NCBI GenBank assembly: GCA_902621165.1
Contig: CACNKX010000001.1
Location: 44,839 to 108,838 of the forward strand
Source: an uncultured Alphaproteobacteria bacterium
GTDB lineage: Bacteria > Pseudomonadota > Alphaproteobacteria > HIMB59 > GCA-002718135
Reading direction: 5' to 3'
Length of the DNA: 64,000 nt
Of this stretch, positions 1-64,000 are shown in pieces. A program made the position numbers and the translations under genes. The notes below the pieces were generated by a model. That model saw nothing but the letters and a program-made list of their open reading frames with translations. It was not told where the DNA came from and searched no databases. How positions within the stretch are numbered: position 1 is the first letter of the stretch; each line of letters starts with the position of its first letter.

Positions 1-1214
1 TGTTGACTTTTAGTTTTTGCATCAAGAGTTACATCAACTCCAATTTTAGCAAACATACCAATTGCAGCAACACAGATTGCTTCATCGTTTATGTAACGAT
101 CATTTGGACAATCTAGTGTAACTTCAAATCCATCTGGATAACCAGCTTCTGCTAATAGTTTTTTTGATAGCTCTGGATCATAAGGTAATCTTTCATCACG
201 TGCAGCTGTATGACCATTTACACCAGGAGCAGTGATAATTCCTGCAGGAACACTTTGTCCCCTCATTACCTTATCCTTAATAGCTTCCATATCTAAAGCA
301 TGGTACATAGCTAAACGAACTCTTTTATCTGCAAAAGGATTTTTACCTTTGATATTAGATGAATTTAATTCAGCAGAACCTTGATCCATTCCAAAAAATA
401 TTGTTCTATTTTGAGGAGTCATTTTTACACCATGTCCAGCAGAAGATTTGATTCTCTCAATATCTTGAACAGGAACAACGTTTGTGTAGTCAATTTCTCC
501 AGATAGAAGTGCTGCAACTCTTGTTGCATCATTTGCAATAGGAAGTAATTCAATAGTATCTACATTGAAAGTACTATCATCACCCCACCAATCATTATTT
601 TTTTCAAAAACAGTTCTTACGTCCTGTTCTCTAAAAGTAATTTTGAAAGGTCCAGTTCCATTTGCATTAGAAGCACAATAAGATGTTTCACCTGCATCCC
701 AGTTGTATGAAACTTCACAACCATTTGCTTTTGCCCAATCTTCAGACATAACAAATATCTGAGTTAATTGATTTAAAAGAATTGGATTTGGTCCATCTGT
801 TACAATCTGAACTGTGTGATCAGTTAATGCTGATGCTGATTTAATGCTTTTAATTAAATCTACCATATCAGATGGAGCAGTTTTTGCTCTATTGATACTA
901 AAAGCAATATCACTAGCTGTTAAATCTGATCCATCATGAAATTTTACGCCCTTACGAATTGTAAATATCCAAGTGTCATCAGCAGTTGTTTTCCATGATT
1001 CAGCAAGCTGAGGAAGTATTTCCATATTAATACCTGGAGTTACTAAACCTTCATATACTTGACGCGAAACCATGTGAGTTGGTCCTTCGTTTTGTGCATG
1101 CGGATCAAGAGTTAAAGAGTCACCAGGCATTGACCATTTAATACTATTTGCAAATGCTGGTGAAAAAATACCCATGAAAAGCAAAGACAAAACAATGCTT
1201 AAAGTCTTTTTCAT
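1..1214 (-). CDS. ABC transporter periplasmic substrate-binding protein, family 5 (peptide/nickel/opine type); 3' end lies outside the window
   Basis: Not in the ORF track because the frame is open to the window edge. My translation from ATG 1214-1212 gives MKKTLSIVLSLLFMGIFSPAFA (signal peptide), then NSIKWSMPGDSLTLDPHAQNEGPTHMVSRQVYEGLV...WKTTADDTWIFTIRKGVKFHDGS, the typical N-terminal block of SBP_bac_5 proteins. A GGAGGA Shine-Dalgarno (complement of 1221-1226) lies 6 nt from the ATG. Confidence 0.8.
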   Translation of the reverse strand, partial: MKKTLSIVLSLLFMGIFSPAFANSIKWSMPGDSLTLDPHAQNEGPTHMVSRQVYEGLVTPGINMEILPQLAESWKTTADDTWIFTIRKGVKFHDGSDLTASDIAFSINRAKTAPSDMVDLIKSIKSASALTDHTVQIVTDGPNPILLNQLTQIFVMSEDWAKANGCEVSYNWDAGETSYCASNANGTGPFKITFREQDVRTVFEKNNDWWGDDSTFNVDTIELLPIANDATRVAALLSGEIDYTNVVPVQDIERIKSSAGHGVKMTPQNRTIFFGMDQGSAELNSSNIKGKNPFADKRVRLAMYHALDMEAIKDKVMRGQSVPAGIITAPGVNGHTAARDERLPYDPELSKKLLAEAGYPDGFEVTLDCPNDRYINDEAICVAAIGMFAKIGVDVTLDAKTKSQ

Positions 1215-1355
1215 ATTATTTCCTCCATAGAAATTTGATGGTAGACCCATACAACTTCAATAGAAATATTCAATATTATTAGTATTAATAAGTGCTATAT
1301 TTTGTCATAATTATTAGTATTAATTTAGACATACCCTTGGAGGAGGCTTGATATA
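1215..1355. promoter_or_regulatory. Divergent promoter/leader region between the binding-protein gene and nth (inferred)
   Basis: 141-nt spacer between divergently oriented genes. It contains a perfect 15-nt direct repeat (see the repeat feature) and a GGAGGAGG Shine-Dalgarno at 1339-1346, 9 nt upstream of the nth GTG. Confidence 0.4.
1275..1324. repeat. Perfect 15-nt direct repeat ATTATTAGTATTAAT (1275-1289 and 1310-1324), 35-nt periodicity
   Basis: Read directly from the sequence. Both copies lie in the divergent spacer. Confidence 0.6.
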
Positions 1356-2006
1356 GTGAAAAAAATAGAGAAGGCACAAGAGATATCTAGAATACTAAAT
1401 CGTATATACAGAAAAGTACCTATTCCTCTTAACCACAAAAATAAATTTGAATTAGTTGTAGCTGTACTTCTTAGTGCTCAATGTACAGATGAAAGAGTTA
1501 ATCAAGTTACGCCAATACTATTTAAAAAAGCAAACACAGCTATAAAAATGACAAAAGTGCCAAAAAAAACAATTTATAATATTATTCGCCCTTGTGGTTT
1601 GGCACCTCAAAAATCAAAAGCAATTTTTGAACTATCAAGAATTCTTGTAAAAAAATTTAAAGGCAATGTTCCAGAAAGTTTTGAAGAATTAGAAAAGTTG
1701 CCAGGTGTTGGTCACAAAACAGCCAGTGTTGTTATGTCTCAAGGATTTGGTCATCCAGCATTTCCAGTTGATACGCACATTCATCGTTTAGCTCAACGTT
1801 GGGGTTTAACAAATGGTAAAAATGTTGTCCAAACAGAAAAAGATTTAAAATATCTTTTTCCAAAAAAATCTTGGAACAAACTTCATTTACAAATAATATT
1901 TTATGGAAGAGAATTTTGTCAGGCAAGAAGTTGTTATGGTTTAGAGTGTGAAATATGCAAGGTTTGTAATCCAAAGAGAAAAACGCCTATTAAAACAAAA
2001 AAGTAG
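1356..2006 (+). CDS. nth: Endonuclease III (DNA glycosylase/AP lyase)
   Basis: Motifs FELVVAVLLSAQCTDERVN, helix-hairpin-helix LPGVGHKTASVVM (catalytic Lys) and VDTHIHRLAQRWGL (catalytic Asp), plus a Cys-rich C-terminus. GTG start with a strong GGAGGAGG SD. Confidence 0.9.
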   Translation: MKKIEKAQEISRILNRIYRKVPIPLNHKNKFELVVAVLLSAQCTDERVNQVTPILFKKANTAIKMTKVPKKTIYNIIRPCGLAPQKSKAIFELSRILVKKFKGNVPESFEELEKLPGVGHKTASVVMSQGFGHPAFPVDTHIHRLAQRWGLTNGKNVVQTEKDLKYLFPKKSWNKLHLQIIFYGREFCQARSCYGLECEICKVCNPKRKTPIKTKK

Positions 2007-2009
2007 TAA

Positions 2010-2429
2010 TTAAAAAGGCTGAAATACAACAAGTATAAGTATAAAAATCAATATTACTGCTGGCGCTTCATTTGTAATTCTAAAAAACTTAGTAGAGTAT
2101 TTATTTTTATCATTTTTAAAATCATTAAGACATTTTAAACAAAAAAAATGATAGCCAGATAATAAAATTACAAATAAAATTTTTAAAAGCAACCAAGTAT
2201 CAATACCCACATAATGTGTAAGTGTAAAACCTGATATCCACGTCACTATAAAAGCTGGAAACATAATTATTCTGTACAATTTTCCTTCCATTAGTTTGAA
2301 TGTTTCTGAGGTTTCTTTTGTAATTTCAGGATTAGCATGATTTACAAACAAACGTGGCAGATATAAAAGTGCAGCCATCCAAGCTATGATACTAAAAATA
2401 TGAATAACTTTCAGAGTATTAAATAACAT
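2010..2429 (-). CDS. hemJ: Protoporphyrinogen IX oxidase, HemJ type (UPF0093 membrane protein)
   Basis: 139-aa multi-TM protein with the HemJ hallmarks HIFSIIAWMAALLYLPRLFVNHA, MEGKLYRII, LLSGYHFFC and FRITNEAPAV. Sits directly downstream of hemF/hemH/hemE. Confidence 0.8.
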   Translation of the reverse strand: MLFNTLKVIHIFSIIAWMAALLYLPRLFVNHANPEITKETSETFKLMEGKLYRIIMFPAFIVTWISGFTLTHYVGIDTWLLLKILFVILLSGYHFFCLKCLNDFKNDKNKYSTKFFRITNEAPAVILIFILILVVFQPF

Positions 2430-2432
2430 TAT

Positions 2433-3251
2433 TTATTCCCATACCGCGTGAGGAGGCATTGACATTAATATAGCATCAACATTCCCACCAGTCTCTAGAC
2501 CAAATTTTGTACCTCTATCATATAATAAGTTAAATTCAGCATAGCGACTACGCTTAACTAATTGTATCTTTTTTTCCTCTTCATTCCACTCCTCATCCTT
2601 AAGTGCAATTAAAGTATTTTTGATAAACTGATGAAAATAAGTACCTACGCCTTGGACAAATTCAAAATCTTTTCCCCAATCGCCAGTTTGAAGGTAATCA
2701 AAAAATATTCCTCCAACACCTCTTGGTTCGTTTCTATGTTTTAGAAAAAAATAGTCATCACACCATTTTTTAAATTTAGGATAATATGATTTATCATATT
2801 TATTACACAAAACTTCTAAACCACGATGATATTTTTTCTCATCCTCAAATATTACACAAGGTGTAATATCCATGCCTCCACCAAACCATTCCTGAGTGGT
2901 TTTAATAAATCTCGTATTAAAATGCATAGAAGGAATTCTAGGTGAAACAGGATGTAAAACAACACTGATGCCAGTTGCATTATAATTTGGATCTTCTTTA
3001 GCACCCGGAATAGCATCTCTCATATTTTCGTTAAATATCCCAGAGACGGTAGAAATATTTACTCCACCTTTTTCAATAATATTACCCTTAATTTTACTCA
3101 TTTTACCACCACCATCACCTTTGTGATCCCAGTTACTTATTTCAAATTGATTTTCATCAATGTTTTGAATAGTTTCAACTAAGTTATCTCGTAATTTTTC
3201 AAACCATTCTTTTGCAGTATTAAATTTGGGATCAGCAATCATAATGGCCAA
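2433..3251 (-). CDS. hemF: Oxygen-dependent coproporphyrinogen III oxidase
   Basis: Motifs SMHFNTRF, KKWCDDYFFLKHRNEPRGVGGIFFDYL and RYAEFNLLYDRGTKFGLETGGNVDAILMSMPP closely follow HemF. Confidence 0.92.
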   Translation of the reverse strand: MAIMIADPKFNTAKEWFEKLRDNLVETIQNIDENQFEISNWDHKGDGGGKMSKIKGNIIEKGGVNISTVSGIFNENMRDAIPGAKEDPNYNATGISVVLHPVSPRIPSMHFNTRFIKTTQEWFGGGMDITPCVIFEDEKKYHRGLEVLCNKYDKSYYPKFKKWCDDYFFLKHRNEPRGVGGIFFDYLQTGDWGKDFEFVQGVGTYFHQFIKNTLIALKDEEWNEEEKKIQLVKRSRYAEFNLLYDRGTKFGLETGGNVDAILMSMPPHAVWE

Positions 3252-4264
3252 CCTTGAGTATGTTTTTTTATCAGATTTACAAAAACATCTATGTGATCAT
3301 CGTGATCATTCAAGCAAGGTATATAATGATAATTTTCTCCACCTGACTCCATAAAATATTCTTTATTTTCTTCTTCAAGTTCTTCAAGTGTTTCAAGACA
3401 ATCACTGCTGAAACCAGGAGATATTATATGTATATTTTTAATCCCTTGTTTTGGTAATTCTTTCAATGTTTCACTTGTATATGGCTTTAACCATTCCTCT
3501 CTTCCAAATCTACTTTGGAAAGTAGTCATTATCTCATCATCGGATAATCCCATATATTCTTTAACAAGTCTTGTGGTTTTAAGACAAAAGCAATGATAAG
3601 GATCACCATTCGTCAAATACCGTTTTGGTATACCATGATAACTAAAAATAATTTTTTGTGGTTTTGAAGTTTTTTTCCAAAATGACTTTATTGAATTTGA
3701 CAATGCTTCAATATAATTTTTTTCTTCAAAGTACTGATTGATAAAACGCATTTCAGGTATCCAACGCCATTTTTGCAATACATTTGTTACTTCATCAAAT
3801 GTACTACCTGTTGTTGCAGCACAATATTGCGGATACATAGGTAGAACTAATAATCTTCTTACTTGTTTTTTTTGAAGTTTTAACAAAGCATCTGGAATAG
3901 ATGGATTGCCATAACGCATCCCAACTTCAAAAACTATATTTTCATTTTTTGAAGAAAAAGATGATTGGATTTTATTTAATTGTCTGTTTGCGATATCTAA
4001 AAGTGGAGAACCCTTATCAGTCCAAATTTGTTTATATGCTTCTGCTGACTTTGATGGTCTTATTTGTAAAATTACTAACTTCAATATAATTTGCCATAAG
4101 ATTTTAGGTAATTCAATTACTCTAGGGTCTGACAAAAATTGATTAAGATAAACTTTTAGTTCTTTTTTATTTGGAGCATCTGGAGTGCCTAGGTTAGTAA
4201 TTAAAACACCAATTTTTTCTTTACTCCCGTGCTCATAATCTTTTTCACCTATATATTTAACCAT
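3239..4264 (-). CDS. hemH: Ferrochelatase
   Basis: Motifs LLVLPMYPQYCAATTGS, FSYHGIP and a C-terminal HIISPGFSSDCLETLEE. The 341-aa length is typical. Confidence 0.92.
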   Translation of the reverse strand: MVKYIGEKDYEHGSKEKIGVLITNLGTPDAPNKKELKVYLNQFLSDPRVIELPKILWQIILKLVILQIRPSKSAEAYKQIWTDKGSPLLDIANRQLNKIQSSFSSKNENIVFEVGMRYGNPSIPDALLKLQKKQVRRLLVLPMYPQYCAATTGSTFDEVTNVLQKWRWIPEMRFINQYFEEKNYIEALSNSIKSFWKKTSKPQKIIFSYHGIPKRYLTNGDPYHCFCLKTTRLVKEYMGLSDDEIMTTFQSRFGREEWLKPYTSETLKELPKQGIKNIHIISPGFSSDCLETLEELEEENKEYFMESGGENYHYIPCLNDHDDHIDVFVNLIKKHTQGWPL

Positions 4265-4269
4265 ATCTA

Positions 4270-5268
4270 TTAGCTAAATTCTTTTCTAATATTTTCTATA
4301 AATAAATGAACATTTTTTTCTGGAGTATTTTTGTTAATTCCATGTCCAAGGCCACAAATCCAGCCATTAAGATTTTCAATTGATTTCATTTTTTCAATAA
4401 AATCTTTTAAATCACTAAGAAATATATCTGTTTCGCTTAACATTAATTGTTCATTGAAATTTCCCTGAATAAATCCATGTTTTTGATTTTCAAACATAGA
4501 TATTAGATCTATTGTGTGATCATAGCCAAAACCAGCAAAGGGAAAACTGATAATAGAATTTAGATCTGTTGAACTTTTACCTCTTGAATAAAAGCCAACT
4601 TTATTTGGAAAAGAAATTGCAATCTCTTCCAAAAATTTGGAATAAATTTCATGAAAATTTATTTTATCTAAATCATACAAGGAACTATCAAAAATCATGA
4701 CAAGTTCAACACCTGCATCTAATTGTAATTGAATATTTTTCTTTAGAAGGGGTAAGAGAATTTTTGAAATAAATTCTAAATTCATTTTAGTGTCGATTAA
4801 ATCAGAGTTATTATTTCCAAATGCATATTTTGATAATGTCCAAGGTCCGCCAACAAATCCAATTAAACTTTTATTATTTGGCAATTTCTCTTTTGTTATT
4901 TTTATAGCTTCAAATTGAAATTGCATATGCTCAATGCCGCGATCAATATTACTATAATCATTAATGTTTTCTGAATTTATATAAGTATTAAATTTAGGTC
5001 CTGGGTCAAACTTTAATTCTAAACCAAGTCCTTCTAAGATGAATAAAATATCGCTGAATAAAATTGCAATATCGTAATCAAACTCTTGTATTGGACCAAA
5101 AGCAACTTCTGCGGCTAGATCCGGAGTTTTACATAGTTCTTCAAAAGTATATTTTTCTTTGAGCTTGCGATAATGCGAATGGTACCTTCCAGCCTGTCTC
5201 ATAAACCAAATGGGTGGTGTTTTTTGAATATTTCTTTTGAGGGCATTTTCGAATAAAATATTTGTCAT
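4270..5268 (-). CDS. hemE: Uroporphyrinogen decarboxylase
   Basis: PPIWFMRQAGRY motif near the N-terminus. I prefer the ATG at 5268 (MTNILFENALKR...), which matches HemE N-termini and sits 2 nt after the hemC/D stop. The track ORF extends to 5298. Confidence 0.88.
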   Translation of the reverse strand: MTNILFENALKRNIQKTPPIWFMRQAGRYHSHYRKLKEKYTFEELCKTPDLAAEVAFGPIQEFDYDIAILFSDILFILEGLGLELKFDPGPKFNTYINSENINDYSNIDRGIEHMQFQFEAIKITKEKLPNNKSLIGFVGGPWTLSKYAFGNNNSDLIDTKMNLEFISKILLPLLKKNIQLQLDAGVELVMIFDSSLYDLDKINFHEIYSKFLEEIAISFPNKVGFYSRGKSSTDLNSIISFPFAGFGYDHTIDLISMFENQKHGFIQGNFNEQLMLSETDIFLSDLKDFIEKMKSIENLNGWICGLGHGINKNTPEKNVHLFIENIRKEFS

Positions 5269-5270
5269 TT

Positions 5271-6779
5271 TTAAGCTTTTAGTAATTTTTTCTTCCAACT
5301 ATCATAAGATAGCTCAACAAAAAGATTTTTATCATTACCTAATATTTTACTAATCTCATTGTATGTATTTCCTGGGCCACAAAAATGATATTTTTCTATA
5401 ATTTTAGGATATTTATCAATACTCGCCTTAAAAGCTGAACTGCTCATCCAATAAAAGTACTTTTTCTTTTCTATATCTATTTCAAAATCAATAGACTCCA
5501 ATTGATACGTTTCAATTTTATTTTTTATCGAACTTTCAGGAGATTGAGAATGAGTTAACTTAACCCAAGAATTATTTGTAAGTGAATTAATATCTTTATC
5601 AAAATCCTCACCAAGACCATCTGAAGTTCCATTAACCCAAATACCTCTTTCAGATAAATTTTTCCATGTTCTTAAACCACTAGTCCAAATAACATTATTT
5701 GATTGGATTTTTGACTTATCTGGGATTGAGCTAATTCGTGAAACATAAATACATTTATTTTGTAAATTATTTATATCATCAACATTTTCATTTAATTGTT
5801 TTCTAGAAAATATTTTATAATTTTTTAAATTTTCAGGATAAATTTCATCTGTTGTATTACTAGAAAAACTTATATCTTTTGGATCAATAAAATCCCAGCT
5901 CTCAAAATGATTGCCATTTTCATCTTCACCTCTTTTAGATACAACTAATCCTAATTTATGTGAGATATAAGATACTCCTATTTTTTGGTGACATCCTCCT
6001 CCATAATTTTTTAAAATATTTCTTTCTTGAATAACATTTGAATAATCTTTGGAATAATTAATATCATTTAAAATTTCGTTAAGTTTATTATCTTTAATTC
6101 TTGTTTCAATCGCTAGAGCTCCTTGTCCAGGAGAACAAGGGTTTATAGACAATGGTAAAACAGACCATAGACATTCATTAATATATTTTTTTAGAGTTAT
6201 TTTTAATTCATTAAATTCAGAATAATTATTTAAAAGTAATCTATCAATTGCTGCCTTAGCAACAATAAAACCATCACTATTAGGATCTTCCAAAAATTTT
6301 TTAAATCTTGTGGGTATGTTACCTCTTATATTTTCAAAGCAAACTTCATCAAACTTTTGTGGAAGATAATTTTCAATAAAATTTTCTAAATTATATTGTC
6401 TTCGAGGTGATGAGCAAAGAATAGTAATTTTCTTACTATCTAATGTTATGTTTTTTTTTAAGAATAATATATCTCGTTTATCAGCACGTTTTAATGTAGC
6501 AGCAATTTTAGTTTTCTCTCCAACTTCAATTGGAAGATCTTTCCAAGAATGGACAATTAAATCACATTTATTATTTATTAATTCATCTCTTAAATCATTA
6601 GTAAAAACACCTTCTGTTGGCATTGCAGAAAGAGGTGTTTTTAAATCTTTATCTCCTGAAGTACTTCTTGTTAAAAATTCTATTTCTACAAAAGGATATT
6701 TTGATTGCAAATAATCGGAAAATTCACGTGCTTGAATTATTGCCAAGTCACTTTTTCTAGATAAAATTCTTATTTTCAT
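5271..6779 (-). CDS. hemC: Porphobilinogen deaminase with a C-terminal uroporphyrinogen-III-synthase-like extension (putative HemC-HemD fusion)
   Basis: The N-terminal ~310 aa are HemC: RKSDLAIIQA, TSGDK, IVHSWKDLP, and the cofactor Cys in NYGGGCHQKIGV. The extra ~190 aa contain HEM4-like strings IYVSR..., SGLRTWKNLSERGIWV and YWMSSSAFKA...HFCGPGNTYNEISKILG. At 502 aa the protein is about 190 aa longer than a stand-alone HemC. Confidence 0.75.
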   Translation of the reverse strand: MKIRILSRKSDLAIIQAREFSDYLQSKYPFVEIEFLTRSTSGDKDLKTPLSAMPTEGVFTNDLRDELINNKCDLIVHSWKDLPIEVGEKTKIAATLKRADKRDILFLKKNITLDSKKITILCSSPRRQYNLENFIENYLPQKFDEVCFENIRGNIPTRFKKFLEDPNSDGFIVAKAAIDRLLLNNYSEFNELKITLKKYINECLWSVLPLSINPCSPGQGALAIETRIKDNKLNEILNDINYSKDYSNVIQERNILKNYGGGCHQKIGVSYISHKLGLVVSKRGEDENGNHFESWDFIDPKDISFSSNTTDEIYPENLKNYKIFSRKQLNENVDDINNLQNKCIYVSRISSIPDKSKIQSNNVIWTSGLRTWKNLSERGIWVNGTSDGLGEDFDKDINSLTNNSWVKLTHSQSPESSIKNKIETYQLESIDFEIDIEKKKYFYWMSSSAFKASIDKYPKIIEKYHFCGPGNTYNEISKILGNDKNLFVELSYDSWKKKLLKA

Positions 6780-6821
6780 TACTTATATTTCTATAAATAA
6801 CACTATATTGTAAAATTAGTA
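6780..6821. promoter_or_regulatory. Divergent promoter spacer between hemC/D and the cytochrome b561 gene (inferred)
   Basis: 42-nt AT-rich spacer between divergent genes. No specific motif recognised. Confidence 0.3.
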
Positions 6822-7385
6822 ATGGTTGAATTTAAAGGTACAAAATCTTCTTGGGGCTTGGTTGCAAAACTTTTTCATTGGTCATTGGCACTTCTTCTTT
6901 TTTGGCAAGTTGCAACAGGGATTAGCCTTCATAATATGGAATTTTCTCCACTTAAAATGGGTTTTATTATTACTCATAAATTTTTTGGCACCTTAGTCTT
7001 TAGTTTAGTCGTGCTTAGATTAATGTGGAAATACATATTTAATACTCATCCTAAATATGAAAATATTCCTTTATTTCATAAATTGGTTTCAAATTTAGTC
7101 CATTTTGTACTTTATGTTTTAGTTATTCTTATTCCTGTTCAAGGTACCTTTATGACATGGCTTGGAGGAGAAGATGTTCATCTCTTGGGATTAATTAAAA
7201 TACCACCTTTAATCGAAGAGAATTTTTTTTTATACCCTCAAGCTTTAGCTATACACTACTACTCAGCAATTATGTTAACAGCTCTTTTTTCACTTCATAT
7301 AACAGCAGCGTTGTATCATCGATTTATAATTAAAGATAAATATGGTGTCTGGAGGAGAATGTCTTTTAGTAGAAATAAGGTGTGA
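6822..7385 (+). CDS. Cytochrome b561 family membrane protein (CybB-like)
   Basis: Four predicted TM helices with His residues spaced as in the Ni_hydr_CYTB/cyt b561 family (LFHWSLALLLF, THKFFGTL, HFVLYVLV, HITAALYHRF). Confidence 0.75.
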   Translation: MVEFKGTKSSWGLVAKLFHWSLALLLFWQVATGISLHNMEFSPLKMGFIITHKFFGTLVFSLVVLRLMWKYIFNTHPKYENIPLFHKLVSNLVHFVLYVLVILIPVQGTFMTWLGGEDVHLLGLIKIPPLIEENFFLYPQALAIHYYSAIMLTALFSLHITAALYHRFIIKDKYGVWRRMSFSRNKV

Positions 7386-7440
7386 CAATTCATTCAATTA
7401 AACACTTACAATTAAAGATTGGGTAAGATATCTAACATTT

Positions 7441-8676
7441 ATGCAATACAAAAATTTCTTTAAATCTGAATTAAAAAATTTAAAAGATCAGGGTCTTTAT
7501 AGGGACTTTAGAAACATAGATAGACCTATAAAAAGTTTTCCAAATGCAGATGAAAGTTTCAAAAATAAAGAGAGAGAAGTTGAGGTTTGGTGTTCTAATG
7601 ACTATCTGAACATGAGTCAGCACCCAGAAGTCGTAAATGAAATTGTAAAAACACTACTTGAATATGGATCTGGCTCAGGTGGAACAAGAAATATTTCTGG
7701 TACATCAACCTATCATACTAAACTTGAAAAAAAACTGGCAAATGTTCATAATAAAGAGGCGGCATTAGTTTTTGCTTCTGCTTATACAGCAAACCAATCT
7801 ACTTTATGGACTTTAGGAAAAAAAATTAAAGATATTGAAATATTTTCTGATGAATTAAATCACGCATCTTTAATACAAGGTATTAAGAATAGTGGAGCTA
7901 AGTGTAATATATTTAAACATAATGACATTGATCATTTAGAAAAGTTACTAAAAGAGTCAAATGTAGATAATCCTAAGTTAATCGTTTTTGAAAGTTTATA
8001 CTCTATGGAAGGTATAAGATCGCCTATAGTTAAAATTGTAGAGTTAGCAAAAAAATATAACTGTATGACATATTTGGATGAAGTTCATTCAGTTGGACTT
8101 TACGGTGAAGAAGGTAAAGGTATTGCAGTAGAAATGGGAGTTGAAGATAAAATAGATATTATTAATGGAACTTTAGCAAAAGCATATGGTCAAATGGGAG
8201 GGTATATTGCAGCTAGTTCAGAAATAATTGATTACATTAGAAGTTTTGCTCCAGGTTTTATTTTTACAACTTCAATCTGTCCATCAATTGCTGCAGGAGC
8301 AGCTAAAGCAATAGATATTGTTTCTCTGGCAGAACAACTAAGAATAAGAATAAAAGAAAATGCAGCTTTAATAAGAGAAAATTTAGATTCCTTAGCAATC
8401 CCTTATTTGGATACAAATTCTCATATCGTAGCAGTATTAATTAATGATCCTTTTTTATGCAAAAAAGTGTCTAAAGATTTAATTGATGATCATGGAATTT
8501 ATGCACAACCAATTTTTTACCCGACTGTACCAAAAGGTTTAGAAAGACTAAGAATAACTGTTACCCCAAAACATAGAAAAGAGCATATCGAAAAAATGAT
8601 TAAGGCTCTTGATACAGTTTGGTCTAAAAATAATTTACCAAGAAAAAATATTAATAAAGTTACAGCAAATATTTAA
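7441..8676 (+). CDS. hemA: 5-aminolevulinate synthase (C4/Shemin pathway)
   Basis: [29 protein letters not shown] and the PLP-lysine block GTLAKAYG. 411 aa. Confidence 0.92.
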
Positions 8677-9575
8677 GTTTTAATATTGATATCAATCTGC
8701 CTAGCAGCAAAACCATAATAAACTACAGCTAACGTTATTATTAAACCTCCAATTATTACAGTTGTACTTGGTACTTCATTAATTCCAAAAATAGGAAGCC
8801 AAACCCACAGAACTCCTCCAACAACTTCCATTAACGATAAAAGTGCTAGCTCAGCTGAGGGTAAATATTTTGCTCCAAGACTGTAAAGTATTAAGCCAGC
8901 TGCAACAATTATTCCATGAAGTATACTTAGATAATTATTTATTTGAGGCATTAAAATAAAAGGTTCAAAAGAAAATCCTAAGATAAAGAATGCAAATATT
9001 GCACAAAATATTCCTGCTAAAACAACTGTTGTAAATTTTGGTGTTTCAGGTTTCCATCTTATTGTTACAGTATACAAAGCAAAACCAGTTGCAGAAATAA
9101 ATCCTATTATTGCACCTAAAGCAGTTCCAGAAATACTGTCATTTATAATCATTACGCACACACCTATAAATGCTACAACCATAGCAATTAATGTTGATCT
9201 TTTTAGTATTTCGCCAAGAACAAAATAACCAACAATGGCTGCAATAAATGGCATCGCTGCTAACATAAATAATGTTACGGCAGCCGTAGTCATAGTAATA
9301 GAAAAAATAAACCCAGTAAAAGCTGTTGCTAGAAATAAACCTCCAAGTATAGATGGTATTCCTATTTTGAGAAAATTTTTATAAAAAGCAAATCCTTCCA
9401 GAAAAAATAAATATATAAGAAGTATAATTGAAATAGTTAGACCTCTATAAAATAAATATTGGAAAACATATTGATGACCATCCACCATATATCTAACAGT
9501 CAACGCTCCAAAACTCCAAAAAATTCCTGCAAGAAAAACTACACTAAAAGCATATAGATAAGAATTTTGACTCAT
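8673..9575 (-). CDS. EamA/DMT-superfamily permease
   Basis: 300 aa with about 10 hydrophobic helices arranged as two EamA-like halves. Confidence 0.7.
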
Positions 9576-9749
9576 TGTTTAAAGGTCAAATCATTAATTT
9601 AGATAAAAGTAAATTAATAATTTAGTTATTTATTTGAATACCAGTTTCTTTACTTCCTGAGATCTTTAAATTCACTTTATTATCATCATTTTTTTGTATT
9701 TCAGATACGTCTGACATTTTGCAACTGGCAATAAAAAGAAATAAAATAA

Positions 9750-10253
9750 TTATTGGCAACTGCCTATAGAACCAAGAGCACATTTTTTACCGTCTATCCA
9801 TATAGCATTTGACAAATTTGCTTCATCAAACATTGCTCCAGAAATATTAGCACCAAGTAGATTTGCCTCATATAGATTTGCACCTTTAAAAGTCGCTCCA
9901 AAGAGATTAGATCCCTCAAAGTTTACTTTTGCAAGGTTTGCATTATCAAAGTTAGCATTATTACAATTAGCTCCCTGTAAATTTGAAGCATATAAATTTG
10001 AATTACTGAAATTTGAGAAGATAAAATTACCAATAGATAAATTTGAATTATTAAGTTGAGATTTTTCAAAATTAGATAAAGATAAATTTACTCCTGACAT
10101 TTGAGAATTTGCCAAACCAGTACCAGAAAGATCGAGATTTTCTACAAAATTACAATTAGTCCAATCCACATCATTTGCTGGTTGATCACTGCATGCAGCA
10201 AATACAGAATATGAACTAAAGAAACTTAAAAAAAATAAAATTAAAAATCTCAT
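9750..10253 (-). CDS. Secreted (possibly lipoprotein) pentapeptide-repeat protein
   Basis: Signal peptide MRFLILFFLSFFSSYSVFAAC, then uninterrupted A(N/D)LxX-type pentapeptides (NLQGANCNNANFDNANLAKVNFEGSNLFGATFKGANLYEANLLGANISGAMFDEANLSNA). Lies 42 nt downstream of the MotB-like gene on the same strand. Confidence 0.8.
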   Translation of the reverse strand: MRFLILFFLSFFSSYSVFAACSDQPANDVDWTNCNFVENLDLSGTGLANSQMSGVNLSLSNFEKSQLNNSNLSIGNFIFSNFSNSNLYASNLQGANCNNANFDNANLAKVNFEGSNLFGATFKGANLYEANLLGANISGAMFDEANLSNAIWIDGKKCALGSIGSCQ

Positions 10254-10294
10254 ACTTAATTTTTATGATCAGTTTATGTTAAATTTAAGGCAAA

Positions 10295-12061
10295 TTAGCG
10301 TGAAGTGAGTTTTAATTCAATCCTTCTATTCTGTTGTAGATCACTCTCAGTTTCTCCATTACTGATAGGATAAAACTCTCCATATCCTGCAGATGCTAAT
10401 CTATTTGGTGGAAAACCAAGATCAAGAAGAAGTTTTAAAACTGTATTAGCTCTAGCTGAAGATAATTCCCAGTTAGAAGGATATCTAATTGTTTGTATGG
10501 GTTTTTTGTCAGTGTGTCCTTCTACCATGATAATCCAATCAATATCTGAAGGAATATCATTAGTAGTCTCTTTTAAAGTAAGGCCAATTTCACTTAACTT
10601 TTCTTTGCCAGATAGTTGTAAATCTGCTGAAGCAGAATCAAATAATAGCTCTGATTCAAAAATAAATCTATCTCCTACAATTTTAATGTCTTTTCTATCA
10701 CCTAAAATAGATTGTAATTTTCCGAAAAACTCAGATCTATATTTTTGGAGCTCAAATACTTTCGATGTAAGGGCTTTATTTAACTTTTCACCTAGCACCT
10801 CTATTTCTAAATCTTTAATCAAAGCCTGGCTTTCACTAGCTTCTAGAGCACTATTAAGCAAAGCAATTTCTTTTTGCAGAGTGTCAATTTGATTAGAAAG
10901 AATTTCTACCTGTTCTAATGTTTTTGAAGCTTGTATTTCCATATTTTTAATTTCTTCAAGTGATGTTTCTTTTTGAGTTTGATTTTCTTGCTCTAATAAT
11001 GCAATTTGATTTTGAAGTAGCTCAAGTTTATCAAGTTGTTGTTTTTGTTTATCTTCTGACAAAGAAAGTACATTATTCAGTTCAGATATTTTTCCTCGTA
11101 AATTAAAAATAGTGCTATCTTTCTGAATTAAATCTTTATTTAATCTTGCTAATTCTTCATTTTTAAACCTAATTGCATCAAGTTGTTCATTAAGTGATGC
11201 ATCTTTTAAGCCAAGACTATCATTAATTTCTAAAAGATCATTCATTAGTTCTTGATATTGGGATATTTGACTTTGTAATTCTTCATCTCTCAATGATAGT
11301 TCAGTGTTTGTCTTTTCTAATTCATCATTTAAACTTAGAAGCTTTTCATTTTTATTTTTAATTGCAAGCAATTGCTCTTCAATTCCTCCTTCCTCTAAAC
11401 CCAGACTTTCGTTAATGGCCATTAAATTTTCATTCTTCTCATTTAATTCTGCTATTGTAAATTTGAGAGATTCTTCACTTTCAAGTAATTTAAAATTAGC
11501 ATTATCTAATTCTTGATTAAGTATTTTTAGTTGATCAATTCTTGTTGCAAGTGCTTTATTAATTCGTTCTCCAAGTCCCTCGGTTTCAAGTATAGTAATT
11601 TCTTGTCCTTCATATGTTTCTAATGCATTTGCAACTATTCTCAGTTCTTTTAAAAGACTACTAATTTGCTCGGATAATGCTATTATATTTTGTTCCTGAA
11701 CAAATATTTCTGATCGTTTTTTTGCAACATCAGTTTGTAATTGCTCACTTAATAATTGCTCACTTTGTAAATTTAATTCTGTATCTTCAAGTTTTTTCTC
11801 AGTTTCAGAAAGAGTTGAAAGAGCTTCTTCTTTATCTTTAGTTTCAATAACAAGTATTTTAGATAATTCATTTATTTGTGTTCTTAAATCTTGAAGCGCC
11901 TTATCTCGGCCGGATATAGCATCACTCAGATATATTTGCGAAACAGTAAAAACCATTAGCACAAATATGATGACTATTAAAAGAGTAGCTAGAACATCGA
12001 CAAAACCGGGCCAAATATTTGTTGTATCAGCAAGTCTATTTCTTAAAGACCTAGTAGACAT
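10295..12061 (-). CDS. MotB/OmpA-family peptidoglycan-binding protein with a ~400-aa coiled-coil spacer
   Basis: MotB-type N-terminus WPGFVDVLATLLIVIIFVLMVF (TM helix with Asp). Residues ~45-445 are E/K/L/Q-rich heptad-like sequence. The C-terminal OmpA-like domain reads FDSASADL...MVEGHTDKKPI...NWELSSARANTV...NRRIELKL. Confidence 0.8.
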   Translation of the reverse strand: MSTRSLRNRLADTTNIWPGFVDVLATLLIVIIFVLMVFTVSQIYLSDAISGRDKALQDLRTQINELSKILVIETKDKEEALSTLSETEKKLEDTELNLQSEQLLSEQLQTDVAKKRSEIFVQEQNIIALSEQISSLLKELRIVANALETYEGQEITILETEGLGERINKALATRIDQLKILNQELDNANFKLLESEESLKFTIAELNEKNENLMAINESLGLEEGGIEEQLLAIKNKNEKLLSLNDELEKTNTELSLRDEELQSQISQYQELMNDLLEINDSLGLKDASLNEQLDAIRFKNEELARLNKDLIQKDSTIFNLRGKISELNNVLSLSEDKQKQQLDKLELLQNQIALLEQENQTQKETSLEEIKNMEIQASKTLEQVEILSNQIDTLQKEIALLNSALEASESQALIKDLEIEVLGEKLNKALTSKVFELQKYRSEFFGKLQSILGDRKDIKIVGDRFIFESELLFDSASADLQLSGKEKLSEIGLTLKETTNDIPSDIDWIIMVEGHTDKKPIQTIRYPSNWELSSARANTVLKLLLDLGFPPNRLASAGYGEFYPISNGETESDLQQNRRIELKLTSR

Positions 12062-12063
12062 TA

Positions 12064-13089
12064 TTATTTTTTAATTTTCTTTAGTTCTTTTTCAATTTTC
12101 TGAAAATATTCTTTAACTTTTTTTGCTTCTAATATTCCATTTTTGCTCAAAGCTTCTGTAAGGTTCATTAGTGAAGATTGTGTGTTTAATTGTGAAGATA
12201 AGAAATTTGATAATTGCTTATCAAGATTTGAAGAGTTGGAATTGATTTTGTTAAGTATTTCATTAAACTTCTCTAAATTGTTTGAAATTTTAGTTTGATT
12301 GTCAGATGATTTTTTAAAAGCATTTAGGAGGTTTTCTAAGTTGTCATAGATTTTTTGAATTGCTTCTCCTGTAGGCTTATCTTCTACTTTAGAAAAATCT
12401 GGAGAAGAATTGTTATTAAGGATTTTTTCAAAGTATTGACTAAATTTATTTTGAGCTTGTCCAAGATTTAAATCAAGTAATCCTAATATTAAAGAGCCAG
12501 CTAAACCTAATAAAGAACTGCTAAATGCAATACTCATTCCTTCAAGTGGAGCATTTAATCCATCTTTAAGAGAATTAAAAAAACCTGCAACATTTGTATC
12601 ATCTATACCTAGGCCGCTAATAACATTGCCAACTGATCCAATGGTTTTTAGAAGTCCCCAGAAAGTTCCAAGGAGTCCTAAAAAGACTAGCAAACCTACC
12701 AGGTAACGAGAAGTTTCTCTTATGCTTATCAAAGTCATATCAGAATTCTCTATCAATCTATTTATTGATGAACTTTTAAAAACAAATTTTCCGTCAAGAT
12801 TTTTTAATTCAAGAGAAATATTTTTGTCTTGCCCTCTTAAAGTTGAGAATGCTTCTATAGAATTTGTAATATTAAAGTTCGAGAAAGATATATATTTGTA
12901 ATTTAAGTTAATGAGATGAAAAAAATTAAATACAATTCCAGTTAACAGGGCTAATAAAATTATAATGTTAATAAAAATATTTGATAAAAAAGCATTTTGT
13001 AAAACTGGGTATAATAAAACAACAATAACAAAGACAGCGACTAAGAAAATTGATGCTCTAATTATATAATTATTTAGGGATAGCGCCAT
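12064..13089 (-). CDS. MotA/TolQ/ExbB-family proton-channel protein with an N/S/K-rich C-terminal tail
   Basis: 4-TM MotA-like topology. Channel signature LVFLGLLGTFWGLLKTIG ... PLEGMSIAFSSSLLGLAGSLILGLLD. About 135-aa low-complexity helical tail. The stop lies 2 nt before the MotB-like start. Confidence 0.75.
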   Translation of the reverse strand: MALSLNNYIIRASIFLVAVFVIVVLLYPVLQNAFLSNIFINIIILLALLTGIVFNFFHLINLNYKYISFSNFNITNSIEAFSTLRGQDKNISLELKNLDGKFVFKSSSINRLIENSDMTLISIRETSRYLVGLLVFLGLLGTFWGLLKTIGSVGNVISGLGIDDTNVAGFFNSLKDGLNAPLEGMSIAFSSSLLGLAGSLILGLLDLNLGQAQNKFSQYFEKILNNNSSPDFSKVEDKPTGEAIQKIYDNLENLLNAFKKSSDNQTKISNNLEKFNEILNKINSNSSNLDKQLSNFLSSQLNTQSSLMNLTEALSKNGILEAKKVKEYFQKIEKELKKIKK

Positions 13090-13139
13090 AAACGAAAGAT
13101 TATATTACCTGTCTTAGAAATTCAATAAATATAAACTGT

Positions 13140-14324
13140 TTAGTTGTAGATATAATTTCTTGTGAGAGGCAAATTGTTAATATTTTTTGCAATTTGTATT
13201 TGGAAAACAACATTACCCATATTTACAAAGGAATACTTACTTGCTAATAGATAAAACTCCCACATTCTAAAAAAACGCTGATCAAACATATTTATAATTT
13301 TATCTTTATTTTCAATAACATTTTGATACCATTTGGAAAGTGTGTGAGCGTAATGTAGTCTTAATACTTCAACATCTGTTACATTTATATTAAGTTTTTG
13401 TGTTGCATTCATTACTTCAGATAATGATGGAATATAACCACCAGGAAAAATGTATTTTCTTATCCAAGGACTTGTAGCAGTTGGTTTACCCCTTTGACCA
13501 ATTGTATGCAAAAGAAAAACACCATTTTCTTTTAGAATATCATTAGCTTTACTTAAATAAGTTTTAAAATATTTAACACCAACATGCTCAAACATACCAA
13601 CTGATACAATGCGATCATATTTTTCGGTCTCATTTCTATAATCTTGTAGTGCAAAAGAAACTTTATCAGCCAAACCTTCTTTTTGTGCTCGCTCAGATGC
13701 AGTTTTAAATTGATTTTCTGAAAGTGTAATTCCTTTAACTTTGGCACCAGTAGATTTAGCTATTTCAATTGCCATTCCTCCCCAACCACACCCAATATCA
13801 AGAACATCCATATTTTCTGTAATTTGAAGTTTTTTAATTATATGTTGTTTTTTATCTTTCTGTGCTTGATCTAAACTCATATTGGGATTGTGAAAATATG
13901 CGCAAGAATATTGCATATCCTGATCAAGAAATAATTTATATAAATCCTCATTTATATCGTAGTGGTGTGCTACATTTTTTTTTGAATTTACAAGCTGATT
14001 AATCTGCTGAAATGGCATGAAAATAGAAGATAAATATTCATAAAATTTATAAAACTTATTGTTAGAAATAAAATCATCGTAACAATTAGTTATTAAATTA
14101 AGAAAGTCTTCTATAGTGCCTTTTTCTACAACTAACTCCTCATTCATATATGCTTCACCTATATGCAGATTAGGGTTTAAGAATAGTTTTCTTTCAATAG
14201 ATTTGTTTTTCAGTCTTATACAAACGTGAGGGTTTGAATTTCCAAATTTATGGGTCTTGCCATTAGAATCTATGATTTCTAATGTTCCATCAAAGTTAAG
14301 TTTTTTCAGTACACTGAATAACAT
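13140..14324 (-). CDS. cfa: Cyclopropane-fatty-acyl-phospholipid synthase family SAM-dependent methyltransferase
   Basis: HYDINEDLYKLFLDQDMQYSCAYF, the SAM motif VLDIGCGWGGMAIEIA, and SVGMFEHVG. 394 aa. Confidence 0.85.
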   Translation of the reverse strand: MLFSVLKKLNFDGTLEIIDSNGKTHKFGNSNPHVCIRLKNKSIERKLFLNPNLHIGEAYMNEELVVEKGTIEDFLNLITNCYDDFISNNKFYKFYEYLSSIFMPFQQINQLVNSKKNVAHHYDINEDLYKLFLDQDMQYSCAYFHNPNMSLDQAQKDKKQHIIKKLQITENMDVLDIGCGWGGMAIEIAKSTGAKVKGITLSENQFKTASERAQKEGLADKVSFALQDYRNETEKYDRIVSVGMFEHVGVKYFKTYLSKANDILKENGVFLLHTIGQRGKPTATSPWIRKYIFPGGYIPSLSEVMNATQKLNINVTDVEVLRLHYAHTLSKWYQNVIENKDKIINMFDQRFFRMWEFYLLASKYSFVNMGNVVFQIQIAKNINNLPLTRNYIYN

Positions 14325-14410
14325 GTTTTTTTATTTTAAGAAAAACGTCTCTTATGTCAATAACTCTAAATTATTAACATTTGATGAGAAAATAATTTGT
14401 AAAGATTGAC

Positions 14411-14635
14411 TTAAGCAGCAATGCGACGATTTTTTTGAGCTTCTTTTTCTTTTTTAAGCTCTTTTTCGTCAATGTATGCAACATCACAGTGACTCTGACA
14501 ATAAGGCTTCCCAGCAACGGTATCGGCTTCACAAAAATGAAAATCTTTCTCTTGTGGATCTCCAATTGGCCATTGGCAACTTGAGAAACTGTGCATCACA
14601 CTGTTTTGTTTAAAATAGTTTTTTAATATAGACAT
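14411..14635 (-). CDS. Small GcrA-C-terminal-module protein (no GcrA N-terminal DNA-binding domain)
   Basis: CQWPIGDPQEKDFHFCEADTVAGKPYCQSHCDVAY matches the conserved C-terminal CxWPxGDP...FC...PYC..H...AY block of alphaproteobacterial GcrA. I chose the ATG at 14635 (MSILKNY...). The track ORF runs to 14692 and an ATG at 14596 is also possible. Confidence 0.6.
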   Translation of the reverse strand: MSILKNYFKQNSVMHSFSSCQWPIGDPQEKDFHFCEADTVAGKPYCQSHCDVAYIDEKELKKEKEAQKNRRIAA

Positions 14636-14789
14636 AATAATTTTATTAATTTCGAGGTAGTTTATATTTATGAAAAAACCAGTATTCAACATTAAATATA
14701 AAAAAGTTGTTAATTATCAATATGTTAGTATCTTAATCTTTTTGACCTACTATATGTTGATACATTATTTATAAGAAAAACGAATCGGT

Positions 14790-14972
14790 TTATCGAAAAA
14801 ATAAAATTATAAACAATAGTGCCAAAAAAAACAGATAGGATTTGATTATAAAACTTTTAGTTAATTTGGATTTAGGAGGTTTTCTTAGATATATAAATAA
14901 AACAATAGTACTCCAAAATAATAAAAGTATTACCCACCCTGTTAAAAATGCGTAATAAAAATCGACAGACAT
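14790..14972 (-). CDS. Hypothetical small membrane protein (2 TM)
   Basis: 60-aa ORF with two hydrophobic helices, co-oriented 20 nt downstream of msrA. No recognisable family. Confidence 0.35.
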   Translation of the reverse strand: MSVDFYYAFLTGWVILLLFWSTIVLFIYLRKPPKSKLTKSFIIKSYLFFLALLFIILFFR

Positions 14973-14992
14973 TAGTTAGTTAAAGAATTAAT

Positions 14993-15454
14993 CTATATAG
15001 CGCAGTGTAAACCTGTTTTTTGGATATATTTTTGATGATATTCTTCAGCTTTATAGAATTCCTTAGCCTCTGATATTTCAGTAACAATATTTAATCCAGC
15101 ACTTTTAGCATATTCATTTTTAGAATGAATAGATTTATTTTTTTGATCTTCGTTATAATAATATATCGCTGATCTATATTGCGTTCCAATGTCGGGACCT
15201 TGTCTATTAAGGGTGGTAGGATCATGACACTTCCAGAACACCATCAAAAGTTCCTCATAAGATATTTTAGAACTATCAAATTCAACGTAAACAACCTCAG
15301 TGTGATTTGTATTTCCTTGGCAGACGCTTTCATAAGAAGGATTAACGGTATTACCCCCAGAATAACCAACTAAGGTATTTATTACACCAGCAGTTTTATG
15401 AAAAGTTTCTTCCACACCCCAAAAACAACCTGCGCCAAATAAAGCTTTTTCCAT
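14993..15454 (-). CDS. msrA: Peptide-methionine (S)-S-oxide reductase
   Basis: N-terminal active-site GAGCFWGVE, plus GYSGG, HTEVV and QYRSAIYY. Confidence 0.92.
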   Translation of the reverse strand: MEKALFGAGCFWGVEETFHKTAGVINTLVGYSGGNTVNPSYESVCQGNTNHTEVVYVEFDSSKISYEELLMVFWKCHDPTTLNRQGPDIGTQYRSAIYYYNEDQKNKSIHSKNEYAKSAGLNIVTEISEAKEFYKAEEYHQKYIQKTGLHCAI

Positions 15455-15494
15455 AATTATAAATATATATGTAATATAAAATATATCAATTTTT

Positions 15495-16076
15495 ATGAGC
15501 TCAAAATTTAAAATTTTACATAAGAAAATTATTCACAATGGTTTTTTTAAGATGAATGAAGTTACTCTTAAATATCAAAAATATGATGGAAGCTGGAGCA
15601 ACGAGGTAAAAAGAGAGTTATTTGGCGGAGCTCAAGTTTCTGCTGTCTTGCCTTATGATCCTCTAAGTAAAAAAATAGTTCTAATTCAACAATTCCGACC
15701 AGGGACCATTTCTAAAGAAGGCAATAACTACTTAGATGAAATAGTTGCTGGAATGATAGATCAAAATGAAAAACCTGAAGATGCTGCTAAAAGAGAGTGT
15801 TTAGAAGAAACTGGATGCAAAGTAAATAAACTTACATCTATACAAGGATATTTTCCTGCTCCTGGTTCTTCAGAATCTTTCTATCATCTTTTTTTAGCTG
15901 AAGTAGTTGCTCCCAGTAAAGAAATTATTAGAGGTTTAGAAAGTGAAAATGAAGATATTTTAGTAAAAAGTTATAATTTTGAAGAAGTAAAAGAAAAAAT
16001 AAAAAATAAAGAAATTTTGAATGGTATTACTTTGGTTGCGCTACAATGGTTTTTTTTAAATATTTATAATTCTTAA
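15495..16076 (+). CDS. nudF: ADP-ribose pyrophosphatase-like NUDIX hydrolase
   Basis: Nudix box GMIDQNEKPEDAAKRECLEETG. Size and N-terminal beta domain resemble NudF. Confidence 0.75.
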   Translation: MSSKFKILHKKIIHNGFFKMNEVTLKYQKYDGSWSNEVKRELFGGAQVSAVLPYDPLSKKIVLIQQFRPGTISKEGNNYLDEIVAGMIDQNEKPEDAAKRECLEETGCKVNKLTSIQGYFPAPGSSESFYHLFLAEVVAPSKEIIRGLESENEDILVKSYNFEEVKEKIKNKEILNGITLVALQWFFLNIYNS

Positions 16077-16408
16077 GTTCCTAAACCTCTTTCATAAGGT
16101 TGTACCAATTCTTTGCAAATTAAATTCATGTCTAATGTTTCAACATTTTTATCTATAGTTTGATATTCCTGACACTCATATAATTGTTGATCTTTTTGGA
16201 GTACCGTGACGAATAAAATTATTGTTAAACCATCTCCAACTTCTATATCGCTTATAGCGTAGCTCTTTACTTCGAATCCTTCATTAATAAGATCTTTGTA
16301 TGATTTTTCTGACTCTAACCATTGATCTATATTCGGGTTAGCAATTGATAGATTACAAAATAATAAAAAAACTGAAAATAAAAAAATATTTAGTTTGCTT
16401 TTAGCCAT
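16073..16408 (-). CDS. Hypothetical secreted protein
   Basis: Signal peptide MAKSKLNIFLFSVFLLFCNLSIA. No recognisable domain. Overlaps the upstream gene by 19 nt. Confidence 0.5.
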   Translation of the reverse strand: MAKSKLNIFLFSVFLLFCNLSIANPNIDQWLESEKSYKDLINEGFEVKSYAISDIEVGDGLTIILFVTVLQKDQQLYECQEYQTIDKNVETLDMNLICKELVQPYERGLGT

Positions 16409-16932
16409 TCTAAAACTTCATTTATATGTTTGTTAGGAGGAAAAATAGGGTAGAATACTTTTTTAACAATATTTTTTTCCACAATAAGGGTTAATCTTTT
16501 AAAATAAATTTTATTTTTAATTTCAAAGTAGGGGATTTTTAATGAATTTAGTAAAATATATTCTGAATCACTTAAAACATCGTAAGGGATTACTAATCTA
16601 TCTGTCATTTCCTTAATATAATCTTTTGTTTGAGTGGATATTCCAATAGGCAGTGAATTTAGTTTGATTAACTCTTCATAATTATCTCTAAAATTACATG
16701 TCTCCACAGTACAGCCAATGGCTCCTGGAGTTTGATTCCAATTTTTAGGTAAATTTTCATTTGGATTACCTGTCATAGGATAAAAATACAAAATTAAACG
16801 AAAAGTGTCAGATCTTTTTATTTTTAATAGATTTCCCTGTTGATTTTTAAGAGAAATATCCGGCAAAAACTTATTTAAAAGATGATCAGCTTTTCCATCA
16901 TTTTGTGGTTTAGGAAATTTGCTATAATCCAT
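16390..16932 (-). CDS. Peroxiredoxin-like thioredoxin-fold protein (AhpC/TSA-Redoxin family)
   Basis: ILYFYPMTG...PGAIGCTVETCNFRD (peroxidatic Cys context) and RLTLIVEKNIVKKVFYPIFPP. I prefer the ATG at 16932 (MDYSKF...), which avoids overlapping the divergent gene. The track ORF extends to 16989. Confidence 0.65.
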   Translation of the reverse strand: MDYSKFPKPQNDGKADHLLNKFLPDISLKNQQGNLLKIKRSDTFRLILYFYPMTGNPNENLPKNWNQTPGAIGCTVETCNFRDNYEELIKLNSLPIGISTQTKDYIKEMTDRLVIPYDVLSDSEYILLNSLKIPYFEIKNKIYFKRLTLIVEKNIVKKVFYPIFPPNKHINEVLEWLKAN

Positions 16933-16980
16933 ACTAATTTGTCTTGTATAATCCAATTCTATATACCATAAGATAGTTTT

Positions 16981-17919
16981 ATGACTCAAATTAAACCTCT
17001 ATCTAGTATGGAAACTCCTCGCTTTGCTGATGTTGCTACTTTTTTTCGATTACCTATAGTTAAAGATTTAAATAAATTAGACTACTGTGCTGTAGGTGTG
17101 CCATGGGATGGAGGAACTACCAATAGACCTGGTGCAAGACATGGCCCTAGAGAAATCAGAAATGCATCGTCACTTGTAAGGCTTTATCACCCTGTTTCAC
17201 TTAAGAGCCCTTATGATAAATTTAATATTGCAGATATTGGTGATTGTCCGGTAAATCCAGCGAGTCTAAGTGATAGTTTAGATAAAATAGAAAAATTTTA
17301 CTCAAATATTTATAATTCCAAAACAATACCATTATCAATTGGAGGTGATCATTTAATTAGCCTACCAATTCTTAGAGGTATAGCAAAAGAAAAGCCAGTA
17401 GGTTTATTTCAGTTTGATTCTCATTCTGATACTTGGGACACTTATTTTGGAGGATTTAAATATACTCATGGCACACCATTTAGAAGAGCTATAGAAGAAA
17501 ATCTAATTGATCCAAAAAAATATGTAATCCTTGGTCTTCGTGGAGCTTTATATGATCCTGAAGATTTAAGTTGGGCTAAAGAACAAGGTGTAACTATTAT
17601 TACTATAGATGATTATTATGAAATGGGATTTAATAAATGTATTGAAAAAATTTATGAAGTTCTAGTTAATACAGATACTTATTTTACATTTGATATTGAT
17701 GGAATAGACCCAACTTTTGCACCAGGTACTGGAACTCCAGAAGTTGGAGGTTTTAATGTGAGAGAGGCACAAACTATTATAAGAGCACTAAACAAAATCA
17801 ATTTTGTAGGAGGTGATGTTGTAGAGGTATCACCACCATTTGATGTAAATAATATGACTTCATTAGTAGGAGCAACGATTGCCTTTGAAATGCTTTGTAC
17901 TATGACAAAAGTAAATTAA
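16981..17919 (+). CDS. Arginase-family ureohydrolase (agmatinase / guanidino-acid hydrolase)
   Basis: Mn-ligand motifs IGGDHLIS, FDSHSDTWD and FDIDGIDPTFAPGTGTPE. 312 aa. Confidence 0.85.
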   Translation: MTQIKPLSSMETPRFADVATFFRLPIVKDLNKLDYCAVGVPWDGGTTNRPGARHGPREIRNASSLVRLYHPVSLKSPYDKFNIADIGDCPVNPASLSDSLDKIEKFYSNIYNSKTIPLSIGGDHLISLPILRGIAKEKPVGLFQFDSHSDTWDTYFGGFKYTHGTPFRRAIEENLIDPKKYVILGLRGALYDPEDLSWAKEQGVTIITIDDYYEMGFNKCIEKIYEVLVNTDTYFTFDIDGIDPTFAPGTGTPEVGGFNVREAQTIIRALNKINFVGGDVVEVSPPFDVNNMTSLVGATIAFEMLCTMTKVN

Positions 17920-18479
17920 AACTCTTCAAAATTTGAAGTTCCAACACATAAAACATTTTTTAAATCTAGATATTTATTAATATTATCTTTATTGACTCCA
18001 CCTGTTGGAATAAATTTTATATCCTTTAGAATATTTTCAATTGATTGTAATTTTTTTTGCTCTCCATTTAAATTTGCTGGAAAAAATTTAATTATTTTAT
18101 AACCTTTGTTATATAGATATATAAATTCACTAACTGTTTCAGCTCCAGGAATATATAATAAATTATTAATTTCTAAAACCTCATCAACAATTCCAGGAGA
18201 AACAAAAAAGTTAAAATTATGATCTTGACCTTTAATAAAATCTTCTTTTGTTAAAACTGAGCCCAACCCAAATTTATGTTTAGTAAAATGTTTTTGTAAT
18301 TCTAATGCTATATCAAAAGATTGATTTTCTCTCAGTGTTACTTCAATATATCGAATAGATCTATTTTTCTCTAAATATTTGCTTAAGCGATCAATATCAT
18401 TGCTTAAACTTGTGGTATTAAGAATTGGTAAAATTTTTTGTTCTTTTAGTTTTAATTGTAATTCGCTATTTAACATCAA
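17916..18479 (-). CDS. eda: 2-dehydro-3-deoxy-phosphogluconate (KDPG) aldolase family
   Basis: IEVTLR, FVSPG, PGAETVSE, the Schiff-base context IIKFFPA, and FIPTGGV. Confidence 0.8.
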   Translation of the reverse strand: MMLNSELQLKLKEQKILPILNTTSLSNDIDRLSKYLEKNRSIRYIEVTLRENQSFDIALELQKHFTKHKFGLGSVLTKEDFIKGQDHNFNFFVSPGIVDEVLEINNLLYIPGAETVSEFIYLYNKGYKIIKFFPANLNGEQKKLQSIENILKDIKFIPTGGVNKDNINKYLDLKNVLCVGTSNFEEF

Positions 18480-19362
18480 CTATTGCTCCTTTTTGCATGA
18501 TTATCTTCGAGCCCAGAAGACTGGCTTCTTTCAAAGCTAAAGCTGGATCGTTATGAATAATAAAATTTGATACGTAGGCAGCATTAAATCCATCTCCAGC
18601 TCCTGAAGTATCAATTACTTTTCTAATAAATTTATTTCTTATTGTATATTTTTTTTTATTTTGAATTGAGTAAGTTAATTTAGCATTTTTTCTAAATATA
18701 CCATGATCTATTTTGTATTTATTTATTAATTTTTCAAAATTACTTAAACTATTATCATTTTTCCAAAATTTTAGATCTTCACCTGACACAAAACAAATAT
18801 CAACAAAATTTAAAATGGAATGCAAAAAATTGTTTAAATTTTTTTTAGTCCATCGATTGATTCTAATATTAAAATCAAAGATAATTTTTACTTTTTTATT
18901 TTTTAATAATTTTAACAAATTAACAAAATTACTTATTTTAGATGGATCAATAATTGAAAGTGTAATTCCAGAAAAATAGATATAATCAAAATTCTTCAAT
19001 TTTTTAAATAATGAAACAAAATCTATCTTATTAAAGTAATTTTTTGCTGCACTATTATCTCTCCAATAAAAAAATTGTTTTTCTCCGTTATTTCTATTCT
19101 TAATTAAATATAAACCAATTTCATGACTATTAACTTGCTTGATTAATTTTGTTGAAATTTTTTTAGAATTTATGAATTCCAAAACTGATCTGTTTATACT
19201 AGTTTTACCAATGGCTGTAAGAAAAGAGACATCAAAATATTTTTTATCAATATAGTTACAAAAATTTAGAGTATCACCTGCAAATGATTGTTGAAATATA
19301 TTATTCTTAGTATTGGCAATTTCAATCATACATTCACCAACTGAACAAATTTTTGTTTTCAT
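18466..19362 (-). CDS. kdgK: 2-dehydro-3-deoxygluconokinase (PfkB family)
   Basis: PfkB signature VIDTSGAGDGFNAAY. FAGDTLNF N-terminal motif typical of KdgK. Overlaps eda by 14 nt. Confidence 0.75.
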   Translation of the reverse strand: MKTKICSVGECMIEIANTKNNIFQQSFAGDTLNFCNYIDKKYFDVSFLTAIGKTSINRSVLEFINSKKISTKLIKQVNSHEIGLYLIKNRNNGEKQFFYWRDNSAAKNYFNKIDFVSLFKKLKNFDYIYFSGITLSIIDPSKISNFVNLLKLLKNKKVKIIFDFNIRINRWTKKNLNNFLHSILNFVDICFVSGEDLKFWKNDNSLSNFEKLINKYKIDHGIFRKNAKLTYSIQNKKKYTIRNKFIRKVIDTSGAGDGFNAAYVSNFIIHNDPALALKEASLLGSKIIMQKGAIVDVK

Positions 19363-19370
19363 AATTAACT

Positions 19371-19694
19371 TTAGTCGTGATGAAAAACTTCTTCCATACT
19401 AGACCACCATTCTCCTTTTTTTCTATTTGGGTCTGGAATTTGACATGGTCCACAAACACTCCACCACTCTTGAACTTTAGGGTTTGAAGCCATTAGCTTG
19501 TTATCTCTTTCAAGATTGTCTCCGTGATATTCAAGATATCCAAAAAGAGTATTTTTATGCAAATATATAGAATAATTCTTAAAATTAAGTTCTGTTAAAT
19601 TTTCTAAGACTTCAGGCCAAACATTTGCATGAAGTTTTTTATATTCTTCTATTTTTTCCTCTTTAATTCCAAGAGTCATACCTAATCTAATCAT
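19371..19694 (-). CDS. RhaM/DUF718-family 6-deoxyhexose mutarotase
   Basis: 107 aa. Motifs YKKLHANVWPEV, NYSIYL and VQEWW are typical of L-rhamnose-mutarotase-fold proteins. Confidence 0.7.
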   Translation of the reverse strand: MIRLGMTLGIKEEKIEEYKKLHANVWPEVLENLTELNFKNYSIYLHKNTLFGYLEYHGDNLERDNKLMASNPKVQEWWSVCGPCQIPDPNRKKGEWWSSMEEVFHHD

Positions 19695-21158
19695 TTATAA
19701 ATATTCCTTTCTTGTTATTTTGAAACTGTATGCATGCTCGCATGGTTTATTATCTGGTCTTGTTATATGGAGTCCATCTCTGGTATGTTTCCATTCTACT
19801 TTATCAGTACTTCCTAATAATTCTACACTTTCAATTTCATTATCAAAAAGTTTATATATACTTTCTATCGTAAAATCTTTGCTAGGCCATCCTAATGCAG
19901 TTGCATACAAAAAATTATCTTTTGTAGTGAACCTAAAATCTTTAGCAGTATAAATTAGTTTTGCTCGATTATCTGAAAAAGGTCCTGCTTCATTCATTTT
20001 AGTTGGGCCTTCTCCATATTGATCCCATGTTTCTGTTTCAAATATTGCTTCTCCATTTACATCAAGCCAATTTCCAATACCTTCTAAAAGATTTTTATCT
20101 TCTTCTGGAATTGTTCCATCAGGTTTTGGCCCAATATTTAAGAGCATGTATCCATTTTTACTAACATTATCTATTAAGTAGTGAACTAAATCTGTCGTAG
20201 TTTTATATTTTGAATTCTTCATATAAGCCCAAGCACTTCCATCGTGGACTGTGGTATCAGTAATCCAATCATAGTGGGTTAATTCTGACTCTCTTCCTAG
20301 TTCAAGATCTAATAATCCAGAACCGGGGGGAAGATCATGCCATTTATAAGATACAACTACTTCATTACCCCACTCAGTTTCTTTATTATAATAATATGAA
20401 AGAAAATCTTTTTTATACTTTTCATGAATAAATCTAATTCCAAAATCAAACCAGATATAATCTGGTTTATAATTATCTACTACTTCTTTTAATCTATTTA
20501 ACCATCTATCATGAAAAGCTTTACTAGGCTTGTCTTGATGTTCATTTTTTCTACCCCAATGATCCGGATATACAGCCTGATTTCCTATTAAATTTAAATT
20601 GTGAAGTTCACCATATAAACTTTCATATTCCTTTTTTGATGTATCAAAATCATTATTCCAGTGTGGAAAAAAAAACCAGTTTTCAGCATGATGCATTGCT
20701 ACCATATATTTCATCCCTTTATTTCTAATTGCTTTTGCAAGTTCTCCAACAATATCTCTTTTTGGCCCCATCTTGGATGCACACCATTCGGTATCAGAAC
20801 AATTCCACATTGGAAAACCATCATGATGCTCTGCTACTGGTCCAGCAAACTTTGCTCCAGATCGATAATACAAATCTGCCCACTCTTCTGCATTAAATTT
20901 TTCAGCAGTAAACATTGGTATAAAATCTTTATATCCAAATTTAGATGGATGACCATAATGTTTACAATGATAATCAAACTGAGGACTAGGTGGTCTATAC
21001 ATCCAATAAGGATACCAAGTTACATTAGGTCCAGCGGCTGGAACGGAATAGATTCCCCAATGAGCATAAATACCAAACTTTGCTTTTTTAAACCAATTTG
21101 GTGTTTGATGTTGTTTTATTGATGACCAAGTTGACTCAAAATAGTTTTGTTTCATCAC
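19695..21158 (-). CDS. Alpha-L-fucosidase, GH29, no signal peptide
   Basis: NWFKKAKFGIYAHWGIYSVPA, GAKFAGPVAEHHDGFPMW, PDYIWFDF and YMLLNIGPKPDGTIPEE are GH29 hallmarks. The N-terminus MMKQNYFESTW has no hydrophobic leader. Confidence 0.85.
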   Translation of the reverse strand: MMKQNYFESTWSSIKQHQTPNWFKKAKFGIYAHWGIYSVPAAGPNVTWYPYWMYRPPSPQFDYHCKHYGHPSKFGYKDFIPMFTAEKFNAEEWADLYYRSGAKFAGPVAEHHDGFPMWNCSDTEWCASKMGPKRDIVGELAKAIRNKGMKYMVAMHHAENWFFFPHWNNDFDTSKKEYESLYGELHNLNLIGNQAVYPDHWGRKNEHQDKPSKAFHDRWLNRLKEVVDNYKPDYIWFDFGIRFIHEKYKKDFLSYYYNKETEWGNEVVVSYKWHDLPPGSGLLDLELGRESELTHYDWITDTTVHDGSAWAYMKNSKYKTTTDLVHYLIDNVSKNGYMLLNIGPKPDGTIPEEDKNLLEGIGNWLDVNGEAIFETETWDQYGEGPTKMNEAGPFSDNRAKLIYTAKDFRFTTKDNFLYATALGWPSKDFTIESIYKLFDNEIESVELLGSTDKVEWKHTRDGLHITRPDNKPCEHAYSFKITRKEYL

Positions 21159-21186
21159 TTAATTAAATTTAAATTTATATAATCTT

Positions 21187-22011
21187 TTAAAGACTATAAA
21201 ATTGAGTTGCATTTCGAGAAAATATTTTATTTTTTTCTTCTTCAGAAAAAGAATTGCAATAATTCATTGCTAAATCAAACCAATTTGAATAGTTATCTGC
21301 CATTGTCAAAACAGGCCAATCACTTCCCCACATTAATTTATCAGATCCAAAAGTATTAAGAATAAAATCAATATAAGGATCAAGCTGTTCTTTTGTATAA
21401 TCTGGACCAACTTCAGTGAGAATTCCAGAGAATTTACAATAAACATTACTTGCATTTGATAGTTCAGTCATATCTTTTTTCCATTGGTCAATTTCAGACT
21501 TAGTAATCACGGGCTTAGCAATATGATCAATAACTATAGGAAGGAAATCATATTTTTTAACAAATTGTATAAGATGTTGAAGATGATTTGGTCGAACTAA
21601 AGCATCAAAAGTTAAATTTTTTGTATTTAAATAATTTATATTTTCTTTTAGGTGATCATTTAACATCCAAGCATCATCTTGAATATCATGTATCATAGGT
21701 CTAAAACCTTTTAAAAATTTATTCTCACACAGTTTATCAATGTCATCTTTAGCATTGTTACTATCTAAATCAACCCAACCCACGACACCTGCAATAAATT
21801 CATATTTTGATGCTAAACTTAATGTAAATTCTGTTTCAGCAACAGTGTCAGCAGCTTGGACAATTACTGTTTTAGTAATATTTTTTTGTTTTATAAGTGG
21901 CTCAAGATCTTCTGGAAAAAAATCTTTATATAAGACTTTCATATCTGGAGTCATCCATGAGTAATCTCCTCTTGAAAGTTTCCAAAAATGTTGATGACTA
22001 TCTACGTACAT
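21187..22011 (-). CDS. L-fucono-1,5-lactonase-like amidohydrolase (Amidohydro_2)
   Basis: MYVDSHQHFWKLSRGDYSWM, IDHIAKP and WGSDWPV match the sugar-lactonase branch of the amidohydrolase superfamily. Confidence 0.75.
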   Translation of the reverse strand: MYVDSHQHFWKLSRGDYSWMTPDMKVLYKDFFPEDLEPLIKQKNITKTVIVQAADTVAETEFTLSLASKYEFIAGVVGWVDLDSNNAKDDIDKLCENKFLKGFRPMIHDIQDDAWMLNDHLKENINYLNTKNLTFDALVRPNHLQHLIQFVKKYDFLPIVIDHIAKPVITKSEIDQWKKDMTELSNASNVYCKFSGILTEVGPDYTKEQLDPYIDFILNTFGSDKLMWGSDWPVLTMADNYSNWFDLAMNYCNSFSEEEKNKIFSRNATQFYSL

Positions 22012-23298
22012 TTATTTCCAATAAGTACCATTATTATAATCAAATTCATTAAGAGAACTATCTTTAATTTTTACAGAATACCCTGGATTTATAGGCGTTA
22101 CATATCCACCATCTTTAATTATTGCTGGATTTTCAAAATGTTCAGAACAGCTTTCTGCATATTCACTTAATAATAAATCATGATTTGAAATTATAAACTT
22201 GTTGATTAGATTTAAATGCTGAACATATTCACATAAACCAACACCACCTGCATGAGGAATAACGGGAGTATTAAACTTACTAGCTATTAAAAGAACTGGT
22301 AAAATTTCATTTATACTTGCTATTCTACAACTATCAATTTGGCAGTAATCTAAAGATTTGTGTTCTATAAATTGTTTAAACATAACTTTATTTTGTATCA
22401 TTTCTCCAGTTGCAAGATTAACGTCAGGATGTGCATCTTTAATTTTTTTAAAACCTAATACATCATCAGGGTTGGTTGGTTCTTCATAGAATAAGATATC
22501 GAACTGTTTTAGTTTTCCAATATTTTCTATAGTCTCATTTACACTCCAGATTTGATTGGAATCTACCATTAATTTATTTTTATTACCTATTAATTCTCTT
22601 ACTAACTTACAGCGATGGATATCCCTTTCTATATCTTGACCAACTTTCATTTTAAAATGAGTCCAGCCCTTACTTAAATTTTCTTCAACTAGTCTTTTCA
22701 TTTTTTCATCTGAATATCCTAACCAACCAGCTGCTGTTGTATATGCTGGAAAAATAGTGGAATTTAAATCGTCTAAATTTGAAGGTAAATTTGTTTTTTT
22801 CTGATCAATTATTTTAGCTGCTTCATTTTTAGTAATTACATCGTCAATATAAGAAAAAGAGAGTTTATCTAATAAATCTCTTGTTTCTAATTCTATTATG
22901 TATCTCCAAAGAGGTTTTTTATGAAATTTAGAAATTAAATCCCATATTGCATTAAAAAAAGCTGCAGCTGCAAGATGTGTTACACCTTTTTGTGGTCCTA
23001 CCCATCTTAATTGACTGTGGTTTGTAATTTTTTCCCATATGGATGAAATATCCTTTTCTATTTCTTCAACATTTTTTCCAATTATAAATTCTTTAAAATA
23101 TTCTATGACGGTACAACAAAGATCATTACCTTTTCCAATAGTAAAGGTTAATCCAATACCATTTAAATCTTTTTGATCAGTAAATATTGTAACATAAGTT
23201 GCAGAGTAGTCACAATCAACATGAACAGCATCAGTTCCCAAATTATCTTTTGATGTTGGAAAACGAATATCCTGAGTTTTAATATCAATTATTTTCAT
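22012..23298 (-). CDS. fucD: L-fuconate dehydratase (enolase superfamily)
   Basis: DIRFPTS, SQLRWVGPQKGV, PAYTTAAGWLGYSDEK, EEPTNPDDVLG and PHAGGVGLCEYVQHL follow FucD closely. I prefer the ATG at 23298 (MKIIDIK), which forms an ATGA overlap with the upstream stop. The track ORF starts at 23307. Confidence 0.85.
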   Translation of the reverse strand: MKIIDIKTQDIRFPTSKDNLGTDAVHVDCDYSATYVTIFTDQKDLNGIGLTFTIGKGNDLCCTVIEYFKEFIIGKNVEEIEKDISSIWEKITNHSQLRWVGPQKGVTHLAAAAFFNAIWDLISKFHKKPLWRYIIELETRDLLDKLSFSYIDDVITKNEAAKIIDQKKTNLPSNLDDLNSTIFPAYTTAAGWLGYSDEKMKRLVEENLSKGWTHFKMKVGQDIERDIHRCKLVRELIGNKNKLMVDSNQIWSVNETIENIGKLKQFDILFYEEPTNPDDVLGFKKIKDAHPDVNLATGEMIQNKVMFKQFIEHKSLDYCQIDSCRIASINEILPVLLIASKFNTPVIPHAGGVGLCEYVQHLNLINKFIISNHDLLLSEYAESCSEHFENPAIIKDGGYVTPINPGYSVKIKDSSLNEFDYNNGTYWK

Positions 23299-24296
23299 AT
23301 TGAACATCTTTCATCAATTAGTTTTTCATTAAGTAAATCTTTCCACAAATCTTCAGGGATTGGAAAATTTAAAAAAGCCAAGTTTTGCTCCACTTGCTCA
23401 AGCCTATCCATGCCTAAAATCATGGAGGTGACAAGTTTATTAGTATAGCAAAATTGTATTGCTGCTGCCGGAACAGGCACATCATATTTTTTACAAATAT
23501 TTGCAATTTTTAAGTATCGTTGTTTAACTTCTTCTGGAATTTTATCATAAAAATAAGTAATATTTTCACCTACACCTTTAGCTAAAATTCCTGAATTAAA
23601 AATTCCCGCAAGAATAATTCCTATATTATTTTTTTCAGCAATAGGGAAAAAATCATTAAGGGCGTTTTGATCCAATAATGAATATCTGCCTGCAAGAACC
23701 ATACAATCAAAATCGCCTGCATTTGCAAATCTTGCACATATATCAGAGTCATTTACTCCTACTCCAATAGCTTTAATTACTTTTTCTTCTTTTAGTTTTT
23801 GAACGGCTTTATAGGCACCATCCATTGCTAATTTAAAATAATGATCAACCTCGTCACCAAAATTAAATCGATCTACATCATGAATTAAACAAATATCTAC
23901 TTTTGAAACAGCTAATCTTAGTAATGATTGCTCAAATGCTCTCATCACACCGTCATAAGAGTAATCGAGATTAGGAGAAAAATTTAAACTTCCTGCAAAT
24001 CTCCCTCTATCTATATTTTCTTTTTTTGCTGGTGTAAGATATCTTCCAACTTTGGTTGATAAAAAATAACTATCCTCATCTACAGTTTTTAAAAAATTTC
24101 CTAATCTATGTTCACTTAATCCATATCCATATAAAGGTGATGTATCATAAATATTGACTCCTTTTTCAAAGCTTTTTTCAAGTATGTCATAGCAATTTCG
24201 TTCATCAAGATTTTCAAATAAATTGCCTAAGGGTGCTCCGCCAAAACCAATAGCTGTTAAGTTTATATCAGTTTTTCCAAGCTGTCTTTTATTCAT
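23295..24296 (-). CDS. Aldo/keto reductase, L-fucose (D-threo-aldose) 1-dehydrogenase-like
   Basis: AKR N-terminus LGKTDINLTAIGFGGAPLGN plus DTSPLYGYGLSE. Position directly upstream of fucD and the lactonase. Confidence 0.7.
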   Translation of the reverse strand: MNKRQLGKTDINLTAIGFGGAPLGNLFENLDERNCYDILEKSFEKGVNIYDTSPLYGYGLSEHRLGNFLKTVDEDSYFLSTKVGRYLTPAKKENIDRGRFAGSLNFSPNLDYSYDGVMRAFEQSLLRLAVSKVDICLIHDVDRFNFGDEVDHYFKLAMDGAYKAVQKLKEEKVIKAIGVGVNDSDICARFANAGDFDCMVLAGRYSLLDQNALNDFFPIAEKNNIGIILAGIFNSGILAKGVGENITYFYDKIPEEVKQRYLKIANICKKYDVPVPAAAIQFCYTNKLVTSMILGMDRLEQVEQNLAFLNFPIPEDLWKDLLNEKLIDERCSI

Positions 24297-25797
24297 GAAT
24301 ATTTCCCATAATTGATGAACTCATTTCTTCATAGTTATGATTATTGATAGTTTCACCAACTACCTTAAAATCTTTCATTGTTATAATTCTATCTGCTAAG
24401 CTAATCATTTCAGGCATATCACTGGTAATTAAAATTATTGATGTGCCTTTTAAAGATAGTTCAATAATTAATTCATGAAGGTAAGATTTTGTTTTTATAT
24501 CTATACCAACTGTGGGTTCATCAATAAATAATATATCAGTTCCAGAAGCTAGCCATTTAGCTACACTAATTTTTTGCTGATTACCTCCAGATAAGTTAGA
24601 AACGATTTGTTGGTATGAAGGTGTTTTTACTTCAAGTTGTTTCACATAAGGATCTACTTTATTGTAAACAATACTGTCATTTAAAAATGATAATATTTTT
24701 TTCAAATTTGACCAGACTGTTATTCCTGCATTAGATAAAACATCATGCATTAGAATTAACCCCTCTTTTTTTCTGTCTTCACTTATGTATCCAATTTTAT
24801 ATTTTTCTAGTGCATCTTTTGGAGACTTAATTTTAATTTCTTTATTGTTGAGTAAAATCTGTCCAGAATTAATTTTATCTAACCCCAGTACACATTTTAT
24901 TAATTCTGTTCTTCCTGCACCAACTAAACCGTATAATCCAAGTATTTCACCTTTTTTTAAATTTAAATTAATATTTTTATGACCAAGGTCAGTGTTTATT
25001 GATTGTAGATCTAGTAAACTTTCATCTGTAAAATCAATATTTTTCTTAGATTTAATTATTTGTTCATCTCTACCAATCATTAATTTAACAAGTTTCTGTC
25101 TATTAAGATTAGTAATTTGTTCAGACTCACAAGCATTTTTACCATCTCTCAAAACAGTAACTTCATCACAAATTTCAAATACTTCCTCTAATTTGTGACT
25201 AACAAAAACTATACTCACATCTTGTTCAGCAACTAATCGTTTAAGTAATGCAAATAAATTTTTTGTATCTTGTGGGGATAATGATGAAGTTGGCTCATCT
25301 AATAATAGTATTTTTGATTCTAAGGATAAGGCTTTTGCTATTTCACATAGTTGCATTTTTGCAACTGTTAAATCTGATACTATTGTATTTGGATCTATAT
25401 CCAGCTCCATAATATCGAGCCATTTTTTTGATTCTTTAGCAACAGTATTATAATCAATTAATCCTAAATTATTTTTAGGAAGGTTGGTTAACATTAAATT
25501 TTCACCAACTGAAAACCTCCTAATTAAATTTCTTTCTTGGTGCACAACTGAAATTCCAGCATTCATTGCTTCATTGGGTGAAGAAAAAGACTTCTCTTGA
25601 TTATTTAAAAATACCTTTCCTTCATTTTGATTATATACTCCTGTAATAATTTTAATTAATGTAGATTTTCCAGCTCCATTTTCACCAAGAAGTGCATGGA
25701 TTGATTTTTTTTTCAGTCTAAAGTTTGCATTATCAAGAGCTTTAACACCAGGAAAATTTTTTGTAATGTTATTGAGTTCTAAAATATAATCACTCAT
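24289..25797 (-). CDS. Sugar ABC transporter ATP-binding protein, duplicated ATPase (CUT2, RbsA/MglA-like)
   Basis: Two ABC cassettes with Walker A motifs GENGAGKST and GLVGAGRTE and signatures LSGGNQQK. 502 aa. Confidence 0.9.
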   Translation of the reverse strand: MSDYILELNNITKNFPGVKALDNANFRLKKKSIHALLGENGAGKSTLIKIITGVYNQNEGKVFLNNQEKSFSSPNEAMNAGISVVHQERNLIRRFSVGENLMLTNLPKNNLGLIDYNTVAKESKKWLDIMELDIDPNTIVSDLTVAKMQLCEIAKALSLESKILLLDEPTSSLSPQDTKNLFALLKRLVAEQDVSIVFVSHKLEEVFEICDEVTVLRDGKNACESEQITNLNRQKLVKLMIGRDEQIIKSKKNIDFTDESLLDLQSINTDLGHKNINLNLKKGEILGLYGLVGAGRTELIKCVLGLDKINSGQILLNNKEIKIKSPKDALEKYKIGYISEDRKKEGLILMHDVLSNAGITVWSNLKKILSFLNDSIVYNKVDPYVKQLEVKTPSYQQIVSNLSGGNQQKISVAKWLASGTDILFIDEPTVGIDIKTKSYLHELIIELSLKGTSIILITSDMPEMISLADRIITMKDFKVVGETINNHNYEEMSSSIMGNIHE

Positions 25798-26758
25798 CTG
25801 AAAAAACCTTTGTTCTTCTCTCTTCTCTATATTCTCTGTATCTATTTATAAATACCGCTAATAAAATCATAAATCCTAAAAATATTTGAACAAAAAAAGG
25901 ATCAATTTTAAAAATTACTAAAGCTTGAGAAATTATAGAAACTAATATCACACCAAAAGCAGTAGCAATAACATCTACTTTTCCACCAGCAAGTATAGCG
26001 CCTCCAATTACCGGAGCAGCAAATGAAGGTAATAGCCAAGAATCACCTATATTAGGTGTCCCAAGTTGTAATCTACAAACCACTAACATTCCACCGATAG
26101 CAGCTAAAAGGCCTGATATAACATGAGCATAAATAACTATTTTTGTTGAAGATATTCCTATTAGTTCTGACGATTGTACATTATTCCCGTATGCCAGCAT
26201 ATACCTTCCAAGTGATGTTCTATTCATTAAAATCCACATCAGCACAGTTATAATAATTGGTATAATAACTAAATAAGGTATAGGGCCAAAGATTTTTGCA
26301 TTTCCAAAAAATTTAACAGCCTCAGGAATTTCATAAAAAGGTTGAGCCTCTGTTATTCCTAAATTCATTCCTTTAAAAATGTAAAGTGTAGCAAGGGTAA
26401 TAATAAAAGCTGAAATGCCAGTTTTAACAGTGATGTATCCATTTATAAAACCACAAGCAAGACCAATTAATAATCCAATGAGAACAGCAGGTAAAATAGA
26501 CATGCTATAAACTTCCATTAAGCCAGTAAATGAAATCGCAACTAAGCCACCAATTGCTCCAACTGATAAGTTCATTTGACCAATTGCAATGATTATCATT
26601 TGTGACATTGCCACAACGAGCATCAAACTAACACTCAGCATTAAAACATATAAATTAAATGGAGAAATAAATGCAGGCTTAAACAATGAAATTAAGATTG
26701 AACCAAAAATTAAAACTAAACCAAGTCCAAACCAATCTTTTTTTAAAAGTGCGCTCAT
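25790..26758 (-). CDS. Sugar ABC transporter permease (CUT2, RbsC-like)
   Basis: 322-aa polytopic membrane protein of the BPD_transp_2 type, overlapping both neighbours. Confidence 0.85.
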   Translation of the reverse strand: MSALLKKDWFGLGLVLIFGSILISLFKPAFISPFNLYVLMLSVSLMLVVAMSQMIIIAIGQMNLSVGAIGGLVAISFTGLMEVYSMSILPAVLIGLLIGLACGFINGYITVKTGISAFIITLATLYIFKGMNLGITEAQPFYEIPEAVKFFGNAKIFGPIPYLVIIPIIITVLMWILMNRTSLGRYMLAYGNNVQSSELIGISSTKIVIYAHVISGLLAAIGGMLVVCRLQLGTPNIGDSWLLPSFAAPVIGGAILAGGKVDVIATAFGVILVSIISQALVIFKIDPFFVQIFLGFMILLAVFINRYREYREERRTKVFSDE

Positions 26759-27741
26759 GAAACAATTGAATTTTTAACAGTAAAATATTCTCTAGCTCTA
26801 TCTAGCAGAACAGCTCCTAATAATATGATCCCAAGAAAAAATCTTACCCAGAATTCACCAACGTCGATTAAGTATAATCCATTATTTATTAATGTGACAA
26901 GAATTGCTCCTAGCATTGTTCCAAAAACTGTAACCTTGCCACCAGAAAGAAGTGTTCCACCTAATACTGGAGCTAAAAAAGCAGGTAATAACCAATCAAA
27001 TCCTAGATGACCGGCCATAGACGGTATTGCAGCACCAATTCTTGCTGTTAACATAATACCTGCAAGTGCTGCTAAGAAGCCTGAAAGCATATGACAATAA
27101 ATAAACATTCTATCTACAGATATACCTGATAATTCTGCAGCATCAGGATTAGCTCCAGCTGCGATAAGCTTTCGGCCAATATCAGTGTATTTAAAAATGT
27201 AATAAAGTACAAAACAAGTCAGCACACTAATAATTAGTAATGGTGAAATATATTTATTGAAAAGTTTTAAACTCCCAAAATCAGTAAAAGCCTCTGGTAA
27301 TTTTCTAAATGCTTCTGCTTCAGTGAGCAAGGTCATGAAACCAAAATAAATACTCATCGTTGCCAGCGTAACAATGAAACTATGAACACCAGTTCTGACA
27401 GTTACAAATCCATTAATCCAGCCTAGAAATGAACCAAAAGCTAAAACTAAAATGATTGTAATAGAAATAGGAATTCCCATACTTTCCATACACCAACCAC
27501 CAAACATTGCTGCAGAAACACCTAAAGCACCTAGAGATAGATTTAAACCTCCAGTAAGTATAACTACCATCATTGCTAAACCAATCATTATATCTAGAGC
27601 AACTACTCTTGAGAGAGCATAAATATTGAATCTTGAAGTAAATCCATCAGTTGAAAAGGAAAAAATACAAATAAATACAATTACCAATATAAGTAAACCA
27701 AACTGATTGGTTTTTACAAAATTAGGAATTTTATTATTCAT
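26755..27741 (-). CDS. Sugar ABC transporter permease (CUT2, RbsC-like)
   Basis: 328-aa paralogue of the adjacent permease. The ATG directly abuts the T-tract of the upstream terminator hairpin. Confidence 0.85.
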   Translation of the reverse strand: MNNKIPNFVKTNQFGLLILVIVFICIFSFSTDGFTSRFNIYALSRVVALDIMIGLAMMVVILTGGLNLSLGALGVSAAMFGGWCMESMGIPISITIILVLAFGSFLGWINGFVTVRTGVHSFIVTLATMSIYFGFMTLLTEAEAFRKLPEAFTDFGSLKLFNKYISPLLIISVLTCFVLYYIFKYTDIGRKLIAAGANPDAAELSGISVDRMFIYCHMLSGFLAALAGIMLTARIGAAIPSMAGHLGFDWLLPAFLAPVLGGTLLSGGKVTVFGTMLGAILVTLINNGLYLIDVGEFWVRFFLGIILLGAVLLDRAREYFTVKNSIVS

Positions 27742-27765
27742 AAAAAAAGGGGGCTTGATGCCCCC
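27742..27765 (-). terminator. Intrinsic terminator/attenuator hairpin between the binding-protein and permease genes
   Basis: Minus strand reads GGGGGC-ATCAA-GCCCCC followed by TTTTTTT, starting 9 nt after the binding-protein stop. Confidence 0.7.
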
Positions 27766-27773
27766 ATATTATT

Positions 27774-28805
27774 TTAACTTGGACAGTTTAGATATGTGCT
27801 ATCAAAAGTTTCTAAAATTTCTAGAGAAATTCCTCTCATAGCCATAACGTATGTATCAACATCGCTAATATCAACAAATACAGTACCTGAATCAATAAAT
27901 TGATCAGTTTGTGCAGTTGATTTCCAAGGTGCATCAGCTTTGAACTCACAACCTTGTCTAACTTTGTCCATTACATATGAACCAATGTAACCTTGGCCAT
28001 ATGGGTTTTGAAGCATAGTTCCATGAACATAACCATCTTTAATAGCTTTTAAAACTACTTCGTCATGATCAATACCAACCATTTTAATTCTTTTATCGCC
28101 CATATTAGTTAAAGCTTGTGCTGCTACAACAGCAGGAACCCAAGCAGTAGTAACAATACCATCTACTTCACTTCCTTGAGCCGCCATGAAAGCATTAATT
28201 TTTTCATCAGCTGGTTCATAAGCATCAATATCAGCAATAACTTGAATAATTTCTACTCCACCGCCTGCTTCTGAAACAGCTTGTTCAACTGCATTGATTC
28301 TTAGAGTTGTATTTGGATCAACTAAGAAACCAGTAAAGTGAGCAATTTTTCCTTTGCCACCTAAAGCTTTAATTAATTCTTTTGTACCAAGATAAGCTGA
28401 GTGACCAGTGTCAGTTCCAAAACAAAATTTTGCTTGAGTTGGTTGTTCAACACATCCTGCTAAAGCAGCTGTTGGTATACCAGCATCATCTAGTTCACCT
28501 AAAATTTTATTTGTACCAACTGCATCACCAGGAAATACAAGTACTGCATTGTAACCTTGACCAACTAAACTTTCAATTAACTCGTTTTGTTGACTTAGAT
28601 CCCACTCTGCAGGGACTCTGTAATCTGCTTTTCCTAAACCAAAGTCTTCTACAGCATCTAAACCTGCTTGTTCCCACGCAGCAAAATAAGGGTGCGGGCC
28701 ACCAGGGACTAGAGCTACTTTAGTAACACCATGACCACCTGCAAAAACAGGTGATACTAGTAAAGCAAAAAAAGAAGTTAAAAATATTATAAATTTTTTC
28801 ATCAT
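27774..28805 (-). CDS. Periplasmic sugar-binding protein (PBP type 1, CUT2 system)
   Basis: Signal peptide MMKKFIIFLTSFFALLVSPVFA and a Peripla_BP-like alternation of beta-alpha units. GGAGGA SD immediately upstream, so the second ATG at 28802 may be the real start. Visibly higher G+C and a less K/N/I-rich protein than its neighbours. Confidence 0.85.
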   Translation of the reverse strand: MMKKFIIFLTSFFALLVSPVFAGGHGVTKVALVPGGPHPYFAAWEQAGLDAVEDFGLGKADYRVPAEWDLSQQNELIESLVGQGYNAVLVFPGDAVGTNKILGELDDAGIPTAALAGCVEQPTQAKFCFGTDTGHSAYLGTKELIKALGGKGKIAHFTGFLVDPNTTLRINAVEQAVSEAGGGVEIIQVIADIDAYEPADEKINAFMAAQGSEVDGIVTTAWVPAVVAAQALTNMGDKRIKMVGIDHDEVVLKAIKDGYVHGTMLQNPYGQGYIGSYVMDKVRQGCEFKADAPWKSTAQTDQFIDSGTVFVDISDVDTYVMAMRGISLEILETFDSTYLNCPS

Positions 28806-28906
28806 TCCTCCTTAAATTTATTTTAATGTAAGCAGAATTAGAACTTAAATCAACAAAAATAAAATAAAGTATTTATTTATAATTATATTGATTATACTAT
28901 TGTCGC
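28806..28906. promoter_or_regulatory. Divergent promoter region between the CUT2 binding-protein operon and uxuA (inferred)
   Basis: 101-nt AT-rich spacer between divergent genes. No specific operator recognised. Confidence 0.35.
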
Positions 28907-30094
28907 ATGCTGTATTCATTTAGATGGTTTGGTCATAATGATCCTTCAAAATTAGATCAAATTCGACAGATAGGCGTTGAAGGAATCGTATCATCACTAG
29001 CACAAATAAAATATGGTGAAAAATGGTCTGCATTCGAAATCAAGAAAAGGAAGAAATTTATTGAAAGTTTCAAAATTAATAACAATAAAAATTTAACTTG
29101 GAGTGTTGTTGAAAGTCTTCCTGTCCATAATGACATAAAAAAGAGGTCAGGGAGATATAAATATTACATAGATCAATACAAAGAGTCATTGATAAATTTA
29201 GGAAAGAATAAGATTAAAAATATTTGTTACAATTTTATGCCATTGATTGATTGGGTGAGAACAGATTTAAATCATCAACTACCAAATGGAGCATTTGCTC
29301 TAAAATACAATCATCTTCATGTCTGTGCATTTGAAAATTTTATTTTGAAATCTAAAACAGCAAAAAAAAGGTATTCATCCAAAGAAATCCATACTTCAAA
29401 AAAAATATTACAAAAAATGAATTCTAGTGATTTAAAAAAACTTAAGATGTCTTTACTTGGAGGGTTAGCTGCAAACGATAGAAAGTATACAATTAAAGAT
29501 TTAAATTATGAGATTGATCAATTTGCAGAATTAAATCATAGTGATTTACAAAATAATTTAAAAGATTTTATAGAAGAAATTTATCCAATCATAAAAAAAT
29601 ATAATATTCATTACAATATTCATCCAGATGATCCTCCATATAATGTTTATGGATTACCAAGAATTGTTTCTAATGAGAAAGATATTAATTTTATTGTGAA
29701 TATAAAAAAAGATACAAATGTAGGTTTAACTTTTTGTACAGGATCCCTTGGTGTTAATAAAAAAAACAACTTAGTCAATATAATTAAAAAATATGGTTCT
29801 TATATAAATTTTATTCATTTAAGAAATATAAGACACATTCCAAAATCTCTCGATTTTTATGAAGATGATCACCTTAATGGAAGCCTGGACATGTTGTCTA
29901 TTGTTAAAGCAATATTAAAAGAAGAAAATAAAAGGAAAAAAAGTAATCATCCTATTAAACAAATTCCTATGAGGCCTGATCATGGGCATACAATACTTCA
30001 TGACCAATTTAATTCAGTAATACCTGGATATTCATTATTAGGCAGAATGAAAGGGCTAGATCAGCTTAAAGGTGTAATAAAAGCTATAAATTAA
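28907..30094 (+). CDS. uxuA: Mannonate dehydratase
   Basis: N-terminus MLYSFRWFGHNDPSKLDQIRQIGVEGIVSSL parallels UxuA (WRWYGPNDPV...). The C-terminal MRPDHGH motif is present. 395 aa. Confidence 0.85.
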   Translation: MLYSFRWFGHNDPSKLDQIRQIGVEGIVSSLAQIKYGEKWSAFEIKKRKKFIESFKINNNKNLTWSVVESLPVHNDIKKRSGRYKYYIDQYKESLINLGKNKIKNICYNFMPLIDWVRTDLNHQLPNGAFALKYNHLHVCAFENFILKSKTAKKRYSSKEIHTSKKILQKMNSSDLKKLKMSLLGGLAANDRKYTIKDLNYEIDQFAELNHSDLQNNLKDFIEEIYPIIKKYNIHYNIHPDDPPYNVYGLPRIVSNEKDINFIVNIKKDTNVGLTFCTGSLGVNKKNNLVNIIKKYGSYINFIHLRNIRHIPKSLDFYEDDHLNGSLDMLSIVKAILKEENKRKKSNHPIKQIPMRPDHGHTILHDQFNSVIPGYSLLGRMKGLDQLKGVIKAIN

Positions 30095-31133
30095 TTTTTA
30101 CCTTATATTTATTTGCTAAAAATAAAAAATCGGTTTTTAATTCCTTATCTATTGGAATACCTGTTTTTAATCTTTTTTTAGAAGTAATTTTTTCTTTTTC
30201 GCCTGGATATAAAATTGGATTATTATTTTTTTTTGATTTTTGTTTTTTTAGATCACTCATATAGTTTTTCATACCTTTAAAATATTGTTTTTTTGTTGTG
30301 AAAGCATTTAATGAAATGGCGATTAAGAAATGTCCTAACTTTCTTGGTGTACTAAAATCTGGTCCAATCATTGATAATAAACGGTATCCATGAGCCATAC
30401 CAATAAGAGGTCCGCACATTATTTCTACTGAAGAAGATAATCCAAAACCTTTATGTCCATATTCTTTACCTCCAAGTGGAGCCAAAGAAACAGCGTTATA
30501 AGGGTTAGTTGTGTAGTTGCCGGATTTATCAAGTGCAATCTCAGAATTTAATTTAGTAGAATTTGCTCTGGCTCTCATAACTTTATTCCATGCTATCGAA
30601 GTTGAAGAAAAATCTGCATGTAAAAAGTCTTTATTACCTATTGGTGCTGTAAAAGAATAAGGATTAGTCCCGTGAAAAGGTTTCTTACCATTGTACGGTA
30701 TGGCAAAAGCATCTGAGTGTGTAAATGAAAAACCAACACAGTCGTTTTGTGCAATATTCATAGAATATACACCTGCAGCACCATAGTGTGAGGAGTTTAT
30801 TATGCCAATTGAAGCAATGCCATTCTTCTTTGCCATAGATGATACTATTGCTGATGCCTTTAAAGCTGCTACATGCCCTAAGCCATCATCAGCATCATAG
30901 ACAGCTACACCTCTATTTTTTTTTACAAGCTTCATTTTAGGTTTTGCTTTTATTCTTCCGTTTTCAATACATTTTACGTAATGAGAAAATAATCTAATAC
31001 CATGACTGTCCACGCCTCTAATAGAAGAATCTAAAAGTGATTTAATAAGTAAATTTCTATCTTTTTTTTGAACAGATAGTTTTGACAAAATGCTATCAAA
31101 AAATTTATTTATTTTGTTATGTAAAATTTTCAT
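30084..31133 (-). CDS. Ldh_2-family (malate/L-lactate/sulfolactate-type) 2-hydroxyacid dehydrogenase
   Basis: GVDSHGIRLFSHY, GLGHVAA, HYGAAGVY and GHKGFGLS are characteristic of the Ldh_2 family (ComC/YiaK/AllD relatives). Confidence 0.75.
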   Translation of the reverse strand: MKILHNKINKFFDSILSKLSVQKKDRNLLIKSLLDSSIRGVDSHGIRLFSHYVKCIENGRIKAKPKMKLVKKNRGVAVYDADDGLGHVAALKASAIVSSMAKKNGIASIGIINSSHYGAAGVYSMNIAQNDCVGFSFTHSDAFAIPYNGKKPFHGTNPYSFTAPIGNKDFLHADFSSTSIAWNKVMRARANSTKLNSEIALDKSGNYTTNPYNAVSLAPLGGKEYGHKGFGLSSSVEIMCGPLIGMAHGYRLLSMIGPDFSTPRKLGHFLIAISLNAFTTKKQYFKGMKNYMSDLKKQKSKKNNNPILYPGEKEKITSKKRLKTGIPIDKELKTDFLFLANKYKVKINL

Positions 31134-31134
31134 C

Positions 31135-32565
31135 TTATGAAATTATTTCTTTTAATAATGATTTTAAAGGATTTTCTTTCATTAAATTTAGATTTTTTTT
31201 GACTGCTGTTAACATTTCTTCTTTTTTATTTTCAGAAAGATTAAAAATATTTTTATTATTAATTATTTCTTCAAAAAAATTATCCTTATTATTTTTATAA
31301 ACACTGTAAAAGTATTCTTTATTTGCATCATCCAGTCTATTTTGATCTTCTTCAATAATTTGAAATAAGAAAAATAACCAAGAGGCTATGATAAATTGAA
31401 TATATTTAGCTACTCCTTTATTATTTTTGTAGGTATCAAGTATTCTTATAGGTATTTTTAAAGAACCATCCATAGCAATTCTTAACAATTTATCCTCTAT
31501 GTAAGTATTTTTAAATCTTTCTAAAATTTTCATTTTGTACTCATTAATATTAAAGTCATCTTTAATTTCTAAAGTGGGTAACACTTCTTGGTCTAAAAAA
31601 TTTAAAATAAAATTGTAAATATTTTTATCCTCTATTGCTTCATGAACATATGTATACCCACACAAATGACCAATGTATGCTAAAGCTGAGTGGGACGCAT
31701 TCAGTATTTTAAGTTTATTATTTTCATAAAATTTTACATCTTCGACAAATTTTATTTTATTATTTGATAAAATATTTTTTAGCTCATCATTATTTGATTG
31801 AATATACCAATCTCTATAAGGTTCAGTAACCACAATTGTATTATCATTATATGGCAAGTTAAAATATTCAGATTGTTTATTATTATTTGGAACAATTCCA
31901 TCAACCATAGATAATGGGAACTCAATATTATTATCAAACCAATCTAAACACTTTGGATATTTTTTTTCTATAAATTGTTTAACTAAATTTTTTAAAATTG
32001 TTCCATTTTCAGACAAATTATCGCAACTTAAAACGATTAATTTTTTTTTGTTTTTCTTATATCTTTCTATTATTCCAAAACTTAGATGACCTATCAAAGT
32101 TAATAACTCTTTATCCTCTAGATCATTAATAATTTGATTCGAAAAATTTAATTTTTTATTTTTATCAAAATGATATCCCTTTTCTGTAACAGTAATTGTA
32201 ATTAATTTAATTTTTTCAGATACAATTAAATTTCTTATTTCATTCTTGTGTTTTAAACCAAATAAAACTTTTTTAATTGGATTTAAAATATCAACTTTTT
32301 TGTAATTATTTGATATCCTTACCAAAGAATACAAGTAGTCTTGTAATTGCATTTTATTATTTGTTTCTTCAGACCTTAAATTGACCCCAATTATGGAAAT
32401 GTTTTTATTATTTTCTAATATTTCATGAATATATAGTGCTTGGTGAGCTCTATGAAAATTACCAATACCGAAATGAAGTATGCAATCTTCATTATTATTA
32501 ATATTATAACTTGGAAATGATTGTTCTTTTAAAAGATTTGTATTTATGTTTTTATTTAATTGCAT
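31135..32565 (-). CDS. uxuB: Mannitol-dehydrogenase-family oxidoreductase, probable fructuronate reductase (D-mannonate oxidoreductase)
   Basis: HFGIGNFHRAHQALY N-terminal motif, 476 aa, next to uxuA. Confidence 0.7.
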   Translation of the reverse strand: MQLNKNINTNLLKEQSFPSYNINNNEDCILHFGIGNFHRAHQALYIHEILENNKNISIIGVNLRSEETNNKMQLQDYLYSLVRISNNYKKVDILNPIKKVLFGLKHKNEIRNLIVSEKIKLITITVTEKGYHFDKNKKLNFSNQIINDLEDKELLTLIGHLSFGIIERYKKNKKKLIVLSCDNLSENGTILKNLVKQFIEKKYPKCLDWFDNNIEFPLSMVDGIVPNNNKQSEYFNLPYNDNTIVVTEPYRDWYIQSNNDELKNILSNNKIKFVEDVKFYENNKLKILNASHSALAYIGHLCGYTYVHEAIEDKNIYNFILNFLDQEVLPTLEIKDDFNINEYKMKILERFKNTYIEDKLLRIAMDGSLKIPIRILDTYKNNKGVAKYIQFIIASWLFFLFQIIEEDQNRLDDANKEYFYSVYKNNKDNFFEEIINNKNIFNLSENKKEEMLTAVKKNLNLMKENPLKSLLKEIIS

Positions 32566-32595
32566 ATTAATAATTAAAATATACTTAAACAGAAG

Positions 32596-33348
32596 ATGAT
32601 CAATAAAATATATAAAAGTGTGCTTATAACTGGTGCATCAAGTGGTATTGGCTTAGAAACACTTAAAAGATTTTTAAAAGAAAATGTAAAAGTTTATGCT
32701 CTTGATAAAAACGTTTCAATATTAGAAAAATTGAAAAAAAAACATAAATTTGAAATCATTCAAATTGATCTCTTTGACACGGATCAAATTTATAAAAAAC
32801 TCTCCAAAGTAAAAGTTGATATTGTAGTTTGTAATGCAGGCATTGGAAGAGGGGCTGAAGGTATATTAAAAGCGTCAAGGCAAGATATTGAATTATCTAC
32901 AAGATTAAATGTCGAGTCTTATCTTCATACTTTAAAAGCTATTGTTCCAGGAATGATAAAAAGAAGAAAAGGACATGTAGTTTTAATGGGGTCTCTTGCA
33001 GGTCTATACCCACAAATGAGTACTGTTTATGGCGGTCAAAAAGGTGCTATCCATAGAATCGCACAAAGCTTAAGAATTGAACTTAGCGGTTCAAGAGTTA
33101 AAGTTTCTGAAATATGTCCTGGAAGAACTAAAACAAATTTTGGTAATGCTGCATTTACAGATAAAAATAAAGCTAAAAAATTTATGTCTGGTTTTACTCT
33201 TCTCGAGCCAAGAGATATTGCTGATGCTATTATGTTTGCAGTAAGTGTTAGATGGCGAAGCAATATAAGCACTATTGAAATTTCTGGCACAGAACAATCC
33301 CCAGGCGGAGTGCCGATTATTCCAGTAAAAGATCCAATACTTTCATAA
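32596..33348 (+). CDS. Short-chain dehydrogenase/reductase (SDR)
   Basis: ITGASSGIG, CNAGIG and the catalytic YGGQKGA (YxxxK). Confidence 0.85.
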   Translation: MINKIYKSVLITGASSGIGLETLKRFLKENVKVYALDKNVSILEKLKKKHKFEIIQIDLFDTDQIYKKLSKVKVDIVVCNAGIGRGAEGILKASRQDIELSTRLNVESYLHTLKAIVPGMIKRRKGHVVLMGSLAGLYPQMSTVYGGQKGAIHRIAQSLRIELSGSRVKVSEICPGRTKTNFGNAAFTDKNKAKKFMSGFTLLEPRDIADAIMFAVSVRWRSNISTIEISGTEQSPGGVPIIPVKDPILS

Positions 33349-33389
33349 ATTAATTAAATATTTTTTATTTTAATATAATAAAATTAATT

Positions 33390-34493
33390 ATGGAAAAACC
33401 TGTAAGATATGGTGTTATTGGCATAGGAGGTATGGGAGCAAATCATGCTAAAAAATTACAAGAGAATAAAATAGAAAATGCTATCTTAGCCGCAGTTGCT
33501 GATTCAAATGTAGAATATAAAAATAAATATGAAAATATTCCTTTTTTTGAAAATACTGATAATTTTTTTAATAATAAAATTATAGATGCAGCAATCATTG
33601 CTACACCTCATAAATCGCACATAGATCTAGCGAAAAAAGCTCTCGAAAATAATATTAATGTTATAATTGAAAAACCCTTAGCAATAACTAGTAAAAAGTG
33701 TCGAGAATTTATTAATATATCACAAAATTTTAAAGCAATTTTTACTGTTATGCTCAATCAAAGAACTAATCCTGTTTATGTTAAGATAAAGGAACTAATT
33801 AATGGAAATGAATTAGGTAAAGTTCACCGTTTTCAATGGACAATAACTAATTGGTTTAGAACAAACTATTATTATCAGACGTCTAATTGGAAAGCTAAAT
33901 GGGAAAGTGAAGGTGGAGGTGTTTTAATAAATCAGAGTATTCACCAACTTGATTTGTGTCAGTGGTTATTTGGCATGCCTGATAGTGTATATACTGATTT
34001 GGGATTAGGTCGCTTTCATGAGATAGAAGTTGAAGATGAAGTAACTTCAATCTTTAAATATAAAAATGGATTAAAAGGTGTATTTATTACAACAACAGGT
34101 GAAGCACCGGGTGTAAATAGATTGGAAATTGCATCAGATAAGGGTTTAATTACAATTCAGGATAATAATGTTACATGGGAAAAAATAGATTCATCTACTG
34201 AATTTATTAAAAACTCTAAAACGCTTTTTGGGATGCCTAAAAAAGATAAAATTAATTTTAATTTTAAGGCTGATTTGGATCAACATATTGAGCATCAAAG
34301 ACTTATTCAAAACTTTACAAACTTCCTCCTAGGAAAAGAAAAACTGTTAGTGAATGGAAAAGATGGTTTAAATTCAGTTGAATTAATTAATGCGATGGTT
34401 CTATCGGGATTAGAGGAAAAAAAAATAGAGCTTCCTTTAGATGAAGTTAAATATGAACAAAAATTAGAAGAAATGATAAGTAAATCAAGATGA
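33390..34493 (+). CDS. Gfo/Idh/MocA-family oxidoreductase
   Basis: N-terminal Rossmann fold YGVIGIGGMGANH plus the EKPLA motif. Confidence 0.85.
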   Translation: MEKPVRYGVIGIGGMGANHAKKLQENKIENAILAAVADSNVEYKNKYENIPFFENTDNFFNNKIIDAAIIATPHKSHIDLAKKALENNINVIIEKPLAITSKKCREFINISQNFKAIFTVMLNQRTNPVYVKIKELINGNELGKVHRFQWTITNWFRTNYYYQTSNWKAKWESEGGGVLINQSIHQLDLCQWLFGMPDSVYTDLGLGRFHEIEVEDEVTSIFKYKNGLKGVFITTTGEAPGVNRLEIASDKGLITIQDNNVTWEKIDSSTEFIKNSKTLFGMPKKDKINFNFKADLDQHIEHQRLIQNFTNFLLGKEKLLVNGKDGLNSVELINAMVLSGLEEKKIELPLDEVKYEQKLEEMISKSR

Positions 34494-35260
34494 AAATTAA
34501 TCAAATTGCAGTTACACTTTATACCATTAGAGATTTTTGCCAAAATGAAAAAGATTTATTTGAAAGTCTAAAAAAAATCAAAAATATTGGATATAGTAGC
34601 ATTCAAATCAGTGGTGTTGGTTTAATTAATCCTAAAACAATAAAAAGCATGTGTGAAGATTTGAGTTTAGTTATATGCGCTACACATGAACCAAATGAAC
34701 AAATTATAAATAATACTGATGAAGTTATTAATAAGCTAAATATTTTTAATTGCGAATATTCAGCTCTTCCTTATCCATTAAATGTAGATATGAAAAACTT
34801 AGAAGAAATTGATAAATTCATAGAAGATATAAATATCGCTGGCTCAAAGTTTCAGGCAGAAGGAAAAGTGCTATGCTACCATAATCATGCACTTGAATTC
34901 CAAAAAATTCAAAATGAAATAATTTTAGATAGAATTTATAAAAATACAGATAGTAGATTTATACAAGGAGAGCCAGATATTTATTGGATACAAAAAGGTG
35001 GTCAAGATCCATTAATGTGGTGTAAAAAATTAGACCAACGAATGCCATTATTACATTTAAAAGATTTTATAATGATAAATGATCAAGAAAGTTTTTTTGC
35101 AGAGGTTGGCTTAGGTAATTTAGATATCAAAAATATTGTTAAAACAGCAACAGATTCAGGTTGTAAGTGGTTTATTGTTGAACAAGATGAATGTAATGGC
35201 GATCCTTTTGATTCACTTCTGATTAGCTATAATAATTTAGTAAAATATGCAGTTACTTAA
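34490..35260 (+). CDS. Xylose-isomerase-like TIM-barrel protein (sugar phosphate isomerase/epimerase family)
   Basis: 256 aa. Pattern YSSIQISG ... CATHEP ... YHNHALEF ... LHLKD ... VEQD is typical of AP_endonuc_2/IolE/LgdB-type barrels. Overlaps the upstream Gfo gene by 4 nt. Confidence 0.75.
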   Translation: MKINQIAVTLYTIRDFCQNEKDLFESLKKIKNIGYSSIQISGVGLINPKTIKSMCEDLSLVICATHEPNEQIINNTDEVINKLNIFNCEYSALPYPLNVDMKNLEEIDKFIEDINIAGSKFQAEGKVLCYHNHALEFQKIQNEIILDRIYKNTDSRFIQGEPDIYWIQKGGQDPLMWCKKLDQRMPLLHLKDFIMINDQESFFAEVGLGNLDIKNIVKTATDSGCKWFIVEQDECNGDPFDSLLISYNNLVKYAVT

Positions 35261-36464
35261 GAAAAAAACTTTTTGCGTTTTGATTTAATAAATTATTAAT
35301 ATCCCTTTCTATTATAAATTTTGATAACTCAAAATTTTTCTTAGAAAGATCTTCATAATATTCATATAAAATTTCATTTAAGATATTTTTGAAATGAGAC
35401 CATTTATATATAAGTTGATCTGTAACTCTTGCATCGGAATGCTGAGGTATAAATGCAAGACCTAGCATATCAATCCTCATTTTTAGAACAATTTTTATAA
35501 TACTTGGCTGGTTCATAAACCACCAAAAACCAAATATTTTTAAATTAGGATGTTTACGAGCTAAGACAGTTAATTCGTGCTGATCATTTAAAGATAAACA
35601 AGTTACAAGAAATTTGTTTTCTGGAAAAGAATTACATAATTTACTTAGTTCTTTGAGATTAATATCACCAATCCCGTCTCCAGCTAGACCAAAACTACTA
35701 TTTACAGCTCGTTTAACACCTAACATTAAAGACAATGGGATATTTTTTTTATTTAACCATGATAAAATTAATTTCCAAAGAGGATCATTTAAGATTTCTT
35801 TAAAATTATCTGAATTTGCTGAAATAGCTGCATACACTGGATTTGATACTAAAAAACAACTATCTAAATAATTTATTACAATATCATCTGCTTTTTGATT
35901 TATCTTAGTCTGATTTTTTGCAACCTCAGTTGCTTGGGAATTGTTAATAATTAAATCATCCAGTCTTAATGATGATTGAAATATATTTCTATCCCAATCA
36001 TTATCTTTATATAAATTCCATTCATCAATATCAAATGGATTATTTGTCATTACTAAAGAAGAAACGTTTGATAATTTTAAAATTTTTTCATCTGTAAGAG
36101 ATTTATTTTCATATTCATTGTTTAGTTCTTGAAAAGTTTTATTATTATAATTAATATCTAATTTTTGAAGTACAGTTAGCACTCCTTTACACGCTTCAGA
36201 AATTGGTGTTCTTTTTTGAAATAATTCTTCCCATATAAGTTTTGCTTTATTTAAGTCATCCAGAGAGTAAAACTTTTCTGCACTTATATTTGCATTGGTT
36301 AATAATTCTGCAATTAAATAATGATAGTTTAATAAATTAATAAAACCAGAAAGAGAATGACTTTTAAAGGCAGATGGAAATAAATGCGTATGAATATCAA
36401 AAATTTTTGTATTATTAATAACGTCTTCTAAAGTATTGGATAATTCCTGATTAGACATATTCAT
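35253..36464 (-). CDS. Divergent short uronate-isomerase-like amidohydrolase (UxaC-like)
   Basis: N-terminal metal motif IFDIHTHLFP (compare DYHCHL). The C-terminal HSDARVTDQLIYKWSHFKNILNEIL resembles UxaC TDSRSFLSYTRHEYFRRIL. About 400 aa versus about 470 for canonical UxaC. I prefer the ATG at 36464; the track uses the GTG at 36467. Confidence 0.55.
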   Translation of the reverse strand: MNMSNQELSNTLEDVINNTKIFDIHTHLFPSAFKSHSLSGFINLLNYHYLIAELLTNANISAEKFYSLDDLNKAKLIWEELFQKRTPISEACKGVLTVLQKLDINYNNKTFQELNNEYENKSLTDEKILKLSNVSSLVMTNNPFDIDEWNLYKDNDWDRNIFQSSLRLDDLIINNSQATEVAKNQTKINQKADDIVINYLDSCFLVSNPVYAAISANSDNFKEILNDPLWKLILSWLNKKNIPLSLMLGVKRAVNSSFGLAGDGIGDINLKELSKLCNSFPENKFLVTCLSLNDQHELTVLARKHPNLKIFGFWWFMNQPSIIKIVLKMRIDMLGLAFIPQHSDARVTDQLIYKWSHFKNILNEILYEYYEDLSKKNFELSKFIIERDINNLLNQNAKSFFLK

Positions 36465-37483
36465 CACTTAATATTGCCAAGCCTAATCGCATTTTTTTGA
36501 GCTTTGATTGCCAATTCCATAACTTTTAAACAATGTGATTGATCCATTGCAGTACTAGTTCTGTTTACAACATCACCCATTAGTCTCTCAAAATATGTTA
36601 GGGGTTCTTTAGAAGCATTTTTATATTCATATTTTTTATTATTAACTAAAAAAAGGTGATCTGTACCCTCTCTACCAACAAGATCGACATACTTTCTTAA
36701 TTCAATGTATCCTTTTGTACCTAAAATGGTCAATCTGCCATCACCCCAATTAGGTAAAGCATCAGGGGTGTACCAGTCTACCCTAATGTAACCTCTACCC
36801 TTATCTCCATGAATTAAAATTTCACCAAAATCTTCAAACTTATTATGTTCAGGATTTGAAAAATTACCTGTTGAAGAATTTATAATTTCTACATTTTTAG
36901 ATCCAGTAAAAAATAAAAACTGATCTATTTGATGTGAAGCAATATCACATAAAATACCACCATATTGATCGTAATCAAAAAACCAATCAGGTCTAGTTTG
37001 AATATTCAATCGGTGAGGTCCCATTCCAATTGTTTGAACAACATCTCCAATTTCGCCCGATTGAATTAAATCATAGGCAGCTTGAACTGAAGGGACTTCA
37101 AATCTTTCAGAAAAATCAATTGAAAATATTTTTCCTGTTTTTTTTGTAGTATTTTCAATTTCTTTAAGCTGTTCTAAAGTTGTAAAACCAGGTTTATCTA
37201 ACATTACATCTTTCCCAGCATTCATGCACTCAATAGCTAAAGCTGCTCTTTTAACTGGAATGTCTGCTATCAATACTAATTCAATTTCTTTATTTTTTAA
37301 TAAATCCTCTTTATCTGTAAAGCGGGGTATATCAGGATGTTTTTCATTAAAATCTTTCGTAATATTATTATCCGTTTCATTCCACCAGCCAACACATTCA
37401 CATCCCAAATTTAACATGCCATTTAATTGTCCAAAAATGTGTCTATGCTCAACACCCATTGCAGCAACTTTAATTTTTCTCAT
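36464..37483 (-). CDS. Gfo/Idh/MocA-family oxidoreductase
   Basis: MRKIKVAAMGVEHRH, LDKPG, and the C-terminal alpha/beta domain. Confidence 0.8.
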   Translation of the reverse strand: MRKIKVAAMGVEHRHIFGQLNGMLNLGCECVGWWNETDNNITKDFNEKHPDIPRFTDKEDLLKNKEIELVLIADIPVKRAALAIECMNAGKDVMLDKPGFTTLEQLKEIENTTKKTGKIFSIDFSERFEVPSVQAAYDLIQSGEIGDVVQTIGMGPHRLNIQTRPDWFFDYDQYGGILCDIASHQIDQFLFFTGSKNVEIINSSTGNFSNPEHNKFEDFGEILIHGDKGRGYIRVDWYTPDALPNWGDGRLTILGTKGYIELRKYVDLVGREGTDHLFLVNNKKYEYKNASKEPLTYFERLMGDVVNRTSTAMDQSHCLKVMELAIKAQKNAIRLGNIK

Positions 37484-37494
37484 GATTAAATATT

Positions 37495-38523
37495 TTAGTC
37501 CATTGTAATTAGTATATTTTTTTTAGATGATTCTATCATTGCATCAATTAGATAATGAACTTTCAATGCTTCTTTTCCAGTAATTTCAAATTTTTTATTT
37601 GTATTAATTGATTTTGCAAAATTAAGTATAAGATCTTTATGCCAATCAAATGGAAAAGCCATAGGATCAGCACTACCGCCAGTTCCAGATTCCTCTCCAA
37701 ACTCTTCTTTTTTACCGTTCCTCCAATTAATAATAAGTGTTCCTGCTTCAAGTTTGACTGTTGCATTTTTACAATGAAGAACAATTGACTCTGATGAGCC
37801 TGGAAAAACGCTCGTTGAAGCGAATAAAGATGCAATTACGCTATTTTTAAATTTAATACCACCAGTTACAAAATTTTCTGACTCCATTTTATGAAACTTT
37901 GTAGTTTCCGCCATTACCATCACGTCTTTAACATCCCCTAAAAGACTGATAGCAAGATCAAGTGTATGAATAGCTTGGCTTATAAGAACTCCTCCACCAT
38001 CTCTCTTGTATGTTCCTCTACCTGGTTCATCATAATAGGACTGTTCTCGCCACCATGGAATATTGATTTGAGCTGAAAAAATTTGACCAAATTTATTCTC
38101 ATTTATTAATGATTTTAATTTAATTGAGGATTTTCTAAATCTGTGTTGAAAAACTATACCGAGGTTAACTTTATTATTTTCACAAATTGAAACTATACTT
38201 TTTGCATTTTCTAAAGTTCGTTCAATTGGTTTTTCCATTAAGATATGTTTTCCATGTTTACTAAATTGCTCTACTAGTTCTAAGCGTTGATTTGGAGGGG
38301 TGATGATATCCACCATTTCAACTTCAGGATTATCATAAATGCTATCAATGTCTTGAAATGAATTAAAATTATAATTTTTGGAAAAATTTTCTCTTTTTTC
38401 CTTATTTCGAGAAAAAACTCCAACTACATTAATATCATCCTTTAATTCATTTAAAGCCAAGGCATGGGGTTTTGCAGCCATACCCGTACCAATAATGGCA
38501 AGTCCAATTTTTTTAGAACTCAT
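37495..38523 (-). CDS. Gfo/Idh/MocA-family oxidoreductase
   Basis: IGLAIIGTGMAAKPH, MEKPIE and GGGVLISQAIHTLD. Confidence 0.85.
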   Translation of the reverse strand: MSSKKIGLAIIGTGMAAKPHALALNELKDDINVVGVFSRNKEKRENFSKNYNFNSFQDIDSIYDNPEVEMVDIITPPNQRLELVEQFSKHGKHILMEKPIERTLENAKSIVSICENNKVNLGIVFQHRFRKSSIKLKSLINENKFGQIFSAQINIPWWREQSYYDEPGRGTYKRDGGGVLISQAIHTLDLAISLLGDVKDVMVMAETTKFHKMESENFVTGGIKFKNSVIASLFASTSVFPGSSESIVLHCKNATVKLEAGTLIINWRNGKKEEFGEESGTGGSADPMAFPFDWHKDLILNFAKSINTNKKFEITGKEALKVHYLIDAMIESSKKNILITMD

Positions 38524-39605
38524 TAATTATTTTTTTTTGATACAGACATGCCATTCTCTTCAAAAAGATGAACTGAATCTCTTTTAAAACGAAGATATAA
38601 TTCTTCTCCCTTATTAATTTTATATTGCCCGGTATGATGAACAATTAATTGTTTTATTCCTTCACCCTGACAATAAAAGTAAGTTTCACTTCCGAGCTGT
38701 TCAGTAAAATCAACATGTACTTTCAAATCTGAATTTTGCTGTTCACAAACTTCTATATGTTCAGGCCTTATCCCAAGAGAATAAGGTGTATTATTTTGTA
38801 AATTTTTATGATTTGTTTGTAAATTCAATGCATCTGAAACTAAATTAAATGAACCAGACTTATCAATTGCATTAACTTTTATAAAATTCATTTTTGGAGA
38901 TCCAATGAAACCAGCTACAAAAATATCACTGGGATTATTATATAAATCAAGTGGTGCTCCTGCTTGTGCAACATAACCATTATTTAAAACTACTATTTGA
39001 TCAGCTAATGTCATTGCTTCAACTTGATCATGTGTAACATAAATCATTGTACCACCAATTTTTTCATGAAGTGCTGATAATTCTTTTCTCATTGTTACTC
39101 TTAACTCAGCATCAAGATTAGATAAGGGCTCATCAAACAAAAAGGCTTTTGGATCTCTAACTATTGCTCTTCCAATAGCTACTCTTTGTCTTTGACCACC
39201 AGAAAGTGCTTTTGGTTTTCTTTGAAGATACTCTTCAATTTGTAAAAGTTTAGCTGCGCTATTAACTTTTTCTTCAATTGTTTTTTTATCAATTTTTAAA
39301 TTTTCCAATGCAAAGGCCATATTTTTAAAAACAGACATGTGAGGATACAAAGCATATGATTGAAAAACCATAGCTAAACCTCTTTCTGAAGCGGGTATAT
39401 TACTTACTTCATTTCCGTCGATTAAAATTTCTCCTGATGTAATTCTTTCTAATCCAGCAATAATTCTTAATAATGTTGACTTACCACATCCAGAGGGGCC
39501 GACTAAAACTAGAAATTTTCCACTTTCAACTTTCAAATCAACTCCATGAATTACTTCTGTTTGATCATAACTTTTAAAAATGTCCTTTAATATGATTTCA
39601 GTCAT
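38523..39605 (-). CDS. Carbohydrate ABC transporter ATP-binding protein (MalK/UgpC-like, CUT1)
   Basis: Walker A GPSGCGKST, signature LSGGQRQRVAIGRA, and a C-terminal TOBE-like regulatory domain. 360 aa. Confidence 0.9.
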   Translation of the reverse strand: MTEIILKDIFKSYDQTEVIHGVDLKVESGKFLVLVGPSGCGKSTLLRIIAGLERITSGEILIDGNEVSNIPASERGLAMVFQSYALYPHMSVFKNMAFALENLKIDKKTIEEKVNSAAKLLQIEEYLQRKPKALSGGQRQRVAIGRAIVRDPKAFLFDEPLSNLDAELRVTMRKELSALHEKIGGTMIYVTHDQVEAMTLADQIVVLNNGYVAQAGAPLDLYNNPSDIFVAGFIGSPKMNFIKVNAIDKSGSFNLVSDALNLQTNHKNLQNNTPYSLGIRPEHIEVCEQQNSDLKVHVDFTEQLGSETYFYCQGEGIKQLIVHHTGQYKINKGEELYLRFKRDSVHLFEENGMSVSKKNN

Positions 39606-40615
39606 CTATCTCTTCTCATTATTGCTTTGTCAGGGTCAGCATGTTGTAAGTGTATAGGCGGCATCCCATTCAAGATTTTTTTTATATCATTCATCATCAT
39701 AACTCTTATATTTTTATATGAATAATCTAAAGCACCTGCAACATGTGAAGTAAATAAAATATTAGATTTTTTTCTAAAATTTGAATCTGCTGGCACAGGC
39801 TCGACTGGATATACATCTATAGCTGCTCTAAAATATTCATTTTCAGCAAGTTCAATAAATTCGTCAAAATCAACAACCTCCGCTCTACTGACTAGAATCA
39901 CTGAACTATTTTTTTTAATTAATTTTAATTTATCTTTACTAATAAATCCTTCATTTTCAGTAGTAACTCCAGCTAATATGAATATAAATTTATTGTTAGA
40001 TAATAAATCATCAATCGATACAGGGTTTACACCCTGGCTTTCTAAGTATTCATTAGATAACCATGGATCAAATACTGAAATTTTACAGTTAAATGGTTTT
40101 AACAAAGGAAGTAAACTTTTTGCTAAATTTCCAAACCCAATTAACCCAACATTTGAGTTAAAAAGTGTATAAGCAAATTTATTTTCTTTAATTCCATATT
40201 GCTCTTCAGAATTTAAAAATTTTTTATAAACTCCCAAAACATTTCTAGAAAGTGAGATTGCGTAACCTATACAAGCTTCAGCAACAGCAGGAGCCATGGC
40301 AGGTGCAGCTGATAAAACATAAATACCTCTTCTATGTGCTTCATGATAATCAATATTCGGTTCCCAATTTGCTTTGACATTTATAATTGCTTTAATTTTT
40401 TTTGATTTATCTAAACGTTCTTTAGGCATAGCAGTCTGTCCAACTAATATTTCAATTTCTTCAATATTTTTATCTACAAGTTCATCAGGAGCTCGACTAC
40501 CAAAGTGATAGATTAAATTAGATATTTTTTCTAATTCAGTCTTAACATCATTGGTAAAAACCATTTCTTCATTTCTTGGATAAGGATCAAAAAAAATTAG
40601 AGGTTTGTCTTGCAT
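39602..40615 (-). CDS. D-isomer-specific 2-hydroxyacid dehydrogenase family protein
   Basis: NAD motif VGLIGFGNLAKS plus the C-terminal FTSHVAG. I prefer the ATG at 40615 (MQDKPLIFF), a TAATG overlap with the permease stop. The longer track ORF (to 40726) would overlap the permease by 112 nt. Confidence 0.8.
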   Translation of the reverse strand: MQDKPLIFFDPYPRNEEMVFTNDVKTELEKISNLIYHFGSRAPDELVDKNIEEIEILVGQTAMPKERLDKSKKIKAIINVKANWEPNIDYHEAHRRGIYVLSAAPAMAPAVAEACIGYAISLSRNVLGVYKKFLNSEEQYGIKENKFAYTLFNSNVGLIGFGNLAKSLLPLLKPFNCKISVFDPWLSNEYLESQGVNPVSIDDLLSNNKFIFILAGVTTENEGFISKDKLKLIKKNSSVILVSRAEVVDFDEFIELAENEYFRAAIDVYPVEPVPADSNFRKKSNILFTSHVAGALDYSYKNIRVMMMNDIKKILNGMPPIHLQHADPDKAIMRRDR

Positions 40616-41679
40616 TATTTCATACCTGTACTTGCTATTCCTGTTGTTATAAATTTTTGTAAGTAAGCAAATATAATTGCTATAGGTAATAAAGTTACCA
40701 TAGTCATTGATAATACATAATTCCACTGACTAGTAAGTTCTCCATGAAATGCGTTTAATCCAATTTGCAATGTATAAACTTCACTTTTTGATAAAACTAT
40801 TAAAGGCCATAAGAAATCATTCCATCTCCACATTATGGAAAAAATTGCTAAAACTGCAATAGCAGGTATAGATAAAGGTAGAACAACTCGCCAATAAATT
40901 GCCCATTCACTTGCGTGATCCATTCTTGCTGCTTCTATAAGCTCTCTAGGCAATGTAAGCATATATTGACGAAGTAAAAAAACTCCTGTTGGTGTTGCGG
41001 CACCTGGAAGAATTACACCCCATAATGAATTTATCATTCCAAAGTTTGCAACAACATAAAAAACTGGAACCAAAATTATCGTTAATGGAATTAATAATGT
41101 ACCTATAACAAAAACAAGTGCAAAATTTTTCCCTCTAAACTCATATATAGAAAGTGCATATGCTGCCATTGAATTTATTATTAACGTTATTATTGTTGCT
41201 ACAACAGTAATGAAAGTTGAGTTTTTGAAATAAAGTAAAAAATCATACTTTCTTAAAGGATCAACATAGTTTTGCCACTGAATTTTAAATTCTCTAATTT
41301 TTTCTCTTTTATCAATCGGTACTTTTACTGTTTCTCCTGGGTTTAGAGGATCAACCATTTTAGCATTAATTCCAATTCTTTTAATTTGTGCTAACTGCTT
41401 TACTGAACCATCTTCTTGTGTCACATTAAAAATTGGTAAGGGTTTATCGTATCCTTCAACATCAACTTGAATTTGAGAAAGTGGTAAAATTGTTGGAGGA
41501 TATTCTTGTATACCTGCTAATGTCTTTAATGAAGATAATCCTAACCACACAACAGGACCAAACATTAAAAGAACACCTAGAAATAAATAAAAATAAGAAA
41601 AATAATCTGTCCAATGATATTTATTTTTATATCTTTTTTTTGTAGCAATTTTTATTATTCTTGAAGTTGTTTCAGACAT
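40615..41679 (-). CDS. Carbohydrate ABC transporter permease (CUT1, MalG/UgpE-like)
   Basis: Polytopic. EAA-loop region ELIEAARMDHASEWAIYWRVVLPL. Confidence 0.88.
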   Translation of the reverse strand: MSETTSRIIKIATKKRYKNKYHWTDYFSYFYLFLGVLLMFGPVVWLGLSSLKTLAGIQEYPPTILPLSQIQVDVEGYDKPLPIFNVTQEDGSVKQLAQIKRIGINAKMVDPLNPGETVKVPIDKREKIREFKIQWQNYVDPLRKYDFLLYFKNSTFITVVATIITLIINSMAAYALSIYEFRGKNFALVFVIGTLLIPLTIILVPVFYVVANFGMINSLWGVILPGAATPTGVFLLRQYMLTLPRELIEAARMDHASEWAIYWRVVLPLSIPAIAVLAIFSIMWRWNDFLWPLIVLSKSEVYTLQIGLNAFHGELTSQWNYVLSMTMVTLLPIAIIFAYLQKFITTGIASTGMK

Positions 41680-41680
41680 A

Positions 41681-42712
41681 TTAGATTTCTTGATGTTTAC
41701 TTTCTTTATTTCGACTGAAATATAATTGCATAAGTGTTAAAAATAAAAGTACAACACCGAGAACCATAGATGCGGCGGCTGCAAGACCAAAATTTTGAAC
41801 AGATCCAGATGAAGCAAATCCTGTGGTAAAAATATATTGAACAATCAATGATGTAGATGTTCCAGGCCCTCCACCAGTTAAAACATATATTTCATCAAAT
41901 GTTTGAACACCTTTTATTGAGGCAAGAATAAATACAACTAATAAATTTGGCATTAGAAGAGGTAGAGTTATTCGAAAGAAAATTCTTTCTCGGCTAGTTC
42001 CATCCATTTCGGCTGCCTCATATAAATTTGGAGGTATTGCTTGAAGACCCGCTAATACAATCAGAGTGTAAAAACCCATATGGGCCCATATTGATACAAA
42101 GATTACAGATGCCATAGCCCATGATGGATCCGTTAAAAATGATACTTTGTCTCCACCATAAGATTCAATTATAGCATTGAAAGCTCCATTTTTTAGCAGT
42201 ATCCATTGCCAAATCAAACCAACAACAACTGGTGACAATAAAACAGGGAAAAAAAATACCGATCTAAAAAAGCCTCTGCCAATAATTTTCTTATTTAATA
42301 TCACGGCAGTCAAAACCGAAAAGAAAATCATTAAGCCAACTTGAAAAACAACAAAGAATATAGTGTTATAAACTCCTCTCCAAAAAAAATCTTCTGTACA
42401 TGTATTTGGGTTTAAATAACTCTCACAATCAAATAACTGATCATATTGTTTTGTTGTAGGAAGTTCTCTCTCAGCAAATAACAGTTCGTCACCAGATGAT
42501 AATGAAAAGAAAAAGTTTGCACCAAGAGGGATTATTACAAATAATCCAAAAAAAATTAAATTTGGAAGCAAAAAAATATATGGCATATTTCTTACACCAA
42601 TAATTTTTTGAATTGGCCACATGATTAAATCAATAGCATGCATTAAAAATGCAAAGGGAATGTTTAAAATTCTAAGGAAAAAAATTTTTGTTTGATTTCT
42701 AATATTTTCCAT
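41681..42712 (-). CDS. Carbohydrate ABC transporter permease (CUT1, MalF/UgpA-like)
   Basis: EAA loop YEAAEMDGTSRERIFFRITLPLL. 343 aa. Confidence 0.88.
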   Translation of the reverse strand: MENIRNQTKIFFLRILNIPFAFLMHAIDLIMWPIQKIIGVRNMPYIFLLPNLIFFGLFVIIPLGANFFFSLSSGDELLFAERELPTTKQYDQLFDCESYLNPNTCTEDFFWRGVYNTIFFVVFQVGLMIFFSVLTAVILNKKIIGRGFFRSVFFFPVLLSPVVVGLIWQWILLKNGAFNAIIESYGGDKVSFLTDPSWAMASVIFVSIWAHMGFYTLIVLAGLQAIPPNLYEAAEMDGTSRERIFFRITLPLLMPNLLVVFILASIKGVQTFDEIYVLTGGGPGTSTSLIVQYIFTTGFASSGSVQNFGLAAAASMVLGVVLLFLTLMQLYFSRNKESKHQEI

Positions 42713-42723
42713 TAAATGATTTC

Positions 42724-42753
42724 GAAAAAAAGCTGCTCAAAATGAGCAGCTTT
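42724..42753 (-). terminator. Intrinsic terminator/attenuator hairpin between the binding-protein and permease genes
   Basis: Minus strand reads AAAGCTGCTC-ATTTT-GAGCAGCTTT followed by TTTTTC, 24 nt after the binding-protein stop. Confidence 0.7.
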
Positions 42754-42777
42754 ATATTATTATTATTTTGGATGTAA

Positions 42778-44058
42778 TTATCCGCCGTATTTTTCTTTAA
42801 GTTGTTTTTCAACATCTTCATCCATACGCGTCCAAGCTTCTTCCATTGTCATTTCACCAACAATAGCTTGTCCTAATCTTGAGATAATTGCGTTAAACAT
42901 TATACGGTTGTCAACGTGTGCCTGAAGATCAAAAGCGACTTGATCAATAGTTGGCACTGCGCCAGCAAAAGTGTTTAATGCATGTTTTGCGTTTGGATCA
43001 TCAGTTTGATAGTCAACTTGTAGATCTAAGTGTCCAGGGATAGCAAGAACTTGACCAATAAAACTACTTAGTTGTTCTTTACTAGAAAGATAATCCATTA
43101 CCTTTCCAACAGCTGGATTAGCATTGAATGCTAATAGTGCATTTCCACCTGGCATTCCAGTACATGCAGCAGGACCACATGGAGCTGGTACAGCCCACCA
43201 ATCAAAATCATCTCCTACTTCATTTGCAAATCTTCCAATTTGCCATGAACCACTCATCATGAAAACTACCTCAGCAGCATTCCACCAATCATTTGGAGCA
43301 TGATATTTAGATCCTGAAACTGATCCCCAAAGATCTTTACTCATTGTACCTGCTTGGTGCCAGTCATAAAGCATTTGAGTCATAGCTTTTAATCCATCAT
43401 CAACTAATTTTGGATCACCATTTGAATCAAAATATTTCGCACCCATAGAAATCGCAGGGCCTGATACACGGTGACCTGATCTATCCCAAGCCATTGGTAT
43501 AGGAGTACCTGTTTTTTCTGCTACTTCAATTGAAACTGCTGCCCATTCTTCCCAAGTTGCACCAGGGCCTAATAGATCTACACCAGCTTGTTCAAATAGA
43601 GTTTTATTTACATATGGACCAGTAACGGTCATTGTAGAATGGAAACCATGAATTGAAGTTGTGTCTCCAGGCTTACGATACCAATTTAAAAAAGGACCGA
43701 AGCTTTTTTCATAGTAACTTGGATCAGCTACATAAGGCGTAATATCAGCATAATATTTGTTTAATCCACCAAGATCAGTAACACGAGCAATGTCAGGACC
43801 TTCACCAGCAGCAAGCTGGATAGGTAGAGTGTTCATTATTGCATCATATGGTACAATATCTAAAATTACATTTATATCTGGATTAGCTGCATTAAACTCA
43901 TCAATTTGTGCTGCAATTGGCACATTTTCTTTGTCTCCATCTCCATACCACATAATACGTACATCTGTGGCAGCAAAAGAAACTGCAGAAATTAAAGTTA
44001 ATGAGAATGAAACTAAAGCTACAGATATTGCTTTTAAAATAAACTTAAAGTTCATCAT
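42778..44058 (-). CDS. Extracellular solute-binding protein family 1 (CUT1 carbohydrate-binding protein)
   Basis: Signal peptide ...LTLISAVSFAA. 426 aa, typical SBP_bac_1 size and composition. GGAGGA SD upstream. Visibly higher G+C than flanking genes. Confidence 0.85.
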   Translation of the reverse strand: MMNFKFILKAISVALVSFSLTLISAVSFAATDVRIMWYGDGDKENVPIAAQIDEFNAANPDINVILDIVPYDAIMNTLPIQLAAGEGPDIARVTDLGGLNKYYADITPYVADPSYYEKSFGPFLNWYRKPGDTTSIHGFHSTMTVTGPYVNKTLFEQAGVDLLGPGATWEEWAAVSIEVAEKTGTPIPMAWDRSGHRVSGPAISMGAKYFDSNGDPKLVDDGLKAMTQMLYDWHQAGTMSKDLWGSVSGSKYHAPNDWWNAAEVVFMMSGSWQIGRFANEVGDDFDWWAVPAPCGPAACTGMPGGNALLAFNANPAVGKVMDYLSSKEQLSSFIGQVLAIPGHLDLQVDYQTDDPNAKHALNTFAGAVPTIDQVAFDLQAHVDNRIMFNAIISRLGQAIVGEMTMEEAWTRMDEDVEKQLKEKYGG

Positions 44059-44193
44059 TTATCCTCCAATTTTTTTCAGACTTAAACATATTAAATTATT
44101 ATATACAAGTAATAAAAACCTAGAAATAATAGCAAATTTTGAAATTAAATAATAATATTTTGTAAAAAAATATTATAAACATATCAAAATTCA
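44059..44193. promoter_or_regulatory. Divergent promoter region between the CUT1 operon and the FucI-like isomerase (inferred)
   Basis: 135-nt AT-rich spacer between divergent genes. It contains only an AT-only imperfect palindrome (44152-44176). Confidence 0.35.
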
Positions 44194-45567
44194 ATGATTG
44201 GTTATTTAGCATTAGCAAGAAATACATTTGATATAAATTATGCTTTAGATAATAAAAAAAAGTTTGAAAAATTTATAGATATTTTAGACATTAAATACTC
44301 ACATTTTAAAGAATTAATTACAGATGATGAAACAGGAAAAAAAGCTATTAGATATTTTAAAAAACTAAATTGTAGCAAATATATTATTGCTCAAACAACT
44401 TTCACTGATGCAAAATTTATAACAAGTTTTGCTAAAACATTTAATAAACCAATACATTTAATAAGTTTTAAAGAGCCGAGAACAGGTAAACGGTTAAGAT
44501 TGAACTCTTTATGTGGTGTAAATCTTGCTATGCATTCTTTAGTTAAATTAAAATGTAAGCCAGAATTTTCAATATTTATTAATAATAAATTATTCGAAAT
44601 GGAAAAAATTAATAATTTTTTAAAAAATAAAAAAATTTTAAAAAATAATACATTGAAAAAAATAAAAAATTCTAAAAAGAAAGATGACATTATTTTTTCA
44701 AAAAAAAAGAATTTAGGACTTGTTGGAAAAAGACCAGATGGATTTTTTACCTGTGATTATGATAATAGAGAAATAGAAAAAAAATTAAATTATAGTCTTA
44801 AGAAAATTAAATTAGAAACTTTGTTTAAAATTTCTAAAAATGTTAGCACTAAAGATATTTCAAAAACTAAAAATCAAATAAAAAAAGATTTGAAATCAGT
44901 CTCTAAGTTGAATGCAAATGAATTAAATAAAAGTATTTCAATTTTTCATGGGTTAGAAAAAATAAAAAATGATAACAAAATTGATACTTTTGCAATTAAG
45001 TGTTGGCCTGAAATGTTTACTCAATTTGGATGTGCATCATGTGGTCCAATGGCTATGATGAATGAAAAGGGAGTTAGCAGTGCATGTGAAGCTGATGTAT
45101 TAGGAAGTATAAGTTGCGATATTTTAAATAAGATAAATAACAGACCGTCACTTTTAGTAGATGTTGTTGATTGTGATCCCAAAACTGATACTTTAGTTTT
45201 TTGGCATTGTGGATTAGCTCCAATTAGTATGGCAAAAAAAAATACAGCAAGTGCAACTGTACATTCTAATAGAAGGAAAGCATTGCTACATGATTTTGCA
45301 TTTAGACCTGGAAAAATAACAATATTTAGAGTTTCAAAATCAGAAAACAAATTAAAATTTATTGTTATTAAAGGTGAAGTTTTAGATAAAAAAAATTCAT
45401 TTTCAGGTACTTCGGGTGTTGTGAGATTTCAAACAAATACCTATCAAAAATTAGTTAGATTATTCACGTCTGGTGTCGAACATCATCTAGCATTCACATA
45501 TGGAGATGTATATTCAGAAATAAAAAAACTAAGTGCGCAATTAAATATTCCAATTTACACAACATGA
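44194..45567 (+). CDS. L-fucose/D-arabinose isomerase family protein (FucI-like) with a K/N-rich insertion
   Basis: The C-terminal half, KCWPEMF...CGPMAMMNEKGVSSACEADVLGSIS...VFWHCG...GVEHHLAFTYGD, is typical of the Fucose_iso/Arabinose_iso fold. A low-complexity KN-rich segment spans about aa 125-175. Confidence 0.65.
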   Translation: MIGYLALARNTFDINYALDNKKKFEKFIDILDIKYSHFKELITDDETGKKAIRYFKKLNCSKYIIAQTTFTDAKFITSFAKTFNKPIHLISFKEPRTGKRLRLNSLCGVNLAMHSLVKLKCKPEFSIFINNKLFEMEKINNFLKNKKILKNNTLKKIKNSKKKDDIIFSKKKNLGLVGKRPDGFFTCDYDNREIEKKLNYSLKKIKLETLFKISKNVSTKDISKTKNQIKKDLKSVSKLNANELNKSISIFHGLEKIKNDNKIDTFAIKCWPEMFTQFGCASCGPMAMMNEKGVSSACEADVLGSISCDILNKINNRPSLLVDVVDCDPKTDTLVFWHCGLAPISMAKKNTASATVHSNRRKALLHDFAFRPGKITIFRVSKSENKLKFIVIKGEVLDKKNSFSGTSGVVRFQTNTYQKLVRLFTSGVEHHLAFTYGDVYSEIKKLSAQLNIPIYTT

Positions 45568-46652
45568 AAACGAAAATTAAATATGGAGTTGTTGGAAGTG
45601 GACTAATGGGTTGTGAACATATTTCAAATATTAATCTTATAGATTCAGCTGAAGTAGTTGCCATCTCAGACAGTAATGAAAATTCAATAAATAAAGCTAA
45701 AAATCTTATCTCAAATGATATTAAAATCTATTCAAATAATAATGAAATTTTTAAAAATAATGAAGTGGATGCTTTTATTATTTCGACTCCCAATTTTACC
45801 CATCATGAAATTATTAAAGAAGCGTTAAAAACAAAAAAACATTTATTAATTGAAAAACCCTTATGTACAAAATTAGAAGATTGTCTTGAAATTAAAAAAT
45901 TATCAACTTCATATCCATCAGTAATATGGGTGGCTATGGAGTATAGGTACATGCCACCTGTTCAAAAAATGATCCAAGAAATAGATAGTAATAAAATTGG
46001 TAAGCTTAAAATGCTTTCAATTCGTGAACATAGATTTCCATTTCTCAAAAAAGTAGATGATTGGAATAGATTCCAAATAAACACCGGTGGAACATTAGTA
46101 GAAAAATGCTGTCATTTTTTTGATTTAATGCGCCTAATTACAAATAGTGAAGTTACACAAGTATATGCAAGTGGTGACCAAAGTGTAAATCATCTTAATG
46201 AAAATTATAATGGAAAAGTTCCTGATATATTGGACAATGCATTTGTAATTTTAGATTTTAAAAATGGAATAAGAAGTTCTTTAGAACTTTGTATGTTTGC
46301 AGAAAATTCAGAAATGCAAGAAGAGCTATGTGTTGTTGGAGATAAGGGTAAAATAGAAACAGGTGTGCCAGCTGATGCATCTGGAAAAAACTCTTCAGAA
46401 GTTAGAATAGGTTTAAGAAACTCTAAAAACGCAATTAAAGAATTAGTTGAGGTAGATAAAAAAATTTTATCAGCTGGGCAACATCATGGATCGACTTATT
46501 ATCAACATTTAGAATTTATTAAAGCAATTAATAATAATTTAAAACCACAAGTTTCTATAAACGATGGTCTTCATGCAGTGGCTATTGGAGAAGCAGCAGA
46601 GAAATCAATAAAAGAAAATCGTGTGGTTAAGATGAGTGAGTTTAATCGTTAA
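45564..46652 (+). CDS. Gfo/Idh/MocA-family oxidoreductase
   Basis: YGVVGSGLMGCEH and IEKPLC. ATGA overlap with the isomerase gene. Confidence 0.85.
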   Translation: MKTKIKYGVVGSGLMGCEHISNINLIDSAEVVAISDSNENSINKAKNLISNDIKIYSNNNEIFKNNEVDAFIISTPNFTHHEIIKEALKTKKHLLIEKPLCTKLEDCLEIKKLSTSYPSVIWVAMEYRYMPPVQKMIQEIDSNKIGKLKMLSIREHRFPFLKKVDDWNRFQINTGGTLVEKCCHFFDLMRLITNSEVTQVYASGDQSVNHLNENYNGKVPDILDNAFVILDFKNGIRSSLELCMFAENSEMQEELCVVGDKGKIETGVPADASGKNSSEVRIGLRNSKNAIKELVEVDKKILSAGQHHGSTYYQHLEFIKAINNNLKPQVSINDGLHAVAIGEAAEKSIKENRVVKMSEFNR

Positions 46653-47577
46653 AATTTTCAAAAAATTTATTTGTTTTATCAATTATAAAATTACTTACTC
46701 TAACGTTTGATTCAGCAGTTACACCTGCAATATGAGGTGTTAAGATGCAATTCATATCATTTGTAATGTTGTTATAAAATGCTTCATTTACTGGTTCATT
46801 TTCAAAAACATCTAATGCGAAACCAGAGATATATTTATTTTTATAAGCATCAATTAAGTCTTTCTCATTGATGACGCCACCCCTAGAAGAATTAATTATA
46901 ATTGGTTGTTTTTTCATTTTAATAAAAGCTTGTCTGTCAAATAGATACTTTGTTTCATTATTTAATGGGACATGAATAGAAATTATGTCAGCCAAATTAA
47001 GAATTTCATCAAATGAAACTTTCTTAACATTTTCTGTCTCCATTTGTTTCAAAGTTATAAAAGGATCATATGCAATACAGCTAACATCAAAAACATTTAC
47101 AAGATTTAAAACTTTTTTTGAAATATCCCCAAAACCTATTAGACCAAGAGTCTTTCCTTTAAGTTCTTTTGTAACAATTGATGTCCTTGGCCATTTTCCT
47201 TGTCGAGTTTGTTCTTTAATAATGTGAGTTTTTTTTAATAATGTAAGAGAAGAATTCACAACGTATTCTGCAACAGAGTCAGAATTCATACCTGTTGCTG
47301 GCTGAACAATGATATTATTTTTTTTACAGTATTCTGTATCTATATTATCAAGACCAACACCTAATCTTCCTATAAACTTTAAATTTGACGCATTTATTAA
47401 AATTTTCTTATCTAAACTTGTTTTATTCCTTACGATGATGCCATCAAATTTCTGAATTTCTCTTTCTAAAAAATCTTTATTTTGCCAGGCATCTTTTTTA
47501 TAAATTACATCGAATTTTTTATTTATATTTTGCAAAGATTGTGAATCTATAAATTCTGTAATTAAAATTTTTGTCAT
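46642..47577 (-). CDS. D-3-phosphoglycerate-dehydrogenase-like D-2-hydroxyacid dehydrogenase
   Basis: GKTLGLIGFGDISKKV NAD motif, INSSRGGVI, and the catalytic His context LTPHIAGVT. Confidence 0.8.
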   Translation of the reverse strand: MTKILITEFIDSQSLQNINKKFDVIYKKDAWQNKDFLEREIQKFDGIIVRNKTSLDKKILINASNLKFIGRLGVGLDNIDTEYCKKNNIIVQPATGMNSDSVAEYVVNSSLTLLKKTHIIKEQTRQGKWPRTSIVTKELKGKTLGLIGFGDISKKVLNLVNVFDVSCIAYDPFITLKQMETENVKKVSFDEILNLADIISIHVPLNNETKYLFDRQAFIKMKKQPIIINSSRGGVINEKDLIDAYKNKYISGFALDVFENEPVNEAFYNNITNDMNCILTPHIAGVTAESNVRVSNFIIDKTNKFFENFND

Positions 47578-48482
47578 TTAATTTTTCTAATTTTTAATTT
47601 TTTTAAAAACTTTTTTACGTTGTTTAAATTTGGTATTGAATATATGCCTCCAGCTTTCATGCATTTTAAAGTTGCAGTAGCTGCTGCCAATTGAATACTT
47701 TGAGAGTTTGATTTATTTAATGATAGAGCTGTTGCAAAAGCACCATGAAAAACATCTCCTGCACAATTCGTTTCAACTGTTTTTACTTTTGGAACATTAC
47801 AATGATATAATGAGTTATTTTCAACCCAATAAACACCTTTTGATCCCATAGTAACTGCAACAAATTTATTTGTTTCATTGAATATTTGAAAAAGAGCCTT
47901 TTGCATATTGATGTTTTTTTTATAAGTTTTCAAACCTTCTTCAGAAAATATAGGGTGCGAAGCTTTGTGAACAATTTCAGAAATTTTATTAGAATTTTTA
48001 AAATTATCTAGATCAGCAACACATTTAATATTTTTTTTATTGGTATTAATAGCAATATAAGAGGCCATATCTATCCATCTCATATCTATTGAATAAATAT
48101 CCCTTTTTTTAAAATTTAATTTGGGTATTTTCTTATAATCAAGTAATTTTGGATCATTGTATGCTGCTAGTAATCTTTCACCTTTTGTATCCTCAATTAC
48201 AAAGCTTTGCGAAGACTGACATTTTTTAATAAAAATTGATTTACTAGTATTAATAGAAAATTTTTTTAATTCATTTTTTAAAAAGACTGATGAATCATCA
48301 TCTCCAAATTTTCCTATGAATTTTGATTCAGAACCCAAAATTTTTGCAGTAAATGCCGATACTGCTGCTGAACCACCTAATCTTTTATCAATACCTTTAG
48401 ATAAAACTTTAATTGGTTTTTTTGGAAATTTATTAATCCTACTTATGTAATCTGTAAATATTGATCCTGCGCAAATGATCAT
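47574..48482 (-). CDS. PfkB-family carbohydrate kinase
   Basis: N-terminal GGSAAVSA (the GG motif) and C-terminal TNCAGDVFHGAFA (a variant of the DTxGAGD anion-hole motif). Confidence 0.75.
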   Translation of the reverse strand: MIICAGSIFTDYISRINKFPKKPIKVLSKGIDKRLGGSAAVSAFTAKILGSESKFIGKFGDDDSSVFLKNELKKFSINTSKSIFIKKCQSSQSFVIEDTKGERLLAAYNDPKLLDYKKIPKLNFKKRDIYSIDMRWIDMASYIAINTNKKNIKCVADLDNFKNSNKISEIVHKASHPIFSEEGLKTYKKNINMQKALFQIFNETNKFVAVTMGSKGVYWVENNSLYHCNVPKVKTVETNCAGDVFHGAFATALSLNKSNSQSIQLAAATATLKCMKAGGIYSIPNLNNVKKFLKKLKIRKIK

Positions 48483-48492
48483 AAAATATTAA

Positions 48493-49062
48493 TTAAAGGT
48501 ATTTAACTTTACCAATAAACTTTCTAAACCTATCTCTTATAGTTATAGGATTGAGTGGAATGGGATCAATTTTAACATTTCCAGAATTGATCTTTGAAAT
48601 TATTACATATGAATTATCTTTATCATCAATGGCTTTGTTCAATTCATTAACTGTTTCCTCGCCAGAACATTCAATCACATTTTTGCAGCCAGCTCCTAAT
48701 GCAACATCCTTTAAGGAAGTTTTCTCATCAGTAAATGTTCGTTGATCTCCTGTTGATCCATAAGAACCATTATCAATTATCAATAAAGTATAGTTTGATG
48801 GCGCTCTATTACCTATTGTTGCTAGGGTATTCATATTCATTAAAACTGATCCATCACCATCTATACTAATAACGTGTTTATTTTGGGACAGTGCTAAGCC
48901 TAAGCCAATAGAAGATGATAAGCCCATACTGCCTAACATATAAAAAAAATTTGGTTGATCACTAATTTTATATAATTCTTGAGATGGAAGACCTATATTA
49001 CAAATAACTAAGTTATCTTTAAGAATATTTTGTACCTTATTTAACAAATCAAAACGGTTCAT
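48493..49062 (-). CDS. comE: ThDP-dependent decarboxylase, beta subunit (sulfopyruvate/phosphonopyruvate decarboxylase ComE-type)
   Basis: ThDP/Mg motif IDGDGSVLMNMNTLATIG...LLIIDNGSYGSTGDQ. 189 aa with only the PP-binding domain. 4-nt overlap with the alpha subunit gene. Confidence 0.65.
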   Translation of the reverse strand: MNRFDLLNKVQNILKDNLVICNIGLPSQELYKISDQPNFFYMLGSMGLSSSIGLGLALSQNKHVISIDGDGSVLMNMNTLATIGNRAPSNYTLLIIDNGSYGSTGDQRTFTDEKTSLKDVALGAGCKNVIECSGEETVNELNKAIDDKDNSYVIISKINSGNVKIDPIPLNPITIRDRFRKFIGKVKYL

Positions 49063-49559
49063 TTATCATCTTTCATTAAATTGAAGTCACATAAAATAGC
49101 TACTGGTGATTCAACAACTTTGGCATGTTTGCTAAATGTTGAAATTTTATCTAATTCTTTTTCAGAAGAGCAATGCAAAATAGGTATTCTCAACGTTTGT
49201 AAAATATCTTCAGTAATCTTCGCCATTCCACCTTGCGCTCCTACTGGCTCACCAGGTGTACCCCTGTAACTAATTAAAAAAACAACAGGCATTTGATATA
49301 ATTGTAATAGAGAAACAATTGCATTCACTGAATTTCCAATCCCTGTATTCTGCATCATTATACACGGGAATTTATTTCCTAAATAAGCTCCAGCACAAAT
49401 ACCCATACCTTCTTCCTCTCTTGGTACAGCCGAATAATAAATATCTTTATCATTTTCAAGAATATCAATCATGTTGGCTAATAACTTACAAGGAACACTT
49501 AAGTAAAAATCTACTCCACCTTTTTTTAAATTATCTATGATTTTTTTACTGATTTTCAT
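49059..49559 (-). CDS. comD: ThDP-dependent decarboxylase, alpha subunit (ComD-type, pyrimidine-binding domain)
   Basis: VDFYLSVPCKLL, PREEEGMGICAGAYLG and MQNTGIGNSVNAIVSL follow ComD and the N-terminal half of phosphonopyruvate decarboxylases. 166 aa. Confidence 0.65.
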   Translation of the reverse strand: MKISKKIIDNLKKGGVDFYLSVPCKLLANMIDILENDKDIYYSAVPREEEGMGICAGAYLGNKFPCIMMQNTGIGNSVNAIVSLLQLYQMPVVFLISYRGTPGEPVGAQGGMAKITEDILQTLRIPILHCSSEKELDKISTFSKHAKVVESPVAILCDFNLMKDDK

Positions 49560-49605
49560 TTATGCGGATGTCTATAGATATAAAATTATAAAACAATAAA
49601 TTAAT

Positions 49606-50658
49606 TTATTTAAAATCATTTCTTAATTTTATTTTTGTATTTGAATTATATGTTTCGCCTACTTTTAATATAGTTGATGGAAAATTTGGTTGATTAATAG
49701 CATCTGGAAAAATTTGCGTCTCTAGACACATACCATATTGTAATCCATAATTTCGATTATGTTTGCCATGATATGAATCTTTCATCATATTACCAGTATA
49801 AAATTGTATTCCAGGTTGATCAGTCGAGTATTCAACTCCCATACCAGTAATATTACTGTAGATGGCAGCTATAGATTGATCAATAGAATGATCTTTGAGA
49901 ACATAATTGTGATCAATACCACCGCCATCTAAAAAAGATTTATTTATTTCAAATGAATTATTAAGATCATATTTCGTATTAACTACATCGAATAATTTAC
50001 CAGTAGGAATTGATCCCTCATCAGTTTCGCAAATTTGATTAGATGATATTCTTACAACATGGTCAGTAATATTTTTATAATTATCTTTATGGCCATGGAA
50101 ATTCCAATAGTTATGATTAGTCATATTAACAATAGTATCTTGATCTGTAGTAGCATTAAAGGAAATTAGAATTTCGTTATTATTATTAAGTTCGTAAATA
50201 GTTTTACAATTTAGGTTGCCTGGATAATTTTCTTCTAAATGTTTAGACTGGTAAGTGAGCTCTACTTTTATACTTTGGCTCGTTTTTTTAATATCGGCTA
50301 TTTTCCAAATCTTTTTATTGAAACCTATCTCTCCACCATGAAGATGATCAGGTTCAGTATTAGAATATAAATTATATTCTTTCCCATTAAGAGTAAATTT
50401 ACTTTGCCCTATTCTATTACAAACTCTTCCAATAATTGAATTGAAATATCCATGAGCTTCCAAGCAATCATCTAAATTACCATAACCTAATAAAACATCC
50501 TCTGTTTCAGAAACATTCGAAGAAATTGGAATACAAACTTCACTCATATAACCACCATAAGTATAAAAACTAAAACTATAATTGTTTGAGTTAATAATAT
50601 TAACTATGTCAATATCTAAGCCTTTATCATTTTGAAGTTTGGCAATTTTATATTCCAT
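49606..50658 (-). CDS. Aldose 1-epimerase (galactose-mutarotase fold)
   Basis: GRVCNRI, HLHGG, TNHNYWNF and CLETQ.FPDA motifs. 350 aa. Confidence 0.85.
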   Translation of the reverse strand: MEYKIAKLQNDKGLDIDIVNIINSNNYSFSFYTYGGYMSEVCIPISSNVSETEDVLLGYGNLDDCLEAHGYFNSIIGRVCNRIGQSKFTLNGKEYNLYSNTEPDHLHGGEIGFNKKIWKIADIKKTSQSIKVELTYQSKHLEENYPGNLNCKTIYELNNNNEILISFNATTDQDTIVNMTNHNYWNFHGHKDNYKNITDHVVRISSNQICETDEGSIPTGKLFDVVNTKYDLNNSFEINKSFLDGGGIDHNYVLKDHSIDQSIAAIYSNITGMGVEYSTDQPGIQFYTGNMMKDSYHGKHNRNYGLQYGMCLETQIFPDAINQPNFPSTILKVGETYNSNTKIKLRNDFK

Positions 50659-51557
50659 TATGTTTTCCTTAATCTTTGAAAATTATTTTTTCTTTGTTGA
50701 AGATAAATGATTAATCCACCTAAAACTATGAAAAAAGCACCTGGCAAAAGTTGATCAACTGGCCATTCTGCAAAAAATATCCAACCTAAAATAAGTGCAA
50801 AAAATATCTCGATATAATCAAATGGCATAATTTTACTAAGTTCTGCTTTTCTAGCACCATATATTAAAAGTAAAGTTCCAGATCCTCCTGCAATCCCCAT
50901 TATACAAACTACTAAGAAATCATTTATACTTTTGAAATTTTCCCACATACCAAAAAACACCACTAACATACATGCAACTATGATTGTCCCTGTTTGACCA
51001 TACAAGTTGATAAGTGGTGAAGGAACATGATCTTCAAAACTTAAGGATGTTACCCTTGCTAATGAATATCCAAAAGCAGCAAGTATAGGAAGTAATAACA
51101 TATAATTAAAGTCTGATGACCAAGGTTGCATAATTAAAACGATACCTACAAAACCAGAAATTACTGCACTCATTTTGTACCAACCAAATTTTTCACCTAA
51201 TAAAGGAATAGCAAGAAGGGTGACCATCATGGGCCCAGTGTATTCCATGGTAGCGACTAAAGCAAAAGGTAAGTAAGCATAAGAAGTATAGAGACATAAT
51301 TGAGCCAATGCTACAAATACTCCGCGGAACAATCCTAACTTCCATTGCGTTATTTTTATTTGTCTACCGTTTTGATACCAATCATGTGAAAAATATAAAG
51401 CAATAACACAAGGGATCATTCCAAATAAATTTCTAAAAACAGAAAGTTGAGCTGCTGGATATTCGTTTCGTAAAAACTTTATCGCAATCCCCATACAATC
51501 CAATAAAAACAAACCTGAAAGTGATAATATAACGGCTAAAAATAAATTATTTTTCAT
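50658..51557 (-). CDS. EamA/DMT-superfamily permease
   Basis: 299 aa, about 10 TM helices. 1-nt overlap with the mutarotase start. Confidence 0.7.
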   Translation of the reverse strand: MKNNLFLAVILSLSGLFLLDCMGIAIKFLRNEYPAAQLSVFRNLFGMIPCVIALYFSHDWYQNGRQIKITQWKLGLFRGVFVALAQLCLYTSYAYLPFALVATMEYTGPMMVTLLAIPLLGEKFGWYKMSAVISGFVGIVLIMQPWSSDFNYMLLLPILAAFGYSLARVTSLSFEDHVPSPLINLYGQTGTIIVACMLVVFFGMWENFKSINDFLVVCIMGIAGGSGTLLLIYGARKAELSKIMPFDYIEIFFALILGWIFFAEWPVDQLLPGAFFIVLGGLIIYLQQRKNNFQRLRKT

Positions 51558-51570
51558 TAATCATAATCTA

Positions 51571-52629
51571 TTATTCTAAAATAATTTCTTTTCCTACTTC
51601 ATGACTTTTATAAATTCCATCTAAAATTTTCATTACTTGTAGAGAGTGTTCAGCCGGAATAGTAACTGGTTGGTCGTTTGCAACAAACTCTGCAAACTCG
51701 ATACATTCTTTGGCATGAGGTTCAATAGTGTCTTTTAAATTTCCTTCAATTTTTTTAGTTATGTGAGTTTGAGAATTGATATCATTTTTTATAATCTCAC
51801 AATTAGGCCAATGCAAACCAGCTTCTCTTCCGTATAACCATACCTGCATATCTTCTATTTTATCTTCTGGTAGTTTATGATGAAGCATCCATGATACTTC
51901 AAGCATCAAGGTTGCACCATTTTTAAACCTAACAAATGCAGCTGCAAAATCTTCAACGTTCATTGCTTTCTTATCGTACTCACCATTGTAACTAAAAGAA
52001 TTTGGCTGCTTTGCTAATTCTGTTTTTGACACACCTGTCACAGAAAGTGGTTCTGGATTGTTCATAAACCAAAGAGTTAAATCTAATACGTGCACCCCTA
52101 TATCAATACAAGGCCCTCCTCCTGAATTTTCTTTTTTTAAAAAACCAAGTGAGACTGGTAAAAAATTTCTTCTTAGCATCCAAGAACGTGCATGATATAT
52201 CGAACCAATTGATTTGGATTGATCTTTTATTAATTGAGAATCTTTTCTAAATCTAAAGTGTTGAGCACACATTAATTTTTTTTTCTTTTGATCTCTTACT
52301 TCAATCATTTTTTTTATTTGTGAGGCATTTGGAGCTAAGGGTTTTTCACATAAAACATCTTTGCCTGCTTGCATTGCTTTAATTGCTAAATCACAATGAT
52401 AGTTATTAGGTGCACAAATATCTATTACATCTATATCTGGATCATTAATCATATCTAAGGGATCAAGATATAATTTTTTTATTTGATTTATATTGCCCCA
52501 ATCTTCAAGAATAGAATTATTTATATCGGAACCTGCTATTAATTCTGCATGTTCTGACATGCGCCAACCAGGTACATGTAACTTTGCAATACCCCCAACG
52601 CCAATAATGCCAACTTTTATTTTACTCAT
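51571..52629 (-). CDS. Gfo/Idh/MocA-family oxidoreductase
   Basis: VGIIGVGGIAKLH, CEKPLA and GGGPCIDIGVHVLD. Confidence 0.85.
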   Translation of the reverse strand: MSKIKVGIIGVGGIAKLHVPGWRMSEHAELIAGSDINNSILEDWGNINQIKKLYLDPLDMINDPDIDVIDICAPNNYHCDLAIKAMQAGKDVLCEKPLAPNASQIKKMIEVRDQKKKKLMCAQHFRFRKDSQLIKDQSKSIGSIYHARSWMLRRNFLPVSLGFLKKENSGGGPCIDIGVHVLDLTLWFMNNPEPLSVTGVSKTELAKQPNSFSYNGEYDKKAMNVEDFAAAFVRFKNGATLMLEVSWMLHHKLPEDKIEDMQVWLYGREAGLHWPNCEIIKNDINSQTHITKKIEGNLKDTIEPHAKECIEFAEFVANDQPVTIPAEHSLQVMKILDGIYKSHEVGKEIILE

Positions 52630-52644
52630 ATTTATATTTTTAAT

Positions 52645-53634
52645 TTAGATATTTATCCATTTTTTTTCTTTTTCTGATTGGTAAATTGATTCCATTATAC
52701 TACTTCTCAATGCTGCTTCTGTAGGAGTAACTAGATTTTTAGTATTGTTATCAATTAATGAATTGAGAAACAAATCAAATGCATGAGGTAATGTTTCTGG
52801 TAAATTTTCTTCTATTCTTTCTATTTTTTTACCCTCCTTATTTTCGTTTATAATTAATTGCTCATTCGTTGTTCTTGCGTGAGCTTTCGTTCCACTCACA
52901 AAAATAGTATAAGGCTGCGCTATATCTATCCATCCCGCAGCAATACTAGCTATCAACCCGCTTTTAAATTTTATTAAAGCTTCTCCACTTTCTTCACAAT
53001 CTGGATATTGATTATATACTTTTGTAAAGGTTGCGCTCACAGACTCAACATCAGAAAAAAACCATAAAAGAAGATCTAAAACATGTGTTCCTAAATCACC
53101 AAAAGCTCCGACTCCTGCAACTTTAGGATCTGTCATCCATTGATAGTTTTTGAAAATATCCCTCATAATACCATCGTGACAATTAATGAGTCGAATTCTT
53201 GAAATTTCGCCAAAATAATTAGCAGTAATTAATTGTTTAAGCTTTATGTAAACAGGGTTGCTTCTCATGAAATATCCAGTTTGAAAAATAATTTTTGAAG
53301 ACTCAATAAGATTTGCCATTTCAAAAGAGTCTTTTTTTCCTATCCCCAAAGGTTTTTCTATAAAACAGTGTTTTTTATTCTCGGTAATTTTTTTAACTAA
53401 TTCATAGTGCAAATTAGTTTCTGAACATACTATAACACCATCTAAATTAGGTTCTTTCAATAAATCAACATAGTTATCATAATTCTTACATTGCAGTTTA
53501 TCAGAGTCACTTTTTGACCTATTCTTGTCTTTGTCCCAAACACCAATACAATTAATTTTAATGTTTGAAATTACCTTAGAAATAAAATTTGGTGTATGAA
53601 TATGAGAGGTTCCAATAAATGCTATATTTTTCAT
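52645..53634 (-). CDS. Gfo/Idh/MocA-family oxidoreductase
   Basis: IAFIGTSHIHTPNF, IEKPLG and GDLGTHVLD. Confidence 0.8.
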   Translation of the reverse strand: MKNIAFIGTSHIHTPNFISKVISNIKINCIGVWDKDKNRSKSDSDKLQCKNYDNYVDLLKEPNLDGVIVCSETNLHYELVKKITENKKHCFIEKPLGIGKKDSFEMANLIESSKIIFQTGYFMRSNPVYIKLKQLITANYFGEISRIRLINCHDGIMRDIFKNYQWMTDPKVAGVGAFGDLGTHVLDLLLWFFSDVESVSATFTKVYNQYPDCEESGEALIKFKSGLIASIAAGWIDIAQPYTIFVSGTKAHARTTNEQLIINENKEGKKIERIEENLPETLPHAFDLFLNSLIDNNTKNLVTPTEAALRSSIMESIYQSEKEKKWINI

Positions 53635-53652
53635 TACATTTATAAAAACTAC

Positions 53653-54639
53653 TTATAGAGCACAACACTGATCGACCCAGTGACCTGGTTCAACTTCAAT
53701 AAGGCTCATTTTTATTTCTCCACCTTTGCAATCTACTCCAGGATTAGGACATCTGGTTTTAAACACACAACCTGGAGGTGGATTTAATGCGCTCGGAATT
53801 TCTCCCTTTAGTTCTATAGCTTCAGATCTTTTCTCTGGATCAATTGATGGAATAGAAGATAATAGTGCTTTTGTATAAGAATGTTTTGGGTTCTTAAATA
53901 ATTCTCTTGAGGGTCCCATTTCAACTATGTGCCCCAAATACATAACTGCAACAACATCACATACATGAGCTACTACACTTAAATCATGACTTATGAATAA
54001 ATAAGTTAGGTTAAGCTCGGTTTGAAGTTGTTTTAAAAGGTTTAATATATCTGCTTGTATTGATACATCTAAAGCAGCAACACTTTCGTCTGCTACTATA
54101 AATTTTGGATTACTTACTAAGGCTCTTGCAATTGATATTCTTTGTCTTTGTCCTCCAGAAAATGCATGAGGAAATCTTCTTAAATGCTCAATATTTAATC
54201 TACATTTTGAAGCAATATCTCTTACTCTTTCATCAGTTTCTTGTCTTGAGTTTGTTATTTTCATCACCTCTAAAGGCTCTGCAATAATATCCCTCACTGT
54301 CATTCTTGGACTTAGAGCAGCATAAGGATCTTGAAAAATTAATTGAGCTTTTTTTCTATATTCTTTTAAATCTTGTTTGTTCATATCTGTTAAATCATAA
54401 TCTCTTTCATCATCATGAAAAATAACATTCCCAGAACTAATTTTATTAGCTCCAAGTATTGCTCTACCAAGAGTAGTTTTTCCTGAACCAGATTCACCCA
54501 CTAAACCAAAAAAAGATCCTTTTTTAATTTTGATATTGATATTGTTTACTGCATGTATTTTTTGTTTTTTTGAAATAAAATTTTCTTGATAATCAAAATT
54601 TACTGAAACATTATTTACTGAAATTAAATTATCACCCAT
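53653..54639 (-). CDS. Dpp/Opp-type ABC transporter ATP-binding protein (DppF/OppF-like) with a Cys-rich C-terminus
   Basis: Walker A GESGSGKTT, signature FSGGQRQRISIARA, and C-terminal CVFKTRCP...C...QCC. I prefer the ATG at 54639 (MGDNLISV), an 8-nt overlap with the upstream stop. The track ORF extends to 54693. Confidence 0.88.
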   Translation of the reverse strand: MGDNLISVNNVSVNFDYQENFISKKQKIHAVNNINIKIKKGSFFGLVGESGSGKTTLGRAILGANKISSGNVIFHDDERDYDLTDMNKQDLKEYRKKAQLIFQDPYAALSPRMTVRDIIAEPLEVMKITNSRQETDERVRDIASKCRLNIEHLRRFPHAFSGGQRQRISIARALVSNPKFIVADESVAALDVSIQADILNLLKQLQTELNLTYLFISHDLSVVAHVCDVVAVMYLGHIVEMGPSRELFKNPKHSYTKALLSSIPSIDPEKRSEAIELKGEIPSALNPPPGCVFKTRCPNPGVDCKGGEIKMSLIEVEPGHWVDQCCAL

Positions 54640-55621
54640 TTTGACCACACTTAATTCCACATTGATCAACCCAGTGACCTGGTTCAACTTCAATTAATTT
54701 CATTTCTATTTTACCATCTTTTCCTTCTGGATTATGATGGGGGCATCTAGTTCTAAATACACACCCTGTTGGTCTATCTAATGGACTTGGAATATTTCCA
54801 GGTATTGGAGATAACGGTGCGTCTAAGTTATTTATGTCAGGTAAAGCTTGTAATAACCCTTTTGTATAAGGATGTTTTGGATTTTTAAGGATCTCATTTA
54901 CTGGACCTTTCTCCACTACACTTCCCAAATACATAACCGCTACATGATCAGCTACCTGTGCAATAACACCTAGATCGTGAGTAATAAATATTACTCCCAT
55001 TTGATATTCTCTAATAATATCTTTAATTAGGTTAATTACTTGAGCTTGAATTGTTACATCTAAAGCAGTTGTTGGCTCATCTGCTAATAAAAGTTTAGGC
55101 ATTGTTGATAGTGCCATAGCTATCATTGCTCTTTGACGCATTCCGCCAGATAATTCAAATGCATATTGATTAAACCGTTTTTCTGCATCTGCTATGCCTA
55201 CTCTTTTTAGCATGTTAATGGATATTGATTTTGCTTCCTCTTTATTAATATTTTTATGAATTAGTAATTGCTCAACCATTTGTGCACCAATTTTTATTGC
55301 TGGAGCAAAACTTGCCATAGGCTCTTGAAAAATCATTGATACTTTACCACCTCTTATTTTTTTTAAGTCTTGCTTAGAGGTAAATTGAAGAACATTTTCA
55401 TTGTCTAAAATTATTTCTGCGTCTTCATTATAAGAAGTATTACCTGGATTTAATTTCATAATCGATTTAGCAGTCACAGATTTACCTGATCCAGATTCAC
55501 CAACTATACCAAGTACTTCACCTTGATCTACAGAAAGAGAGATATTTTCAACTGCTGTAATTCTACCTTCATCAGTATCAAATTTTACATCTAAATTTTT
55601 TACTTCTAATAAATGACTCAT
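54632..55621 (-). CDS. Dpp/Opp-type ABC transporter ATP-binding protein (DppD/OppD-like) with a Cys-rich C-terminus
   Basis: Walker A GESGSGKSV, signature LSGGMRQRAMIAMA, and C-terminal CVFRTRCP...QCGIKC. Confidence 0.9.
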   Translation of the reverse strand: MSHLLEVKNLDVKFDTDEGRITAVENISLSVDQGEVLGIVGESGSGKSVTAKSIMKLNPGNTSYNEDAEIILDNENVLQFTSKQDLKKIRGGKVSMIFQEPMASFAPAIKIGAQMVEQLLIHKNINKEEAKSISINMLKRVGIADAEKRFNQYAFELSGGMRQRAMIAMALSTMPKLLLADEPTTALDVTIQAQVINLIKDIIREYQMGVIFITHDLGVIAQVADHVAVMYLGSVVEKGPVNEILKNPKHPYTKGLLQALPDINNLDAPLSPIPGNIPSPLDRPTGCVFRTRCPHHNPEGKDGKIEMKLIEVEPGHWVDQCGIKCGQNG

Positions 55622-55622
55622 A

Positions 55623-56783
55623 TTATTTTACCTTATGAGGATCTGCTGCATCACGTAATCCATCTCCCACATAGACAAATGTTAAAATTAATACGACTAA
55701 GAAAAATACAGGGATAAAATACCATTGATAGTTTAAAAGTACGTCAGCCTTTGTTGCATTTTGCAAAAGTACACCTAGAGAGTTTACTGGCTCTCTCAAA
55801 CCAAGTCCTATAAAACTTAAAGCTGTTTCAGATAATAACATGTATGGGAAACTAATGACTAAATCGACAATAATATAGCTCGTGAAACTTGGTAACAAGT
55901 GTCTAATAATAATGTGAGTAGATGATGCTCCACAAAGTTTTGCAGCAAGAATATATTCTTGACTTCTTTCACTAAGTAAATGTGTTCTTACTCTTCTCGC
56001 AAGAGTTGGCCATGAAATTAATCCAAGCAAGCAAGATATAAAAAAGAACCGTAATTCAGAACTCCATTCTAATGGCGCAAAGGCAGCAAGACACATAAAC
56101 AGAGGTATAGGTGGAACCGTTCGAATTGCATCAGTAAACATTTGTAATACGCTATCAATCCAACCACCATAGTAACCTGAGATCCCACCTATTATTAGGG
56201 ATAGAACAAAAGATATAAATACACCAAGGGTTCCCACAGCCAGTGAAATGTAAATTGCACTTAAGGTTCTACTGAATAAATCTTTTCCTGCCTTATCTGT
56301 GCCAAATATATGGATACCACCTTCTTCAACTCCAAATAAATGAGTATTAAATGTAAAACCTGGAATTTTAAAATCTAAAATTTTTCCTGGAAGATTTATA
56401 TTAAAATCAAAAACTTTATATTCCCATCCTTCAATAAAAAAATAAACGTATCTTCTTTTTTCAGTATCAACTTTATAAACCCATCTAAAATTTGTATCTG
56501 CTCCCCTATACTTTTCTAATGTGTGTAAAAACGGCCTAGCAGAAAATCCGTTATCATCCCAAAACATTGGAATTTGAGGTGCTCCGTTTTCATAATCTTT
56601 ATCTCTCCCTTTAATTGTTGGATCATAAGGTGATAAAAAATCAGCAAAGAGACTACAAATAATCATAAACAATAAAATAGAACCAGCAATCATAGCTGAT
56701 CTATTTCCAAAAAAGCGTGTTCTTACTAACTGCATCTGTGTTGCAGTGTAATAAGCTTCTTTTTTTTGATTACTAACCTCCAC
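55623..56783 (-). CDS. Dpp/Opp-type ABC transporter permease (DppC/OppC-like) with a long periplasmic loop
   Basis: 386 aa. A ~110-aa loop follows TM1, then the BPD_transp_1 core with the EAA-like region YILAAKLCGASSTHIIIRHLLP. Confidence 0.88.
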   Translation of the reverse strand: MEVSNQKKEAYYTATQMQLVRTRFFGNRSAMIAGSILLFMIICSLFADFLSPYDPTIKGRDKDYENGAPQIPMFWDDNGFSARPFLHTLEKYRGADTNFRWVYKVDTEKRRYVYFFIEGWEYKVFDFNINLPGKILDFKIPGFTFNTHLFGVEEGGIHIFGTDKAGKDLFSRTLSAIYISLAVGTLGVFISFVLSLIIGGISGYYGGWIDSVLQMFTDAIRTVPPIPLFMCLAAFAPLEWSSELRFFFISCLLGLISWPTLARRVRTHLLSERSQEYILAAKLCGASSTHIIIRHLLPSFTSYIIVDLVISFPYMLLSETALSFIGLGLREPVNSLGVLLQNATKADVLLNYQWYFIPVFFLVVLILTFVYVGDGLRDAADPHKVK

Positions 56784-57786
56784 CCATAACTCCTTTTCTT
56801 ATTCTTGGATCAATTATAGCTAAAATAATATCCGTTATAAAATTCACAAAAACAATTGTTGCTGTTAGAAGAAAAATAATTGCACCTGCTAATTGCTGAT
56901 CATTTGATCTTGCTAGAGCTTCAATCAACAATGCCCCAGCTTCAGTAAGAATTAAAATTAAGGCTACAATCGGCAATGCACTAAATATACGATTAAGGTC
57001 GAAACCTATAGAATTGATTACTGGACCTAAAGAATGTTTTGCGGGATATCTCCACAACAAACTCATCCCTGATATTCCTCTAGCCCTTGCAGCCATTACA
57101 TATAGTTTATCATTTTCATCTAGCATTAGTGCTCTAACTGTTTGAAGAGCAAAGGCAGTTGCATTCCAACCTAAAACAAATATTGGAAGCCAAGCTCTAC
57201 TTAAAAAATCAAATAGTTTTGCTGATGACCAGGGTTCGTTTTCATATTCTTGAGAAAATAAACCTGTCATGGTATCGCCATAGTAAACAGTCATAAAAAG
57301 CATAATGCAGAGTGCTACTAAAAAATTGGGAAGTGCGATTCCAAGATAACTAATAAATTTAAGCGTATTATCTAATGATGCATATTTTGTCGTGGCCGAT
57401 ATGATCCCAACTGGTATGGCAATTAAATATGAAAATATTAGTGCAACCAAACATATTGTTAAAGATAAAGTAAATCTTCCACTTAATAATTCATTAATAT
57501 TCATTCTTAGAATACAACTATCACCAAAATCTCCATTAAAAACTATATTGGAAACCCATTTGCCATATCTATACAAAAAAGGTTTATCTAAACCTAAACG
57601 AATTTTTTCTTTTTCTATGTCTTCATAAGTTATTTGTGATCCCTGTGTATTTTTAAATGCTAGATATCTTTCAGCACAAGTTCCGGGAACTAATTCCATT
57701 AATGAAAAAACAATAAAGCATACAAGAAGCAAAGTTATAATTGCAAGTCCTGCTCTTGTGAGAGTAAATTGTATAAAATTAATCAT
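56773..57786 (-). CDS. Dpp/Opp-type ABC transporter permease (DppB/OppB-like)
   Basis: 337 aa. The N-terminus MINFIQFTLTRAGLAIITLL and YVMAARARGISG are typical of DppB. Confidence 0.88.
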   Translation of the reverse strand: MINFIQFTLTRAGLAIITLLLVCFIVFSLMELVPGTCAERYLAFKNTQGSQITYEDIEKEKIRLGLDKPFLYRYGKWVSNIVFNGDFGDSCILRMNINELLSGRFTLSLTICLVALIFSYLIAIPVGIISATTKYASLDNTLKFISYLGIALPNFLVALCIMLFMTVYYGDTMTGLFSQEYENEPWSSAKLFDFLSRAWLPIFVLGWNATAFALQTVRALMLDENDKLYVMAARARGISGMSLLWRYPAKHSLGPVINSIGFDLNRIFSALPIVALILILTEAGALLIEALARSNDQQLAGAIIFLLTATIVFVNFITDIILAIIDPRIRKGVMGGG

Positions 57787-57811
57787 ATAAAATAATTAGG
57801 AAACAAGAATA

Positions 57812-57851
57812 ATTAAAAAAAGAAAAGCGGCAATATATAATTGCCGCTTTT
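57812..57851 (-). terminator. Intrinsic terminator/attenuator hairpin between the binding-protein and permease genes
   Basis: 12-bp stem AAAAGCGGCAAT / ATTGCCGCTTTT (57823-57834 and 57840-57851) with a 5-nt loop. Followed on the minus strand by CTTTTTTTAATT. It is also T-flanked on the plus strand. Confidence 0.7.
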
Positions 57852-57872
57852 TTTATTATTATTTGAGTTAAA

Positions 57873-59927
57873 TTACTCGTCTAACCACCATTGAGTAGCT
57901 AGGTATGGGTATGTTCTATAATACTCATACGAAGTAGTTTTAAACTGCGTAAAGTTTTTCAAAGCATTTCTATGATAAGTTGGGAAAGGTGCTTTCACCG
58001 TACCAATCAATAGACTTTGCTCTGTTAACATTGTTGCAATTTTTTCACCCCACTCATTAGACTCAGCAGTACCAAGAGCGTAAGATTGGAATTTATCAAT
58101 TCCATCACTTAAGTCATATACCCACTGAGGAGGTTTAGTACCTTCGTCACCATTACTATCAATGTATGCTGCCCAATCTAAACCTTGTGTATGGTTAAAG
58201 TAGTTACCAAACGGAGGTTTAAATGTTTCTGGATTACCAGCAACAATTGCTAATGGTTGACCTTTATCCCAAACATGAACGTCAAGTTGGTTAGCAGCTT
58301 GCGAACCACGATATTCATCTGGAGTTACCTCTTTAAAAGTAGTTTTTACTCCTACTTCATTGAAGTATCTTGCAACAAGTTCAACTTCAACACCACCAAT
58401 ACCTTGAGTAGCATAGTCAATGTTAATAGCTAGAGCATCACCATTTGGTAATTCTCTAAATCCATCACCATCAACGTCTTTTAATCCTACTTCATCAAGC
58501 AGAGCATTTGCTCCATCTGGATCGTATTGAGTCATATGCATTTTTATACTTTCAGGAACGAAGTCAGGTGCAGGAGAAAATCCTACAAACTGCTCAACTT
58601 TACCTAAACCGTAATATGCAACTTCGTTGATCTCGTCTCTATTCATAGCAATTGACATTGCTTGACGGAAACGAATATCTCCATAGACTTTACGTTTTTC
58701 AGGATCAGGATGTGTTACATTAAAACTAAATAATGCAGCACCACAACCTGGATTGATTTGAACTTGATATCCACCAGACTCAGCACCATCAAGTAATTGA
58801 GGAGCGGACTCTAATTGAACAGACTGTGATTTATAATCAACTTCACCATTAACAAGTTTTAACAATCTTATTTCATTTTCATTGATGTATCTTTCATTTT
58901 GATAATCAATGTATGGTAATTGATTTCCAGCTGTATCAACTTGGAAAAAGTATGGGTTAGCTGCATAGACTCTACCTTCAGTAGTATCTTCAATAGTCAT
59001 GTAAGCTTCTAAAGAAGGATAAGCTGCATAAGGTAATCCAGCAACTAGATCTGGTTTAGCTAGTAAAGGAGTTGGAGTATCAGTCCAACCTGAGTTACCA
59101 TAATATGCTGCTAAAGCATCATAACCATCTGCAAATCCTAATGCCTGAGCATTTGCATCAGCATTTGAATCAATTTCCGGATGGAATTGTTCTAGGAAAT
59201 GTGAAGGCATGAAGAACTGGTTATATGACCAAGCAATAGTAGCAGTTAAACCAGGGAACGGAGATGGTAAGTTAAATCTTACTGTTTGATCATCAATTAC
59301 ATCAACAGTCATTGGCTCACCACCAACTAAAAGATATGGATATGGTTTTTCACGAATCTTTGGATTCATCATCAAGTCTTCGTACCAAAACTCAACATCT
59401 CTAGCCACAAAAGGTTCACCATTTGACCACTTGTGACCTTTACGTAACATGAATGTTAAAGTAGTAAAATCATCATTCCACTCATAATCTTTAGCAACGT
59501 TTGGAACAATTGTAGTTAAATCATCAGCAAAACGTAATAAGTTTACGTGTCTTGTAGATAGCATATCAGAAGTTCCAGCTTCAGTTGCATTCGATAAGAA
59601 GTTTATTGTATTTCCATATTTACCAATAGACTCATATGGTACTACAACAAGTGGCTCATCAGGTAATCTATCCTCAACTGGAGGTAGACTTCCTGGGTTA
59701 CCTTGTATTGTAGCGTTTATGCTAGCAATATTTGGATTATCTGAAAACTTCATAGTACAGCCGGCTGCACTTTCATATTCTGATAACTCATATTGCTGAG
59801 GATATTTTCCGCCTGTCTGTGCATCGTTCATTGTTGTACCTACGCAATGACCACCTGCAAAAGAGCTTCCACTCCAGACAAAGGTTGCGGAAGAAAATAC
59901 TAACGCTATGAATAGTTTTTTTAACAT
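57873..59927 (-). CDS. Large (684 aa) family-5 periplasmic substrate-binding protein
   Basis: Signal peptide MLKKLFIALVFSSATFVWSGSSFA. SBP_bac_5 blocks TLTFMLRKGHKWSNGEPFVARDV and RFRQAMSIAMNRDEI. GGAGA SD 6 nt upstream. Higher G+C than the downstream genes. Confidence 0.85.
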   Translation of the reverse strand: MLKKLFIALVFSSATFVWSGSSFAGGHCVGTTMNDAQTGGKYPQQYELSEYESAAGCTMKFSDNPNIASINATIQGNPGSLPPVEDRLPDEPLVVVPYESIGKYGNTINFLSNATEAGTSDMLSTRHVNLLRFADDLTTIVPNVAKDYEWNDDFTTLTFMLRKGHKWSNGEPFVARDVEFWYEDLMMNPKIREKPYPYLLVGGEPMTVDVIDDQTVRFNLPSPFPGLTATIAWSYNQFFMPSHFLEQFHPEIDSNADANAQALGFADGYDALAAYYGNSGWTDTPTPLLAKPDLVAGLPYAAYPSLEAYMTIEDTTEGRVYAANPYFFQVDTAGNQLPYIDYQNERYINENEIRLLKLVNGEVDYKSQSVQLESAPQLLDGAESGGYQVQINPGCGAALFSFNVTHPDPEKRKVYGDIRFRQAMSIAMNRDEINEVAYYGLGKVEQFVGFSPAPDFVPESIKMHMTQYDPDGANALLDEVGLKDVDGDGFRELPNGDALAINIDYATQGIGGVEVELVARYFNEVGVKTTFKEVTPDEYRGSQAANQLDVHVWDKGQPLAIVAGNPETFKPPFGNYFNHTQGLDWAAYIDSNGDEGTKPPQWVYDLSDGIDKFQSYALGTAESNEWGEKIATMLTEQSLLIGTVKAPFPTYHRNALKNFTQFKTTSYEYYRTYPYLATQWWLDE

Positions 59928-60078
59928 ATATTTTCTCCTATAAGATAAATTTATCGTATGATTTTGTTTGTAAACAATTTTGATTTTTTAGCAAAAATAT
60001 TTGACGTTTTTATTACAATTTTTTTAAAAAAATTGTGTATTTCTTCTTAATTAATTACTTTAATAATCATTAGTAAAT
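59928..60078. promoter_or_regulatory. Divergent promoter region between the family-5 ABC operon and the sulfatase (inferred)
   Basis: 151-nt spacer between divergent genes. It contains a TTGACG hexamer at 60001-60006 and the 22-bp palindrome below. Confidence 0.4.
60015..60036. promoter_or_regulatory. Perfect 22-bp palindrome ACAATTTTTTTAAAAAAATTGT (candidate operator or DNA-bending element)
   Basis: Read directly. It is self-complementary over all 22 nt and ends 42 nt upstream of the sulfatase ATG. Confidence 0.35.
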
Positions 60079-61614
60079 ATGGAAAAATCCAAAAAATCTG
60101 TTCTTTTTATATGTGCTGATCAATGGCGTTTTGACTGCTTTAGCTTCCTAAATCATCCATATGCTCTAACACCAAACTTAGACAAACTTGCAAAACAAAG
60201 TGTAGTTTTTAAATCACATTTTGCTGGAATTGTCCCTTGTGGCCCATCTAGAACTACTATGCTTACAGGTTTATATCCATTTATACATCGTTCAGTATAT
60301 AATGGTGCTCCTCTTGATAAAAGATTTACAAATATCGCTAAAGAAGTTCGTAAACTAAATTATAATCCAAGACTTTACGGATACACTGATACTTCTTGGG
60401 ATCCAAGATACTTGGATCCAAAAGATAAAAAAAATTTTACATATGAATCACCGATGGAAGGGTTTGATGATGGTTGTGTTTTACCAGGAGGAAAACCTGA
60501 GCCTTGGGCTAACCATCTTAATCAAAATGGTTTTGAAATTAATAAAGCAGAAGATTTGTATAAAGGAAGAAAGCCTAAAGATGATCAAGCGTATATTTAT
60601 GAACCATATTATATTCCAACTGAATTTTCAGACACCGCATTTTTAGCAGACAAAGTTGTTAACGACTTAAAAAAGGTTAAAGATTCATTTTTTATGCATG
60701 TATCTTTTTTAAAACCACACCCACCCTTTCATGTAGCTGATCCATGGTTTAGTAAATTTAATCCAGATAGTATTAACTTATCTAAAAATGATATTTCACT
60801 GAAAGAATTATCAAAAAAACATCCACTACTTGAAGAGTTATGTAAAAAATTTTTACTAAAAGAAAATTTCTCTGAAATTAATTATGATCTTTTAAAAGAT
60901 CAAGATATCAAAAATATTATGAGTGTCTATTTTGCTATGTGTGCAGAAGTTGATTTTAATATTGGTAAAATTTTGAATGCTCTTAAAGAATCAGGGCAAG
61001 AAGAAAATACAATGATAATTTTTACTAGTGATCATGGAGAGATGTTAAATGAAAATAATTTATGGGGGAAATTAGGTTGGTGGGACTCTTCTTATAGAAT
61101 TCCATTATTTATTTATCTGCCTCAAAACAATCCAAAAGAAATTAACCATTTAACAGAATCTGTAGATGTTGCTCCTACAATTTTAGAATGGCTTGGTGGT
61201 GACATCCCCATTGATTGGAATGGTCAATCACTGATGCACAATATCAATCATAAATACAAAAAATCAGCTAATAAAGAATATGTTGTTTTTGATTATGATT
61301 TTAGAGAAAGTACTTCATTTGTTAAAGATAAAAAATTAGCACCCGAACAATGTAATCTATCGGTCATTAGAAATAATAAATGGAAATATGTTCATTTTCC
61401 TTCATTGCCATGTTTATTATTTGATTTAAAAAAAGATCCTGAGGAAATAAATGATCTATCAGACTTAAGAGAATTTCAAGATATAAAACATGAACTAGTA
61501 TCAAAATTGTTAAGTCACCGCATGATTCATCAGGAGCGAGAATTATCAAACACTAAACTTTCCAGTTCAGGTGTTAATACAAATTCTGGACCATTTAGCA
61601 GAAAAATGGAATAA
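60079..61614 (+). CDS. Cys-type sulfatase (formylglycine-dependent), no signal peptide
   Basis: Metal-binding N-terminus LFICADQWR. Complete FGly signature C-G-P-S-R-T-T-M-L-T-G (Cys54, codon 60238-60240). SDHGEM motif. No hydrophobic leader. Confidence 0.88.
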   Translation: MEKSKKSVLFICADQWRFDCFSFLNHPYALTPNLDKLAKQSVVFKSHFAGIVPCGPSRTTMLTGLYPFIHRSVYNGAPLDKRFTNIAKEVRKLNYNPRLYGYTDTSWDPRYLDPKDKKNFTYESPMEGFDDGCVLPGGKPEPWANHLNQNGFEINKAEDLYKGRKPKDDQAYIYEPYYIPTEFSDTAFLADKVVNDLKKVKDSFFMHVSFLKPHPPFHVADPWFSKFNPDSINLSKNDISLKELSKKHPLLEELCKKFLLKENFSEINYDLLKDQDIKNIMSVYFAMCAEVDFNIGKILNALKESGQEENTMIIFTSDHGEMLNENNLWGKLGWWDSSYRIPLFIYLPQNNPKEINHLTESVDVAPTILEWLGGDIPIDWNGQSLMHNINHKYKKSANKEYVVFDYDFRESTSFVKDKKLAPEQCNLSVIRNNKWKYVHFPSLPCLLFDLKKDPEEINDLSDLREFQDIKHELVSKLLSHRMIHQERELSNTKLSSSGVNTNSGPFSRKME

Positions 61615-61621
61615 ATAAGAT

Positions 61622-62671
61622 ATGTTAACAACTGTTATAGGTGCCTATCCAAAACCAAGCTACTTAAAAATAACTGATTGGTTTAATGCATCTGGTGGCA
61701 CAGATACAGAATATCCAACTAAATTTTACGAAGATGAAATAAAAAAAATAGGCGAGAATGTTGAAGAGTTATTTAATAAAGCTACCAAAGAAATAATTAG
61801 TGATCAGGAAGAATGCGGTATTGATATCCTAACCGATGGTGAAGTTAGAAGAGAAAATTATATTCACTATCATTGTAGATATTTAGAAGGAATTGATTTT
61901 GCAAATCTCACAGAAAAAGTTGCTAGGACAGGGAATTATAAATGCTGGTTACCAACAATAACTTCAAAAGTTAAAGCAAAAGAATCTTTTTTAGTTGAAG
62001 AGTGGAAAAAAAATCAGAGTTTAACCAATAAAGATTTAAAAATTACTATTCCTGGACCAATGACTATAACAGACACCATAGCAAATACATTTTATGATTC
62101 AGATGAACATATGGGTGAAGACTTAGCTGATGCTATTAATGTAGAAATTAAAAGATTGGTTGATGCAGGATGTAAATATATTCAAGTCGATGAACCATTG
62201 TTTGCTAGAAAACCAGAAAATGCTCTTAATTTTGGAATCAAAAACCTAGAAAGATGTTTTAAGGATATTAATAATAAAAGTATTGAAAAAATTACTCATA
62301 TTTGTTGCGGCTATCCTGATAAATTAGATGCAGTAGATTATCCAAAAGCGCCTTTAGATTCTTACAGTAAAATTAGTAAAGCTTTAGATGAGTCAATTAT
62401 AGATACAGTTTCTATTGAAGATGCTCATCGATATAATGATTTAAATTTTTTAAAAGATTTTAAACAAACAAAAGTTATTTTTGGTTTGGTAAAAATTGCA
62501 AGCTCTCAAGTTGAGACTAAAGAAGAAATTATCTCAAGAATAAATGATGCATTAAGGTTTATTGATAAGGAACAATTAATTGTCGCTCCTGATTGTGGCC
62601 TTGGTCACTTACCTCGAGATTTGGCAAAAATAAAATTAAAGATAATGGTAGAAGCTTCTAATAGTTTCTAG
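61622..62671 (+). CDS. Core-MetE-like protein (cobalamin-independent methionine synthase catalytic domain only)
   Basis: 349 aa. The Zn-ligand pattern of Meth_synt_2 is conserved: H-I-C in ITHICCGYPD, Glu in VSIEDAH and Cys in VAPDCGLGH. The MetE N-terminal domain is absent. Starts 7 nt after the sulfatase stop. Confidence 0.75.
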   Translation: MLTTVIGAYPKPSYLKITDWFNASGGTDTEYPTKFYEDEIKKIGENVEELFNKATKEIISDQEECGIDILTDGEVRRENYIHYHCRYLEGIDFANLTEKVARTGNYKCWLPTITSKVKAKESFLVEEWKKNQSLTNKDLKITIPGPMTITDTIANTFYDSDEHMGEDLADAINVEIKRLVDAGCKYIQVDEPLFARKPENALNFGIKNLERCFKDINNKSIEKITHICCGYPDKLDAVDYPKAPLDSYSKISKALDESIIDTVSIEDAHRYNDLNFLKDFKQTKVIFGLVKIASSQVETKEEIISRINDALRFIDKEQLIVAPDCGLGHLPRDLAKIKLKIMVEASNSF

Positions 62672-63783
62672 TGGACTAAAGTTTCTGGATTAGCATAATC
62701 ATAATTTAAATCATCAGCAATAGCTTTATATGTAATGGCCCCTTTAAAAATATTTAAACCATTCATAAAATTTTTATCATTTTTTAAAGCATCTTTAAAA
62801 CCATTGGAAGCTAAGTTTTGAATAAATGGCAAAGTGACTGCATTTAAAGCAAGAGTGGAAGTTCTAGGAACTCCACCTGGCATATTTGCAACACAATAAT
62901 GAACAACATCATCAACAACATATGTAGGGTTTGCATGAGTTGTTGGTTTACTAGTTTCAACACAACCACCTTGATCAATTGCAACATCAACAATTACAGA
63001 TCCACTTTTCATCTCTTTGATCATATCCTTTGTTATAATCTTAGGAGCATTAGAACCTGGAACAAGTACGCCACCAATTAGTAAATCACATTCAGAAATA
63101 TAATCTTTTAGATTTATTTTATCACTGTGTAGTGGTTCTATCTTATCACCAAATTTTTCTTGTAATTCTTCTAATCTTTTTACTGATTTATCAACGATGA
63201 AAACTTTTGCTTGCATACCTGTAGCAATTATTGCTGCATTTTCACCTACAACACCTCCACCTAAAATTAAAACATTTCCAGGTTCAACCCCAGGCGCACC
63301 CCCTAAGAGTAAACCACTTCCACCCTTATGTTTTTCAAGTGAATACGCACCAGCTTGAATCGACATTCTGCCGGCTACAGCACTCATAGGTGCAAGAAGT
63401 GGTAATTTATTATTATGATCACTTACTGTTTCATAAGCTATACAAATCGAATTTGAATCAATTAAACCCTTTGTCAATTCTGGAGCTGCTGATAGATGTA
63501 AATAAGTAAATAAAATCTGGTTTTCTCTTATCATTGCTACTTCATTCATTAGAGGTTCTTTAACTTTTACAATCATTTCAGAATCATTGAAAATATCCTC
63601 TGCTGAATTTACAATTTTTGCACCTGATAATTCATAATCACTATTGGAAAATCCGGCACCAAAACCAGCATCTTTTTGAATTAATACTGTATGTTTATTC
63701 TTTACTAATTCTTTAACACTTTGCGGAGTAAGCCCGACCCTAGACTCCTGAGCTTTAATCTCAGAGGGAACACCTATTTTCAT
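62668..63783 (-). CDS. ald: Alanine dehydrogenase
   Basis: MKIGVPSEIKAQESRVGLTP, the NAD motif VLILGGGVVGENAA, and VDVAIDQGG. 371 aa. Confidence 0.9.
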   Translation of the reverse strand: MKIGVPSEIKAQESRVGLTPQSVKELVKNKHTVLIQKDAGFGAGFSNSDYELSGAKIVNSAEDIFNDSEMIVKVKEPLMNEVAMIRENQILFTYLHLSAAPELTKGLIDSNSICIAYETVSDHNNKLPLLAPMSAVAGRMSIQAGAYSLEKHKGGSGLLLGGAPGVEPGNVLILGGGVVGENAAIIATGMQAKVFIVDKSVKRLEELQEKFGDKIEPLHSDKINLKDYISECDLLIGGVLVPGSNAPKIITKDMIKEMKSGSVIVDVAIDQGGCVETSKPTTHANPTYVVDDVVHYCVANMPGGVPRTSTLALNAVTLPFIQNLASNGFKDALKNDKNFMNGLNIFKGAITYKAIADDLNYDYANPETLVH

Positions 63784-64000
63784 TATCTGTCATGCATATA
63801 GTTTGAGATACCTGTTCTTAATTTTTCAATTATCTCATCAATATGTTTTTTTTCACAAGTAAATGGAGGAGCAACAATTAAACAATCACCTGTTGCTTTC
63901 AAGCTTAAGCCTGCTTCAAATAATTTTTTAAAACAAGCATATCCAGCTTTGCCTAAACGCTCATCCATTTTAATATCAATTCCTCCCATCATTCCATATC
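63783..64000 (-). CDS. Class-III (omega-amino acid:pyruvate type) aminotransferase, C-terminal fragment; 5' part lies outside the window
   Basis: The frame is open to the window edge (...YGMMGGIDIK...). The C-terminal GLSLKATGDCLIVAPPFTCEKKHIDEIIEKL matches the G.D.i..sPP...e.id ending of class-III transaminases. TAATG overlap with the ald start. Confidence 0.6.
   Translation of the reverse strand, partial: YGMMGGIDIKMDERLGKAGYACFKKLFEAGLSLKATGDCLIVAPPFTCEKKHIDEIIEKLRTGISNYMHDR

What the first reader, a model, noticed from the sequence alone, without database searches (positions are those of the whole stretch)
48493..49559. Split ComD/ComE-type ThDP decarboxylase embedded in a sugar-processing operon
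Two overlapping genes (166 and 189 aa) encode separate pyrimidine-binding and pyrophosphate-binding halves of a minimal ThDP decarboxylase (REEEGMGICAGAYLG, MQNTGIGNS; GDGSVLMN...IDNGSYGSTGDQ). This two-subunit architecture, lacking the middle domain, is the one known for sulfopyruvate decarboxylase (ComDE) and, when fused, for phosphonopyruvate decarboxylase.

Here it has none of its usual partners in the window: no PEP mutase, no Xsc and no CoM genes. Instead it sits between an aldose 1-epimerase and a PfkB sugar kinase, in one overlap-coupled transcription unit. That context is not the one described for either known activity.
Basis: partly seen in the sequence, partly recalled or inferred. 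Interest (0 to 1): 0.68.

Follow-up and report, generated by a model that had tools for sequence, protein, structure and literature searches.

The report
Sulfopyruvate decarboxylase inside a sulfoquinovose operon
The split thiamine enzyme is most likely an ordinary sulfopyruvate decarboxylase, and its "sugar" neighbours are genes for breaking down sulfoquinovose, the plant and algal sulfosugar. Together they suggest that an abundant open-ocean bacterial clade (HIMB59/AEGEAN-169) consumes this sulfosugar by a gene combination not yet described.

Summary
Two ORFs with an ATGA overlap (49059-49559 and 48493-49062, minus strand) encode the PYR and PP halves of a minimal ThDP decarboxylase. Both pass NCBIfam's curated ComD/ComE cut-offs and fail the phosphonopyruvate decarboxylase model. 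The closest annotated relatives (ComE 55-59% identity) are Roseobacter ComDE in canonical DHPS/sulfolactate clusters.

The neighbours are sulfoquinovose (SQ) genes:
- a GH188 NAD+-dependent sulfoquinovosidase (361 bits to FlSqgA, all catalytic and sulfonate residues conserved);
- an SftI-like SQ isomerase;
- a YihV-like sulfofructose kinase;
- a mutarotase;
- a D-2-hydroxyacid dehydrogenase, candidate (S)-sulfolactate dehydrogenase;
- a DMT permease.

Seven sister loci add a YihT-family aldolase. The block is conserved across HIMB59/AEGEAN-169 genomes and is present in marine metatranscriptome assemblies.

Best explanation: a tandem sulfo-EMP → sulfolactate → sulfopyruvate → sulfoacetaldehyde route.

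Unassigned:
- the aldolase in this window;
- the sulfolactaldehyde dehydrogenase;
- the fate of sulfoacetaldehyde (no Xsc in the window).

I found no paper describing this coupling or SQ use by this clade. It is a new variant of a known kind, of moderate interest.

The parts
49059..49559 (-). ComD, sulfopyruvate decarboxylase alpha subunit (PYR domain, catalytic Glu in REEEG)
   Evidence: Pfam TPP_enzyme_N. TIGR03845 161.8 bits against a cut-off of 147.95, and TIGR03297 (Ppd) only 99.8 against 312.5. 41-43% identity to Roseobacter ComD and 31% to the Priestia split Ppd.
48493..49062 (-). ComE, sulfopyruvate decarboxylase beta subunit (PP domain, GDGS...DNGSYGSTGDQ ThDP/Mg motif)
   Evidence: Pfam TPP_enzyme_C. 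TIGR03846 223.3 bits against a cut-off of 221.5. 55-59% identity to Roseobacter ComE in DHPS clusters, 41% to the Priestia split Ppd and 31-35% to AepY. ATGA overlap with ComD.
47574..48482 (-). YihV-like PfkB kinase, candidate sulfofructose kinase
   Evidence: Best PDB hit is 7AG6, E. coli sulfofructose kinase (161.5 bits, E 2.8e-46, full length). The next hit, an unnamed 'Sugar kinase' (2RBC), scores 100.3 bits and ribokinases score 62 or less. YihV residues D13, K27, S95, R138, W139, D162 and D244 are invariant in 65 orthologues, and N109 is always Ala. IMG names a cluster member 'sulfofructose kinase'.
46642..47577 (-). D-isomer-specific 2-hydroxyacid dehydrogenase, candidate (S)-sulfolactate dehydrogenase producing sulfopyruvate
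   Evidence: Pfam 2-Hacid_dh and 2-Hacid_dh_C. The best solved relatives are phosphoglycerate dehydrogenases, which places it only at family level. 4-nt overlap with the kinase. It lies directly after ComE in L062. The substrate is an inference.
45564..46652 (+). GH188 NAD+-dependent sulfoquinovosidase (SqgA homologue)
   Evidence: 360.6 bits to FlSqgA 8QC2, 350.2 to ArSqgA 8QC3, 324 to RdSqgA 8ZN9, and the next GFO structure only 109. PDB identities confirmed. ArSqgA K107, Y136, E189, H193, H321 and the sulfonate residues R166, L170, K172 are all conserved.
44194..45567 (+). SftI/SqvD-like sulfoquinovose-sulfofructose isomerase candidate (L-fucose isomerase-like), overlapping the SqgA gene by 4 nt
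   Evidence: The only significant NCBIfam hit is NF048012, sulfoquinovose isomerase SftI (285.6 bits, full length, below the cut-off of 700; a second hit has E 0.0092). 33% identity to the isomerase of the Zymomonas pZZM402 SQ-type cluster, which has the same isomerase-then-GFO order.
49606..50658 (-). Aldose 1-epimerase, candidate sulfoquinovose mutarotase
   Evidence: Pfam Aldose_epim. The best PDB hit is human galactose mutarotase, so this is a family-level assignment only. Present upstream of ComD in 71 of 74 loci. 32% identity to the epimerase in the Zymomonas cluster.
50658..51557 (-). EamA/DMT permease, candidate exporter of the sulfonate end product (or sulfite)
   Evidence: Pfam EamA x2. 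1-nt overlap with the epimerase gene. Present in 71 of 74 loci. The role is inferred.
51571..53634 (-). Two GFO/IDH/MocA oxidoreductases, accessory (absent from many sister loci), function open
   Evidence: Pfam and NCBIfam family-level hits only. Missing in, for example, L011, L013 and L021.
53653..59927 (-). Opp/Dpp-type ABC importer (family-5 binding protein, two permeases, two ATPases) at the head of the same transcription unit; substrate unknown
   Evidence: Pfam SBP_bac_5, BPD_transp_1 and OppC_N. ATPase and permease ORFs are listed. Conserved upstream of ComDE in most loci.
38523..44058 (-). CUT1 sugar ABC importer (family-1 binding protein, two permeases, a second 2-hydroxyacid-dehydrogenase-like gene, UgpC ATPase), transcribed divergently from the isomerase-SqgA operon; candidate SQ/SQ-glycerol importer
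   Evidence: Pfam SBP_bac_1, BPD_transp_1 and 2-Hacid_dh_C. UgpC. It is not similar to the solved SQGro-binding protein SmoF (best PDB hit 34 bits), so the substrate is unproven.

Best explanation
The two genes encode a genuine sulfopyruvate decarboxylase (ComDE, EC 4.1.1.79). It acts as the last recognisable step of a tandem sulfoquinovose (SQ) pathway in a HIMB59/AEGEAN-169 bacterium. The proposed route is as follows.

1. SQ glycosides are imported by an ABC system. Which of the two systems does this is not resolved.
2. The GH188 NAD+-dependent sulfoquinovosidase (45564-46652) releases SQ.
3. The aldose 1-epimerase interconverts the SQ anomers.
4. The SftI-like isomerase (44194-45567) makes sulfofructose.
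5. The YihV-like kinase (47574-48482) makes sulfofructose-1-phosphate.
6. An aldolase gives DHAP and (S)-sulfolactaldehyde. It is YihT-family and clustered in seven sister loci, but it is not encoded in this window.
7. An unidentified dehydrogenase gives (S)-sulfolactate.
8. The D-specific 2-hydroxyacid dehydrogenase (46642-47577) oxidises (S)-sulfolactate to 3-sulfopyruvate.
9. ComDE decarboxylates 3-sulfopyruvate, with ThDP and Mg2+, to sulfoacetaldehyde and CO2.
10. Sulfoacetaldehyde is either desulfonated by an Xsc encoded elsewhere, or reduced or oxidised and exported, possibly through the EamA permease.

Shown here: family identities, residue conservation, synteny, and presence in RNA-derived assemblies. 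Inferred: every substrate assignment, steps 6 and 7, and the fate of sulfoacetaldehyde.
For: ComDE identity:
- Both subunits exceed NCBIfam's curated equivalog cut-offs, while the phosphonopyruvate decarboxylase model scores less than half its cut-off.
- ComE is 55-59% and ComD 41-43% identical to Roseobacter ComDE. Those lie in TRAP - HpsN-like - SDR - ADH - ComD - ComE - alpha-hydroxy-acid oxidase clusters, one with xsc nearby.
- The motif IDGDGS...IIDNGSYGSTGDQ is shared with those proteins but not with the phosphonate-cluster enzyme.

SQ context:
- SqgA homologue at 361/350/324 bits with all eight functional residues conserved.
- The kinase is closest to YihV, with K27, R138 and D244 invariant over 65 orthologues.
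- The isomerase matches only the SftI model significantly.
- A Zymomonas plasmid has an aldolase / epimerase / isomerase / GFO (48% identity) / SSADH cluster plus a PfkB that is 61% identical to YihV.
- A YihT/LacD-family aldolase (PRK12858, 316.9 bits against a cut-off of 184) heads the isomerase-SqgA operon in 7 sister loci.

Linkage:
- 62 of 73 informative loci have the kinase directly after ComE.
- 46 of 58 loci have the kinase, the 2HADH, SqgA and the isomerase, although these proteins have diverged to about 50-60% identity.
- Gene overlaps or gaps of 10-46 nt join the genes.
- Metatranscriptome contigs span the EamA/epimerase, epimerase/ComD, ComD/ComE and ComE/kinase junctions.

Stereochemistry:
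- Sulfoglycolysis yields S-sulfolactaldehyde, then S-sulfolactate, then sulfopyruvate (PMC12421959).
- By the CIP rules, (S)-sulfolactate is the D-isomer. This is my inference, and it fits a D-specific 2-hydroxyacid dehydrogenase.
Against: - ComE clears its curated cut-off by only 1.8 bits.
- The window has no sulfofructose-phosphate aldolase, no SlaB/GabD-type sulfolactaldehyde dehydrogenase and no Xsc, so three steps are unassigned here.
- The kinase has Ala in place of YihV N109, one of the three sulfonate-triad residues.
- The isomerase scores far below the SftI cut-off (285.6 against 700).
- The 2-hydroxyacid dehydrogenase is placed only at family level.
- Neither binding protein resembles a known SQ binder.
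- Eleven loci keep ComDE but lack the kinase next to it, so ComDE is not strictly dependent on the SQ genes.
- No enzyme here has been assayed.
- RNA-run contigs can contain DNA carry-over.
Confidence: 0.7

Rival explanations
1. ComDE is a true sulfopyruvate decarboxylase, but it is functionally independent of the adjacent SQ genes. It would serve the catabolism of imported C3 sulfonates (sulfolactate, DHPS, cysteate) and merely sits at the edge of a flexible sugar island.
For: Eleven of 73 informative loci keep SBP5-ABC / EamA / epimerase / ComDE but lack the kinase directly after ComE. Eight of them lack the kinase, the 2HADH, SqgA and the isomerase altogether, and the sequence after ComE continues into genes that lie near 10-18 kb of this window. 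Roseobacter ComDE serves DHPS catabolism.
Against: Only 10 nt separate ComE from the kinase, and the kinase overlaps the 2HADH by 4 nt. RNA-derived contigs bridge the ComE/kinase junction. The linkage persists in 62 of 73 loci across about 50% protein divergence. No HpsN, SlcD, SuyAB or C3-sulfonate transporter is present in the window. The deletion variants have no evident sulfopyruvate source either.
Confidence: 0.14
2. The split ThDP enzyme has a new substrate drawn from sugar metabolism, for example a 2-keto-aldonate or a 2-keto-3-deoxy-sulfosugar acid, rather than sulfopyruvate.
For: It sits in an operon with sugar-type enzymes. ComE is only marginally above its equivalog cut-off. The window lacks the enzymes needed to make sulfolactate from sulfolactaldehyde. 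Several GFO/IDH/MocA dehydrogenases nearby could make aldonates.
Against: Both subunits pass the ComD/ComE equivalog models. ComE is 55-59% identical to ComE proteins from canonical sulfolactate/DHPS clusters and has an identical cofactor/active-site motif block. An adjacent 2-hydroxyacid dehydrogenase supplies the expected 2-oxo acid. The cluster has no aldonate dehydratase or lactonase.
Confidence: 0.08
3. It is a two-subunit phosphonopyruvate decarboxylase for phosphonate biosynthesis.
For: The best solved relative of ComE is a 'putative phosphonopyruvate decarboxylase beta subunit' (9IZ3, 84 bits). Split Ppd enzymes exist, for example on a Priestia plasmid next to a PEP-mutase-family gene.
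Against: TIGR03297 scores 99.8 and 133.6 against a cut-off of 312.5. Identity to the Priestia split Ppd (41% and 31%) and to AepY (31-35%) is well below that to ComDE. No PEP mutase or aminotransferase lies in 64 kb or in the 80 sister loci. The 9IZ3 ranking mainly reflects that no closer ComDE chain ranked above it in the PDB search.
Confidence: 0.02
4. The role is biosynthetic. Sulfoacetaldehyde would be made as a precursor of a sulfonate osmolyte or cofactor (taurine, isethionate or coenzyme-M-like) rather than as a catabolic intermediate.
For: ComDE was first defined in coenzyme M biosynthesis (established knowledge). An EamA permease is adjacent, and an aldo-keto reductase lies directly after ComE in L070 and one gene (UxuA) away in L046.
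Against: There are no ComA/B/C-type or cysteate synthase genes. The surrounding genes are importers and catabolic enzymes.
Confidence: 0.03

Closest known systems
Bacterial ComDE in the DHPS/sulfolactate degradation pathway of Roseobacter-group bacteria (HpsN, then SlcD, then ComDE, then Xsc; bifurcated sulfolactate pathway of Roseovarius nubinhibens)
   Same: The same two-subunit enzyme (55-59% and 41-43% identity, identical ThDP motif block). The alpha and beta genes overlap in the same way. A sulfolactate-oxidising dehydrogenase is encoded immediately downstream.
   Different: Here the upstream supply is a C6 sulfosugar pathway rather than DHPS import plus HpsN. The adjacent dehydrogenase is a D-2-hydroxyacid dehydrogenase rather than the FMN-type SlcD. 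No Xsc is linked.
Sulfo-EMP sulfoglycolysis (E. coli YihQRSTUV; Arthrobacter variant with SqgA and SlaB; sulfo-EMP2 with SqvD/SqiK/SqiA)
   Same: The same logic of sulfoquinovosidase, mutarotase, isomerase, sulfofructose kinase and (in sister loci) a LacD/YihT-family aldolase.
   Different: The set is a hybrid of an SftI/SqvD-type isomerase with a YihV-type kinase and a GH188 SQase. There is no SLA reductase (YihU) or SlaB. The aldolase is absent from this window. The pathway continues past sulfolactate through ComDE instead of excreting a C3 sulfonate.
Tandem sulfofucolytic - sulfolactate sulfolyase pathway of Paracoccus wurundjeri (PMC12421959)
   Same: One organism couples sulfosugar cleavage to further processing of S-sulfolactate via sulfopyruvate. 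It also lacks an identifiable SlaB/GabD sulfolactaldehyde dehydrogenase.
   Different: That pathway is ED-type on sulfofucose and ends with SlcC/ComC racemisation and SuyAB desulfonation. This one is EMP-type on (probably) SQ and ends with decarboxylation to a C2 sulfonate aldehyde.
Zymomonas mobilis plasmid pZZM402 cluster (annotation only, not characterised)
   Same: Aldose epimerase - SftI-like isomerase - GFO/SqgA-like in the same order, plus a YihV-type kinase. Identities to the window proteins are 32%, 33%, 48% and 33%.
   Different: It has a class II aldolase and an SSADH-type dehydrogenase, and it has no ComDE or 2-hydroxyacid dehydrogenase.

Membership tests
Sulfopyruvate decarboxylase ComDE (TIGR03845/TIGR03846) | Two separate subunits: alpha is the ThDP pyrimidine-binding domain, beta is the pyrophosphate-binding domain, and there is no middle domain | tested here: met
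   Pfam TPP_enzyme_N only in the 166-aa protein and TPP_enzyme_C only in the 189-aa protein. ATGA overlap.
Sulfopyruvate decarboxylase ComDE (TIGR03845/TIGR03846) | Score above the curated equivalog cut-offs | tested here: met
   Alpha 161.8 against 147.95. Beta 223.3 against 221.5, a margin of only 1.8 bits.
Sulfopyruvate decarboxylase ComDE (TIGR03845/TIGR03846) | Closer to ComDE from sulfolactate/DHPS pathways than to phosphonopyruvate decarboxylases | tested here: met
   55-59% (ComE) and 41-43% (ComD) identity to Roseobacter ComDE, against 41% and 31% to the Priestia split Ppd and 31-35% to AepY. No tree including archaeal ComDE was built.
Sulfopyruvate decarboxylase ComDE (TIGR03845/TIGR03846) | ThDP/Mg motif GDG-X(n)-N and the cofactor-activating Glu | tested here: met
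   GDGS...IIDNGSYGSTGDQ in ComE and REEEG in ComD, both conserved with Roseobacter ComDE.
Sulfopyruvate decarboxylase ComDE (TIGR03845/TIGR03846) | Genomic link to a sulfopyruvate source (a sulfolactate dehydrogenase) and a sulfoacetaldehyde sink (Xsc) | tested here: inconclusive
   A candidate source is present (the 2-hydroxyacid dehydrogenase at 46642-47577, plus the SQ genes). No Xsc occurs in the window or in 80 loci of +/-10 kb. The rest of the genome could not be searched.
Sulfopyruvate decarboxylase ComDE (TIGR03845/TIGR03846) | Decarboxylation of 3-sulfopyruvate to sulfoacetaldehyde | not testable with these tools
   Requires an enzyme assay.
Phosphonopyruvate decarboxylase (Ppd/AepY, TIGR03297) | Score above the equivalog cut-off, and linkage to PEP mutase | tested here: not met
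   99.8 and 133.6 bits against 312.5. No PEP mutase in the window or in sister loci.
GH188 NAD+-dependent sulfoquinovosidase (SqgA), for window 45564-46652 | Catalytic K107/Y136/E189/H193/H321 and the sulfonate triad R166/L170(backbone)/K172 (ArSqgA numbering) | tested here: met
   All are conserved in the alignments to 8QC3, 8QC2 and 8ZN9 at 324-361 bits.
Sulfofructose kinase YihV, for window 47574-48482 | K27-N109-R138 sulfonate triad, catalytic GXGD Asp244, and no TR/RRS phosphate motif | tested here: inconclusive
   K27, R138 and D244 (with D13, S95 and D162) are invariant, but N109 is Ala in all 65 orthologues, with N/S/T two residues on. YihV is the best solved relative.
Sulfoquinovose isomerase SftI (NF048012), for window 44194-45567 | Score above the curated cut-off | tested here: not met
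   285.6 bits against a cut-off of 700. It is a full-length homologue and this is the only significant family hit. No solved relative was found.
Sulfo-EMP gene cluster | Sulfofructose-1-phosphate aldolase (YihT or SqiA) in the cluster | tested here: not met
   No hit in the window (tblastn). It is present in 7 of 57 informative sister loci, and a 37-residue relic remains in L067.
Sulfo-EMP gene cluster | Sulfolactaldehyde reductase (YihU) or dehydrogenase (SlaB/GabD) | tested here: not met
   No aldehyde dehydrogenase or beta-hydroxyacid dehydrogenase occurs in the window or in the variant loci.

The most novel reading that the evidence does not exclude
HIMB59/AEGEAN-169, a streamlined clade reaching several percent of surface-ocean cells, would be a major overlooked consumer of sulfoquinovose. 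It would use an undescribed tandem route (GH188 SQase, SftI-type isomerase, YihV-type kinase, aldolase, sulfolactate, then ComDE) that turns the C3 sulfonate 'waste' of sulfoglycolysis into a C2 sulfonate or into acetyl phosphate plus sulfite within one cell. At least one step (sulfolactaldehyde oxidation, and in this lineage the aldol cleavage) would be carried out by a non-canonical enzyme.
Probability: 0.35. Interest if true: 0.75.

Novelty: new variant of a known kind. Interest (0 to 1): 0.55.

Why it matters
Sulfoquinovose is one of the largest organosulfur fluxes on Earth. Current marine surveys name Alteromonadaceae and Roseobacteraceae as the principal consumers (PMC12780224). That survey screened Tara Oceans data with a 54% identity cut-off to Roseobacter SqgA. 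The SqgA homologue here is about 45% identical, so this clade's genes would have been excluded.

The AEGEAN-169 genomics paper lists expanded sugar use but mentions no sulfonates. Two 2026 reviews of SQ catabolism mention neither sulfopyruvate/ComDE nor this clade.

If the locus works as proposed, three things follow:
- An abundant oligotroph joins the marine SQ cycle.
- A new "tandem" ending (decarboxylation rather than SuyAB lyase or excretion of a C3 sulfonate) is added to the sulfoglycolysis repertoire.
- The missing sulfolactaldehyde dehydrogenase problem, already noted in Paracoccus, gains a second test case.

For the enzyme itself the result is ordinary: it is most likely a ComDE orthologue, not a new activity.

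Tried and rejected
- **L062 GH31 as a sulfoquinovosidase.** I tested whether the GH31 glycosidase next to ComD in L062 and 10 other loci is a YihQ-type sulfoquinovosidase. YihQ scores only 86 bits against 212 for maltase-type GH31, so it is not used as evidence.
- **CUT1 binding protein versus SmoF.** The best PDB hit was 34 bits and SmoF was not among the hits. The transporter's substrate is left open.
- **Epimerase as an SQ mutarotase.** Only a family-level placement was possible; the best hit is human galactose mutarotase.
- **Search for Xsc, SlaB or an aldolase.** I looked among all ORFs of the window and among 108 ORFs of the 80 sister loci that lack a window counterpart. Only the YihT-family aldolase (7 loci) and a class I FBP aldolase (L062) turned up.
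- **Iol-type inositol pathway (IolC/IolD/IolG).** Considered because of the PfkB and many GFO genes. Rejected: the kinase scores 71 bits on IolC against 161 on YihV, and ComE scores only 19.7 bits on IolD.
- **Transketolase-type (sulfo-TK) role for the split ThDP enzyme.** Rejected on the ComDE equivalog scores.
- **Read laying.** Only 47650-51600 could be laid, so the kinase/2HADH junction and the isomerase-SqgA operon were not tested for RNA coverage.
- **Promoter and terminator scans.** Counts were at chance level for this AT-rich DNA.
Full report
**Observation.** The stop codon of the first and the start codon of the second share ATGA. Pfam finds only the N-terminal ThDP (pyrimidine-binding) domain in the first and only the C-terminal (pyrophosphate-binding) domain in the second. 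The pair is flanked by an aldose 1-epimerase and a PfkB kinase. It lies in a tight minus-strand run from 59927 to 46642 whose intergenic distances range from -62 to +86 nt. Family scans of essentially all ORFs of 110 aa or more in the 64-kb window found no PEP mutase, Xsc or coenzyme M gene.

**What the enzyme is.** Both subunits pass NCBIfam's curated equivalog cut-offs for sulfopyruvate decarboxylase. Alpha scores 161.8 against 147.95, and beta scores 223.3 against 221.5, a thin margin. The fused phosphonopyruvate decarboxylase model scores 99.8 and 133.6 against 312.5. The best solved relative is a "putative phosphonopyruvate decarboxylase beta subunit" at only 84 bits.

A protein-level search of annotated plasmids is more telling. 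The top hits are ComE of Roseobacter-group bacteria at 55-59% identity. A Priestia split enzyme beside a PEP-mutase-family gene is at 41%, and AepY proteins are at 31-35%. The Roseobacter genes lie in the textbook DHPS cluster: TRAP transporter, HpsN-like "histidinol dehydrogenase", SDR, ADH, ComD, ComE and an alpha-hydroxy-acid oxidase (SlcD-like), with xsc nearby in one case. ComD is 41-43% identical to the Roseobacter ComD proteins and 31% to the Priestia enzyme. The block IDGDGS...IIDNGSYGSTGDQ is shared with Roseobacter ComE but not with the phosphonate enzyme. I therefore file the pair as a ComDE orthologue.

**What the neighbourhood is.** The window has about 29% G+C. The 80 genome loci recovered with ComE come from single-cell and metagenome-assembled genomes labelled HIMB59, MarineAlpha5 or Pelagibacteraceae, that is, the AEGEAN-169/HIMB59 clade. 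The "sugar" genes turn out to be sulfosugar genes.

- **Sulfoquinovosidase.** The GFO/IDH/MocA protein at 45564-46652, convergent with the ComDE operon, matches PDB 8QC2, 8QC3 and 8ZN9 at 361, 350 and 324 bits, against 109 for the next GFO structure. These entries are the NAD+-dependent sulfoquinovosidases FlSqgA, ArSqgA and RdSqgA of family GH188. ArSqgA's catalytic K107, Y136, E189, H193 and H321 and its sulfonate-binding R166, L170 and K172 are all conserved.
- **Isomerase.** The gene immediately upstream, overlapping by 4 nt (44194-45567), has one significant NCBIfam hit: the sulfoquinovose isomerase SftI. The match is full length at 285.6 bits, which is below the cut-off of 700.
- **Kinase.** The PfkB kinase after ComE has E. 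coli sulfofructose kinase YihV as its best solved relative (161.5 bits). An unnamed sugar kinase scores 100 bits and ribokinases score 62 or less. Of YihV's K27-N109-R138 sulfonate triad (PMC8006165), K and R, together with D13, S95, D162 and the catalytic D244, are invariant in 65 orthologues spanning 51-99% identity. N109 is always Ala, with Asn/Ser/Thr two residues further on.
- **Comparator cluster.** The isomerase's best annotated relatives sit on Zymomonas mobilis plasmid pZZM402. The cluster there reads class II aldolase, aldose epimerase, isomerase, GFO (48% identical to the window SqgA), transporters and an SSADH-type dehydrogenase, plus a PfkB that is 61% identical to YihV. It has the same isomerase-then-SqgA order.
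- **Existing annotation.** IMG's automatic annotation already calls cluster members "sulfofructose kinase" and "sulfopyruvate decarboxylase subunit alpha". SqgA, the isomerase and the dehydrogenase carry generic or no names.

**Conservation and variants.**

- In 62 of 73 loci with enough downstream sequence, the YihV-like kinase follows ComE directly.
- In 46 of 58 loci, the kinase, the 2-hydroxyacid dehydrogenase, SqgA and the isomerase are all present.
- The epimerase and the EamA permease precede ComD in 71 of 74 loci.
- The SQ genes have diverged to 50-60% identity in some lineages while staying syntenic, which argues for selection on the arrangement.
- In seven of the more divergent loci, a LacD/YihT-family class I aldolase (PRK12858, 316.9 bits against a cut-off of 184) is the first gene of the aldolase-isomerase-SqgA operon. 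L067 keeps a 37-residue relic, and the window has no trace.
- Eleven loci lack the kinase next to ComE. In eight of them the whole SQ set and about 30 kb of other sugar genes are missing, and ComE abuts genes found near 10-18 kb of this window. ComDE therefore sits at the edge of a flexible island.
- In L062, ComE is followed directly by the 2-hydroxyacid dehydrogenase.

**Expression.** Marine metatranscriptome assemblies contain this stretch. Their contigs bridge the EamA/epimerase, epimerase/ComD, ComD/ComE and ComE/kinase junctions. This is consistent with one transcript, with the caveats that these are assembled contigs and that DNA carry-over is possible.

**Mechanism.** The best-supported reading is a tandem pathway.

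1. SQ glycoside is cleaved by SqgA.
2. SQ is handled by the mutarotase and the isomerase, giving sulfofructose.
3. The kinase makes sulfofructose-1-phosphate.
4. An aldolase gives DHAP and (S)-sulfolactaldehyde.
5. Oxidation gives (S)-sulfolactate.
6. The D-2-hydroxyacid dehydrogenase gives 3-sulfopyruvate.
7. ComDE gives sulfoacetaldehyde and CO2.

The sequence S-sulfolactaldehyde, then S-sulfolactate, then sulfopyruvate is the one given for sulfosugar-derived C3 sulfonates in PMC12421959. By the CIP priority rules, (S)-sulfolactate is the D-isomer. This is my inference, and it fits a D-specific 2-hydroxyacid dehydrogenase.

What is shown: family membership, residue conservation, synteny, and presence in RNA libraries. 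What is inferred: every substrate, the identity of the aldolase in this lineage, the sulfolactaldehyde dehydrogenase, and what happens to sulfoacetaldehyde. An Xsc may be encoded elsewhere. Alternatively the aldehyde may be reduced or oxidised and then exported through the EamA permease. An aldo-keto reductase lies directly after ComE in L070 and one gene away in L046, which is only suggestive. No SlaB/GabD homologue was found. The Paracoccus sulfofucose study met the same gap.

**Rivals.**

- ComDE may be a true sulfopyruvate decarboxylase that is only a neighbour of the SQ genes. The deletion variants favour this. The 10-nt spacing, the bridging RNA contigs and the conserved synteny argue against it.
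- A phosphonopyruvate decarboxylase role and a biosynthetic role are each unlikely, for lack of any partner genes.

**Comparison with what is known, and novelty.** The enzyme is a new member of a known family. The upper pathway is a mosaic of known parts: a GH188 SQase as in Arthrobacter and Roseobacter, an SftI/SqvD-type isomerase as in sulfo-TAL and sulfo-EMP2, and a YihV-type kinase and a YihT-type aldolase as in sulfo-EMP. The ending through a 2-hydroxyacid dehydrogenase and ComDE within the same operon is not in the literature I could search.

- Only one listed paper holds both "sulfopyruvate decarboxylase" and "sulfoquinovose", and there ComDE appears only in a DHPS scheme.
- Two 2026 reviews of SQ catabolism mention neither sulfopyruvate/ComDE nor SAR11/HIMB59 as SQ degraders.
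- None of the top-ranked papers in a search pairing HIMB59 with sulfonate terms contained HIMB59.
- The AEGEAN-169 genomics paper does not mention sulfonates.
- The 2025 mBio paper calls the coexistence of sulfoglycolysis and biomineralisation in one bacterium unusual.
- The Tara Oceans survey that named Alteromonadaceae and Roseobacteraceae as the principal marine SQ consumers used a 54% identity cut-off to RdSqgA. The window's SqgA is about 45% identical, so this clade would not have been counted.

**Verdict.** The finding is a new variant of a known kind, of moderate interest (0.55), mainly for marine sulfur-cycle ecology and for the unassigned steps, not for the decarboxylase itself.

Noticed in passing
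window ~17900-48490; L046, L055, L056, L070, L071, L074, L079, L080: About 30 kb of sugar-utilisation genes, including the SQ genes, form a flexible island. In eight sister loci the sequence right after ComE continues into genes that lie near 10-18 kb of this window (agmatinase, CFA synthase, OmpA-like protein).
   Followed up: partly
L026, L034, L036, L047 and others, compared with window 44194-48482: There is a steep divergence gradient inside the operon. ComDE stays at 92-97% identity while the kinase, the 2HADH, SqgA and the isomerase fall stepwise to about 80, 70, 63 and 56%. This suggests recombination that swaps deeply diverged alleles of the SQ module at the island edge.
   Followed up: partly
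L073 14883-15944 (-), and L060, L061, L065, L066, L069, L072; L067 14940-15050: A YihT/LacD-family class I aldolase heads the isomerase-SqgA operon in seven loci. L067 retains a 37-residue remnant, and the window lineage has lost it entirely.
   Followed up: yes
L062 7044-9458, and L034, L035, L036, L039, L040, L047, L050, L052, L063, L075: An 804-aa GH31 glycosidase with an alternative CUT1 ABC transporter is linked to the cluster in 11 loci. By score it resembles maltase/alpha-glucosidase rather than the sulfoquinovosidase YihQ. Its signature residues were not checked.
   Followed up: partly
L026 18061-20039; L027 12087-13909: One group of variant loci carries a second sulfatase (424 aa), a 230-aa protein resembling the C-terminal domain of EgtB/SenA (formylglycine-generating-enzyme-like fold), and a 607-aa protein with no family match.
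   Followed up: no
window 60079-61614 (+): A PehA-like sulfatase is transcribed divergently from the family-5 ABC importer operon and is conserved in most sister loci. It hints that the Opp-type importer may handle a sulfated rather than a sulfonated compound.
   Followed up: no
window 57820-57854: A strong 12-15-bp GC-containing hairpin followed by a T-run lies between the family-5 binding-protein gene and the first permease gene. It may be an attenuator giving excess binding protein.
   Followed up: no
L070 10599-11609; L046 11898-12902: In island-deletion variants an aldo-keto reductase (YdjG-like) lies directly after ComE in L070 and one gene (UxuA) away in L046. It could be a sulfoacetaldehyde reductase candidate, or simply the next gene after the deletion.
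   Followed up: no
window 17916-28805: An L-fucose-type utilisation block: Eda-type aldolase, KdgK, GH29 alpha-L-fucosidase, fuconolactonase-like amidohydrolase, enolase-superfamily dehydratase, aldo-keto reductase and a ribose-type ABC importer.
   Followed up: no
window 30084-31133 (-): An Ldh_2-family dehydrogenase scores equally on the ureidoglycolate dehydrogenase and L-sulfolactate dehydrogenase (ComC) models (about 212 bits, below both cut-offs). It lies next to a mannitol-dehydrogenase-family gene and close to UxuA. A link to sulfolactate was not examined.
   Followed up: no
window 49234-49497 and 49585-49614: RNA-run contig depth is several-fold higher over ComD than over its neighbours, and a promoter-like TTTAAA-18-TATAAT lies in the epimerase-ComD spacer. 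Contig depth is a poor measure, and promoter-like sites occur at chance frequency here.
   Followed up: no
L087 (Candidatus Chlorohelix allophototropha plasmid) 2419-18268: An SftI-like isomerase sits with a PPi-dependent phosphofructokinase, an SSADH-type dehydrogenase, sulfite reductase with siroheme genes, a PGDH-like 2-hydroxyacid dehydrogenase and a threonine-synthase-like gene. This may be another SQ cluster with sulfite assimilation.
   Followed up: no
window 35253-36467 (-), 12064-13089 (-), 16073-16408 (-): ORFs of 404, 341 and 111 aa with no family match: neither Pfam nor NCBIfam for the first two, and Pfam only for the third, which was not scanned against NCBIfam. The 404-aa ORF ends the CUT1 importer operon.
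   Followed up: no
window 2010-8676: A haem biosynthesis cluster (hemJ, hemF, hemH, hemE, a 502-aa hemC with a C-terminal extension, and 5-aminolevulinate synthase) with a cytochrome b561 gene.
   Followed up: no
window 53653-54693 / 54632-55621: The two ABC ATPase ORFs overlap by 62 nt as listed. The TTG start of the downstream one is probably called too far upstream.
   Followed up: no
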